From an uncultured Planctomycetaceae bacterium (GTDB taxonomy: Bacteria; Planctomycetota; Planctomycetia; Pirellulales; Thermoguttaceae): DNA of 36,161 bases. Both the position numbers and the translations under genes were made by a program. Positions 1 through 36,161 of this stretch are shown here, piece after piece (position 1 is the stretch's first letter; every line of letters begins with the position of its first letter). Location of the stretch: contig CAYGZI010000001.1 of assembly GCA_964354245.1 (NCBI GenBank), positions 1-36,161 of the forward strand. Direction: 5' to 3'. Under the pieces are notes generated by a model. The model was not told the DNA's origin. It worked only from the letters and a program-made list of their open reading frames with translations, and made no database searches.

Positions 1-1417
1 CCTCTTGGCCGACGGGTCCGACGGCTCCAACGAGGTGACGCACCTCTTGCTGGAGATCGTCGACGAGATGCACCTCTTGCAGCCCAGCAGCAACTTGCAG
101 CTTTCCCGAAAGAGCCCCGACGCCCTGCTCAAGCACGCCCTGCGCGTCGTGCGCAAGGGCTACGGCTTCCCCTCGATCTTCAATACCGACGCCGTGGTCC
201 AGGAGCAGCTTCGCCAAGGCAAGTCGCTGGAGGACGCCCGGGCAGGCGGGTGCAGCGGCTGCGTCGAGACCGGGGCCTTCGGAAAAGAGGCCTACATCCT
301 CACCGGATACTTCAACCTGGTGAAGGTCCTGGAGTTGGTCTTGCACGACGGCGTCGATCCGCGCACGGGCCACCAGCTCGGCCTCCGCACCGGGAACGCC
401 GACAGCTTTGCCACGTTTGACGACCTGCTGGCCGCCTTCCGCAAGCAACTGCACCATTTCATCGGGATCAAGCTCCAGGGCAACCAGCTCATCGAGCAGA
501 TGTACGCCGCCACGATGCCCGCCCCGTTCCTCTCCGTCATCACCGACGACTGCATCCGCAAGGGCAAGGACTACAACGCCGGCGGGGCCCGCTACAACAA
601 CTCCTACATCCAGTTTGTCGGCATCGGCAGCCTGACCGATTGCCTCTCGGCCCTGAAGCAGCTCGTCTTCGAGGGAAAAGGGGACAGGTCCAATTCGCCG
701 GAACGGCCCGCGGCCGACGTTCAGTCGGTGCCCGGCTTCGCACAAATTGGACCTGTCCCCTTTTCCCTCTCGCTTGCGGACCTCGTGCGCGCGTTGGACG
801 CCGATTTCGCGGGCAGCGAGACCTTGCGCCACCGGCTGGTCAACCGGACCCGCAAGTACGGCAACGACGACGACTGGGCCGACGCCATCATGACGCGATG
901 CTTCAATGCCCTCTTCGAGGAACTCGACGGGCGGCCGAACTCGAAGGGCGGGCGGTACCGCGTCGAGATGCTGCCGACCACCTGCCACGTCTACTTCGGC
1001 TCGGTCACGGGGGCCATGCCCGACGGTCGCAAGGCCGGCCTGCCCCTCTCCGAAGGCATCTCGCCGGTGCAAGGCGCGGACCGCCGCGGGCCCACGGCCG
1101 TCATTAAATCGGCGGCCAAGATGGACCACCTCAAGACCGGCGGCACGCTGTTGAACATGAAGTTCACGCCCTCGCTCTTGGGCGACGAAAACGGCATCGA
1201 TAAGCTGGCCCATTTGGTCCGGAGCTACTTCAAGATGGACGGCCACCACGTGCAGTTCAACGTAGTCCGCGCCGAGACGCTCCGCGAGGCCCAGGGCAAT
1301 CCCGAGTCCCACCGCGACCTCATCGTCCGCGTGGCCGGCTACAGCGACTACTTCTGCGACCTCTCCGGCGAGCTCCAGGAAGAAATCATCGCCCGGACGG
1401 AACACGCGGAATTCTGA
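1..1417 (+). CDS. Glycyl radical enzyme, C-terminal ~470 aa (PFL2 / glycerol-dehydratase / choline-lyase-like clade); 5' end outside window
   Basis: ORF 5..1417 is open to the window edge. It has a GCVE-type catalytic Cys loop (GGCSGCVETGAFGKE) and the C-terminal glycyl-radical motif IVRVAGYSDYF. Stop is TGA 1415-1417. It carries a 99-bp in-frame palindromic insert at 671-769. Confidence 0.85.
   Translation, partial: LLADGSDGSNEVTHLLLEIVDEMHLLQPSSNLQLSRKSPDALLKHALRVVRKGYGFPSIFNTDAVVQEQLRQGKSLEDARAGGCSGCVETGAFGKEAYILTGYFNLVKVLELVLHDGVDPRTGHQLGLRTGNADSFATFDDLLAAFRKQLHHFIGIKLQGNQLIEQMYAATMPAPFLSVITDDCIRKGKDYNAGGARYNNSYIQFVGIGSLTDCLSALKQLVFEGKGDRSNSPERPAADVQSVPGFAQIGPVPFSLSLADLVRALDADFAGSETLRHRLVNRTRKYGNDDDWADAIMTRCFNALFEELDGRPNSKGGRYRVEMLPTTCHVYFGSVTGAMPDGRKAGLPLSEGISPVQGADRRGPTAVIKSAAKMDHLKTGGTLLNMKFTPSLLGDENGIDKLAHLVRSYFKMDGHHVQFNVVRAETLREAQGNPESHRDLIVRVAGYSDYFCDLSGELQEEIIARTEHAEF
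671..769. repeat. Family A nested palindromic element, copy 1 (in frame inside the GRE gene)
   Basis: Perfect 25-bp inverted arms 671-695 (gagggaaaaggggacaggtccaatt) and 745-769, with a 49-bp loop. Total is 99 bp = 33 codons. All three sense frames are free of stops (translated by hand). Confidence 0.85.
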
Positions 1418-1422
1418 GCAGG

Positions 1423-1457
1423 GAGACTCCCGAAGTCTTCAAGACTTCGGAAGTCTC
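1423..1457. repeat. Family B REP-like hairpin, copy 1 (gagactcccgaagtcttcaagacttcggaagtctc)
   Basis: The core ccgaagtctt-c-aagacttcgg (1430-1450) is a perfect palindrome, and the outer gagact/agtctc also pairs. It lies 6 nt after the GRE stop. Near-identical copies are at 13026-13058 and 21383-21415. Confidence 0.8.
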
Positions 1458-1646
1458 TGGAACTCATGTCCATGAACGGCCGGTAGCCCGGCCGTCGGGG
1501 GGCTTCGAGGCCGCTCCAAATGACGGGCTCACCGTTGTCCGTGCTATCGCGGATATGGTATGCTTTCAGGTTCGCGGCCCGCGTCCAAAGGGCTCACCCC
1601 TATCAGAAGCGGTTACGCCGCCCGATTCCCACTGGAAAGGCCGATC

Positions 1647-2486
1647 ATGGACACTCAAGAGCTCATCCAGCACCTTGCAGGATTCCCGGAAATCCCCGAC
1701 GAGGAGTGGATGCGCAGCTTAGAAGAGCGGAAGAAGAAGGAGATTCAGTTCTTCGACCAAGGCCGCGATCAGAAGTTCCTCGACTCCCTCGACCCCGAGA
1801 CCTACAAGGATTTCAGGGGCAATCGGGGGAAGCTCTACCAAACCGTCTCCAAATCGACCCGGTACGTGGACCGCTGGATCCAGCAGCACTCCCAGGGGAA
1901 AGTGTTCCTGGACTACGGCTGCGGGCCCGGCCATAACGCCATCAAAGCGGCACAAGCCGGCGCCAGGTTGGCCATAGGGCTGGATATCAGCATGGTCTCG
2001 GTCCAGATGGCCAGAGAGCGGGCCCAGGGCCTCGGACTCCGCAATGCCCTTTTCATCCAATCGGACGCCGAGAACACGAGACTGCCGGATCACAGTATCG
2101 ATACGATTCTCTGTGCGGGCATGTTGCACCACGTGGACGTCCGGAATGCCTTTCCAGAGCTTCAGCGGATACTGGCTCCGAAGGGCAGGATCCTGGCGGG
2201 TGAGGCGCTTGCTTATAACCCTCTGATTCAATGGTACCGCAACCGGACGCCGCAGCGGAGAACCGAGTGGGAGAGCGCGCATATTCTGAGCCTCAGAGAG
2301 GTAAGATTCGCGAAGCGATTCTTCGACATTGGGAAGATCCGGTTTTGGCATATCGCCAGTTGTGCCGGAGTCTATGTGCCGGCGCTCTTGCCGCTGCTGA
2401 ATTGCATTGACAGCGTCCTTACGAGGATTCCGTTGATCAGGCTGATGTCGTGGCAGTTCACTTTTGAGCTGCTCTCAAAAGAATAG
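1647..2486 (+). CDS. Class I SAM-dependent methyltransferase (Methyltransf_11/25-like)
   Basis: Motif I is FLDYGCGPGHNAIKAAQAGA..GLDIS and the post-I/II region is ILCAGMLHHV. I placed the start at ATG 1647 (MDTQELIQ) behind gaaagg, not at the ORF-track maximum of 1560. A GC sample of about 57% is lower than the neighbours. Confidence 0.8.
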   Translation: MDTQELIQHLAGFPEIPDEEWMRSLEERKKKEIQFFDQGRDQKFLDSLDPETYKDFRGNRGKLYQTVSKSTRYVDRWIQQHSQGKVFLDYGCGPGHNAIKAAQAGARLAIGLDISMVSVQMARERAQGLGLRNALFIQSDAENTRLPDHSIDTILCAGMLHHVDVRNAFPELQRILAPKGRILAGEALAYNPLIQWYRNRTPQRRTEWESAHILSLREVRFAKRFFDIGKIRFWHIASCAGVYVPALLPLLNCIDSVLTRIPLIRLMSWQFTFELLSKE

Positions 2487-2582
2487 CCGCGGCGCGACGG
2501 CGGCACTTGCGCCGCCGTGCCGGCGGCCGGACGTGGCCCACGCGAAGCGTGGGATGGCACTCTCCCCTGAAGCCCGAAGGGC

Positions 2583-2612
2583 TTGAACTTACCGTTGGCA
2601 TCGCGGTAGAAT
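2583..2612 (+). promoter_or_regulatory. Candidate sigma70-like promoter (TTGAAC-18 nt-TAGAAT) upstream of the DUF2442 gene
   Basis: ttgaac is at 2583-2588 and tagaat at 2607-2612, 28 nt before ATG 2640. Planctomycete promoter consensus is poorly known, so this is weak. Confidence 0.25.
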
Positions 2613-2639
2613 CGATTCGTTCGACCGGGAGCCAAGAAG

Positions 2640-2918
2640 ATGTTTCCCCGAGTCCGTGAAGTCCGCCACGTCAAGGACTACGAGTTGGAGAGCACCTTCT
2701 CCGACGGCACGGTGGCGAAGCTCGACTTCCGCCGACGGATTGTAGGCCGCGGCGGCGTTTTCACGCCGCTGGAAAGCGTGGACTTCTTCAAGCAAGTCAG
2801 CGTCGACGCGGAGGCCGGCACCGTCGTCTGGCCCAACGGCGTCGATGTCTGCCCCGATGTGCTTTACGCCGAGGCCACCGGGAAGTCGATCGACGAACTG
2901 AGGACGCAATCGCCGTGA
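2640..2918 (+). CDS. DUF2442 domain protein
   Basis: 92 aa. The pattern VRHVKDYELESTFSDGTVAKLDF ... VVWPNGVDVCPDVLY matches the DUF2442 family as I remember it. Its stop overlaps the next start (GTGA, 2915-2918). Confidence 0.65.
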   Translation: MFPRVREVRHVKDYELESTFSDGTVAKLDFRRRIVGRGGVFTPLESVDFFKQVSVDAEAGTVVWPNGVDVCPDVLYAEATGKSIDELRTQSP

Positions 2919-3826
2919 AATCCCCGTTCATTGCTTTTCTGACCGTCGCGATCCTCGTCGCCTGCCAACGCTCACTGGACTGTAGGGCCACGATCATCCG
3001 CCACGACCGGCCCGCGGCCAAATACCGCGAATTGGGCGAAGCCCCTGCTTTCCAGTGCGTGGGCAAAGCGGCGGTGGAGCCGAAGCCGGGTGACAAGACG
3101 AAGACCTTCTACGGGAGCGCCGTGCTCATTGCTCCCCGGTGGGTCCTCACCGCGGGACACGTCGCGGCCAAAGCACCCCCGGAAAAAATGCGCTACACGT
3201 TCGGCGGCGAGCAATACCGCGCGATCCGCTGCGTGCCCCGGCCGGCCCCCCAGTTCCCGGGCACTCTCCGCGAGGCCGCCCTGGCCGGCATTGCCGCCGG
3301 AGCGGACCTCGCGCTGGTGGAGCTCGATCGGCCGGTTCGGAATGTCCGGCCCGCCGAGCGCTACCGCGGCAAGGAGGAAGTCGGCCGGACCATGACCAAG
3401 GTTGGCCACGGGTGCATCGGCGACGGGTTGGCGGGCATGAAGTTGCCGCCAACGCAGGAGTGGGGTGGCGGGAACAACGTGATCGACGCCGCCGGCGCCA
3501 AGCTCGGAAAGCTCGTGGTCAGCGAGAATGTCCTCCTCTGCGACTTCGATCATCCCAGCGATCCCACCTTGAATCGGCTCGGGGCTCCGACGCCGCTGGA
3601 ATTGGAGGTCGGCATTTCAAAGGGCGACAGTGGCGGCGGATGGTTCATCGAGGAGGGCGGCTCCTGGAAGCTCGTGGCGATCACGTCCGGCAATCCTCCG
3701 CCCACGGGAGACCCTGGCGATCCCGGTTCGGAGAAATACGGGGCGGTCATGGCGGGGGTGCGCGTTTCCACGGCCAACCAATGGATCGACGGCGTGATCG
3801 GCGCCTCAGCCACGCCGACTCGGTAA
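2915..3826 (+). CDS. Trypsin-like (S1) serine protease, probable lipoprotein
   Basis: Lipobox LTVAILVAC. His motif WVLTAGHV, Asp in GADLALVEL, Ser motif KGDSGGGW. The GTG start overlaps the DUF2442 stop. Confidence 0.8.
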   Translation: MKSPFIAFLTVAILVACQRSLDCRATIIRHDRPAAKYRELGEAPAFQCVGKAAVEPKPGDKTKTFYGSAVLIAPRWVLTAGHVAAKAPPEKMRYTFGGEQYRAIRCVPRPAPQFPGTLREAALAGIAAGADLALVELDRPVRNVRPAERYRGKEEVGRTMTKVGHGCIGDGLAGMKLPPTQEWGGGNNVIDAAGAKLGKLVVSENVLLCDFDHPSDPTLNRLGAPTPLELEVGISKGDSGGGWFIEEGGSWKLVAITSGNPPPTGDPGDPGSEKYGAVMAGVRVSTANQWIDGVIGASATPTR

Positions 3827-3940
3827 TCCGCCAACGGCGGACGGGTCGCCCGGGTGCCATGGCGACGCTTGCGTCGCCGTGCTGGCGGCTCATCGTTCAG
3901 GTAGCGGACGCGGATGTCGGTCAAGCGGAGAAATGCCGCG

Positions 3941-5272
3941 CTAAATCCCGCCGATGATTTCCCATCGATCCGGCTGTCCGTGCACTGCTCGTACGAATGG
4001 TGAGAATGATCTGACGCCTTTCTTGCCTTCGGCTTCCCACTCTACCTTAACCGGCACCTGAAGCGATCTGGTTTCACTGTGCGCAGCGGGCTTACCGACT
4101 TCGACAATCCGCAAGAACTTGACGCGTCCGAAGCCTTCCTTCATCTTTTCCGCGGGCATCCCCGAACAGATCGTCCCGGCCTTCTTGTAGTCTTTCGCGA
4201 TGAGAGCCTCGAAGAACTCCCGAACTACCTTTGTCGCTATCTCGTTGTCGCTGAGACCGCCCTTCGCAAGGCCGATCTCTTGATGGAATTGGTCAATCTT
4301 GAATACGTCTTTGGGCAACTCCAGTTGGAAGACGCCCGGACTTATCTCCTTGTTGTAGTCGAGGTACTCGCGCTGGCTCATCTGCTTCCACTGGTCGCCA
4401 TGGCGGCGATATACGGTCACCCGTTCGACAAGCTTGCTCTTGGGGTCCACCTCGTACACCTCCCGGCGATCGGGGGCGGCTTTGGACGTTACTGTCAGCG
4501 TGACAGGCTCGCCTTTATTGCCAGGCTCCTCCGTTACTACTTGCGCTTTGCCGGCACGTTGCCCTGCCTGAAGCTCCTCAAATGCCAGTTTCGGGTCAAA
4601 AAGAGCCCGCATCTTCATCAACTCCTTGAGGGCATCCTTGTCTCTGACAATCGCGAACGAGTTCTTCTTCTTGAACCAAACCTCGGCCTTCTCTCCCGAC
4701 AGGATGACGACCTTCGGGCCGTCGTCGGGGCTTAATCCATCCATCCGCGCTTGCAGCGGGCTGCCGTCTGGCTTGAGTTGTACCCAGGCTTCGCCCAGCT
4801 CCTCCGCGGGAGTGATCTTGACGTGGTAGCTGGTGACGTGCTTGTTCGCTTGCACGGTTTGCTCCAGGGCATACGCGGGAGCCGAGAACGAAAACATGGA
4901 TACGTAGAGGATCACACTGGCGGCCAGAGCCATCACCGTTGCCGCCGCCGCAACGCTCAGTCGTTTATGCGCGAGAATCATGGTCCTAATCCTTTCAAAG
5001 AAACGGTTGTCGAATACGTCGTCACGGACTCTTGATTGGTGCTGTTGCTGCCCAAGCACCGTTTGCTCGACCGGCCCGAGGCTGCGCGCAAGCTCCTCGA
5101 AACCCGATCGGACCTCCTTCTCCTCTTCCACCAAAGCGTCCCGGGCCTCCCGGCACCTGTCGCACAGAGCGACGTGGTCTTGCAGTTCCCGCGCAGCAGG
5201 GGGATCCAATTCGCCCATGACGAAGGCTACGATGGCTTCGAACCGGTCTTTGCACTGCTTCGCATCGCTCAT
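3941..5272 (-). CDS. Anti-sigma factor (zf-HC2 N-terminus, one TM helix, large periplasmic domain)
   Basis: N-terminal HVALCDRCREARDAL (H-x3-C-x2-C), TM segment LSVAAAATVMALAASVILYV, and an ATGA overlap with the upstream ECF sigma gene. The ectodomain is unassigned; LolA-like or NTF2-like are only guesses. Confidence 0.75.
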   Translation of the reverse strand: MSDAKQCKDRFEAIVAFVMGELDPPAARELQDHVALCDRCREARDALVEEEKEVRSGFEELARSLGPVEQTVLGQQQHQSRVRDDVFDNRFFERIRTMILAHKRLSVAAAATVMALAASVILYVSMFSFSAPAYALEQTVQANKHVTSYHVKITPAEELGEAWVQLKPDGSPLQARMDGLSPDDGPKVVILSGEKAEVWFKKKNSFAIVRDKDALKELMKMRALFDPKLAFEELQAGQRAGKAQVVTEEPGNKGEPVTLTVTSKAAPDRREVYEVDPKSKLVERVTVYRRHGDQWKQMSQREYLDYNKEISPGVFQLELPKDVFKIDQFHQEIGLAKGGLSDNEIATKVVREFFEALIAKDYKKAGTICSGMPAEKMKEGFGRVKFLRIVEVGKPAAHSETRSLQVPVKVEWEAEGKKGVRSFSPFVRAVHGQPDRWEIIGGI

Positions 5273-5793
5273 GGCCGCTCCTCCTGCAGAAGATCGTGAA
5301 GCATGGCTCTGGCACGCACCAGGCGTTGCCTGACCGCCGGTTCCGTTGTGCCCAAGGAAGCCGCGACGCCCGAACAGTTGCGTCCGTCCAGGTAGTAGAG
5401 CACGATGGCTTCACGGTAGTTCTGAGGGAGTTTGTGGATGGCCTCGTGCAGTCGCTCGCAAACGGCGTTGCCGCCGGCAGCCGGAGTCGATGGTTCATCC
5501 AAGAGCGGTTCCACTGGTTTCCGCCTACGGTGGAAGTTGATGCACTCTCGACGCGCGACCTGCAACAGCCAGGCACGGGCCCGCGCAGGTTCCCGCAGGC
5601 TGGAAGTCTTTGCGATAGCCTTCAGGAAGACGGCTTGCACGACGTCTTCGGCGTCATGGTAGTTCCGGGTATTGGCGAGACAGACCGCAAACACAGCCTG
5701 GGCATGAAGGCGGAACAGAGCACCAGGCATCGCCGCACCGCGATCATCCGGCGCCTGTCCGGCCCAGGACCTGTTGGAACTCATCTCGTTCAT
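5269..5793 (-). CDS. ECF-type RNA polymerase sigma factor
   Basis: 174 aa. Region 2 is DAEDVVQAVFLKA...AWLLQVARRECINFHRRR. Region 4 is LPQNYREAIVLYYLDGRNCSGVAASLGTTEPAVRQRLVRAR. It is translationally coupled to the anti-sigma gene. Confidence 0.85.
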   Translation of the reverse strand: MNEMSSNRSWAGQAPDDRGAAMPGALFRLHAQAVFAVCLANTRNYHDAEDVVQAVFLKAIAKTSSLREPARARAWLLQVARRECINFHRRRKPVEPLLDEPSTPAAGGNAVCERLHEAIHKLPQNYREAIVLYYLDGRNCSGVAASLGTTEPAVRQRLVRARAMLHDLLQEERP

Positions 5794-5896
5794 CCAATAA
5801 CAAGACGCGGCTGGCGCTCAGAATGTGACATCCCGCACTCGAGCGGCCTGCCGTCCGCAGCGGTGTTGCCGCCGTAACATATTGCGCCGCAGACGA

Positions 5897-8605
5897 TTAC
5901 GGTTTCCCCCGCGGCTCCACCCCCAGCAAGTGCCGCACAAAGAAATCCTGCCGCCGGCGGCTGCCGTAAGGGCTCTCGGCCGAGCCGTGGCCGCGCCCGG
6001 TCATGACCACGAGGTCAAAATCCTTGTCGGCCTTGATGAGGGCATTGGCGACCTGCATGGTCGAGGCCGGGTCCACGTTCTCGTCCATCTCGCCCACAAA
6101 GAGCATCAGCTTGCCCTGGAGCCGGTGGGCCTGGGTGACGTTGGACTGCTCCGCGTAGTGCGGGCCGACCGGCCAGCCCATCCATTGCTCGTTCCACCAG
6201 ATCTTGTCCATGCGGTTGTCGTGGCAGCCGCAGTCGGAGACCGCGACCTTGTAGAAGTCGCCGTGGGCCAGGAGGGCCCGGGTCGAGCTTTGCCCGCCGG
6301 CCGAGCCGCCGTAGATGCCCACGCGGCCGGTGTCCATCTGCGGGTACTTCGCCGCGGCGGCCTTGATCCAGAGGATGCGGTCGGGCAAGCCCGAATCGCC
6401 GAGGTTCTTCCAGCACACGTCGTGGAATCGCTTCGAGCGGTTCGACGTGCCCATGCCGTCGATCTTCACCAGTATGAAACCCAGCTCCGCCATGGCCTGC
6501 GGGGAGTGGAAAGGGCGGAAGGGTTTGGGCACAAACGAGCCTTGCGGCCCGGCGTAGATCTCCTCGATGATCGGGTACTTCTTCTTCGGGTCGAAGTTAG
6601 TGGGCCGGAAGATCACGCCGTAGATGTCCGTGGTGCCGTCGCGCCCCTTGGCCACGAACCGTTCCGGCGCCTGCCAGCCGGTCTTCACGAGCTCCGACCA
6701 ATCGGCCCGCTCCAGCCCGCAGGCCAGCTTGCCGTCCTCCGTGCGGCGAAGCTCGATCACGGGCGCCAGGTCCACGCGCGACCAGGTGTCGATGAAGAAC
6801 CGGCGGTCGGGCGAGTACTCGATCGAGTGCGTGCCGTCGCCCTCGGTGAGGATCACCAGGCCCGAGCCGTCGAAGTTGACCCGGCAGTAGTGGACGTAAT
6901 ACGGGTCCTGCCCGGGCCGGATGCCGCCGGCGCGGAACCAGACCTGCCGCTTCTCGTCGTCCACGCGGTCCACGCCGCGCACGGCCCACGGGCCCTTGGT
7001 GATCTGGTTCTTCGCGTTCCTGCCGGAAAAGGGGACAGGCCCCTTTTGTGCAGAGCACCCTTCGGGCCCTTCGGGCAAAAGGGGCCTGTCCCCTTTTCCG
7101 GCGGCGGTGTCGTACAGATAGAGGTGGTTCCAGCCGCCGCGCTCGGACATCCATAGGATCTCGCGGGTCTTGTCGATGTAGTGCGAGAACTGCTTGCCGG
7201 AGTAGTCGATGAAGGTGCGGCACTGTTCGTCGATGATCGGATGGGCCTTGCCGGTGGCGGCGTCCACGGCCACGACGCGGAGCACCTGGTGGCCCCGCTG
7301 GTTGTAGAGGAACGTAAACCGCTTCGAATCGGGCTCCCAGCGCAGGTCGGTGATGCTCCAGGGGTTGGGGAGAAGCTCGTCGCTCACGGGGATTTGCCTG
7401 CGCCCCGGCACGTCGAACAACTGCGGCTTGGCCAGCGGGATGCGGTCGCCCGGCTTGAGGTAGTCATAGGAGTGCAACTTGGGCTGCAGTTGGTCCTTGG
7501 GCGACGACTCGACGTAGTAGACCTTGCGCTCCTCCCCCTTCTTCGTGCGCAATACGGCAATCCGCTTGGAATCCGGCGACCACCAGATGCGGCCGGAGTA
7601 TTCATCGTTGGCAGTGCCGTCGGTGCTCAGGCGGAACTCCTCCCCCTTCTTGAGGTCGCGGACGTAGAGGTTCTGGTCCTTGAAGAACGCCCGCCACTGG
7701 CCGTCGGGCGAGGCGGCCTCGCGCGGCCTGCCCGTCGAAAGTTTCTTGCCCTTGCGCATGGGCTTTCCCGGCGCGGGGCCGGACAAGGGGACAGGCACCT
7801 TTTGTGTGAAACACCCTTCGGGCCCTTCGGGCAAAAGGTGCCTGTCCCCTTCTCCGTCGCCGTCGACGACTGCCGTACCGGGCTCTTCGGTGGCCTCGAA
7901 CGCCGCCAGCACCTTTCCCTGCCGGTCGGTCACGAGCCAGACGTGGCCGGCGAACGTGTGCTGCTGGCGCTCTTGGCCGGCCTGGACCGTGCCGTAGGGC
8001 CTGCGCTCGCCGTCGGCATCGAGCCAGAAGATGTCGACGTCCGCCTTGGTCCGGTTGACGAAGGTGATCGTGGTCTCCGGGCCGGTTCGTCGGCTGGCCT
8101 TTGGCGTCTCCTGGACAGGCAGCGACGGCTTGGCCCCAGGCTTGCCGGCTTTGCTCTCCTTTTTTTGGCGCAGCTCGTAGCTTCGCAGATCGCAGCGCCA
8201 GAGTCTGCCTTCGGACCGTAGCAGCACGACGGGCTCTTTGTCGCTGAACTCGAGCTGCTCGATGGGCAGGCGCTTGGCGTCGATCGGTTTGCCGGCGGCC
8301 TTGGCCAGCGCCGCTGCCAGCCTCGCGTGGTCGAACGCCGGCTGGCGCGTCCCCTTGACCGCATCGACGAGCACGAACTCCCGCTCGCCCCCGGCCAGGT
8401 CGTTGCGGTACCAGAAGCGGGTGTTACCGGCAAACCAGTGCGGCGCCACGCGGGTCTTGAAGACCTTGCCGTCGGTCCGCGCGCGAAGGCTGTTGGCGCG
8501 CTCGTAATCCGACCGCGTGCCCTGCGCCGGCAAGGATGCGGCCAGACCAAGAAGAACAAGCACGCCGGCAGAAGCCAACCGGAGAACACGTGTTGGGGCT
8601 ATCAT
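5897..8605 (-). CDS. S9 family serine peptidase (DPP-IV-like beta-propeller plus prolyl-oligopeptidase catalytic domain), secreted
   Basis: Signal peptide MIAPTRVLRLASAGVLVLLGLAASLPAQG. Propeller repeats (WSPDSKRIA, WEPDSKRF). Nucleophile elbow GIYGGSAGG, acid FVGEMDENV, and His GRGHG. It carries two in-frame palindromic inserts (7022-7102 and 7781-7855). Confidence 0.85.
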   Translation of the reverse strand: MIAPTRVLRLASAGVLVLLGLAASLPAQGTRSDYERANSLRARTDGKVFKTRVAPHWFAGNTRFWYRNDLAGGEREFVLVDAVKGTRQPAFDHARLAAALAKAAGKPIDAKRLPIEQLEFSDKEPVVLLRSEGRLWRCDLRSYELRQKKESKAGKPGAKPSLPVQETPKASRRTGPETTITFVNRTKADVDIFWLDADGERRPYGTVQAGQERQQHTFAGHVWLVTDRQGKVLAAFEATEEPGTAVVDGDGEGDRHLLPEGPEGCFTQKVPVPLSGPAPGKPMRKGKKLSTGRPREAASPDGQWRAFFKDQNLYVRDLKKGEEFRLSTDGTANDEYSGRIWWSPDSKRIAVLRTKKGEERKVYYVESSPKDQLQPKLHSYDYLKPGDRIPLAKPQLFDVPGRRQIPVSDELLPNPWSITDLRWEPDSKRFTFLYNQRGHQVLRVVAVDAATGKAHPIIDEQCRTFIDYSGKQFSHYIDKTREILWMSERGGWNHLYLYDTAAGKGDRPLLPEGPEGCSAQKGPVPFSGRNAKNQITKGPWAVRGVDRVDDEKRQVWFRAGGIRPGQDPYYVHYCRVNFDGSGLVILTEGDGTHSIEYSPDRRFFIDTWSRVDLAPVIELRRTEDGKLACGLERADWSELVKTGWQAPERFVAKGRDGTTDIYGVIFRPTNFDPKKKYPIIEEIYAGPQGSFVPKPFRPFHSPQAMAELGFILVKIDGMGTSNRSKRFHDVCWKNLGDSGLPDRILWIKAAAAKYPQMDTGRVGIYGGSAGGQSSTRALLAHGDFYKVAVSDCGCHDNRMDKIWWNEQWMGWPVGPHYAEQSNVTQAHRLQGKLMLFVGEMDENVDPASTMQVANALIKADKDFDLVVMTGRGHGSAESPYGSRRRQDFFVRHLLGVEPRGKP
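7022..7102. repeat. Family A nested palindromic element, copy 2 (in frame in S9 peptidase)
   Basis: Perfect 27-bp inverted arms 7022-7048 (gccggaaaaggggacaggccccttttg) and 7076-7102. The loop holds the tandem cccttcggg cccttcggg. Total is 81 bp = 27 codons, host peptide AGKGDRPLLPEGPEGCSAQKGPVPFSG. All six frames are stop-free (checked by hand). Confidence 0.9.
7781..7855. repeat. Family A nested palindromic element, copy 3 (in frame in S9 peptidase)
   Basis: Perfect 20-bp arms 7785-7804 (aaggggacaggcaccttttg) and 7832-7851. With one mismatch the pairing extends to 7781-7855, which is 75 bp = 25 codons. It has the same cccttcgggcccttcggg loop as copy 2. Host peptide is GEGDRHLLPEGPEGCFTQKVPVPLS. 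Confidence 0.85.
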
Positions 8606-8687
8606 TGCAGTTTGGCGCCGGGTCGGCCTACTCCTTCAGAACAAATGGTGGGATTCCAATAACGAGTGACGAATGTCGAAACATAAC

Positions 8688-11600
8688 CTACTTGCTTGCC
8701 TCCGCGTCAGCGAAGGCGGCTCTGAAGTCTGATCGCGTCAGGATGGCCAAAGCCCAAATCCCGATCGGAAGGCTCAACGGCCAAGTGAGACTCAGCGGGA
8801 GCATGGCGAGAACGCAGCCAATGGTTGCCCAAAGGGACGACAGCCGATTTCTCGTCTGGACGCCTGCCAGCATCACGAGGACGTTGGGGATGACGAGCAC
8901 CGCGTATAAGCGGGCCAAGTTGGGGAACGCAATTGACTCGTTGATCCATACAAGCGGGGCAAGCGTATAGCCCGCCGCGACCGAACCAAGAAGGTGCGCT
9001 GCCGCCGTCAGGGTTCCGATTGCCCCGGTCACGAACAGTGCAGTCCCGAGTGCCTTGATCCGTTGAGCCAACGAGTCCAAATCGGTCGTCTGCGCGTCGA
9101 ATGCCTCTTCCACCTCCCGTCGGTTCTGTACCATCAGGGCCCAAATCCCCATCGGCAGTCCCAGAAGCCAAGCCGGGTTCCACGGCAGCACCGCGATGAC
9201 AGAACCGGTCAGGGAGAGCCACCGCGACTGGAACCGCTTGAGGCTCCAGCCCCCTAAGATCATCATCACGCCGAGCAGGCACGCTGCAGCCATATAGGCC
9301 ATTCCTCCGAAGACGAATGGAACGAACAAGGATTCCCGCACCCCCGGCCAGACCATTCCTACGACGACCCAAGACGCCGGGATCAGAATAAACGGCAGAG
9401 CGATTGCCAGAGCCCCGGCAACGAGCAAGCCCGTGGCCGGGCCTTTGACTTGATCCGCGGGCGTGCGCACGGCTTCGGCAGCGCGTTGATAGCGGCGCTC
9501 GGACCATTTCTCGCGCGCAGCCGCCGGGCTCCGAAGCTCCTTTTCTCCCGCCGGCCCTGGGGACTCCGCTAATCTGGGCCGCGCCCGGCGGATTGCCAGA
9601 CAGCCCAGGGCGAGGAGCGCAAGCCCCATGGCGAAGGCAATCCACAATCCAGGGCCGCTCCGCTGATGGATGTTCTTGGCGACCCAGTCCACCCCTTCTT
9701 GCACGGGTCGCGTCCCCACGTCCACCCCGTGCCAACTGCCCGCCACTGTCAGCCGCCCCGCTGCGAGACCGACCGGACGGGTCAGACCCCAGAACAGAAT
9801 GCTCGTCACGGCTACGACGATGGCCCCGGCAACGACCATGATGCGGGGCTGCCACGAGCGACCCCGACTGAAGAAGTCCGTCACGAAACACACCAGGAAG
9901 ACGGCGAGAAACGTCAGGCCGGTGACGTTTCCGTACCAGTTCCACGAGGGCGTCAGGGCGCCCCCTGGGCCCCCTACGCCGTACACCCGCGGGATGAGCC
10001 TGACCCATGGCAGATCTGGAATGCGGGTCGCCAGCCCGCCCAGCAAGCAGATGACCAAGGCCCAGAAGCCGACCGTTCCCAGCCGGTAGCGCCGCTCCGT
10101 CTCGTGTGCCGCGGCCAGCCGCCGACGGTGCCGCCGCACGATGGTCCGGATCCCGAGAATCCACGTGGCCAGGAACACCACGACGAGTACCGTGCCGGCA
10201 GAATCGTAGTCCAGTCCAACCGATTGCCCGGTCCTCGTCAGAAGACCACCGCCGACGGGTTCGCTCGTGAACGGCCCGATCTTGATCCCGGAGGGATAGC
10301 TACGTTCAGAGGATTCAGGGTAGTCAACGGGGCGCTGGCCACCTGGGAGGAGCCCGCTGGTCGCTTCCTTCACGAGGCGGATCAGTTCCACGGCCTCCTC
10401 CTGAACGCCGGGCTTGGTGATGTCGATGCCGGCGGCCTTCATCCATTCGGCGACGGATTCCGGCCGGGGTTCATCGCGCGACCTAGTCACCTCTCCGCCG
10501 GGGGCGGTCCAGCGCCATTCCTCGCGGAACAGGTCGGACTCCAGCGTCGCACTGCGCCACGTGTCCAACAGCTCTATCTTCGCTATCCCAGTCCACGGCT
10601 TCTTGGCGATGAGGTCACGTGCGTGCAACCCTCCCCATCCCCAGCCGTACAAGTAACGCTTGCCGCCCAGCCACAACCTGTGATACGCGCCCGACTGAGG
10701 CGCCAGTGAGATCTGCCAGCTCTCGCCGTACGTGTGTGGCCACCAAGCTCTGAAGGCACTCGGCAGCCCAACCCCAAAGAGGCCGACAAGAAGGCCGGTC
10801 CACGCGGCGAGTCTGACGAGCAGCATTGCCCTTCGTCGGAGGCTGCGGCGGCTGGGAGGCATCTCGACCGCCGGTGCGGCCGACGGTCCCGACGGCCGCA
10901 GCGTGCTGCTGATCAGCTCCACCTCCGTCTTCACCTCGCTGGCGTGCTGATAGCGTTGCTCGGGCTCCTTCTCCAAGGCCCGCAGGACCACTTCGTCCAG
11001 GCGCACGTCGATCACGACCTTCTGCGAGGGCGGGGCGAAGCGGCCGATGGGGAGCTCGCCGGTGAGCATCTCGTAGAAGACCACGCCGAGCGAATAGATG
11101 TCGGCCCGGTGATCGACCGCTTGGGGATGCTCTATCTGTTCCGGGGCCATGTAGCTCCAGGTGCCCATCACTTGGCCGGTGCCGGTCAGCGTGAAGGGTT
11201 TCTCGACCGGCGAGACGCCAGTGCTACCGGTAGTGCCCAGGAGCTTGGCCAGGCCGAAGTCGGCGATCTTGACCCGGCCACGCTTGTCCACCAGGATGTT
11301 CTCCGGCTTGATGTCGCGGTGGACAATCCCCTCGTCGTGCGCGAATTGGAGGGCCTCGCAGACTTGCGGCACGATCGCCAGGGCGTCGCGGGGCTGGAGA
11401 TGTCCGGCGCGGAGCATGCGGCGGAGATCCACGCCGTCAACGTATTCCATGACGAAGTAGTACAATGGGCCCTCACCCCCGCCCCCTCTCCCCAAGGGGG
11501 AGAGGGGAGGTTGATCGCCGGCCCCTCTCCCCGGAGCGGAGAGGGGAGTTTGGCCGAAGTCGTAGACCGCCACGATGTTTGGATGGCTCAGCTTGGCCAG

Positions 11601-11960
11601 TGCCCGGGCCTCGCGCGTGAAGCGTTCGGCAAAGGCCGGATCGGCACCCACCTCGCGGGGGAGGATCTTGAGGGCCACCAGCCGATCCAGTCCCGGCTGC
11701 CGGGCCTTGTACACCGCCCCCATGCCGCCGTGGCCCAGGAGATCGAGGATTTCAAGCTGGGGAAACTGCGGGGCCAGTTCTGCCGGGCTGGGCGGGATAA
11801 AATGGCCCGGCGAGCGCGCGCCCGGTTCCGGTTCAGGCCCGGACGGCGCGCTGGCCTCGGTCTCCAGTCGGGCCTTCAGCAGGCACTCGGGGCACAGCCC
11901 CTCAGGGGCGTCCGCCGGCAGTCCCCCCCCACATTGCGGGCAACGGTGCGCTTCCGACAT
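8688..11960 (-). CDS. Ser/Thr protein kinase with N-terminal zinc ribbon and a ~700-aa polytopic membrane C-terminal region
   Basis: Zinc ribbon CPQCGGGL..CPECLL. Kinase motifs GHGGMGAVYKA, VALKIL, HRDIKPENIL, IADFGLAK and SYMAPEQ. Many hydrophobic segments follow. A 26-aa palindromic-repeat insert sits in the beta4-beta5 turn (11471-11549). Confidence 0.9.
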   Translation of the reverse strand: MSEAHRCPQCGGGLPADAPEGLCPECLLKARLETEASAPSGPEPEPGARSPGHFIPPSPAELAPQFPQLEILDLLGHGGMGAVYKARQPGLDRLVALKILPREVGADPAFAERFTREARALAKLSHPNIVAVYDFGQTPLSAPGRGAGDQPPLSPLGRGGGGEGPLYYFVMEYVDGVDLRRMLRAGHLQPRDALAIVPQVCEALQFAHDEGIVHRDIKPENILVDKRGRVKIADFGLAKLLGTTGSTGVSPVEKPFTLTGTGQVMGTWSYMAPEQIEHPQAVDHRADIYSLGVVFYEMLTGELPIGRFAPPSQKVVIDVRLDEVVLRALEKEPEQRYQHASEVKTEVELISSTLRPSGPSAAPAVEMPPSRRSLRRRAMLLVRLAAWTGLLVGLFGVGLPSAFRAWWPHTYGESWQISLAPQSGAYHRLWLGGKRYLYGWGWGGLHARDLIAKKPWTGIAKIELLDTWRSATLESDLFREEWRWTAPGGEVTRSRDEPRPESVAEWMKAAGIDITKPGVQEEAVELIRLVKEATSGLLPGGQRPVDYPESSERSYPSGIKIGPFTSEPVGGGLLTRTGQSVGLDYDSAGTVLVVVFLATWILGIRTIVRRHRRRLAAAHETERRYRLGTVGFWALVICLLGGLATRIPDLPWVRLIPRVYGVGGPGGALTPSWNWYGNVTGLTFLAVFLVCFVTDFFSRGRSWQPRIMVVAGAIVVAVTSILFWGLTRPVGLAAGRLTVAGSWHGVDVGTRPVQEGVDWVAKNIHQRSGPGLWIAFAMGLALLALGCLAIRRARPRLAESPGPAGEKELRSPAAAREKWSERRYQRAAEAVRTPADQVKGPATGLLVAGALAIALPFILIPASWVVVGMVWPGVRESLFVPFVFGGMAYMAAACLLGVMMILGGWSLKRFQSRWLSLTGSVIAVLPWNPAWLLGLPMGIWALMVQNRREVEEAFDAQTTDLDSLAQRIKALGTALFVTGAIGTLTAAAHLLGSVAAGYTLAPLVWINESIAFPNLARLYAVLVIPNVLVMLAGVQTRNRLSSLWATIGCVLAMLPLSLTWPLSLPIGIWALAILTRSDFRAAFADAEASK
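11471..11549. repeat. Family C hairpin repeats, two tandem copies in frame inside the kinase domain
   Basis: Hairpin 1 is 11483-11507 (cccctctcccc-aag-ggggagagggg, 11-bp stem). Hairpin 2 is 11522-11546 (cccctctcc-7 nt-ggagagggg). The flanking ccctcaccccc at 11471-11481 matches the tail of the copy at 18855-18893. Host peptide is PLSAPGRGAGDQPPLSPLGRGGGGEG. Confidence 0.85.
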
Positions 11961-12046
11961 GGCTGTTCTCCGTTGGTAGGAGCCGTTTCTACTACCTACT
12001 GACCGAAATCCGGCGAAAGGTTACAGGGGGAAGGCCAAGGGTTTTT

Positions 12047-12194
12047 ACCGCAGAGGACGCAGAGATCGCAGAGGATGACGGAGATCAGGGAGTTGAAGAG
12101 CCGCGTCTTGCCGGTGGCGACCCCTGTCCGCGTACCATTCTCAACCATTTCCCTTTCTTTGTGAATCCTCTGCGTTCTCTGCGTCCTCTGCGGT
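12047..12194. mobile_element. MITE-like 148-bp element with 29-bp terminal inverted repeats
   Basis: Left arm 12047-12075 is accgcagaggacgcagagatcgcagagga. Right arm 12166-12194 is tcctctgcgttctctgcgtcctctgcggt. 28 of 29 positions are complementary, with 90 bp between the arms. It lies between the ECF sigma stop (12211) and the kinase start (11960). No transposase is present. Confidence 0.55.
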
Positions 12195-12210
12195 TTGTTC
12201 ATTTGCCCAG

Positions 12211-12978
12211 CTAACGGCTTCCCGCCCGCACGGCAGCCAGGAGTGCCCGCCTTTCGTCCTCGACCTCCTCGGGGCCCGCGACCGTCTGGGCGATCTCTTC
12301 CTCCAGCAGCTCGCGGTAGCGTCGTCGCAGGCGGTGGACCGCCACCTTAATTGCCCCTTCGGTCATGGCCAACTCGTCGGCTATCTGCTGGTAGGACTGC
12401 GAGCCTTTGGCGCCGGTGAGAAACTCCTTAAGCCGCTCAAACAAAGCGAGCTTCCCCGCGGCGGCGTGCTCGTCGCGGAGCCGTTTGAGGACCTGCTCCA
12501 GCAGGGCCAGGGCCCAGCGCCTTTCGTACAGCCGTTCGGGCGTCAGTTCGTCGGCCGGGTCCAGGTTGTACCGGCTTTCGGCAGACGGAAAGTCCAACGA
12601 AAGGATGCGCCGCCCCCCGCCGCGTTTTTTCGCCTTCGCTCGGTCCCGCTCGTGGGCCAGGAAGTGCTTCATCGCCGCCAGCAAAAAAGAGCGGAAGCGG
12701 CCGCGCCGCGGGTCAACGACCGCCAAGTACTTCTTCTCCAACAGCCGGGCGAAGAACTCCTGCGTCAGGTCCTGGGCGTCGGGAGCCGAATAGCCTTCGC
12801 GGCGCACAAAGGCGTACAGCGGGAACCAGTAGCTCTCGCAGAGCGTCGCCAGGGCACGTCTGGACGCGGTTGAGCCGCGGCGGCCCGCACCGAGCACCAG
12901 GCTCCAATGGGTCGTGGCGAACCGGCCCGCACCGGGCCCGACCGAAGCCTGTCGGCCCTCGTCGCCGGAGTGCGCCAT
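12211..12978 (-). CDS. ECF-type sigma factor with no adjacent anti-sigma, followed by a Ser/Thr kinase
   Basis: Region 2 is DAQDLTQEFFARLLEK..FRSFLLAAMKHFLAHERDR. Region 4 is SYQQIADELAMTEGAIKVAVHRLRRR. I placed the start at ATG 12978 (MAHSGDEG), because the longer ORF (to 13071) reads through REP copy 2. Confidence 0.8.
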   Translation of the reverse strand: MAHSGDEGRQASVGPGAGRFATTHWSLVLGAGRRGSTASRRALATLCESYWFPLYAFVRREGYSAPDAQDLTQEFFARLLEKKYLAVVDPRRGRFRSFLLAAMKHFLAHERDRAKAKKRGGGRRILSLDFPSAESRYNLDPADELTPERLYERRWALALLEQVLKRLRDEHAAAGKLALFERLKEFLTGAKGSQSYQQIADELAMTEGAIKVAVHRLRRRYRELLEEEIAQTVAGPEEVEDERRALLAAVRAGSR

Positions 12979-13025
12979 AGGCTGATCACGCCTTCTGATG
13001 GGAGATGAATCATCGTGGCAGAGAA

Positions 13026-13058
13026 AGACTCCCGAAGTCTTGAAGACTTCGGAAGTCT
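13026..13058. repeat. Family B REP-like hairpin, copy 2
   Basis: agactcccgaagtcttgaagacttcggaagtct lies between the DUF885 stop (13068) and the ECF sigma start (12978). Confidence 0.8.
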
Positions 13059-13067
13059 CTTTGGTGA

Positions 13068-14837
13068 TCACCGCCGCTCTCGCAAACGCTCCCGCACCAG
13101 CTCCGGCAGGTACTTGACCGGCACCGAGCCTTGGTCCAGGACCGCCTCGTGGTAGCGGCCCAGGTCGAACCGCTCGCCCAGCTCGCGCTCGACCTCCTGG
13201 CGCAGGCGGTACATCGCCATCCGGCCCACGAAATAGGTCGAGAGCTGGCAGGAACTCTGCTTCGAGCGGACGACCTTGAGCCGCGCCTCGCCCTCCGACT
13301 GAAACGAGCGGCGCATGAGGAGGTCCAGGGCCTCGTCGTCGGTCATCGCCGTGCAGTGCATCTTGTGGTCGAGGATCGTATTGGCCACGGCGCGGAGATA
13401 GAACTTGAGCTGCGTGAGCCGCAACGCCAGGTCGCCGCCGCCGTAGCCCTGGTCGAGCATCGTCTGCTCGGTGTAGACCGCCCAGCCTTCGATATACACG
13501 CCCGATCCCAGCACCCGGCGCACTAGCGAAGGACTGCGGTTGGCGTACTCAAGCTGCACGTAGTGCCCCGGATAGGCCTCGTGGATGGTGAGGATCTGGA
13601 GCATGTGGCTGTTGTACTCCTCCAAGAGGCTCTTCACCCGCTTCGCGTCCCAGTCCTTGGGCGGCGGGCTGACCGCGTACATGCTCGCCGCCCGCGGATC
13701 CAAGGGCGGGGCTGAGTTCAGGTACGCCGTCGCGTTGCCCCGCTGAAACTCCGGCATCTCGATCACCCGGCAGCGGTCGGGCTCCGGCAAACGCAGGATG
13801 TCGCGCTCGCGGATGAACTGCTGAATGTTCGCCACCGTTGCCCGGGCGTCGCGAGTCAGGTCCTCCGGCTTGCCGTGCTCCTGGGCCACCGCGTGGAGCA
13901 CTTGGGCGATCGTGGCGTGGCGGCCTTGTTCGTCGTCCGGCGGCAGGGGCTTCTTGGGGAAATAGCGGCTCCAAAGCTGCCGGGCGATGACGTACATTTC
14001 CCGCTCCACGCGATCGAACTCCGACTCCGCCATGGCCAGCACTTGCCCCGCGTTCAGGCCGGCGTCGAGTGTCAGCTCCAGCTTTCGGGCGAACTTCTCC
14101 GCGCCCAACCGCCACTCGCCGTTGGCCCGCGGCAACAGGTCCTTCTCAAGAAACTCCTGATACTCCTTCAGACAAGCCGCCACGGGCTTAGCCGCGGCCT
14201 TCAAGGTCTCCAATTGCGGCGTCGGTCCCGCCAGGTCGAACAGTTCCCCCTCGTAGAACCCGATTGCCCCGCGGTTCTGCCGGATCGCCGTCTCCGTGGC
14301 CACCCGCGACGGGTTCTTGAGATTCTCCCGCGCCGCCGCTACCACCTTCGGGATCTGCTTCATCCGGGCGATGGCGTTGGCGAGGTTGGTTTCCTTGGGC
14401 AACGTGGACTGCGTCAGGAGCAGAAACAGGCTGTCGCTTATGTATCCGCTGTAGACCCGGGGGTCCTGCTCGAAGGGGTGCGTGTTCTCCGACAGCCACA
14501 GCGACTTTCCAAGCTCGTGCTGGAGGATCCGGTAATCGAGCTTTCCCGCGGGCGAGAGCTTCTCGAAATCCACCTGCCGGGGCAGGTCCTCGAGCGTCTT
14601 GCGGTCGTACACGACCCAGCCGGCCCGGGCCTTGGCCGAAAGATCGTCCAAGAGGTGGTCGAACCGGTGGTCGCCCAGTCCCGTGGCCTCCGTCGGCCGC
14701 ATCCGGAAGCCCTCTTCGAGATACTGCTTGAAAAAGGCGCTGAGCTTCGCATCCATTTCTTCGGCATTGCTCCGAGACGGGCCGGCGGCCACAAGCCACC
14801 CGAGGATGGTTACGCGGAGAATCGCTGCTGGTTTCAT
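13068..14837 (-). CDS. DUF885 family protein (metallopeptidase-like), secreted
   Basis: It has the HEAYPGHYVQ motif typical of DUF885. The signal peptide MKPAAILRVTILGWLVAAG starts from ATG 14837; the ORF-track maximum is 14924. Confidence 0.75.
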   Translation of the reverse strand: MKPAAILRVTILGWLVAAGPSRSNAEEMDAKLSAFFKQYLEEGFRMRPTEATGLGDHRFDHLLDDLSAKARAGWVVYDRKTLEDLPRQVDFEKLSPAGKLDYRILQHELGKSLWLSENTHPFEQDPRVYSGYISDSLFLLLTQSTLPKETNLANAIARMKQIPKVVAAARENLKNPSRVATETAIRQNRGAIGFYEGELFDLAGPTPQLETLKAAAKPVAACLKEYQEFLEKDLLPRANGEWRLGAEKFARKLELTLDAGLNAGQVLAMAESEFDRVEREMYVIARQLWSRYFPKKPLPPDDEQGRHATIAQVLHAVAQEHGKPEDLTRDARATVANIQQFIRERDILRLPEPDRCRVIEMPEFQRGNATAYLNSAPPLDPRAASMYAVSPPPKDWDAKRVKSLLEEYNSHMLQILTIHEAYPGHYVQLEYANRSPSLVRRVLGSGVYIEGWAVYTEQTMLDQGYGGGDLALRLTQLKFYLRAVANTILDHKMHCTAMTDDEALDLLMRRSFQSEGEARLKVVRSKQSSCQLSTYFVGRMAMYRLRQEVERELGERFDLGRYHEAVLDQGSVPVKYLPELVRERLRERR

Positions 14838-15259
14838 GGGAGTCGGCTCCGTGAGGTTCGTTCGACGGCCCGGCGCCACCGGGCGCAATAGCATAAGTCT
14901 AATCGCCAAAGGGCCGCTTGCCAAGAAACCCCTTGGGGTAGGTTCTCTGCGTGCGGGGTCTGCGCCAAACCGAGCCCTTGCGCAACTTTAACGGAGAATC
15001 ATTGTCGCGCTAATAATGCCCTAACGCAGCCGGGGATAATGAAGGTGGCGTCGCGAGGCTCCCGGACCGGCAAGGCCCGATGTGCCGGCCCGAGGAGCGG
15101 CCACGGTCCGCCGGCGGACGCTCGGAGGCAAGTAGAAGCCATAACGATCGGAAAGGAGGTGTAACGCTACCGGCCGAGCGAGTCGAAAATCGCGCAAGCA
15201 AGATCGTTGTCCACAGGATCATTCACACCACAGTCACCCACGATAAGGAGAGAACGTCC

Positions 15260-16270
15260 ATGAAACGGAACAACCGACGCTTTGGCTTTACGCTCGTCGA
15301 GCTGCTGGTGGTGATCGCCATCATCGGCCTCTTGCTCGCCCTGTTGCTGCCCGCGGTGCAGGCCGCCAGGGAAAGCGGACGCCGCTCCCAGTGTACCAAC
15401 AACCTGAAGCAGATCGGAGTCGGGCTGCACAACCACGAATCGGCGTACGGAAGACTGCCCACCGGCGGCGAAGGGACCGACTACTCCACGTCCCCGCCGA
15501 GCACGATGTTCGACCTCCACTCGACGTTCACCGCGATCCTGCCGTTCATCGAGCAGCGGGAAATCTACGACAAGATGAGCCTGAAATACAGCTACCGCGA
15601 CACCCGCTGGCCCGGCAACCAGGAGGCCGCCCAGTACGAGATCAAGACCTACGTTTGCCCCAGCAATCCGTTTTCCGACAGAAAGGACCCATTCGGCTAC
15701 GGCCAGCTCGACTACTATTCCACGGTCTACACCGACATCGACCCGGTCACCGGCCTGCGCAACAAGGCCACGCGCATGGACGGCGCTTTGGCAGTCCCCG
15801 CCACCTCCATAGCGAAGGTCTTTGACGGCGCCAGCAACACCATCGCCATCATTGAGGACTCGGGACGTACGTATCCCACCATCGAGTTCTACACGTTCTC
15901 GAAGTACCCCGACCCGGCCTGCGCAAGCGGCTTCGGGGACACGGCCGATTGCAGCGGCACGAGCCAGAACCGCGCGGTCAACCGCTGGGCCGATCCGGAT
16001 GCGGGGGGAAGCGGCGTTTCCGGCCCGCCCAACGAGTCCGGGAAGTACATCAACAACAACAGCACCCCGTTGGGCGGCCCACCCGACTGCCTGTGGAGCG
16101 CCAACAACTGCGGCTTGAACGACGAGCCGTTCTCGTTCCACTCCGGCGGGTGCAACGCCGTATTCGCCGACGGCAGCGTCCACTTCCTGTCCGAGACGAT
16201 CGACTTCCTCACCATCCGCCGCCTTGTCACCCGTGCTGAGCACGCCGAAGTGCCCTCGGGAGGCTGGTGA
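15260..16270 (+). CDS. DUF1559 domain protein with prepilin-type N-terminal cleavage/methylation motif
   Basis: MKRNNRRFGFTLVELLVVIAIIGLLLALLLPAVQAARESGRRSQCTNNLKQIG is the canonical planctomycete DUF1559 N-terminus. The RBS aaggagag precedes ATG 15260. The C-terminus is FHSGGCNAVFADGSVHFLS. Confidence 0.85.
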   Translation: MKRNNRRFGFTLVELLVVIAIIGLLLALLLPAVQAARESGRRSQCTNNLKQIGVGLHNHESAYGRLPTGGEGTDYSTSPPSTMFDLHSTFTAILPFIEQREIYDKMSLKYSYRDTRWPGNQEAAQYEIKTYVCPSNPFSDRKDPFGYGQLDYYSTVYTDIDPVTGLRNKATRMDGALAVPATSIAKVFDGASNTIAIIEDSGRTYPTIEFYTFSKYPDPACASGFGDTADCSGTSQNRAVNRWADPDAGGSGVSGPPNESGKYINNNSTPLGGPPDCLWSANNCGLNDEPFSFHSGGCNAVFADGSVHFLSETIDFLTIRRLVTRAEHAEVPSGGW

Positions 16271-16343
16271 GCGCTCGCCGTTTGTGGATGAACGTGCCCG
16301 ATTGACGCAACTGGAACAGCGGTTTCAAGTGCAGCGGGCCAAG

Positions 16344-16380
16344 CAGGCGCCGGATGTCCCGGCGCCTGTCCCCATTTCTT
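16344..16380 (+). terminator. Candidate intrinsic terminator after the DUF1559 gene
   Basis: A perfect 10-bp GC stem caggcgccgg / ccggcgcctg (16344-16353 and 16359-16368) has a 5-nt loop and is followed by tccccatttcttg, a weak T tract. Confidence 0.35.
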
Positions 16381-16499
16381 GACTACCTTGCTCTTCCGTC
16401 GCGCCCGTCCGCGAGATAGCATGACTATTCCGCGGGCGGGAGAGGGCTGTTTCTGTCGGACGGCCGCCAAACGACCATGAGGAAAGGATCGAGGCGACG

Positions 16500-19115
16500 A
16501 TGGACACCCGACGAGTCAAAGTGTGGAGCGCGACGCTCGGTCTGCTTCTTCTCTCAATCCCGCCCACCGCGCTTCCGGCCGAGCCGCCCGCGCCGGTCAC
16601 GAGGACCGATTACGACGAGGGGGACTGGTACATCGTCCGCGGCGACCAGAAGCTCCCCTACTACGGGATGCGCGACTCCTGGGTCTACAACCGCGCGATG
16701 ACGTGGCTCGACAAGCGATCGGGCGTCGACGGCGCAATCCTCTGCTACTCGACGCAATCGCCGCTGCCGCTGACCGGGAAGTCCCAAGTCTCGCGGTGGT
16801 ACGCCGGCGAGGGCAACGAGCTGGCCGACGTGGATGGAGTGGACGAGCAGTGTACTCGATTCACCAAGCGAAACCCCAAGTCCATTTGGGACCACGCCGC
16901 CCTCCCGCCATTTCAATTCCAGATCGAACAGCACCCCATCGCCGAGCTGGAGGTCAAAGAGGCCACGCACCCGTGGCAGTTCTTCGCGGTCGTCAAGGGG
17001 CGCGGCGGCCCGCCGCTCTTCACCAGCCCCTGGCACAACGGGCCCGGCAAGCTCACGGTGAATCTCTTGGATCTCTATCGGCAGAAGGGCTATCACCATC
17101 ACTTCGCTGAGATGATCTTCTTCGTCGCTACCTGGACCGAAGAGGCCGGCCAAGAAGCAAGCGTCGTCTTCCGCCTCCGGCTCCTCGGCAGCGAGGCGAT
17201 CGTGCCTTCGCTGCCGGTGATCCGCACCGTCGAGCACTCCAGGAGTGAAGGCGTGCCGATCTATGCCGTGGTGCTCGACCGCCAGGCCAAACGGCTCGGC
17301 AAGGACGTTGTGGACGTGAGCGCCACGCTCGGCAATCGGACGGTAAGGCTCGCGGAAGACGGCAAAGGCATCTGGCGAGCGGTGATCCGCGGACTCCCCG
17401 TCGGCGAGCATCGTGCCCAACTCCGCGCGGTCTGGAAGAGCGGGCCGGAGAAATCGGTGGCGTCCCAACTCCGAATCCACATCACCGACGGACAATTCCT
17501 CGGCTACGACCCCGCCCTGCGCCTTCTGACCCGCGCCGGCAAGCCGCTCGGGCCGTTGGCCGGTTCCTACCGCGGCCAGGCCGTGTTCAAGGGGCTCGGC
17601 ACTCCGCGGGAATCGCTGCTGCACGGACAGCTCGATTGGCAGCTTGCGATCCTCGATCCGGTCAGGCCCGACTACGGGTTCCACTTCTGGGAATCGCTCA
17701 CCGAGCGGGAACTCGACGCAGACTACGCTTATCTTCAGCAGTGCGGCTGGAACCTCGTTCACCTGTGCCAAGGCTGGCTCTGGTGGCCCAGGCTCGACGC
17801 CGCCGGCCGGCTCTCGCCCTACAACGCGGAGCAACTGGCCAACGTCTGCGCAGTGGCCGGCCGGCATGGGCTGCGCGTCCATCTGGCGGTCAGCCACTAT
17901 CCGCTCGGCAAGAGAAGCCCGCCCTACGCGCAGTATCTTGAGGCCGGCTTTCAATCGGCCGATTACCGCAACCCTCAGTCCCGCTTCTTCCGCATGTTCG
18001 GCGACTACCTGGAGCAGTTGGCCACCGTGTTCCGCGACGAGACGGTGCTATCGAGCTTCACCGCGGCCGGCGAAGGCGACCCGGAGTGCGGCAAGGACTT
18101 CGTCAATATGGTTTACGATGAGCTTCAGGCCCACGACGGCAATCACCTGGTGCTGGCCGAGCCGCACCACCAGGTCACGCGCAACCCGAACTTCTATCGC
18201 CAGGAAGGCTGGAAGCCGCTCCTGGGCGGGATGCGGACCTACTTCGTCGATCGCCTGCCGCAGGAGCACGTCGGCGTGGAGTTCAAGCTCGCGGCCATGG
18301 GCCACGTCTTCATGGGCGAAGGCTGTTTCTACGGCTTCCTGGGCGGCAATCACCAGTACATGAACCCGCAGATGCCGATCAACTCCTACCGCGAGCGGAC
18401 GCGGCAGACGCTCTACACCGGGCTGGCCCACTGCAACCCGATCCTGCTCACGTGGGAAGAGCGGATCGTCGAGGACGAGCAGATCGTCCTGTCCCGGGTC
18501 TGCCGGGCCGTGGACTGGTCCAAGCGGTTCCAGACCCCGCCGCTTGCCATCCGGGTCAATACCAAGTTAATGCCGGTGGCCGGGCGCGAGCCGCTTGCCA
18601 AGTACGAGAAGGCCCTCTCCAGTCTCCCGCTGGAGTGCCGCTACCTGTGGGAAGACGAGCCCGTGCCGCCCGGCGTGCTCTACACGATCGATGCCCGGGA
18701 GCCCTTCGCCGTTCCAACATTCACCTCCTCCGGCGGCAAGCTACCCGACGCGCTCAAGGCCCGGATGCCGCTCTTGCTTCCTCCGGGCTTCTCCGCGGAC
18801 TACTCCTGGAGCGAAGACCGGCGCACGCTGTTGGCGTTCATTCGCCGCATTGCTCCCCTCTCCCGTTCCGGGAGAGGGGCCGGGGGTGAGGGGACGCCGC
18901 AGTCAAAGGACGGACGTATTGACGGCCGGCCGCCGGGCGCCGCCTCCCCGGCCGCCCTCCGCCTCCGCAACTTCCCGGCCGAAGAGTTGTCCTTTCAACT
19001 CTTCGACCTTGCCACGAAGGATGTCGTCCGCCAAGGCACATTCCGTGGTGCGACGGCTCTCGAAATCCCCGCGTCGTCGAGCGAGTGGTTCTTGCTGATC
19101 AATGAGACCAGGTAG
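16500..19115 (+). CDS. Secreted 871-aa protein of unknown function (possible TIM-barrel glycosidase-like core; not established)
   Basis: Signal peptide MDTRRVKVWSATLGLLLLSIPPTALPA. It is a long uninterrupted ORF with ordinary amino-acid composition, unlike its antisense ORF. No motif was recognised with certainty. It carries an in-frame family C hairpin at 18855-18893. Confidence 0.65.
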   Translation: MDTRRVKVWSATLGLLLLSIPPTALPAEPPAPVTRTDYDEGDWYIVRGDQKLPYYGMRDSWVYNRAMTWLDKRSGVDGAILCYSTQSPLPLTGKSQVSRWYAGEGNELADVDGVDEQCTRFTKRNPKSIWDHAALPPFQFQIEQHPIAELEVKEATHPWQFFAVVKGRGGPPLFTSPWHNGPGKLTVNLLDLYRQKGYHHHFAEMIFFVATWTEEAGQEASVVFRLRLLGSEAIVPSLPVIRTVEHSRSEGVPIYAVVLDRQAKRLGKDVVDVSATLGNRTVRLAEDGKGIWRAVIRGLPVGEHRAQLRAVWKSGPEKSVASQLRIHITDGQFLGYDPALRLLTRAGKPLGPLAGSYRGQAVFKGLGTPRESLLHGQLDWQLAILDPVRPDYGFHFWESLTERELDADYAYLQQCGWNLVHLCQGWLWWPRLDAAGRLSPYNAEQLANVCAVAGRHGLRVHLAVSHYPLGKRSPPYAQYLEAGFQSADYRNPQSRFFRMFGDYLEQLATVFRDETVLSSFTAAGEGDPECGKDFVNMVYDELQAHDGNHLVLAEPHHQVTRNPNFYRQEGWKPLLGGMRTYFVDRLPQEHVGVEFKLAAMGHVFMGEGCFYGFLGGNHQYMNPQMPINSYRERTRQTLYTGLAHCNPILLTWEERIVEDEQIVLSRVCRAVDWSKRFQTPPLAIRVNTKLMPVAGREPLAKYEKALSSLPLECRYLWEDEPVPPGVLYTIDAREPFAVPTFTSSGGKLPDALKARMPLLLPPGFSADYSWSEDRRTLLAFIRRIAPLSRSGRGAGGEGTPQSKDGRIDGRPPGAASPAALRLRNFPAEELSFQLFDLATKDVVRQGTFRGATALEIPASSSEWFLLINETR
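18855..18893. repeat. Family C hairpin repeat, in frame in the 871-aa protein gene
   Basis: cccctctccc-gttcc-gggagagggg (10-bp stem, 18855-18879) is followed by ccgggggtgagggg. This is the reverse complement of the kinase copy at 11471-11507. Host peptide is PLSRSGRGAGGEG. Confidence 0.85.
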
Positions 19116-19222
19116 GTTATGCTTCAGCATAATAGAGCGCGGACCCATCTTGCTCCCGACCCCGGACTTGATGTTGCTGGAGAACGAAACCGGGACGCAG
19201 CTAGTTTTGAAACGGACGGCAC

Positions 19223-19849
19223 TCACGGGAGCATGGCGCTCGCGGCGATGCGGCCCAGCTCGCGCCGGTCTACGACCAGCGGCACTTCCTCGGACTTGCC
19301 GTACGTGCGGTGTTGGCGGTAGTCGGGCTCGCCTGTCGGGCCGGAGGGGTCGGTGTAGACCTCGATGCGGCCTTCGACGAGATTGACAATCCAGTAGGAT
19401 GGAATGCCGGCCTGGGCGTAGAGCCGCTTCTTGGAGGTCCGGTCTCGCTTCAGGCTCGCGTCCGCCACTTCCACCACCAAGGCCACGTCTTCCGGGCCGG
19501 GGTGGCGATCCACGTAGGTGCGACGATCGCCGCGGACGACGACCGCGTCCGGTTCCGGCTCGCTGGTGGCCAGCGTGATCGCATCCTGCGAGCGGACGTA
19601 CCAGCCTTTCGGAACGATCCCCTCCAGGGCGTAGCGCACAAGGTCCGTCGCGGCAGAATGCGGGGGATTCTTCATCATTTTGGGCACCAGCCATCCATCC
19701 AGGAGTTCCACGGGGTCGTCTTCGCCGAGAATCCCGGCACGGATCATGTCGTGGTATTCCCGCACGCTGAATCGCCAGATGGGGTCGCTCGGGACCGCCG
19801 GAGGGGCGCGATCGATTGAGGGTACATGAGGTTGAACGGAGACAGACAT
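19223..19849 (-). CDS. Uma2 family (DUF820) endonuclease-like protein
   Basis: WRFSVREYHDMIRAGILGEDDPVELLDGWLV, then ALVVEVADASLKRDRTSKKRLYAQAGIPSYWIVNL, which is the PD-(D/E)xK-like core typical of Uma2. Start placed at ATG 19849. Confidence 0.7.
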   Translation of the reverse strand: MSVSVQPHVPSIDRAPPAVPSDPIWRFSVREYHDMIRAGILGEDDPVELLDGWLVPKMMKNPPHSAATDLVRYALEGIVPKGWYVRSQDAITLATSEPEPDAVVVRGDRRTYVDRHPGPEDVALVVEVADASLKRDRTSKKRLYAQAGIPSYWIVNLVEGRIEVYTDPSGPTGEPDYRQHRTYGKSEEVPLVVDRRELGRIAASAMLP

Positions 19850-19863
19850 GGCATGATTCCTTG

Positions 19864-19915
19864 TGACAGGCAAGAATGCCTATCCTCCTCTGACAGGCAG
19901 GAATACCTGTCCTCC
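19864..19915. repeat. Tandem pair of 25-27-bp hairpin-containing repeats upstream of the Uma2 gene
   Basis: tgacaggcaagaatgcctatcctcctc (19864-19890) is followed directly by tgacaggcaggaatacctgtcctcc (19891-19915). The second unit folds as gacagg..cctgtc. Confidence 0.7.
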
Positions 19916-20022
19916 TTCCCCTTTCATTATATTAGCGGGGTGAGCGACCCGCCGTCAACGCCGCGCCGCCACGATTCCCGCAAGCAATTGCCGCTCTCCG
20001 TCAATCCTTCAACCGGCCAACG

Positions 20023-21342
20023 CTACTTTGATGGACCCCATTGCTTGTCGGCGAAGTCGAGGAAGACCTTCCAGTCGCCCTTGGTCATCGAGTGCTTGCC
20101 GGGGCGGATGTAGTAGCCGAGGCGGCTGTCGACCAGCTTGCCCACCGGCGGCATCCCGTCGGCCGCGAGCCCCTCCACGCCGAGGAGCCGGTAGACCGGG
20201 TCGGCCGCCTTGAGCATCTCGAATTGCCCCTCGGGATTGGCCCAGGTGTCTTCCACCGCGTTGGCCAACAGCACCGGGCGCGGGGCGACCAGGGCAATCA
20301 GGCAGTGCTGGTCGAACGGCAGCCGGTCGGGCTGGTCGTTGAAGTTCTTGAATTCCGCGTCGAACCAGTGGGGGAAGCCCTTATTGATCTGGGCGACCGA
20401 CTCGCCGATCTTGCCGCGGCTGGGGGCCGTGCCGCCGCAGCCGGCCTGGAGCGGGATGGCCAGGGCAATCCGCTCGTCAAACGCCGCGGCCAGAAGGGCC
20501 GTCTTTCCAAGCCGCGAGTGCCCGACCACGGCGATCCGCTTCGCGTCGACGTCCTTGTCGGTCACGAGGTAATCGACCGCCCGGTGAAATCCCCAGGCCC
20601 AAGCGGCGATGGTTCCCCAGTCGTGCGGACCGGGCTTGGTCTGTCCCGGCTTGAAGTAGTGGGGATGAACGCCGTCGGTGAAATCGTTGCGGTCGGGGTC
20701 CACGTCGCCGTGGTAGAACAGGGCGACCGCGTAGCCGCGGTCGATCGACTGCTCGACGGCCCAGGCATCGACCTGCGTGCCGCGCCCGGCGTCCGTGGCC
20801 CGATTGCTCTTGACGCCCGCTCCCGTCGGCCGCATCCACACCTCCGGGAGCCGGATGTCCGGGTCCTTGAGCACCGCGTGGTTGCCGGCAAAGTTCAGCC
20901 CGAGGAAGACCGGGGCAGGTTTCCGGGCGTTGGGAATCACCACGAGCAGATGAATCCGCGGGGTCTTGGGCGGGCCGAAGGCGATTGTCACCTCGCGCAA
21001 GGTCGCCTTGCCGCCGAAGTAGTTGCGGTCTTCGCGGTCCACGGTCGCCTCGATCTTCGCGGGCGGCGGGGGCATGAATCCGTACATGTAGTGCTGGAAG
21101 AGGGCCTTCAGCTCCGGCCGCCGCGCGTCGAGCCACTGCTGGCGGCTCTCCACCCGCTTGCCGTCGAACATGACCAACGGGTCGGGCAGCTCCGGGTGCG
21201 ACGGCAACGCCGAAACCTCGGGGAACGGCTGGGCTGCAACGGGCGCCGCTTGGGCAAACGCAAACCAGGTCAAGGCCGCCGCACCGGCAGCCAGCACTCT
21301 CAGCCCACAGCACAAGCGGGCTCGGGCAAGGGATCGCGTCAT
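20023..21342 (-). CDS. CE15-like glucuronoyl esterase / alpha-beta hydrolase, secreted
   Basis: GHSRLGKTALLAAAFDERIALAIPLQAGCGG matches the bacterial CE15 nucleophile region as I recall it. The signal peptide MTRSLARARLCCGLRVLAAGAAALTWFAFA starts from ATG 21342 behind ggagg. The longer 693-aa ORF overlaps the HD gene and was rejected. Confidence 0.65.
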   Translation of the reverse strand: MTRSLARARLCCGLRVLAAGAAALTWFAFAQAAPVAAQPFPEVSALPSHPELPDPLVMFDGKRVESRQQWLDARRPELKALFQHYMYGFMPPPPAKIEATVDREDRNYFGGKATLREVTIAFGPPKTPRIHLLVVIPNARKPAPVFLGLNFAGNHAVLKDPDIRLPEVWMRPTGAGVKSNRATDAGRGTQVDAWAVEQSIDRGYAVALFYHGDVDPDRNDFTDGVHPHYFKPGQTKPGPHDWGTIAAWAWGFHRAVDYLVTDKDVDAKRIAVVGHSRLGKTALLAAAFDERIALAIPLQAGCGGTAPSRGKIGESVAQINKGFPHWFDAEFKNFNDQPDRLPFDQHCLIALVAPRPVLLANAVEDTWANPEGQFEMLKAADPVYRLLGVEGLAADGMPPVGKLVDSRLGYYIRPGKHSMTKGDWKVFLDFADKQWGPSK

Positions 21343-21382
21343 GGGTGTGTACCTCCAGGATCTCGGGACAGAGACTTCGACA

Positions 21383-21415
21383 GAGACTTCCGAAGTCTTC
21401 AAAACTTCGGAACTC
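21383..21415. repeat. Family B REP-like hairpin, copy 3 (opposite orientation)
   Basis: gagacttccgaagtcttcaaaacttcggaactc is preceded by a partial duplicate gagacttcgaca (21371-21382). It lies in the divergent region between CE15 (21342) and the HD gene (21469). Confidence 0.75.
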
Positions 21416-21468
21416 TGCGGCCCCAGTATCCTCCGGGGGAGTTGGAACTGCAAGCGTCCCCGGGTACA

Positions 21469-22044
21469 ATGGCGGACATGCCGATCACCTACCAGCAAGC
21501 GGTCGAACACCTGCGGGCGTGGACCCAGACGCCGTCGCTCTTGACTCACGCCCGGGCTGTGGAAGTCGTGATGCGGGCGGCCGCGGCGAAGTACGGCGGC
21601 GAAGGGGCCGACGCCGAGACCTGGGCCGTCACCGGGCTCTTGCACGACGCCGATTACGAGCAATGGCCGGAGGAGCATCCGCGGCGGATCGTCGATTGGC
21701 TCAAGGGGCAGGGCGAGGAGGAAATCGCCTACGCCGTGGCGTTCCATCAGACGAAGTGGAACCTCCCGCCGAAGACCGCGCTGGACAAGGCCCTCCTGGC
21801 CTGCGACGAGCTGGCGGGATTCGCGATCGCCTGTTGTCTGGTGCGGCCGGAGGGGATCGCCACGCTGGAGCCCAAGAGCGTCAAGAAGAAGCTCAAGGAC
21901 AAGGCGTTCGCCGCCAAGGTCGACCGGGAACTCATCCGCAAAAGCGTGGAAATCCTCGGCGTCGACATGGACGGCCACGTCCAGTTTGTGATCGAGGCGT
22001 TGAAGCCCCATGCCCAAGAGCTGGGGATTGCCGGAAAGGTGTAG
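21469..22044 (+). CDS. HD domain phosphohydrolase-like protein
   Basis: THARAVEVVMRAAA...LLHDADYEQWPEEHP contains an H..HD signature. Start is ATG 21469 (alternative ATG at 21478). The 5' part of the 667-aa ORF is antisense to CE15. Confidence 0.7.
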   Translation: MADMPITYQQAVEHLRAWTQTPSLLTHARAVEVVMRAAAAKYGGEGADAETWAVTGLLHDADYEQWPEEHPRRIVDWLKGQGEEEIAYAVAFHQTKWNLPPKTALDKALLACDELAGFAIACCLVRPEGIATLEPKSVKKKLKDKAFAAKVDRELIRKSVEILGVDMDGHVQFVIEALKPHAQELGIAGKV

Positions 22045-22080
22045 CGGGCGGGCTTGCCCGCCGGGTCCGTGCCCGCCGGA

Positions 22081-22125
22081 GTGAGTGAAAAGTGAAGAGT
22101 GCAAAGTGAAAAGTGCAAATTGAAG
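22081..22125 (+). repeat. A/G-rich low-complexity tract (gtgaaaagtg / caaagtg units) forming the leader of the flavin reductase gene
   Basis: gtgagtgaaaagtgaagagtgcaaagtgaaaagtgcaaattgaag runs directly into the RBS aaggagg (22123-22129) and ATG 22140. It is strikingly AT-rich for this genome. Confidence 0.6.
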
Positions 22126-22139
22126 GAGGGATTCACTTC

Positions 22140-22709
22140 ATGAAGAAATCGCTCGGGCCCCAGACGCTGGCCTATCCGACCCCGGCGTGGGTCGTGGGGA
22201 CCTACGACAAGGACGGCAAGCCGAACGCGATGACCGCGGCCTGGGGCGGCATCTGCTGCTCCGATCCGCCCTGCGTCGCCGTCTCGCTCCGCAAGGCGAC
22301 CTACACCTACGCAGCCCTGGTCGAGCGCAAAGCGTTCACGATCAGCGTGCCGGGCGAGGAGCACGTCAAGCAGGCCGACTATTTCGGCCTGGCCACCGGC
22401 CGCGAGGTGGACAAGTTTTCCTGGACCCGGCTGACGCCCGTGCGGAGCGAGCTCGTCGACGCCCCGTACGTCGAGGAGTTCCACCTCGTCCTGGAGTGCC
22501 AGGTGCTGCACGTGATCGAGCTGGGCCTCCACACGCAGTTCGTCGGCCGCATCCTCGACGTGAAGGCCGACGAGTGGATCCTCGGCCCCGACGGCCTCCC
22601 CATGGTCGAGAAGCTCAAGCCGATCGTCTTCTCGCCCGGCAACCGGGCGTACTACGCCGTGGGCGAGCGGCTGGGGCAGGCGTTCAACATCGGCAAGGGA
22701 AGTCTGTGA
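22140..22709 (+). CDS. Flavin reductase-like domain protein
   Basis: [48 protein letters not shown] is typical of the Flavin_Reduct family. There is a strong RBS. Confidence 0.8.
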
Positions 22710-23680
22710 GCCTGAGAATTCCCTTCACCCCCGTGGTCTACGAGCACGCCGCCCGCTTCGTCGGGCGGAGCCCGTGGGAGGTGTCGCGCGATCCGGAATT
22801 GATGTTTGCCGCACACCGCGCCGCCTACCTGGAATACCGTCAGCAGGTGATCGCGGTGGCCATCGATATCTACAATCTTGAGGCGGAGGCGTATGGGGCC
22901 AAGGTAGCCGCCTCGACTCCCGACGCGATCCCGGCCATCCGCCAGCCCTTGCTTGCCTCGATCGAAGAGGGAATCAACCTTCGGCCGTTCGACCCGGATC
23001 GGGACGGGCGGATCGCGATGATGCTCTCCGTCGGGCAGCGTCTCCGGCGGGAGTTTCCCGAGGCCGACGTGCGTCTGCCCGTGGGAGGCCCGTTCTCGAT
23101 CGCCTTCAACCTGCGCGGCATCAACAATCTCTGCCTGGATGCCGCGCTATGCCCCGAGAAGCTGGCCAAGATGCTGATGCAGTTGGCGGAGAACCAGGCG
23201 GTGCTCTGCCGGGCCGTGGCCAAAGCCGGACTGGACGTGGCATTCTTCGAGTCGGCCGCTGCGCCGCCGATTCTCTCTCCCACGCACTTCCACGAGCTGG
23301 AGATGCCGGCCCTGCGGCGCGTGCTGGAAATCGCGGCCGACTGCGCCGGTCATCCCGTGCCGTGCATCATGGGGGGAAACACCTATCCGGTCCTCGACGA
23401 CATCCTTTCCACGGGCACGAATTACGTCGCATGCAACGTGGAGACCGACCAGGCCGCCTTTGTCGAGCGGGTCTCCCGCACGCACCCCCACGTGACCATC
23501 CGGGTCAACCTCGACCCCTGCGTGGTCGCCTGCCGCGATGCCCAGCGGATCTATCGGGCGATCGACCATGTGTTGGAGATCGTCGGCGGCCGGGCCAACT
23601 GCATGATGGGCACTGCCGCCATGCCGCTGGAGACCCCGCCTGAGAATATCCGCCTGATCCGCGAGTACCTTGCCCGTTAG
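22706..23680 (+). CDS. Uroporphyrinogen decarboxylase (URO-D) family / MtaA-like protein
   Basis: GTG 22706 overlaps the upstream stop (GTGA). The length (324 aa) and C-terminal pattern ..[24 protein letters not shown] fit URO-D-fold proteins. The assignment is from memory only. Confidence 0.5.
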
Positions 23681-25278
23681 CCTTGCGGAGACTGGAGGCG
23701 GGCCAGGCGGCAGCCGAGCTTGACCAGCTTGTAGCCGCCGGCAAGGAGGATGCGGGCAATGGGGCGATGCCACGCCCGGAGCCGCGGCGAGCAGGCCGCC
23801 TTGACCCGGACCGCGGCGTAGAACTGATCGAGGAGTTCCTCGAAGGTCTGATCGGCCCTCACGTGCGGACCGGCGGCCACGGTGGGCAGCCGCTCGGCGA
23901 TTGAGCCCCCGGTGCAGCGGCCCTCGGGAAACGGAGCCACGGGGAGCAGCTCCTGGTGCTCGGCGACCATGGATTGCAGGGAGCGGTGCGGCAATCGGGC
24001 GAGGTTGCGCCGCACTTGCGTTAGCATCTCTGGATGGGCGACGATCGCGTCCACCCGATCCAACAAGCCTTGGACGGTCGGCGGAATGAGGAACCCGGTG
24101 GTCCCGTCCTCAATCCGGTCGGCGAGACTCCCGCGATTGACGGCGACCGGCGGCACGCGGCAGGCCCAAAGCTCGGAGAGCGTATAGCTGAACGTCTCCG
24201 GCACCAACGACAAGAGGAGCCCGAAATCGGCCTGAAGCCCGGCCAGCAACTCCGGCAGGCGGCAACGGTCGTACGCGGGGATTACGCTGACGCCCGGCCC
24301 TTGCAGCGGCCGACCCGACTCGCCGCAACCGAGCAGGACCACGTCGCACTGCCGTGTCAGCTTGGGCAAGGCTTGCGCGACGAGTTCCAGGCCCTTTTCC
24401 GGCGAGAGGCGGCCGAGCACCACCGCCGTGAGGGCTTGCGAAAAAACGGGGACAGGCACCTCGCCGCACGCCGTCTTCCCGCGGTTTTCGCACATCGGTT
24501 CGGAGCCAGTCCCCGTTTTTTCGCAAGCCCCCGGCCGTGCCCCTTGCCGGGCGGGCCGCGCGGCGTCCACGTGCGCGAGGGGCTCGATTCCGTGCGGAAT
24601 CACGTGCAATCGGGCCCCGGCGAGACGCGGCTCCAGGGCCAGCAAGTGGCGCTCGACCGACGGGCTCGGCGCTACCAGGGTCACGCCCGCCGACTGGACC
24701 ATCGCTACGAACCGCTCGCGGACCTCCAAGGCTTCCCCGACGGTCAAACCCGGGAAGAACCGATGGTGCCCGTTGTCGGCGAGGCACTCGGCCAGGCGAT
24801 GGGGCGGGCAAGACGTGCAGATTGTTCCCGGCCCATCCTCGCGCCGATCGCGGTAGCAGATGTGTATTGCCGGGCAGAACGGGTAATAGTCGTGCAGAAC
24901 GATGGCGGTGGGAAGCCCGGTCTGGAGGGCGTCCAGCGAATGCCCGGCCAAGGAGGAGACGACGATCGCCTGCACCCCGTAGACGTCCACGACCTCGCGG
25001 AGGATCGCGCGGTATCGCGGGTGAGCGGCGGCGGTGGCGAGGATCGGGCGATGGAGGTCCCAGCAGGCAATCGGCTGCGGATCGGCGAGATCGGCAAACA
25101 GGGCCACCCGCCTACCTATGCCCGAGATGCTGGCGACCGGCTTGAGAATGAGGTTTCTCCGGTTGCGGTCGGCGCGGCAATAGTCGGCCACCCACCGGGC
25201 CGCGCCTCCGCCCCAATCGTGCAGCAGGTGCAGTTGCACGGGCAGGCGAGTCACCGGCGAAAGCTCCCGGGCCTGCAT
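23677..25278 (-). CDS. Glycosyltransferase family 4 (GT-B)
   Basis: The C-terminal Rossmann half is VVLGRLSPEKGLE ... ETFSYTLSELWACRVPPVAV (E-x7-E). Start placed at ATG 25278 (MQARELS), 36 nt after the ATPase gene. An in-frame 99-bp palindromic insert sits at 24432-24530, in the interdomain linker. Confidence 0.8.
   Translation of the reverse strand: MQARELSPVTRLPVQLHLLHDWGGGAARWVADYCRADRNRRNLILKPVASISGIGRRVALFADLADPQPIACWDLHRPILATAAAHPRYRAILREVVDVYGVQAIVVSSLAGHSLDALQTGLPTAIVLHDYYPFCPAIHICYRDRREDGPGTICTSCPPHRLAECLADNGHHRFFPGLTVGEALEVRERFVAMVQSAGVTLVAPSPSVERHLLALEPRLAGARLHVIPHGIEPLAHVDAARPARQGARPGACEKTGTGSEPMCENRGKTACGEVPVPVFSQALTAVVLGRLSPEKGLELVAQALPKLTRQCDVVLLGCGESGRPLQGPGVSVIPAYDRCRLPELLAGLQADFGLLLSLVPETFSYTLSELWACRVPPVAVNRGSLADRIEDGTTGFLIPPTVQGLLDRVDAIVAHPEMLTQVRRNLARLPHRSLQSMVAEHQELLPVAPFPEGRCTGGSIAERLPTVAAGPHVRADQTFEELLDQFYAAVRVKAACSPRLRAWHRPIARILLAGGYKLVKLGCRLARLQSPQG
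24432..24530. repeat. Family A-related palindromic element, copy 4 (in frame in GT4)
   Basis: Perfect 22-bp arms 24432-24453 (gggcttgcgaaaaaacggggac) and 24509-24530. Total is 99 bp = 33 codons. Host peptide is ..ACEKTGTGSEPMCENRGKTACGEVPVPVFSQA.., read in a different element frame from copies 1-3. Confidence 0.8.
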
Positions 25279-25313
25279 CGCATCTCGCCCTCCTGAAAAG
25301 AACACGCCCTTCT

Positions 25314-26084
25314 TCACGCGGCGCTTCGTTGGGCGCCGGCTGCGAACGACTCGGTGTACGCGGCGATCACCTCCTGCTTGGGTCCGAACCTGCGCGCGGC
25401 GCCGTGGTCGAGCCAAAGGACCCGGTCGCACAACTGGGCCAGCGCCCCCAGATCGTGGCTCACCACGATCACCGCCCGGGCACTGCACATCAGCGAGCGG
25501 ATCCGCTCCCGGGCCTTGGTCTGGAACGCCAGGTCGCCGGCGCTGAGCACCTCGTCGACCAGGAGGATGTCGGGCTCGATGGCCGTGGCAATGGAGAAGG
25601 CCAGGCGCACGAGCATACCGGCCGAGTAGTAGCGGACGGGCATTTCGAGAAACTCGCCCAGCTCGCTGAAGTCGGCGATGGCTTGCATCTTCCGACGGAC
25701 CGACTTGGGCGACTCGCCCTGAAGGTAACCGCGGTAGGTGATATTCTGCCAGCCGGTGGCGTCGTGCTCGAAGCCCAGGCCGATCTCGAACAGGGAGCTG
25801 ATCCGGCCGCGGACCTGGCGCCGGCCGCTGGTGGGCGGGTAGATGCCGGCCAGGAGCTTCAGCAGCGTGCTCTTGCCGGCGCCGTTGTGCCCGATCACGC
25901 CGATCCGGTCCCCTTCCTCGATCCGCAGGCTCAGGTGGTCCAGTGCGCGGACCTCGAAGGTGGCCTGTTTCGAGCGGCGGAACAGTCCGTGGAGCAGATA
26001 CTCCTTCAGGCTCACGCGCCCGAAGCGGCGCACGCGGAACATCAGTCCGACGTCGTCCAGCTCGATCAGGGGCACGGGGGGCAT
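25314..26084 (-). CDS. Polysaccharide-export ABC transporter ATP-binding protein (Wzt/TagH/KpsT-like, no C-terminal carbohydrate-binding domain)
   Basis: Walker A GHNGAGKST, signature YSAGMLVRLAFS, and Walker B ILLVDEV. It is 256 aa. Confidence 0.9.
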   Translation of the reverse strand: MPPVPLIELDDVGLMFRVRRFGRVSLKEYLLHGLFRRSKQATFEVRALDHLSLRIEEGDRIGVIGHNGAGKSTLLKLLAGIYPPTSGRRQVRGRISSLFEIGLGFEHDATGWQNITYRGYLQGESPKSVRRKMQAIADFSELGEFLEMPVRYYSAGMLVRLAFSIATAIEPDILLVDEVLSAGDLAFQTKARERIRSLMCSARAVIVVSHDLGALAQLCDRVLWLDHGAARRFGPKQEVIAAYTESFAAGAQRSAA

Positions 26085-26092
26085 CGGCGGTC

Positions 26093-26875
26093 TCAGAGAT
26101 AGAAAATCAGCCTGCGTTCGGTCTTCCAGAGGATCAGCGAGGCCAAGGCCGCGGAAGTCAAGGCAGCGGCCGCCCCCAAGGCGAACGTGGCCGGCGAAGG
26201 GACCGCCCCGTCGAGAATCGGCGCCCGGATCAGCTCGAGGAACGTCGCCGCGGGGTTAATCGCCACGAACCAGTCCAGGCCCCGCTGGCGGAGCAGGTCG
26301 GCCGGGTAGATGATCGGCGTGACGTAGAACAGGATCTGGATCAGCACCTCGGTCAGGTGCTGTGTATCCTGGAACATCACGTTGATGACGCCCATACACG
26401 CGGCCACCGACCAGCCCACCACGAACAGCATCAACAGGGTCGGCACCAGACTCACCAACGCCGGGACGTTGGAAAACCCGTTCAGGCACCAGACGAACAC
26501 GAGGACTACCACGAGTCCAAGCAGCAAGTGGATGCCGGCCCCGAGGGTGGCCCGCAACGGATAGACCGCCAATGGGGCGGGATACTGGCGGATATAGGAC
26601 TCCCCGTCGAGGAAACACCGGCACCCCTGACTCATGACGGTGACGACGAAGTTCCATGTGACCAGTCCGGCCAGCAGGAACGGGCCGTAGGTGCGGACGT
26701 CGGCGGCGAATAGCGTGCTGAAGACCGTACAGAGCACGGCGGTCATGGCGATGGGGTGCAAGAGCGACCACCCCACCCCAAGCATCGACCGCCGGTAGCG
26801 CCTGCGCAGGTCCATCGTCACCAGGGCGAGCCAGAAGTGGCGAAGCCGCCAGACGTTGCGCAGATAACGGGTCAC
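26093..26875 (-). CDS. ABC-2 type polysaccharide-export permease (Wzm/TagG/KpsM-like)
   Basis: LVTMDLRRRYRRSMLGVGWSLLHP is the typical ABC-2 N-terminus, followed by six hydrophobic segments. I prefer GTG 26875, behind aggag with a 7-nt spacer; the ORF-track maximum is TTG 26956. Confidence 0.85.
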   Translation of the reverse strand: MTRYLRNVWRLRHFWLALVTMDLRRRYRRSMLGVGWSLLHPIAMTAVLCTVFSTLFAADVRTYGPFLLAGLVTWNFVVTVMSQGCRCFLDGESYIRQYPAPLAVYPLRATLGAGIHLLLGLVVVLVFVWCLNGFSNVPALVSLVPTLLMLFVVGWSVAACMGVINVMFQDTQHLTEVLIQILFYVTPIIYPADLLRQRGLDWFVAINPAATFLELIRAPILDGAVPSPATFALGAAAALTSAALASLILWKTERRLIFYL

Positions 26876-27011
26876 GCCGAAGCTCCTGATTGCGTCCGGG
26901 ACGTTCCACCCGGACTGTGGGGTCTTCCCGACCCCAAGCAGTCGCTTTCCCCCCAAAAGTGTTTGCGGCCGGGCGGGGCAGTATACAAGACGCTCGGGAC
27001 GAAGATCAATG

Positions 27012-29990
27012 TCAAAGAGGGTTTGCCTGGTCGATCTCGCTCCGCCACACGTTGCGGTGCTGCTCGAAGCGGTTGTCGTTGAAGATCCGGTAGAGCGGCT
27101 TGACCGGACCGCAGCCGAGCCGCGTCTGACGGTCCTGTGCCTCCAGCGCGACGCGACGGGCGTGCAACAGCGCCCGCGGCCCGCCCCCCAAGCTCGCCCG
27201 CGCCAGCCAATCCAGTCCGCGATAGACCGCCAGCAGGCGGCGAACCGCCGCGGCGTGCCCCGCGGGCAGCAGGCCCGGGGCCCGGCCGCCGAGATACTCC
27301 GCCAACTGCACGGCGTAGTCCAGGTCCGTGCTGGCGTGCTTCCAGTACGACTTGTGGTAGCCGAGGCACCTGTAGAACAGATCGAGCGCCGCCTGCGGGT
27401 CGCGGCCGTCGAAGGCGTAGCGGATCCCGCCCAACGTGCGGTTCAGATACCAGGCCCGAAGGTCTTCGATCTCCGCGCGGGGGCTTTCCGTGACGCGGGC
27501 TCCGGGATAGTTGAGGAAAACGCCGAGGGTCCGGGGGATGGACTTGGTCTTCAGGCGAGGCAACACGCGGTACTTGAACTCGGTGTCGCCGGCCGCGCCG
27601 AAGCTCGGGTCGTAATAGCCGCAGCGGTCGTGGATCGAGCGGCGGTACAGCGCCCCGACCCAGGACAAGTAGCACGTATCGAGGTACGGCAGCGTGGGAT
27701 GGTAGCCGGTGCGGCCGTAGAACATCACGTCGTCTTTCCAGGTGCCGTGCTCATCGACCGCCGTCATCAGGCTGCTTCCCGTGACCCAATCGAGCGCGGG
27801 ATCGCGGTCCAACTCGCGGGCCAGGACTTCCAGGGCGTCGGGCAAGAGCGTCTCGTCCACCCCGAGGAAGGCCAGGTACTCGCCCCGCGACAACTGGATC
27901 CCGCGGTTCCACGCCGCTTGGACTGTCTCTCGCTCGGCCGACCGGGCGTAGACGACCGGCATGCGCAGCGACTCGGCGAAGCGGGAAAAGACCTCGTGCG
28001 GCCGGTCGGGCGAGCCGCTGTCCACGAGGATCACTTCCGCGGCCCCCGATCGCACGAGCGTCTGGTTGTTGATCGCATTGAGAAAAAACGCGAGCTTGTC
28101 GGCCGCCCGGTAGAGTGAGACGACGATCGACGCGCGATACGCGCCGCTGGTGCGGCGGTCGTCGATGGTCTCGAAGGGCTTGGGCGGATTACGGCGATGC
28201 TCCTCCCGTGCCCGCCGCAGCAGCCCTTCGCACGCCGCCGCGCGGCCCTGCACCGGGCCGAACATTGCCTGGGCGGCTTCAGCCTCGCGCGTGTAGCCGT
28301 GCCGGCAAAGGCACGCGGCGGTCGCCGGCAGATGTCCGAGGCGGTCCTCGCCGAAAGCCCGCACGATCCGCAGCTCGTAGGCCGCTGCCATGAGGTCGTT
28401 GCCGCGGACGCGCTCCAGGCGGGCAATCTCCTTCCAGATCCGCGCCTGGTCCACGTGGAACCCCTCTGCCAAAGCCCAGAACCCCTGGAGCTTCCCGGCC
28501 ACGTCGCGCGGCGAGTCTTCCGGCATTCGCAGCAGCTTGCGATAGGGCCCGGCCATGGCCGCGGCCCTTTGCGCCTTGTAAGCGATCGCGGCGTCGCCGC
28601 GAAGGGCGCTCTCCCGAAGCCAGCCGCGCACGATGCCGGGGAGACGGTGGGGCGCACTTCGGGCCAGCCCGTAGAGCCGCCGGATCTTCTGCCGCCAGCC
28701 GCCCGGCAAGACCGTGCGGGCCACGGCGCGGACCGCGCGCCGCACCCGGCCGGGCTTGGACCGCTTCCAGGCCTCGTACTCGCGCATCAGGCGGCCGTAC
28801 CATTGGCCCACCTGGTCGCGCTGGGCGCGGTCGCTGCTTGGGGGACTGGCGTAGATGTCGGCCAGCGTGGGGCCGTCGGGGCCCGGCCGGCGCCGCTCCA
28901 GGGCGCGGACCAGGCGCTCGCGGTAGCCGTCGTAATCGGCCAGCATCGCCTGGATCTGCGGCAGGCAGCCGTAGACGTTGCGGATGTCCAACGCGACGTG
29001 CGGGACCTCGGGCATGGACTCGCGGAGGAAGCGGCAGACCCCCGCCCCCGTGCCGATCACGGTCGGGCAGCCGGCGAACAACGCCTCCAGCGCGATCAGG
29101 TTCAGCGTGTCGTAGCGCGAGGGGAGAAAGACCACCGAGCGCCCGGCGAACAGGCGGGCCAGCTCATCCGGAGTCATGACCGGACGGATGCTCACGTGGT
29201 CCAAGCGGCTGGCCATCATCCGGCGCAGATGAGCGTGGGAGCCGTCCTCGCCGATGAAGCTCTCCGGCCCGATGATGCTGGCCGTATGGTACAGCTCCCG
29301 CGGCAGCCACCAGACCAGATCGAGGAAGATGTCGGGGCCCTTGAGCTTCTCGGTGCGGCCCACGAAGCAGAGATCGGGGGGCCCGCCGGAAGGCTCGGGC
29401 AGGACGGGCCGCGGCGGTTCCATGATCCGCAAGGGATTGAGGTACTGGGATCCCAGGTCCGAAAGCCGCCGCCACTCGTCGAGGTACGCGCGGCTGATGC
29501 CGTAGCGGATGTCCGCAGCGCAGTACTGCAGCCGCTCCCGCAGGTCGAGCGTGGTGAGGGGGTCCTCGGCAGCGTTCCAGGCCATGCGGAGCGAGTTCGA
29601 CAGGCGCCCGTGCATCGAAAGCACGCTCCGCTGGAAGCGGACGCCGTGCTCGGCCAGCGCCGGGCCGAGCATCGCCCCGAGATTGCGGAAATCGGCGATC
29701 TCGACCACGTCGAAGTCCCGGCCCGCCACGGTGGCGGCGACGTTGCCGGCCTCGACGAAGGTGGAATAGCTCCACGGCGGCGGGTGAGCGCCGTGCGCCA
29801 AGCGGGGGAACGCCGCGTCGTAGGGACGCACCATGGGGATCATCTGGGCGTTCGCCGGGCGAGGGACTTCCGGCTTCTCCTCTACGCCCAGGTAATAGAA
29901 GTCGATGTGGGGGTTGGTGTTGATCAGCCGGCGGTAGACCGTCTGCCCCCCCCCGACGCTGTGGAACAGGTCGACCTCCACGACCAACAC
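27012..29990 (-). CDS. Bifunctional glycosyltransferase: N-terminal GT4-like domain, ~250-aa helical spacer, GT2 domain, C-terminal extension
   Basis: GT4 part: RVLVVEVDLFHSVGGGQTVY ... GRTEKLKGPD ... DTLNLIALEALFAGCP. GT2 part: ASIVVSLYRAADKLAFFLNAINNQT..EVILVDSGSPD..LAFLGVDE. The start is uncertain. GTG 29990 is proposed because 29991-30203 of the ORF is an off-frame reading of a duplicated methyltransferase 3' end. Confidence 0.8.
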   Translation of the reverse strand: MLVVEVDLFHSVGGGQTVYRRLINTNPHIDFYYLGVEEKPEVPRPANAQMIPMVRPYDAAFPRLAHGAHPPPWSYSTFVEAGNVAATVAGRDFDVVEIADFRNLGAMLGPALAEHGVRFQRSVLSMHGRLSNSLRMAWNAAEDPLTTLDLRERLQYCAADIRYGISRAYLDEWRRLSDLGSQYLNPLRIMEPPRPVLPEPSGGPPDLCFVGRTEKLKGPDIFLDLVWWLPRELYHTASIIGPESFIGEDGSHAHLRRMMASRLDHVSIRPVMTPDELARLFAGRSVVFLPSRYDTLNLIALEALFAGCPTVIGTGAGVCRFLRESMPEVPHVALDIRNVYGCLPQIQAMLADYDGYRERLVRALERRRPGPDGPTLADIYASPPSSDRAQRDQVGQWYGRLMREYEAWKRSKPGRVRRAVRAVARTVLPGGWRQKIRRLYGLARSAPHRLPGIVRGWLRESALRGDAAIAYKAQRAAAMAGPYRKLLRMPEDSPRDVAGKLQGFWALAEGFHVDQARIWKEIARLERVRGNDLMAAAYELRIVRAFGEDRLGHLPATAACLCRHGYTREAEAAQAMFGPVQGRAAACEGLLRRAREEHRRNPPKPFETIDDRRTSGAYRASIVVSLYRAADKLAFFLNAINNQTLVRSGAAEVILVDSGSPDRPHEVFSRFAESLRMPVVYARSAERETVQAAWNRGIQLSRGEYLAFLGVDETLLPDALEVLARELDRDPALDWVTGSSLMTAVDEHGTWKDDVMFYGRTGYHPTLPYLDTCYLSWVGALYRRSIHDRCGYYDPSFGAAGDTEFKYRVLPRLKTKSIPRTLGVFLNYPGARVTESPRAEIEDLRAWYLNRTLGGIRYAFDGRDPQAALDLFYRCLGYHKSYWKHASTDLDYAVQLAEYLGGRAPGLLPAGHAAAVRRLLAVYRGLDWLARASLGGGPRALLHARRVALEAQDRQTRLGCGPVKPLYRIFNDNRFEQHRNVWRSEIDQANPL

Positions 29991-30025
29991 CCGCAGCGCG
30001 CCCCGCGCGGTGCGGGACGTGGAAG

Positions 30026-30232
30026 TCAGGCCGCCGCCCGGCTCAGCGTCGGCAGCGGGGCATACGGGCACTCCGAGTGCCGCATCAGCGCTAGGTGGAA
30101 CGAGTCCGGGGCATTCGGTCCGCTCCGGACCCAGTCGTCGCGGAAGTACCGCACCGCCGCGTCGTGATGGACAAAGCCGTTCCGCCCGCATAGTTTCAAC
30201 CACCAGTCAGGACCCTCCACGGTCTGGTGCAA
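30026..30232. repeat. Direct repeat copy A (207 bp), paralogous to 31877-32083
   Basis: Ungapped manual alignment gives about 185 of 207 identical (about 89%), at an offset of 1851 bp. Weaker similarity continues about 40 nt below both copies. Confidence 0.85.
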
Positions 30233-30283
30233 CGTCACGATACTCGCTGGAGTGCTGCAGCCCGCCACCTCGGCCGGTATCAT
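30026..30283 (-). pseudogene. 85-codon fragment homologous to the C-terminus of the methyltransferase at 31877-32830 (relic, or a small stand-alone ORF)
   Basis: ..LHQTVEGPDWWLKLCGRNGFVHHDAAVRYFRDDWVRSGPNAPDSFHLALMRHSECPYAPLPTLSRAAA compares with ..LHQTVEGPDWWLKLCERNGFVHHGAAVRYFRDDWIRSEPNAPQSFHLVLTRRAESLWAPLPTLSRAAA. Its ATG overlaps the radical SAM stop (ATGA at 30281-30285). Confidence 0.5.
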
Positions 30284-31776
30284 CAGCTCGCGGTGACGCT
30301 CAGCTCCAGATCACGGTCGACTTGATCGTGAGTCACGGCTTTCGTGCCCATTACCTTCTCTCTGTGCCTGCGGAACGCTTCCGAGGCCAAATAAGGAACG
30401 TGCGGCCGATGGCCTGAGCTGACGCTGTTGTCGTCCAGCTTGTAGGCCGCATTACCGACGTACTCATAGGCGAACTCATGGAGCTGGAGCAGCCTTTCGG
30501 TGGGAACGGCCGACAGGTTGCACCCGATCTCGTGATAGTACAGGAACTTGCTGAAATCCATGTAGTCGTGAACCTTGCCCATGCTCTTCGCAACGGCCCA
30601 GAGCGGACTGTCGGGATAGGGCACAAGGATCGAGAAGGCGTTTTCGTCCGCCCCGAGTTCCTTGGCGAACTCGATCGTCTCCATGATTTGCTCCTCGGTT
30701 TCATCGACCATGCCGAACACGTACGAGCAGCGGACCTTCCAGTCGTACTCTTGAAGCAGACGGACTTTTCGCCTCATGTGGTCCTTGGACTCCCGAGGGC
30801 CTTTTCCGATCGCTTTCATGATCGTCTCGTTGCCGGACTCAATCCCGGGGCCGACGTACCGCACCCCGCTCGCGAACATGGCGTCGCAGACCTCCCGGTC
30901 GATCTGGTCGAGACGGATCTGAACGCTGATGTTCAGCTTGACGCCCGTCTCGACGATCCGGCGGGAAAGCTCGAGCACTCTCTTCCTGTTGCTCGTGTAA
31001 CTGTCGTCCATGACGAAGAGATTGGGGATGCCCATCGCCTCGATTTCGTGAAGCTCTACAACGATGTTGTCGATGTCCCTCCACCGGACCAGCGTGCCTG
31101 CTGCTCCGCAGAATGCGCACTTACCCGGACAACCGCGGCTGAACATCGCCGCCGACTGCGGTGCGCGGACGTCCCTGGAGTAATCCATGTACTCCTGGTA
31201 TTCGAAGAGATGCCTGGCTGGAATGGGGCAACGGTTCAGGTCGATGGCCTTTGCCGTGGCGGCGGCCGATTGATGGAGTCTCAGCCTGTATCCCCTGGTC
31301 TGGCCGGAGTATCCGCCCCAGCGGTATGCAATTCCCGTGATATCGGCAGGGTCCTGTTTCTTCAGGACGTGATCCACAATCGCCACGACGGACTCTTCGG
31401 CCTCTCCGATGCAGACGAAATCGGCCTTCGAGGTGTCGAGCGTCGCCTGGGGCAAGGCGCTCACGTGCGGCCCCCCGAAAATGACCACGGTCGAGGGAGA
31501 GCGTTTCTTCACGAGCTCGATAATGGCAGTTGCCTGATGATACAGGGGCGTCGTGCAACCGATTCCCAGAAACTCCGGACGGTCGGCCAATGCCCGCTCC
31601 ACCGTTTCCTCCACGGTCAGATCATACAGGGCCGCGTCAGTCACTTTGACGTCATGCCCCGCGTTTTCAAGCGCCGCGGCAATATAGGCCAATCCTAGTG
31701 GCATGCGGCGGGTGCGGTAGTGCGCGAACTTATAGCACAACCCATCGCTCGGATAAACTAGACCTATTGTAGCCAT
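30283..31776 (-). CDS. B12-binding domain radical SAM protein (class B radical SAM, methylase-like)
   Basis: The N-terminal Rossmann-like B12-binding region is LAYIAAALENAGHDVKVTD..VVIFGGPHVSALP. The radical SAM cluster motif is CPGKCAFC (CX3CX2C). Start is ATG 31776 behind aaggaagg. GC samples are 52-56%, against about 74-75% in the flanking genes. Confidence 0.85.
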   Translation of the reverse strand: MATIGLVYPSDGLCYKFAHYRTRRMPLGLAYIAAALENAGHDVKVTDAALYDLTVEETVERALADRPEFLGIGCTTPLYHQATAIIELVKKRSPSTVVIFGGPHVSALPQATLDTSKADFVCIGEAEESVVAIVDHVLKKQDPADITGIAYRWGGYSGQTRGYRLRLHQSAAATAKAIDLNRCPIPARHLFEYQEYMDYSRDVRAPQSAAMFSRGCPGKCAFCGAAGTLVRWRDIDNIVVELHEIEAMGIPNLFVMDDSYTSNRKRVLELSRRIVETGVKLNISVQIRLDQIDREVCDAMFASGVRYVGPGIESGNETIMKAIGKGPRESKDHMRRKVRLLQEYDWKVRCSYVFGMVDETEEQIMETIEFAKELGADENAFSILVPYPDSPLWAVAKSMGKVHDYMDFSKFLYYHEIGCNLSAVPTERLLQLHEFAYEYVGNAAYKLDDNSVSSGHRPHVPYLASEAFRRHREKVMGTKAVTHDQVDRDLELSVTAS

Positions 31777-31876
31777 AACATTCCCTTCCTTTAGGGCTTG
31801 GTGTGCACCGTTATCCGATCTTCTCAACCGAAGCGTGACGCCCGCAGCCGGCCCCGGGCCGCGCGGGACGTTGCCC

Positions 31877-32083
31877 TCAGGCGGCCGCCCGGCTCAGCGT
31901 CGGCAGCGGGGCCCAGAGCGACTCCGCACGCCGCGTCAGCACCAGGTGGAACGACTGCGGGGCATTCGGCTCGCTCCGGATCCAGTCGTCGCGGAAGTAC
32001 CGCACCGCCGCGCCGTGATGGACAAAGCCGTTCCGCTCGCACAGTTTCAACCACCAGTCAGGACCCTCCACGGTCTGATGCAA
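31877..32083. repeat. Direct repeat copy B (207 bp), paralogous to 30026-30232
   Basis: See copy A. This copy is the intact 3' end of the methyltransferase gene. Confidence 0.85.
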
Positions 32084-32830
32084 GGCCACTCCGTTGACGA
32101 CGTCCGGCCTGGGAGACACCGACATCACCACGACCCCGTTGGGCTCCAGGTGGGCGTCGATGTTCTCCAGCACCCTCCCCAGCTTGTCGCGGTGGACGTG
32201 CTCGATGACCTCCCAGGCGGTGATGACGGTGAACCGCAAGGGGCGCGGCTCCTCGCCAAGGCGGCGCCCGGTCACCCTGAACGGCTCGGTGACGTCGGCC
32301 GTGAACAGGTAATCGGGGATCGTGGACCACTCGGCCCGGCCGCGGACCTTCGAGTAATCGCTCCCCTCGATCCCGACGGCCAGACAGCCCATCTGGAGGA
32401 CCGTACGCACGAACCCGCCGCCCGAGCACCCCAGGTCGAGCACCCGCAGGTCCGCGGGATCGATCCAGCGGGCCAGCTTGAGGTTGAAGGGGAGGTTGGT
32501 GCTGTTGTCCTGCTTGGTGCCCCAAGGCATGACGTGGTCGGGGCTGTCGTAGGCCACCGGTTTCTCGGTGTGTACGTCGATCTTCAGGCCATCGTAGCCC
32601 AGCCGGCCGAAGAGAGATCGGCCCACCAAGGCATACAGTTCGGCCAGCTCGCCCCCAGCGCCGTCCTCCGCAGAGCCGCGGACGTGGCGGAGCAGCTCGG
32701 CCGTCCGGTCGTTCAGGTGGGCTATCAGGTCGCCGGTCTGGTTGCTGATGTGGGCCATCAGCCGGTCGGCCACCTTCTCGCTGCCGGTGATCCTCCGCAC
32801 CGCGTGCAACAATTGCCCTTTCAAGGACAC
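31877..32830 (-). CDS. Class I SAM-dependent methyltransferase
   Basis: Motif I is RVLDLGCSGGGFVRTVLQMGCLAVGIEGSD. I prefer start GTG 32830 behind aaaaggagga with a 7-nt spacer; the ORF-track maximum is TTG 32860. Confidence 0.8.
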   Translation of the reverse strand: MSLKGQLLHAVRRITGSEKVADRLMAHISNQTGDLIAHLNDRTAELLRHVRGSAEDGAGGELAELYALVGRSLFGRLGYDGLKIDVHTEKPVAYDSPDHVMPWGTKQDNSTNLPFNLKLARWIDPADLRVLDLGCSGGGFVRTVLQMGCLAVGIEGSDYSKVRGRAEWSTIPDYLFTADVTEPFRVTGRRLGEEPRPLRFTVITAWEVIEHVHRDKLGRVLENIDAHLEPNGVVVMSVSPRPDVVNGVALHQTVEGPDWWLKLCERNGFVHHGAAVRYFRDDWIRSEPNAPQSFHLVLTRRAESLWAPLPTLSRAAA

Positions 32831-32864
32831 GGTTGGGTCCTCCTTTTCGGCTCGCAGCAACGAT

Positions 32865-32996
32865 TTACGGCTCGCAGTAATAAACCTTGTCCTCCACGGC
32901 GAAACGGTAGCCGTGCTCGCGAAGGTATGCGCAGAGCCGGTCGTGGTCGAACCGGCCCTCTCCGTCCACGTGGACCTCGATGACCAGCGCCGGCCG
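32865..32996 (-). pseudogene. 43-codon coding-like relic in frame behind the TGA of the upstream methyltransferase (FkbM-type C-terminus-like)
   Basis: Hand translation after TGA 32997-32999 gives RPALVIEVHVDGEGRFDHDRLCAYLREHGYRFAVEDKVYYCEP, then TAA at 32865-32867. Composition is protein-like. The pattern ..VIEVH..L..L...GY.F resembles FkbM methyltransferase C-termini. Confidence 0.35.
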
Positions 32997-33938
32997 TCAC
33001 TGGTGGGTAAACCATAGCGACCCGCCGTAGAAGAAGTTCTCCTGACCGCTCGGGAGGGTCACGATCGGCGGCGCGAGGGTCTGCGAAAGCTCCGCGTCGA
33101 TCTGCACGAAATGCGACGGCATTAAGACCCGCACCCGGTCCCTTGACGCCAAGAGGTACACGGCCAGCAAGTACTGCTCGTTCCAATACCAATAGCGGAA
33201 CATCTCGGGATAGTCGTTGGGCAGCGTGACGTCGTGGAGGTGGACGATCACGCCGGGTGCAAGCCGCGGGATCACGTCGAGCATCAGCACCGTCACGTCC
33301 GAGTTCATGAACGAGCGGTGGCTGCCGTCGATAAAGAGGATGTCCCCCGGCTGGAGCGTCTCGAAAATCCCCAGGTCCGCCTCCTCAAGGCCCCTGCGCA
33401 CGACCTCGTCGCAGATGCGGTCGATCGCCGCCCGGGGCTCCGGGTCGATCGAGACGATCCGCGTGGGCAGGCGGTGGTCGGAGATGGCGCGGCGGGCGAA
33501 GCAGGTGCTCACCCCCGAGCCGACCTCCAGGTACACCCGGGCTCGCGACCGGGCGACGAAGTAGTAGAGGATCGCCAGGTCCAGCGCGGTCATCGGCCCG
33601 CCGACCCAGCCCGGCTCGGGCGCGGTCTCCGAGGTGAATTGAGCCGGTATGGCGGCCAGCCAGGGGTGCAGGTCTCGGACGCCCCGGATCACCTCGCGGT
33701 AGTCGTTGTGGCGCTTGTCGAACAGGGCCACGAGGCCCGGATGCGAGGGGTGCGTGTGGCCCCACCGCGGTTGGAGCCTCCGCGACGGCGGGTAATCCAA
33801 CGGCATGAGGACCTGGGCCGTCGGGCCCCCTTCGAGCACGGGCATTCCCGAGAGCTTTTCGGCCGCCACTGCCCCATTTCCTCCAGGCCCGCTGCCGGGG
33901 GGCTTCCGCTTCCTGCGAACGAGTTCCATCAATCCCAT
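32997..33938 (-). CDS. Class I SAM-dependent methyltransferase (Methyltransf_24-like)
   Basis: VYLEVGSGVSTCFARRAI (motif I) and ILFIDGSHRSFMNSDV. Start is ATG 33938 behind gaggagg, which overlaps the upstream stop; the ORF-track maximum is TTG 33944. Confidence 0.7.
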   Translation of the reverse strand: MGLMELVRRKRKPPGSGPGGNGAVAAEKLSGMPVLEGGPTAQVLMPLDYPPSRRLQPRWGHTHPSHPGLVALFDKRHNDYREVIRGVRDLHPWLAAIPAQFTSETAPEPGWVGGPMTALDLAILYYFVARSRARVYLEVGSGVSTCFARRAISDHRLPTRIVSIDPEPRAAIDRICDEVVRRGLEEADLGIFETLQPGDILFIDGSHRSFMNSDVTVLMLDVIPRLAPGVIVHLHDVTLPNDYPEMFRYWYWNEQYLLAVYLLASRDRVRVLMPSHFVQIDAELSQTLAPPIVTLPSGQENFFYGGSLWFTHQ

Positions 33939-33950
33939 CGCCAAGCCTCC

Positions 33951-34901
33951 TCACGCCGCGCGGGCCGTGGCCGGCGCGGGCTGGACCGAGTCCCAGCCAA
34001 TCTCGTCCACCTCGCCCCAAACGTCCCAACTGGCGGTGAACAGCCGGGCGATCTCCGGCGGGAACAGGTCCAACAGGCCGGGCACCCAGCCCAACTTGTC
34101 CCCGTGCCCCTGGATCACCGGCGTGCTCCCGATGCTGACCCGCGGGATGCCGCTGGACTTCTTCTTCACCAGGACGCTGACCTGCCAATCGTAGCACTTG
34201 GCCCTGGCCTGGCGGCAGTCGAAGCCGGCCCCGATCAGGTTGTAGATCAGGTGCAGCGGCGTCCAGAGGTAGCAATGGCCGAGCATCAGGCGCGAAAGGG
34301 CCGAGGGGACGCTGATCGCCACAACCCCCCCCTCCTCGAGGTCATCGAAGAGCTTGTCCAGGAAGCGGCCGGGATAGCGCTGGTGCTCCAGGACGTGGCT
34401 GCACCAGATGGCGTCGAACTGCCGGCCGAAGTCGGCCTCCAGGTAGTCGCCCGAGTACTGGGCGTCGAACGAGCGATCGATCTCGATTGTCGTCACGTCC
34501 TTGCCGAGAAACTGGAAGATCCGGGCTGATGTCCCGTCCCGCGACCCGATATCCAGCACGCTGGAGAAGGGGTACTCCGCGATGAGCCTCGCCAGCGCCA
34601 AGTGCCCGTAATAGAGGGTATCCTCGAAAACGCGGCCCCCGGCTTCCACGCGGAATTGCGTATAGGGGTACTGCGGCGCCGGACGCACAAGCACCTCCAG
34701 GCCGCTGCCACGGCAATGGTAATGCCGCTCGTCGACCGGGACCGAGTTTTTCGCCTCGACCCGGTACACGTCCAGGTTGATGAGTCTTTTGCGGGCCAGC
34801 CTGGCGGTCGCCTGGACGGCTGATGCCCAAGAAAGCCGTTTTAGGAAACGCGCGGGGCGACCGCCAACCAGCGCGCCAGCGGCCCGCTTGAGGAGTGACA
34901 C
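33951..34901 (-). CDS. Class I SAM-dependent methyltransferase; first gene of the glycan operon
   Basis: SVLDIGSRDGTSARIFQFLGKDVTTIEID (motif I) and AIWCSHVLEHQRYPGRFLDKLFDDLEEGGVVAISVP. I prefer start GTG 34901 behind aaggagg with a 5-nt spacer. The 96-codon upstream extension runs through a hairpin repeat. Confidence 0.75.
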   Translation of the reverse strand: MSLLKRAAGALVGGRPARFLKRLSWASAVQATARLARKRLINLDVYRVEAKNSVPVDERHYHCRGSGLEVLVRPAPQYPYTQFRVEAGGRVFEDTLYYGHLALARLIAEYPFSSVLDIGSRDGTSARIFQFLGKDVTTIEIDRSFDAQYSGDYLEADFGRQFDAIWCSHVLEHQRYPGRFLDKLFDDLEEGGVVAISVPSALSRLMLGHCYLWTPLHLIYNLIGAGFDCRQARAKCYDWQVSVLVKKKSSGIPRVSIGSTPVIQGHGDKLGWVPGLLDLFPPEIARLFTASWDVWGEVDEIGWDSVQPAPATARAA

Positions 34902-34954
34902 GGGAACCTCCTTGTTCAGAACCGATTCCACCCTTGTGCGACGCCGGAAAAGGC

Positions 34955-34985
34955 GCCGGAAAAGGTGCCAGGCACCTTTTCCGGC
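34955..34985. repeat. Family A half-element: 15-bp perfect-stem palindrome in the divergent intergenic region
   Basis: gccggaaaaggtgcc-a-ggcaccttttccggc, preceded by a partial direct duplicate gccggaaaagg (34943-34953). It shares the ccggaaaagg..ccttttccgg ends with the copy at 7022-7102. Confidence 0.8.
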
Positions 34986-35318
34986 AACTGGGTCGTGCGG
35001 GCAGGCGGTCGCGCACTGCGGGGCCTGCCCGAAAGGGCCCGGCATCGGCTCGGGGGCACAAGATACCCGCCACCCGGAAACGGGACAAGAGCAAAACCAC
35101 GGGCCCCGCCGTCGGAAGGGTACATGCGGCGAGCAGACGACACCCGCGGCGGGGCCCGAGGGGAAGGAGCCCAATCCTGCGCCCGCCATTTCTCGTCTTG
35201 TCCCGGCCCCGCGAGACGCGTTATAACGGACGCCTCAACATCGGGGCGCATCCCATGGAGGGCCCGGGTGCCGCGCACCAGCCGCGCCGCACCCCGAACG
35301 CGCAAGGAGGACGCAGCC

Positions 35319-36161
35319 GTGGCCGAGCACATCCTGGTGACCGGGGGGGCCGGATACCTCGGGTCCATCATGGTGCCCATGCTTTTGGACCAGGGATTCG
35401 GCGTCACCGTCCTGGACAACTTCCGCTACGGACAGAATTCGCTCTTGGACTGCTGCGGGCGGCCCGGTTTCAGCGTCATCCGCGGCGACTGCCGCGACCG
35501 GGACACCCTGGCCCGGGGACTGGCCAAGGCCGACTGGGTTGTTCCCCTGGCGGCCGTGGTCGGTGCCCCGGCCTGCCAGAACGACGAGGTCGCTGCCCGG
35601 TCGGTCAACCTGGACGCCATCAAGCTCCTGGTCGAGATCCGTTCGCCGCGCCAGCGCATCGTCTATCCGACGACCAACAGCGGCTACGGCGTGGGCGAGC
35701 CGGGCAAGCACTGCACCGAGGAGACCCCGCTCCGCCCGATCTCGCTCTACGGCGTCACCAAGGTCGAGGCCGAGAAGGCCGTTCTGGACGCCGGCCAGGC
35801 GATCACCTTCCGGCTGGCCACCGTCTTCGGCATGTCGCCCCGCATGAGGATCGACCTGCTGGTCAACGACTTCGTCTACCGGGCCGTGACCGACCGCACC
35901 GTGGTCGTCTTCGAGGGGCACGCCAAGCGCAACTACATCCACCTCCGCGACGTGGCCCGGGCGTTCTTGCACGCCATCGCGCAGTTCGACCGCATGGAAG
36001 GCCAGCCGTACAACGTCGGGCTGAGCGACGCCAACCTCTCGAAGCTCGAGCTCTGCGCGGAGATCCAAAAACAGGTGCCCGGCTTCGTCTACCTGGAGGC
36101 CCCGGTCGGCGAGGACCCGGACAAACGCGACTACATCGTCTCCAACGAGAAGATCGAGCGG
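35319..36161 (+). CDS. NAD-dependent epimerase/dehydratase (extended SDR), 3' end outside window
   Basis: It is not in the ORF track because no stop falls within the window. Hand translation from GTG 35319, behind aaggagga, gives VAEHILVTGGAGYLGSIMVPMLLDQGFGVTVLDNF (GxxGxxG) and SLYGVTKVEAEK (YxxxK). The frame is open for 281 codons to the window end. Confidence 0.85.
   Translation, partial: MAEHILVTGGAGYLGSIMVPMLLDQGFGVTVLDNFRYGQNSLLDCCGRPGFSVIRGDCRDRDTLARGLAKADWVVPLAAVVGAPACQNDEVAARSVNLDAIKLLVEIRSPRQRIVYPTTNSGYGVGEPGKHCTEETPLRPISLYGVTKVEAEKAVLDAGQAITFRLATVFGMSPRMRIDLLVNDFVYRAVTDRTVVVFEGHAKRNYIHLRDVARAFLHAIAQFDRMEGQPYNVGLSDANLSKLELCAEIQKQVPGFVYLEAPVGEDPDKRDYIVSNEKIER

Follow-up and report, generated by a model that had tools for sequence, protein, structure and literature searches.

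Palindromic repeats in bacterial genomes and genes

Protein-coding palindromes were once described as a peculiarity of Rickettsia, and later reports added only scattered REPs inside open reading frames (ORFs) of other bacteria. According to the summaries in PMC10969869 and PMC3733652, the RPEs (Ogata et al., 2000, 2002) are short palindromic high-copy repeats without coding capacity of their own, which lie repeatedly in frame in unrelated functional genes and give a conserved peptide where the fold tolerates it. Much the same holds for the element described here, whose peptide would likewise fall where the fold tolerates it; it was found in a window (the whole stretch of DNA analysed, 36,161 nucleotides) from an uncultured Planctomycetaceae bacterium. 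It is a palindrome repeated at many unrelated loci and it lies in frame in conserved genes whose orthologues are devoid of the segment, in-frame presence in other genomes being checked by the interruption of Pfam domains. As far as these summaries go, a transposase is known for neither element and more than one copy per gene is possible in both. RPEs as summarised there are confined to one genus of reduced intracellular Alphaproteobacteria and measure about 100-150 nt, whereas the G+C-rich element of about 80 nt occurs across several orders of the free-living Planctomycetota with their large genomes and is a near-perfect palindrome with a conserved structured loop and six open frames. Judging from composition and length, homology to the RPE-1 to RPE-10 consensus sequences is unlikely, and the likeness to RPEs is one of functional class.

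REP/REPIN elements are mobilised by RAYT (Y1 HUH) transposases (Di Nocera et al., 2013, PMC3733652; Quentin et al., 2018, PMC6006769), and single or double REPs have been published inside ORFs, with two occurrences in a single ORF of Opitutus terrae, a PVC bacterium. As in REPINs, two inverted hairpin-capable units form a larger hairpin in the subfamily of the window, copies are many, target duplication is lacking and the stem evolves by compensatory changes. However, neither a GTAG nor a CGTC tag marks the 5' foot of the hairpin in the aligned planctomycete copies. The only constant dinucleotide is GA/TC on one side of GGGAAAAA-type copies, and a cross-phylum variant has GTAG, but on the loop side of the stem. 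Furthermore, the arms are longer, the conserved 27-nt loop is part of the unit, and no RAYT gene was found in 8-kb pieces around the copies. REP/REPIN elements are predominantly extragenic, whereas all three clear copies of the window and many elsewhere are located in Pfam-supported ORFs. The class 3 Y1-HUH enzymes are enriched in planctomycetes and associated with high-copy structures with a CnGA foot (PMC6006769); these Y1-adjacent structures (GCCGCGACC...) do not match the element. Class 3 Y1-HUH was rejected as the cognate enzyme on present evidence, the listed structures CCGAGCCGCGACC... and CACGAGCCGGAAGC... being unrelated to the element.

Intragenic bacterial MITEs comprise the ERIC/RU elements, Correia/NEMIS and Nezha (PMC2759123, PMC10969869). 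Like the planctomycete element they are small and non-autonomous, with inverted-repeat termini, a stable RNA fold and occasional in-frame genic copies. In MITEs, short terminal inverted repeats enclose a unique internal region, a target-site duplication is present and a parent IS can usually be identified; in contrast, the planctomycete unit is one whole palindrome, and no duplication was found in 35 aligned copies and no parent IS in about 130 loci, plasmids and phages. PARCELs, as outlined in PMC2996958, are likewise palindromic DNA that is coding on either strand and horizontally distributed inside genes. In that account they are tandem intragenic repeats forming amphipathic modules of surface proteins in Mollicutes and some eukaryotic microbes, whereas we found single dispersed hairpin insertions in housekeeping enzymes. 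No description of the element family was found in the literature on planctomycete MITEs, REPINs and in-frame repeats, and a literature search by sequence motif gave only chance matches in unrelated papers.

Two palindromes in one S9 peptidase gene

The gene at 5897..8605 (minus strand) encodes a peptidase of 902 amino acids with VHL-beta, DPPIV_N and Peptidase_S9 domains (Pfam), for which 6304 homologues were found. Its ORF is intact, the alignment columns around the active-site GGSAGG motif and the histidine are conserved, and dN/dS against the orthologue on sequence L001 is 0.17; judged by these alignments, the gene is under purifying selection. Two palindromes, for which like all others no strand is given, lie within it. 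Copy 2 (7022..7102; peptidase residues 502-528) is a perfect palindrome of 81 nt. Its arms (7022-7048 and 7076-7102) have 27 nt each, are 100% complementary and enclose 27 nt, exactly as in the preliminary description. For copy 3 that description had given 7781-7855, which is a fair core: pairing is perfect over the inner 20 nt of the arms (7785-7804 and 7832-7851), and the palindrome extends to 31-nt arms (7774-7804 and 7832-7862) with 90% complementarity. The full copy (7774..7862) corresponds to residues ~248-276 and belongs to the linker that joins the VHL-beta domain to the propeller.

The claim of a common loop and orientation held as well, since copies 2 and 3 are direct repeats with 88% identity over 85 nt that share the loop CCCTTCGGGCCCTTCGGG in identical orientation. 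In the window this loop has two matches (0.15 expected) and the arm motif eight (none expected from 100 shuffles). Both copies are read in one frame of the ORF 5897-8605(-), as had been proposed, and appear as AGKGDRPLLPEGPEGCSAQKGPVPFSG and DGEGDRHLLPEGPEGCFTQKVPVPLSG; GDRPLLPEGPEGCSAQK is an example of a peptide spanning or inside an element-encoded segment. A further claim, that each arm is itself a small hairpin, stood in part. The arm hairpin AAAAGGGG-ACAGG-CCCCTTTT is exact in copy 2 and imperfect in copy 3, and it is a subfamily trait only. The loop hairpins of copy 3 (GTGT-GAA-ACAC) and copy 2 (GTGC-AGA-GCAC) differ by one compensated pair.

Copy 1 (671..769) is a long-loop variant, a palindrome of 99 nt with perfect 25-nt arms and a 49-nt loop that bears an additional hairpin; the same variant also occurs on sequences L014, L076 and L128. 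It lies in frame, as EGKGDRSNSPERPAADVQSVPGFAQIGPVPFSL, within a gene for a PFL-like/Gly_radical enzyme (5..1417, plus strand; Pfam; orthologue L001:5757-8117), which is probably truncated by the start of the window. In this gene the PFL-like domain is split by Pfam into two stretches.

The segments are absent from orthologous genes

None of 18 peptidase orthologues (65-87% identity) contains either segment. The first insert lies between LYDxxxG and (V)KNQITKG, and all 18 orthologues are contiguous there. In the DNA of the closest orthologue the sequence is contiguous across this site with a net difference of 26 codons, the net difference at the second site is ~21 codons, and the L001 orthologue of the glycyl-radical enzyme is devoid of copy 1 and has 28 codons fewer. 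The segments are thus missing at both the protein and the DNA level and are not encoded by non-palindromic DNA in orthologues, the finding that would have spoken against the preliminary description. The comparison supports the view that they were inserted and are not ancestral. A target-site duplication, which empty sites might have revealed, was not definable; the net inserts were +26, ~+21 and +28 codons. Since these net inserts (78, ~63 and 84 nt for copies 2, 3 and 1) fall short of the palindrome lengths (81, ~85 and 99 nt), the outermost palindrome bases may be host-derived; exact element boundaries cannot be fixed because the nearest orthologue is only ~85% identical in DNA.

In an AlphaFold2 (AF2) model of the peptidase, which is poor overall (mean pLDDT 57, pTM 0.39), residues 249-294 and 503-528 are predicted as coil with pLDDT below 50 and without secondary structure. 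The first insert (503-528) is placed between the modelled strands 492-499 and 531-534, in agreement with its proposed position at a short turn. Given the weakness of the model, it supports only the local statement of a propeller turn and not a position 'between blades'.

A repeat family in Planctomycetota

A scan of species-representative genomes revealed at least 120 loci with the element. Among the matches listed, 41 copies came from MAGs of Planctomycetaceae, Pirellulales, Thermoguttaceae, Gemmataceae and Phycisphaerae, with at least 7-8 copies in single MAGs; these 41 copies have the loop TGTGCGAAGCACCCTCCGGGCCGTTCCGGCA in common, in either orientation. The loop variant of the window itself was present in five metagenome contigs. 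The element recurs at unrelated loci, intergenic and intragenic, in many genomes, and this bears out the proposal that the peptidase gene contains two members of one palindromic family. The unit has a length of ~79-81 nt (97-99 nt in the long-loop variant), and arms of ~26 nt built around AAAGGGGACAGG flank the conserved 27-nt loop with its small hairpins. Where the subfamily of the window has arms of the type AAAAGGGG-ACAGG-CCCCTTTT, relatives show GGTG/CACC in place of GGGG/CCCC, and the common planctomycete subfamily, with GGTCCAATTTG arms, forms a weak arm hairpin. The arm-internal hairpin is therefore a trait of the window lineage's subfamily and not of the whole family. The consensus element had no BLAST match in PLSDB plasmids or INPHARED phages.

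A probable selfish repeat that persists in genes

We consider it probable (about 0.78) that the segments are copies of a short, non-autonomous, hairpin-dependent selfish palindromic repeat of Planctomycetota that is translated where it resides in genes. New sites, intergenic as well as coding, would be reached by a process that needs the hairpin or constantly restores it, and the likeliest agents would be a single-strand hairpin-recognising enzyme of the HUH/Y1 type, template switching within the palindrome, or both. An intragenic copy would persist only if the net insertion keeps the reading frame, if the frame used holds no stop and if the ~26 added residues can be accommodated by a surface loop or linker. 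The first two conditions are shown, at the level of sequence, by the comparison of copies and orthologues; and because the family consensus is stop-free in six frames, many insertions would pass this filter. For the peptidase we infer that transcription and translation turn both copies into Gly/Pro-rich coil insertions. One would lie in a beta-turn of the propeller and the other in the interdomain linker, and the enzyme would stay functional with both.

Searches for a mobilising enzyme and for target sites were negative within their scope. Pfam detected no transposase in 11 large ORFs of the window. When ORFs of at least 110 amino acids from ~120 loci (8-kb pieces) were clustered, nothing recurred beside the copies apart from ABC ATPases, kinases and comparably widespread families. 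A search for genes bordered by unpaired arms gave no convincing result, and no related autonomous IS with the same termini was seen in ~130 loci, plasmids and phages. No direct repeat flanked 35 aligned copies; their outer bases continue the palindrome.

A more far-reaching version of this reading, which we put forward tentatively and regard as doubtful, is that of a phylum-wide hairpin element specialised for life in genes, possibly part of a cross-phylum superfamily with a AAGGGGACAGG core. Its sequence would have evolved towards freedom from stops in six frames, and its insertion as a translated loop of ~27 codons would extend to essential genes (pheT, nuoC, coaBC). It would spread by a hairpin-templated route, be it an HUH-type enzyme or intrapalindrome template switching, by a mechanism that keeps the arms perfectly complementary and lets the palindrome grow into host sequence. 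If so, planctomycete proteins would have gained new surface loops to a large extent from a source not described before.

Here the phenomenon once ascribed to Rickettsia appears in at least five order- or family-level groups of Planctomycetota and in hundreds of predicted proteins including essential enzymes. If confirmed, the in-frame entry of selfish DNA into genes would be a general route of protein-loop evolution and a natural test of the insertion tolerance of enzymes. It would also account for a class of puzzling 'low-complexity' inserts in annotated planctomycete genomes, together with spurious hypothetical proteins, and the element, with its conserved loop, covarying arms and no known transposase, would provide a clean system for the maintenance and spread of perfect palindromes.

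Base pairing is maintained among copies

The arms vary among copies and nearly always match their own partner. With 11 columns per arm fixed by the search pattern, 90.9% of the cells were paired, compared with 44-56% when partners were slid, and 114 cells were changed on both sides versus 51.8 +/- 5.6 in shuffles, none of 500 shuffles reaching 114; this covariation may partly reflect a few subfamilies inherited by many copies. The outer bases of the palindrome also differ between copies and yet remain complementary, which is not predicted by a simple cut-and-paste element with fixed ends. In an orthologous intergenic copy of two MAGs, the differences are exactly compensating double substitutions, and this copy, located between two operon genes, is more conserved than the flanking coding sequence.

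The retention of this copy at the same site in two diverged MAGs, the covarying arms and a loop sequence conserved across orders could also be read as signs of a regulatory device of the host, such as an mRNA stabiliser, an attenuator, a ribosome-pausing signal, a bidirectional terminator or a protein-binding site, retained for that function and in coding copies tuning the expression of the host gene. Such action is known for REPs and MITEs (PMC3733652, PMC10969869), and the mRNA hairpins of copies 2 and 3 are extremely stable (-70.7 kcal/mol, z = -9.3, and -63.2 kcal/mol, z = -8.4). Nevertheless, we regard this explanation as unlikely. The copies sit in unrelated genes, in all three frames and both orientations, orthologues manage without the element, a consensus scan called no terminator at copy 2 or 3, and an Rfam scan of the whole window detected no family. 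The absence of stops in six frames would, moreover, be left unexplained. A regulatory role is compatible with the selfish repeat as a secondary, exapted role of some copies.

Reading frames and translation

Copy 2 had been described as stop-free in all six frames, and the frame count agreed. Taken alone this is a mild peculiarity, since six open frames also occur in 7% of all 81-nt segments of this 65%-GC sequence. Among the listed copies, however, 33 of 41 were open in six frames versus 11.4% of background windows, and of palindrome-preserving shuffles of the consensus only 2.3% were open. Freedom from stops in six frames is hence a property of the family, lost by copy 3 in one frame through a single stop (TGA) in an unused frame.

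The genes hit elsewhere, for which intragenic calls are based on stop-to-stop ORFs and Pfam matches and not on annotated genes, include pheT with two in-frame copies, and two Ser/Thr kinase domains, an Nqo3-like protein, DUF2079, a BATS/radical-SAM protein and a KdpD GAF domain with one each. A concatenated six-frame peptide profile matched 462 predicted proteins, among them NuoC, CoaBC, UvrD-C, sigma-70 and kinases. Every gene-internal copy examined preserves the frame of its host. This finding bears on a further alternative, namely that the elements are left untranslated, the hairpin being cut from the mRNA with re-ligation or bypassed by ribosomes in the manner of T4 gene 60, which would leave a mature peptidase equal to its orthologues. 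Translation is severely hindered by a perfect 27-bp helix within coding sequence, and insertions occur even in essential genes such as pheT. Removal or bypass would, however, impose no selection against stops or for frame, and yet 33 of the 41 listed copies are open when ~2-11% are expected. In addition, the analogous Rickettsia elements are, according to PMC10969869 (citing Ogata 2000, 2002), published as fold-compatible in-frame fusions. We therefore regard this alternative as highly improbable.

Still less probable is a beneficial peptide module, a loop or linker with a function at the protein level whose palindromic DNA would be incidental. The commonest frame in the gene-internal cases tallied, a non-systematic sample, is GKGDR...PVPFS, used by all three window copies, by the hosts on L017, L026, L070, L099 and L120 and by NuoC, CoaBC and a kinase; the resulting peptide resembles a loop and is rich in Gly and Pro. 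But the same DNA also occurs between genes, in both orientations and in the other two frames, where it gives the unrelated peptides EKGTG...LSPF and KRGQ...CPLF. Its conservation tracks base pairing and not codons, the host proteins are functionally unrelated and have orthologues without the segment, and the inserts are modelled as low-confidence coil. Library artefacts such as fold-back chimeras can yield palindromes, but the chance that the element is an assembly or sequencing artefact is negligible, as it is present in many independent assemblies from different projects and assemblers, always lies in continuous ORFs or conserved synteny, and differs between copies in a structured, compensatory manner.

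Further palindromes in the window

A more distant relative at 24432..24530 is a palindrome of 99 nt with 29-nt arms at 93% complementarity and contains CGGGGACAGGCACC. All six of its frames are open, and an ORF for a GT1 glycosyltransferase (23677-25488, minus strand) contains it in frame. A short hairpin resembling a single arm, CCGGAAAAGGTGCC-AGG-CACCTTTTCCGG, was observed at 34946..34985 within the stop-to-stop ORF of a methyltransferase gene, upstream of the domain.

Two copies of the element lie in frame in an intact peptidase gene

The gene at 5897-8605 (minus strand) is a 902-aa ORF with VHL-beta, DPPIV_N and Peptidase_S9 domains (Pfam). A repeat search of the window placed element copy 2 at 7022-7102, with perfectly complementary 27-nt arms and a 27-nt loop, and the arms of copy 3 at 7774-7804 and 7832-7862. 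The two copies are direct repeats with 88% identity across 85 nt and have in common the loop CCCTTCGGGCCCTTCGGG, which within the window is confined to them. The arm core AAAAGGGGACAGGCCCCTTTT was matched eight times in the window and not once in 100 shuffles. Both copies are read in the identical frame relative to their arms (GKGDR...PVPFS), and the predicted peptide of the element-encoded segment is, for example, GDRSNLPERPGGCFAQIGPVPFF. The preliminary description had reported two palindromes of one family in frame within a single S9 peptidase gene and had characterized copy 2 as an 81-nt element with 27-nt perfect arms and no stop in any of the six frames, all of which was verified. For copy 3, the perfect inner 20 nt of each arm were found as described, and the arms extend beyond the stated core (7781-7855) to 31 nt of 90% complementarity (7774-7862). 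This copy contains one stop in six frames, in a frame that is not used. Six-frame openness of one element is only mildly unusual, given that 7% of 81-nt windows in this sequence of 65% GC are open. The predicted mRNA hairpins have energies of -70.7 kcal/mol (z = -9.3) for copy 2 and -63.2 kcal/mol (z = -8.4) for copy 3.

A protein search yielded 6304 homologues of the peptidase. The comparison with orthologues proposed in the preliminary description was carried out, and both segments were missing from all 18 aligned homologues (65-87% identity); the DNA of L001, the contig of the closest orthologue, is likewise shorter at both sites. Site 1, the position of copy 2, falls in the conserved stretch ...NHLYLYDxxxG / VKNQITKG.... 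Here, L001 reads GCC ACC GGC CGC GTG AAG and the window GCC GCC GG[A AAA GGG ... TTT TCC GG]C AGG AAC GCG AAG, a net gain of 26 codons. Site 2, the position of copy 3, lies in a variable linker that joins the VHL-beta domain to the propeller; here the window is longer by about 21 codons net. Judged from these alignments, the segments are insertions and the orthologues are without them.

The peptidase gene looks functional because its ORF is intact, the columns near the GGSAGG serine motif and the His and Asp of the catalytic region are conserved in the 18-homologue alignment, and dN/dS against the L001 orthologue is 0.17 overall (0.14 for the propeller and catalytic part). The segments that the orthologues lack thus stand in frame in an intact and constrained gene. 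An AlphaFold2 model based on a 19-sequence alignment was poor overall (mean pLDDT 57, pTM 0.39); in it the propeller reached pLDDT 70-90, and the inserts (residues 249-294 and 503-528) appeared as coil with pLDDT below 50. In the same model, insert 1 was placed between strands 492-499 and 531-534.

Element copy 1 (671-769), a palindrome of 99 nt, has perfect arms of 25 nt and, in its longer loop, an additional hairpin. It stands in frame within the gene for a PFL-like glycyl-radical enzyme, is again read as GKGDR...PVPFS and cuts the Pfam match into two; the L001 orthologue has 28 codons fewer at this site. All three clear copies in the 36-kb window are therefore intragenic. A more distant palindrome at 24432-24530, open in all six frames, includes GGGGACAGG and falls in frame within a gene for a glycosyltransferase.

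The element family is dispersed among planctomycetes

A scan of one genome per species with the pattern AAGGGGACAGG-N40-70-CCTGTCCCCTT gave at least 120 matches. Among the matches listed, at least 41 carry the loop TGTGCGAAGCACCCTCCGGGCCGTTCCGGCA as well as the arms, in either orientation; these copies stem from MAGs labelled Planctomycetaceae, Planctomycetia, Pirellulales/Pirellulaceae, Thermoguttaceae, Gemmataceae and Phycisphaerae, and two long-read MAGs contain at least 7-8 of the listed copies each. The form seen most often, GGGAAAAAGGGGACAGGTCCAATTTG-loop-CAAATTGGACCTGTCCCCTTTTTCCC, is perfectly palindromic over 79 nt. In an alignment of 35 element copies, the 15 clear copies of this form show a constant GA before or TC after the palindrome, on a single side only (relative to the loop, one side in 12 of 15 and the opposite side in three), and the unit is therefore 81 nt. 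Five metagenome contigs, which stem from two samples, contain the loop variant of the window; Ga0315279 and Ga0315288 are samples in which this lineage is present. Their arms, AAAAGGTG-ACAGG-CACCTTTT, differ from those of copy 2 by a compensating change, so that the small within-arm hairpin is kept. In a metagenome contig with this subfamily (L132:2260-3099, plus strand), the element is placed immediately upstream of a SpoVG domain; this domain spans 117 residues against 82 profile positions and may hold a further insertion.

Ten IMG/VR viral contigs matched the pattern, seven of them with copies of the planctomycete type. Four of these seven copies are in frame in what is apparently one S49 peptidase gene (Pfam: L126). 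In L126, L129, L130 and L131 the copy sits near the N-terminus of the apparently common ORF, which in L126, the one contig run against Pfam, has 493 aa and a Peptidase_S49 domain and in L130 ends at the contig end. These viral-classified contigs could represent a route of horizontal spread or misclassified host fragments. A comparison of the element with plasmid and phage GenBank collections gave no match, Rfam has no family for it, and no description of the family was found in the searchable literature.

A variant with the arms AAAAAGGGGACAGGCTACTTTTT / AAAAAGTAGCCTGTCCCCTTTTT is present in Myxococcaceae, Nitrospirota, several Firmicutes (Desulfoscipio, Desulfotomaculum, Syntrophomonadaceae), Aminicenantes and others (loci including L002, L003, L010, L011, L013, L019, L023, L032, L044, L047, L048, L051, L052, L060 and L066); the arms share about 23 identical nt, and the loops are unrelated. 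In Myxococcaceae, each variant arm forms the loop of its own GCGCAG...CTGCGC hairpin. Such agreement of the arms across phyla points to a common recognition site or to horizontal transfer.

The family is free of stops and occupies coding regions

Six-frame-open copies made up 33 of 41, compared with 11.4% of same-length windows from the same loci, and shuffles of the consensus were open in six frames in 2.3% (palindrome-preserving) or 0.15% (free) of cases. Removal of the element from the mRNA, or its bypass by the ribosome, would leave a host protein free of the insert; we consider this very improbable, mainly on account of the stop-free frames, since neither process would put selection on reading frames. 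Instead, translation would turn each element into a coil loop of about 26 residues.

To find hosts elsewhere, stop-to-stop ORFs spanning copies were scanned with Pfam. A planctomycete phenylalanyl-tRNA synthetase beta-chain gene (L049:2298-4592, plus strand) contains two in-frame copies, the first within the B3_4 domain (aa 204-227), the second within the core domain (aa 584-607); it is an essential gene and a two-copy parallel of the peptidase. In two Ser/Thr kinases the kinase domain is interrupted by a copy, and in a KdpD sensor the copy lies within the GAF domain. Other Pfam-supported hosts are an Nqo3-like subunit, a DUF2079 membrane protein and a radical-SAM/BATS enzyme. A peptide profile built on 14 copies, each translated in six frames, matched 462 predicted proteins of 6505 candidates at E ≤0.01. 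Among the proteins read were NuoC, CoaBC and a ferredoxin-type protein, as well as a UvrD-like helicase fragment and a kinase with two copies each; many other matches, domain-less 'hypothetical proteins', are probably spurious ORFs over intergenic copies. All three frames are in use, with GKGDR...PVPF the most frequent in a non-systematic tally of domain-supported cases.

The hairpin is maintained by compensating changes

Covariation was examined in the 35 aligned copies, in which the search-pattern columns are fixed and hence invariant. Cells of the arms and of the loop hairpin were paired in 90.9%, compared with 44-56% when partners were slid by 1-3 columns. Two-sided changes occurred in 114 cells against 51.8 +/- 5.6 in shuffles, none of 500 reaching 114. 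The covarying positions are columns 22-26 with 62-66 (inner arm) and columns 5-8 with 80-83 (outer arm). No fewer than eight arm haplotypes exist, each with its own matching partner. One intergenic copy is found at the identical site in two diverged MAGs (L009:1922-1988 and L080:6983-7049), between the stop codon of an FtsX-type permease and the start codon of an ABC ATPase. The only difference between its arms is a TC-to-CA change on one side, matched by a compensating GA-to-TG change on the other; the loop has one further difference, and the copy is less diverged than the flanking coding sequence. The segments in the peptidase thus belong to a dispersed, structured repeat family whose hairpin is maintained and which is free of stops.

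No target duplication was seen as a direct repeat in the flanks of the 35 aligned copies. The outermost bases vary among copies but stay complementary (e.g. GGCGTCGG...CCGACGCC), and the net insert sizes of the window copies are smaller than the palindrome lengths. Both observations agree with a palindrome undergoing correction and extension from within, and agree less well with a cut-and-paste element that has fixed ends. At quasi-palindromes, template switching is an established process, and it may apply to this family.

Relation to known elements and possible mode of spread

The Rickettsia palindromic elements, described in two published accounts as in-frame, fold-compatible and without known transposase (PMC10969869, PMC3733652), are nearest to the planctomycete family in behaviour. 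In anatomy, REPINs are nearest, with two inverted hairpin units that form a larger hairpin and evolve by compensation. We do not claim REPIN membership because the defining GTAG/CGTC tag is absent, no cognate RAYT was found near copies and the location is not extragenic. Published cases of REPs within ORFs, some with two per ORF, come from several species, including Opitutus terrae, a PVC bacterium (Di Nocera et al., 2013, PMC3733652). Of the features that define MITEs, a target duplication was not seen in the aligned copies, and no parent IS was seen in about 130 loci, in plasmids or in phages. The family adds a new, phylum-wide member to the class of protein-coding palindromic selfish elements already on record; it stands out for being open in six frames, for its conserved and structured loop, for strictly covarying arms and for its occurrence in essential genes. 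The interpretation as an in-frame palindromic repeat family, already put forward in the preliminary description, is supported by the orthologue comparison and the family scan.

We infer that the element is non-autonomous and would spread via a hairpin-dependent process, gene-internal copies being the likely survivors after selection purges frameshifting insertions and those that bring in stops or strike structured cores. No transposase was found near copies, either among the neighbouring genes at about 120 loci or as a gene flanked by arms. The planctomycete-enriched 'class 3' Y1 HUH proteins (Quentin et al., 2018, PMC6006769) were considered as the cognate enzyme and, on present evidence, rejected, because the structures published for them differ from the element.

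Further palindromes and repeats in the window

A second palindrome family, unrelated to the element, has the form CCCCTCTCCCC-loop-GGGGAGAGGGG. Two tandem copies at 11470-11552, read as QTPLSAPGRGAGDQPPLSPLGRGGGGEG, occur in frame within the Ser/Thr kinase domain of ORF 8688-11960 (minus strand), where the Pkinase match covers 274 residues against 231 profile positions. A third copy (18853-18892) is in frame in ORF 16500-19115 (plus strand; 871 aa, no Pfam match). In-frame palindromes of this genome are therefore not confined to one family. Copies of a third family, AGACTCCCGAAGTCTTCAAGACTTCGGAAGTCTCT, at 1411-1459, 13026-13060 and 21381-21429 are 86-97% identical; one begins 7 nt beyond the PFL-like gene's stop, another is at the 5' end of an ORF for an ECF sigma factor and the remaining one is within the stop-to-stop ORF of a glucuronyl-esterase-like gene. 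A 30-nt inverted repeat, ACCGCAGAGGACGCAGAGATCGCAGAGGAT (12047-12076 / 12165-12194; 97% complementarity, 88 nt between arms), occupies the gap from the kinase gene to the sigma-factor ORF, and a 252-nt direct repeat of 87% identity (29987-30238 and 31838-32089) flanks a B12-binding radical-SAM gene (30283-31827).

By gene order, this repeat-rich region is rearranged relative to L001. There, the genes for PFL activase, PFL-like enzyme, DUF885 protein and DPP-IV adjoin and are co-oriented (L001:4623-12586), whereas in the window the PFL-like (5-1417), peptidase (5897-8605, minus strand) and DUF885 (13068-14924, minus strand) genes are set apart by an ECF sigma/anti-sigma pair and the kinase, with altered orientations.

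Follow-up and report, generated by a model that had tools for sequence, protein, structure and literature searches.

The window, that is, the whole 36,161-nt stretch of DNA that was analysed, carries a series of co-oriented genes on its reverse strand, and the parts of this cluster described here lie on it. Central among them is a Methyltransf_23 gene (31877-32830; the call in the public collection has 317 aa), which codes for a class I SAM-dependent methyltransferase (MT) and is the source of the repeat discussed below. Upstream and in the same direction are a Methyltransf_24 gene (32997-33944) and a second Methyltransf_23 gene (33951-35189). On the downstream side we find a GT4 + GT2 fusion glycosyltransferase (GT, 27012-29990, about 992 aa) followed by an ABC-2 permease (26093-26956), an ABC ATPase (25314-26084) and a GT1-family glycosyltransferase (23677-25488), all reading in the same direction, and this downstream context (23677-26956) is syntenic with the related locus L017. 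Permease, ATPase and GT1-family protein together point to an ABC-transporter-dependent glycan export cluster. The likely start of the fusion GT is GTG 29990 (MLVVEVDLFHSVGGGQ), from which the N-termini of the GTs of three relatives (L004, L014, L019) align. A mechanically called ORF of 1063 aa reaching 30203 was rejected as having a spurious 5' end, which crosses the downstream repeat copy in another frame.

Between MT and GT lies a B12-binding (class B) radical SAM gene (30283-31776). It codes for 497 aa from an ATG start, and its homologues begin with MA(T/R)I, with the gene called as 497-498 aa. The protein combines both hallmarks of the class, a radical SAM core (PF04055, 66.9 bits, cut-off 29.5) with the CX3CX2C motif CPGKCAFC and an N-terminal cobalamin-binding domain (PF02310, 80.5 bits, cut-off 32.1, residues 42-150 of the 514-aa ORF). 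The gene is presumably read within the operon, since it points the same way as its neighbours, carries an RBS-like sequence of its own and lies in an interval (29800-32300) where neither promoter-like nor terminator-like sites were detected. Rfam gave no match in 29500-32500.

The gene is bracketed by direct repeats. A repeat search over 28000-34000 recovered a single direct-repeat family, a pair at 29987-30238 and 31838-32089 that stands alone with 252 nt, 87% identity, no gaps and a spacing of 1851. Chance cannot account for a match so long and so similar. The ungapped 207-bp core (30026-30232 and 31877-32083) had been estimated at about 22 mismatches and about 89% identity; recounting gave exactly 22 mismatches in 207 nt, i.e. 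89%. The patchy similarity noted for about 40 nt beyond the stop codon is likewise real and reaches about 29987/31838 by alignment. As the first-pass annotation had read it, each copy consists of the 3' end of the MT gene and its spacer, precisely the last 70 codons, the stop codon and a 39-nt spacer. In the upstream copy (copy B, 31838-32089) the coding part (31877-32089) belongs to the intact MT and is under purifying selection, with an omega of 0.2-0.3 against L003 and L004, and the spacer occupies 31838-31876. The downstream copy (copy A, 29987-30238) contains a decaying version of the MT 3' end (30026-30238) in which the MT stop codon is still present at 30026-30028, and its spacer still lies immediately 5' of the GT start.

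The space between the two copies (30239-31837, 1599 nt) is filled exactly by one block (252 + 1599 = 1851), and the radical SAM gene is its sole gene, as had been stated before. The block consists of a 61-nt leader (31777-31837) with the RBS-like AAGGAAGGG, the radical SAM coding sequence and a 44-nt donor-type 3' flank (30239-30282). From end to end it is 85-87% DNA-identical to loci on contigs of 56-61% GC; in a sensitive blastn against L044, L047-L049 and L009, window positions 31847/31849 to 30244/30282 were covered, and the match from the end of copy B to the start of copy A was found in three sets of such donor-type loci. There, the GC of the gene (0.55-0.57) is near that of the contig (0.56-0.61), and the neighbours are different ones: GHMP kinase, Methyltransf_13/14 C-methyltransferase, epimerase and GT2 genes, with the radical SAM gene closing a sugar-tailoring operon, after the GT2 gene. 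In L047-L049, a DUF1559/N_methyl gene adjoins the radical SAM gene; such a gene is also found in the window at 15080-16270. Relatives of the radical SAM gene at 83-90% amino acid identity are numerous and sit in different operons, whereas the next relatives of the MT drop to 62% and those of the GT to 68%. The closest relatives of the gene are thus in other lineages and contexts and disagree with those of the flanking genes, as expected after transfer. The donor lineage probably belongs to the same phylum, being planctomycete-like and not remote.

The first-pass annotation had built on a GC contrast between the radical SAM gene and its neighbours. Over their full lengths, GC (GC3) is 0.59 (0.76) for the radical SAM gene, 0.70 (0.90) for the GT and 0.67 (0.90) for the MT, and the GC3 of the cluster genes is 0.84-0.91. 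Compared with 7 cluster genes, the radical SAM gene does differ (z = -2.9), but the values had been overstated through spot sampling, and against all 21 window genes the gene is no outlier (z = -0.9). Composition alone is weak evidence of foreignness and would not carry the case.

The direction of the change is settled by the comparison with related loci. The insert is present only in the window and its close clade, L003 and L017 (mutual dS about 0.1). Junctions where the MT is directly followed by the GT, with no radical SAM gene, are seen in relatives of three degrees of distance, in L004 (GT 83% identical at the amino acid level), L019 (68%) and L014/L015 (58%); in addition, L018 (84%) has an MT-end stub and spacer directly before the GT. 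A duplication with no gene between the copies, which would have spoken against the reading of the first-pass annotation, was found in none of the relatives. Window, L004 and L018 are about equidistant from each other (pairwise dS 0.34-0.42). The clusters of L004 and L018 are decaying, the former by an internal MT deletion and loss of the second Methyltransf_23 gene, the latter by loss of nearly the whole MT. Along the repeat, the single copy of L004 alternately matches sites of copy B and copy A, which fits the ancestral state better than the product of a single crossover between B and A. Within the repeat, the lineages differ unusually little at synonymous sites, and the duplication can therefore not be dated by dS. 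Taken together, the empty sites and the donor-type matches support the earlier idea that an MT-GT junction was split by a foreign radical SAM gene with duplication of the junction.

At both ends the block meets the repeat at a short stretch of shared identity. At the first joint (31839-31848, the end of copy B), recipient GCTGCGGGCG (in copy A, GCTGCGGGTG) adjoins donor-type GCTTTGGGTG, with about 8/10 nt of microhomology (GCTGCGGG(C/T)G against the donor-type sequence). At the second (30232-30240), the donor-type flank (...TTGCGTCGGCT in L009) passes into recipient GTGGCCT (copy B) or GTGACGT (copy A) at the start of copy A; here the microhomology is short and imperfect, about 5/7 (GTG(G/A)C(C/G)T against GTCGGCT). 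In both cases the donor is represented by proxies of 85-87% identity, the best of them at a dS of about 0.58 and the actual donor not being among them, and the positions of the crossovers and the lengths of the microhomologies are therefore approximate. Joints at shared identities and an unoccupied site in relatives, the two marks of a microhomology-mediated illegitimate insertion, are both observed at this locus, and the short microhomologies argue for illegitimate rather than site-specific or homologous recombination.

There are no attC-like inverted repeats in 28000-34000 and no inverted repeats of at least 30 nt in or beside 29987-32089, hairpin folding of the spacers is no better than that of shuffled sequence (z = -1.6 to +0.8), and the window ORFs that were scanned with Pfam contained no integrase, transposase or recombinase domains. 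The lack of attC-like inverted repeats in 28000-34000 and of an integrase domain in the scanned ORFs speaks against an integron cassette, and the lack of a transposase and of terminal inverted repeats in the insert, together with a duplication of 252 nt instead of 2-15 bp, against a transposon or IS. With regard to a genomic island, the insert is a single gene inside an operon, and the scanned window ORFs gave no recombinase domain. Of the label "cassette-like" used in the first-pass annotation, the notion of an acquired gene between repeats holds, but with no attC-like repeat in 28000-34000 and no integrase domain in the scanned window ORFs it should not be taken to mean an integron cassette or transposon.

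At the junction of block and copy A lies an 85-codon chimeric ORF (ORF85, 30026-30283), the ATG of which overlaps the radical SAM stop codon (TGATG). Its first 15 codons come from the donor 3' flank and the other 70 from the MT 3' copy. ORF85 is uninterrupted in L003 and L017, has no Pfam match and has lost conserved residues in L017. With omega values of 1.09, 0.92 and 1.32 in the three pairs compared (binomial test against an omega of 0.37: P = 0.014-0.04), it evolves neutrally at an omega of about 1, and it is probably non-functional as a gene. The radical SAM gene itself has an omega of 0.19 against L003 and 0.09 against L009, and is maintained by purifying selection since its acquisition.

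Several other explanations for the repeat-flanked layout have to be weighed. The window seems to be a contig from a metagenome and short-read unitigs break at the repeats, which brings to mind an artefact of assembly; we reject this because the layout recurs in L003 (ENA) and L017 (JGI), so that three independent assemblies of different origin have it in common. L003 covers the MT, both repeats (246 nt, 89%, spacing 1851), the radical SAM gene and the GT start, and copies that are merely 87% identical would not collapse in assembly, so that an artefact is practically inconceivable. It is improbable as well that radical SAM gene and duplicated junction are ancestral and that the empty junctions of L004, L018, L019 and L014/L015 arose by deletion between the repeats. 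Direct repeats of 252 nt are able to recombine, the L004 copy is like copy B in its coding part and like copy A in its spacer, and, given the other deletions in the L004 and L018 clusters, loss of the insert would be possible for these two taken alone. However, this reading requires a minimum of three or four precise losses, each independent of the others, against one gain, the two copy-A states amid the copy-B-like coding sequence of L004 do not fit a single crossover, and L014, whose MT stop and GT start overlap (ATGA) with zero spacer, does not look like the product of a repeat-by-repeat deletion. Moreover, the gene is 85-87% DNA-identical to lower-GC genes in a different operon and matches their composition, while the flanking MT and GT are without such relatives in lower-GC genomes.

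Somewhat less remote, although still unlikely, is a Campbell-type route, in which a circle carrying the radical SAM block together with the 252-nt MT end and spacer of a related strain was integrated by a single homologous crossover. Two repeats with a block that exactly fills the gap are the expected product of such an event, and flanking direct repeats of a few hundred bp that are copies of the target are known from the Campbell-type integration of suicide plasmids and some integrative elements. The spacers of the two copies also diverge more (about 68% identity) than the coding parts (89%), and a compensatory base pair is common to the copy B spacer and the unduplicated spacer of L018 while the copy A spacer is like that of L004, so the copies might represent two alleles; the pair shared with L018 hints at allelic exchange beyond a simple one-step model. 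Yet this signal comprises two or three sites, and two of them make up a stem pair able to flip convergently. Furthermore, both illegitimate joints (block to repeat start, repeat end to block) would still be needed earlier in another genome, the precursor locus is absent among the 49 loci examined, and, unlike in Campbell-type integration, there is no plasmid, integrase or backbone here, but a single-gene insert the ends of which meet the repeat at microhomologies. Very doubtful, finally, is an origin of ORF85 from a complete second MT paralogue (in an original gene order of MT, radical SAM, second MT and GT) that lost its 5' part and was kept MT-like at its 3' end through gene conversion. The cluster does carry several methyltransferase genes, and gene-sized deletions are common among the relatives (an FkbM remnant in the window, the MT deletions in L004 and L018); on the other hand, donor-type sequence abuts the first base of copy A, which leaves no space for remains of such a paralogue, the duplication includes the non-coding spacer and stops exactly where the foreign sequence starts, and no relative has a second MT at the position of ORF85.

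We therefore favour, with a probability of roughly 75%, the illegitimate joining of a 1.6-kb lower-GC block into the MT-GT junction of the common ancestor of window, L003 and L017, with duplication of 252 nt. The host would have been a high-GC planctomycete-like bacterium whose cluster directs the ABC-transporter-dependent synthesis of a methylated glycan, and in the recent ancestor of this clade the MT would have been directly followed by the GT4-GT2 gene. DNA of 1.6 kb from a planctomycete-like lineage of lower GC (56-61%) would then have been joined into this junction, bringing along the leader, the coding sequence and 44 nt of the 3' flank of the radical SAM gene. Both joints would have formed at short microhomologies, most likely in a single event, and the 252 nt of target (MT 3' end and spacer) would have been duplicated in its course. 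The fragment could have been captured at a break whose long, staggered ends were later filled in, or replication could have switched template to the foreign DNA and returned to the chromosome 252 nt behind the exit point. Either way, the upstream copy would leave the MT intact and the downstream copy would leave the GT its native 5' context, the downstream MT fragment decaying neutrally thereafter as the 85-codon chimeric ORF.

Such an insertion has parallels in known processes. Template switching of the FoSTeS/MMBIR type, described chiefly for rearrangements in eukaryotes and E. coli, also yields microhomology-bounded insertions and duplicates the flank at the exit point when the fork re-enters behind it, but here the switched-to template would be exogenous DNA. 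Double illegitimate recombination (DIR), reportedly the work of Hulter and Wackernagel in 2008 (listed as a reference in PMC12359135), and SPDIR, both of which accompany the uptake of foreign DNA, resemble our case in that fully heterologous DNA is joined to the chromosome at microhomologies at both ends with no recombinase or mobile element. The SPDIR events described are microindels (bioRxiv 10.1101/2023.11.22.568220). In contrast to these, the present locus has gained a 1.6-kb gene together with a 252-nt target duplication. For tandem paralogue clusters, a published study describes units of evolution that span the 3' end of an ORF, the intergenic region and the 5' end of the next gene (PMC2568036, Mol Biol Evol 2008). 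Like our repeat, these units hold a gene 3' end and spacer up to the next start codon and not a whole ORF; that case concerns tandem paralogues recombining with one another, whereas here a one-off duplication accompanied a foreign insertion. Overall, we regard the case as a clean but fairly ordinary bacterial gene gain.

As to what was gained, the protein shares the N-terminal B12 domain, the radical SAM core and CX3CX2C with the class B enzymes BchE, HpnJ, HpnR, PhpK, TsrM, TokK and AprD4, but differs from them by scores far below the curated cut-offs and by its glycan-tailoring context. All NCBIfam cut-offs of the named equivalogs (BchE, HpnJ, HpnR, PhpK, MCR glutamine C-methyltransferase, AprD4, TsrM-type) were missed, the best scores being 143.7 for BchE (cut-off 481) and 133.9 for HpnJ (cut-off 578), with lower values for the others; the best solved relative is AprD4, matching in the core only (E 1e-17). 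The protein belongs to an uncharacterised class B subfamily. The acquired enzyme probably modifies a sugar of the glycan that the cluster exports by radical chemistry, with C-methylation as the most likely reaction.

A repeat search of 28000-34000 returned one long family of direct repeats, whose two 252-nt copies (29987-30238, copy A, and 31838-32089, copy B) align without gaps at 87% identity and start 1851 nt apart. Within a 207-nt core, pairwise alignment gave 22 mismatches, matching the hand count of about 22 in the first-pass annotation. Copy B comprises the final 70 codons and the stop codon of a Methyltransf_23 methyltransferase gene (MT, 31877-32830, minus strand), followed by 39 nt of spacer; copy A keeps the same stop codon, and its spacer leads straight into the start of a GT4+GT2 fusion glycosyltransferase gene (GT, 27012-29990, minus strand). 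Between the two lies a B12-binding radical SAM gene (30283-31776, minus strand). Two more methyltransferase genes upstream of MT, as well as an ABC-2 permease, an ABC ATPase and a GT1 gene further downstream of GT, are also encoded on the minus strand. The called MT gene starts 10 codons later than the 327-aa MT ORF. For GT, GTG 29990 is the most plausible start, since alignments with the N-termini of relatives begin at this codon; a mechanically derived ORF of 1063 aa, reaching 30203, traverses copy A in another frame. We also considered whether, with a 7-nt gap allowed, the repeat reaches 17-20 nt further into the start of GT, and dropped this, since the leader of the loci that carry the closest relatives of the radical SAM gene is the better match to that part of copy B.

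The same junction is found both with and without the insert in related loci. Locus L003 (96% nucleotide identity to the window) has the order MT, radical SAM gene, ORF85 (a chimeric 85-codon ORF) and GT with the same repeat (246 nt, 89%, spacing 1851), and L017 (GT 93% aa identity) the order radical SAM gene, MT remnant, GT and ABC genes. The junction of MT and GT lacking the radical SAM gene, which the first-pass annotation had suggested looking for in relatives, is present in L004, L019 and L014/L015. L004 (GT 83%) shows Methyltransf_24, MT and GT without repeat, its MT being shortened by 86 internal residues; in L018 (GT 84%) the last few codons of MT and the spacer are followed by GT; in L019 (GT 68%) and L014/L015 (GT 58%, MT 62%) MT immediately precedes GT, with the stop of MT overlapping the start of GT in L014. 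For window, L004 and L018, all three pairwise distances are about equal (dS 0.34-0.42), and window, L003 and L017 are apart by a dS of about 0.1. On these comparisons, a single gain on the branch to the latter clade would explain the distribution of the insert. If the radical SAM gene were instead ancestral and absent elsewhere through loss, three or four independent precise losses would be required. Along the repeat, L004 alternates between copy B-like and copy A-like states at the fixed differences, which would fit an ancestral state better than the product of one crossover between the copies.

The insert itself has close relatives of a different kind. Radical SAM proteins with 83-90% aa identity occur in more than 10 clusters and those with 60-77% in dozens more, some annotated to Desulfuromonadaceae, Rhodospirillaceae or Nitrospirae; by contrast, the next relatives of MT and GT reach 62% and 68%. 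At the closest loci (L009-L013, L044-L046 and L047-L049), referred to as donor-type, the gene ends a different operon, made up of GHMP kinase, Methyltransf_23, FkbM, Methyltransf_13/14 C-methyltransferase, epimerase and GT2 genes, with a GC content of 56-61% for the contigs and 55-57% for the radical SAM gene. Among the products of the window are a DUF1559/N-terminal-methylation protein (15080-16270), which we take to be a planctomycete-like mark, ECF sigma factors and a large Ser/Thr kinase; because L047-L049 have a DUF1559/N_methyl gene adjoining the radical SAM gene, the donor-type lineage appears planctomycete-like too. Sequence of the window was found in sediment and wetland metagenomes. 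Using sensitive blastn settings, 85-87% identity to the donor-type loci extends over window positions 31847/31849 to 30244/30282. The match thus reaches from the final nucleotides of copy B to the initial ones of copy A; besides the coding sequence, it takes in some 60 nt of leader and some 44 nt of 3' flank. With a dS of 0.58 to L009, these loci are proxies of the donor and not the actual donor. The foreign block between the repeats (30239-31837) measures 1599 nt, which together with 252 nt gives the spacing of 1851. The empty sites and the donor-type match across this block thus support the initial proposal that a foreign radical SAM gene split an ancestral MT-GT junction and duplicated it. 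At the joint ending copy B, the recipient sequence GCTGCGGG(T/C)G stands against donor-type GCTTTGGGTG directly ahead of the shared leader; at the joint starting copy A, the flank of donor type, ...TTGCGTCGGCT, runs into recipient GTGGCCT/GTGACGT. Both joints are short microhomologies.

Over its full length, the radical SAM gene has a GC of 0.59 and a GC3 of 0.76, compared to 0.67 and 0.90 for MT and 0.70 and 0.90 for GT, and the drop coincides with the borders of the gene. By itself, composition would not decide the case for foreign origin. The low GC claimed in the first-pass annotation holds as a contrast with the seven cluster genes (z = -2.9); its size was overstated by spot samples, and among all 21 window genes the radical SAM gene is not an outlier (z = -0.9). 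Elsewhere in the window, a class I methyltransferase gene (1560-2486; GC 0.58, GC3 0.74) has a similarly low GC, and an anti-sigma/ECF sigma pair (3941-5793; GC 0.58-0.62, GC3 0.70-0.71) is as low as the radical SAM gene.

Concerning the route of entry, 28000-34000 contains no inverted repeats, the window ORFs scanned have no integrase or transposase domains, and there are no promoter-like or terminator-like sites in 29800-32300 and no Rfam match in 29500-32500. Because the inverted-repeat hallmark common to both was tested for and is missing at the insert, we regard it as neither an integron cassette nor a transposon. A genomic island would seem unlikely, given a single gene within an operon and no recombinase domain among the ORFs scanned. 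The description as a cassette-like acquisition should not be taken to mean an integron cassette or a transposon. Simple tandem duplication is ruled out as the source of the arrangement repeat, foreign block, repeat and GT, because the block would be doubled as well. A circle already bearing one repeat and the foreign block could have entered by a single crossover and would yield this order; this would only place the formation of the illegitimate joints in a previous genome. By inference, we favour a one-step illegitimate insertion with long target duplication at the MT-GT junction, which might have proceeded via a staggered break and fill-in, or via a template switch whose return point lay 252 nt behind its exit. 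Logan contigs from four metagenome runs, inspected for joins of copy B to GT as a sign of excision, showed none; as they are broken at the repeats, this does not speak against excision. The favoured one-step insertion would work like a microhomology-mediated illegitimate integration of foreign DNA, for which double illegitimate recombination (DIR; cited in PMC12359135) and SPDIR (bioRxiv 10.1101/2023.11.22.568220) are laboratory analogues. A 252-nt target duplication is not known to us from either of them. The event is of a known kind, a glycan-cluster gene gain by illegitimate recombination, and is well resolved.

After insertion, the two parts of the new sequence have fared differently. Purifying selection acts on the radical SAM gene, with an omega of 0.19 between window and L003 and of 0.09 against L009. 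ORF85 (30026-30283, minus strand), whose ATG overlaps the radical SAM stop, takes its 15 N-terminal codons from the donor 3' flank and the other 70 from the MT copy. Its reading frame is open in the window, L003 and L017; omega values are 1.09, 0.92 and 1.32, conserved residues are gone in L017 (e.g. a W-to-S change within the DWW motif), and the ORF deviates from MT-like constraint (P = 0.014-0.04). We read it as a decaying remnant that is open by chance. The radical SAM stop itself varies within the clade: the window protein ends in ...VTAS (30283-30285), its TGA overlapping the ATG of ORF85 by 1 nt, and the proteins of L003 (4690-4695) and L017 end one codon later in ...VTAGR with an ATGA overlap.

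The repeat shows unusual conservation between lineages. Comparing copy B of the window (31877-32083) with L004 (3365-3571), synonymous differences amount to 6 per 51.5 sites inside the repeat versus 10 per 24.5 sites just upstream, and dS is 0.34-0.38 in the flanks. Synonymous divergence is low in the repeat whichever sequences are compared, and we therefore rejected a clock for the duplication based on the dS between the copies (0.17-0.21) versus that between window and L004 (0.34-0.38). A compensatory stem pair is common to the L018 spacer and copy B, and the L004 spacer resembles copy A. Either the low divergence or the spacer pattern could reflect nucleotide-level constraint or segment exchange between lineages. 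A spacer hairpin with apparent compensatory changes between the copies was discarded, as it folds no more stably than shuffled sequence. We consider it rather improbable that the 252-nt unit is more than a passive scar and carries a cis-acting element needed by GT, for example a promoter within it or a context for translation initiation. If true, this would explain why only a duplicating insertion survived and why synonymous conservation is so unusual, and the event would be a natural case of a replication template switch onto foreign DNA leaving a long target duplication. To our knowledge, there are hardly any documented bacterial cases of gene gain by this route. In a weaker variant, ORF85 may be a newborn chimeric gene.

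Besides the insert, the cluster shows further differences among relatives. L003 has a complete FkbM-type (Methyltransf_21) gene (1256-2110) between the Methyltransf_24 and Methyltransf_23 genes; in the window it is reduced to about 44 last codons (32865-32996, minus strand), with 744 nt missing and a 7-nt overlap at the deletion junction (32990-32996), and L004 and L018 show no trace of it. In lineages without the radical SAM gene, the MT at the junction is repeatedly degraded: in L004 (2888-3571) residues 143-228, the SAM-binding core, were lost between two GTGCTGGA-like microhomologies, and in L018 (1083-1218) nearly the entire gene is gone except a few terminal codons and the spacer. A second Methyltransf_23 gene (window 33951-35189, 412 aa) is missing from L004 apart from a 55-nt remnant (1834-1888, 91% identical to window 34982-35036). 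Beyond the close clade, relatives of the GT fusion have mostly 43-48% identity, lie on low-GC (31-41%) contigs (L001, L002, L023-L035) and are often adjoined by FkbM-type methyltransferase genes; among representative genomes, we found only two relatives, labelled as cyanobacterial MAGs (46% and 38% identity), in unrelated context. The distribution of the fusion looks patchy across phyla. At the end of the window, a mechanical minus-strand ORF (35235-36068) has a GC1 of 0.92 and a GC3 of 0.67 and is therefore a wrong frame or wrong strand; 35235-36161 matches an NAD-dependent epimerase/dehydratase gene of L004 (89.6% nucleotide identity) on the strand opposite to the cluster, so that a divergent intergenic region near 35190-35290 marks the start of the cluster. 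Outside the cluster, a 902-aa protein of the DPP-IV/prolyl oligopeptidase family (5897-8605, minus strand) matches the VHL beta domain, best known from eukaryotes (PF01847, E 3.7e-8, residues 178-228).

The radical SAM enzyme combines a B12-binding domain with a radical SAM core and a CPGKCAFC motif, scores far under all curated equivalog cut-offs and has AprD4 as its best solved relative, with a match confined to the core. Since sugar-activating and sugar-methylating genes constantly accompany it, and since, in a cluster that also has an ABC-2 exporter, the insert separates a methyltransferase gene from a glycosyltransferase gene, the context suggests that the enzyme tailors a sugar, most likely by C-methylation. 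Our literature search found no description of this subfamily in glycan clusters. Two homologues of 849-853 aa (P0142, P0143), 76-77% identical over the matched part, contain a LAGLIDADG-type domain (PF14528), which suggests an intein-like insertion in a highly conserved enzyme.

Glycan gene clusters evolve by gain and loss of tailoring genes, and the joints are seldom preserved well enough to show the mechanism. Here, occupied and unoccupied sites are preserved along with both joints and with donor-like sequence that covers the insert from end to end, untranslated flanks included. Together, they show that a single gene entered an operon midway with no mobile element involved, and that the long target duplication kept both neighbours intact. 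The case does not overturn current understanding. It flags a highly conserved subfamily of B12-dependent radical SAM enzymes, with 60-90% aa identity on many contigs, some of them annotated to different phyla, and this subfamily, moving between sugar-tailoring operons, may be the more useful lead.
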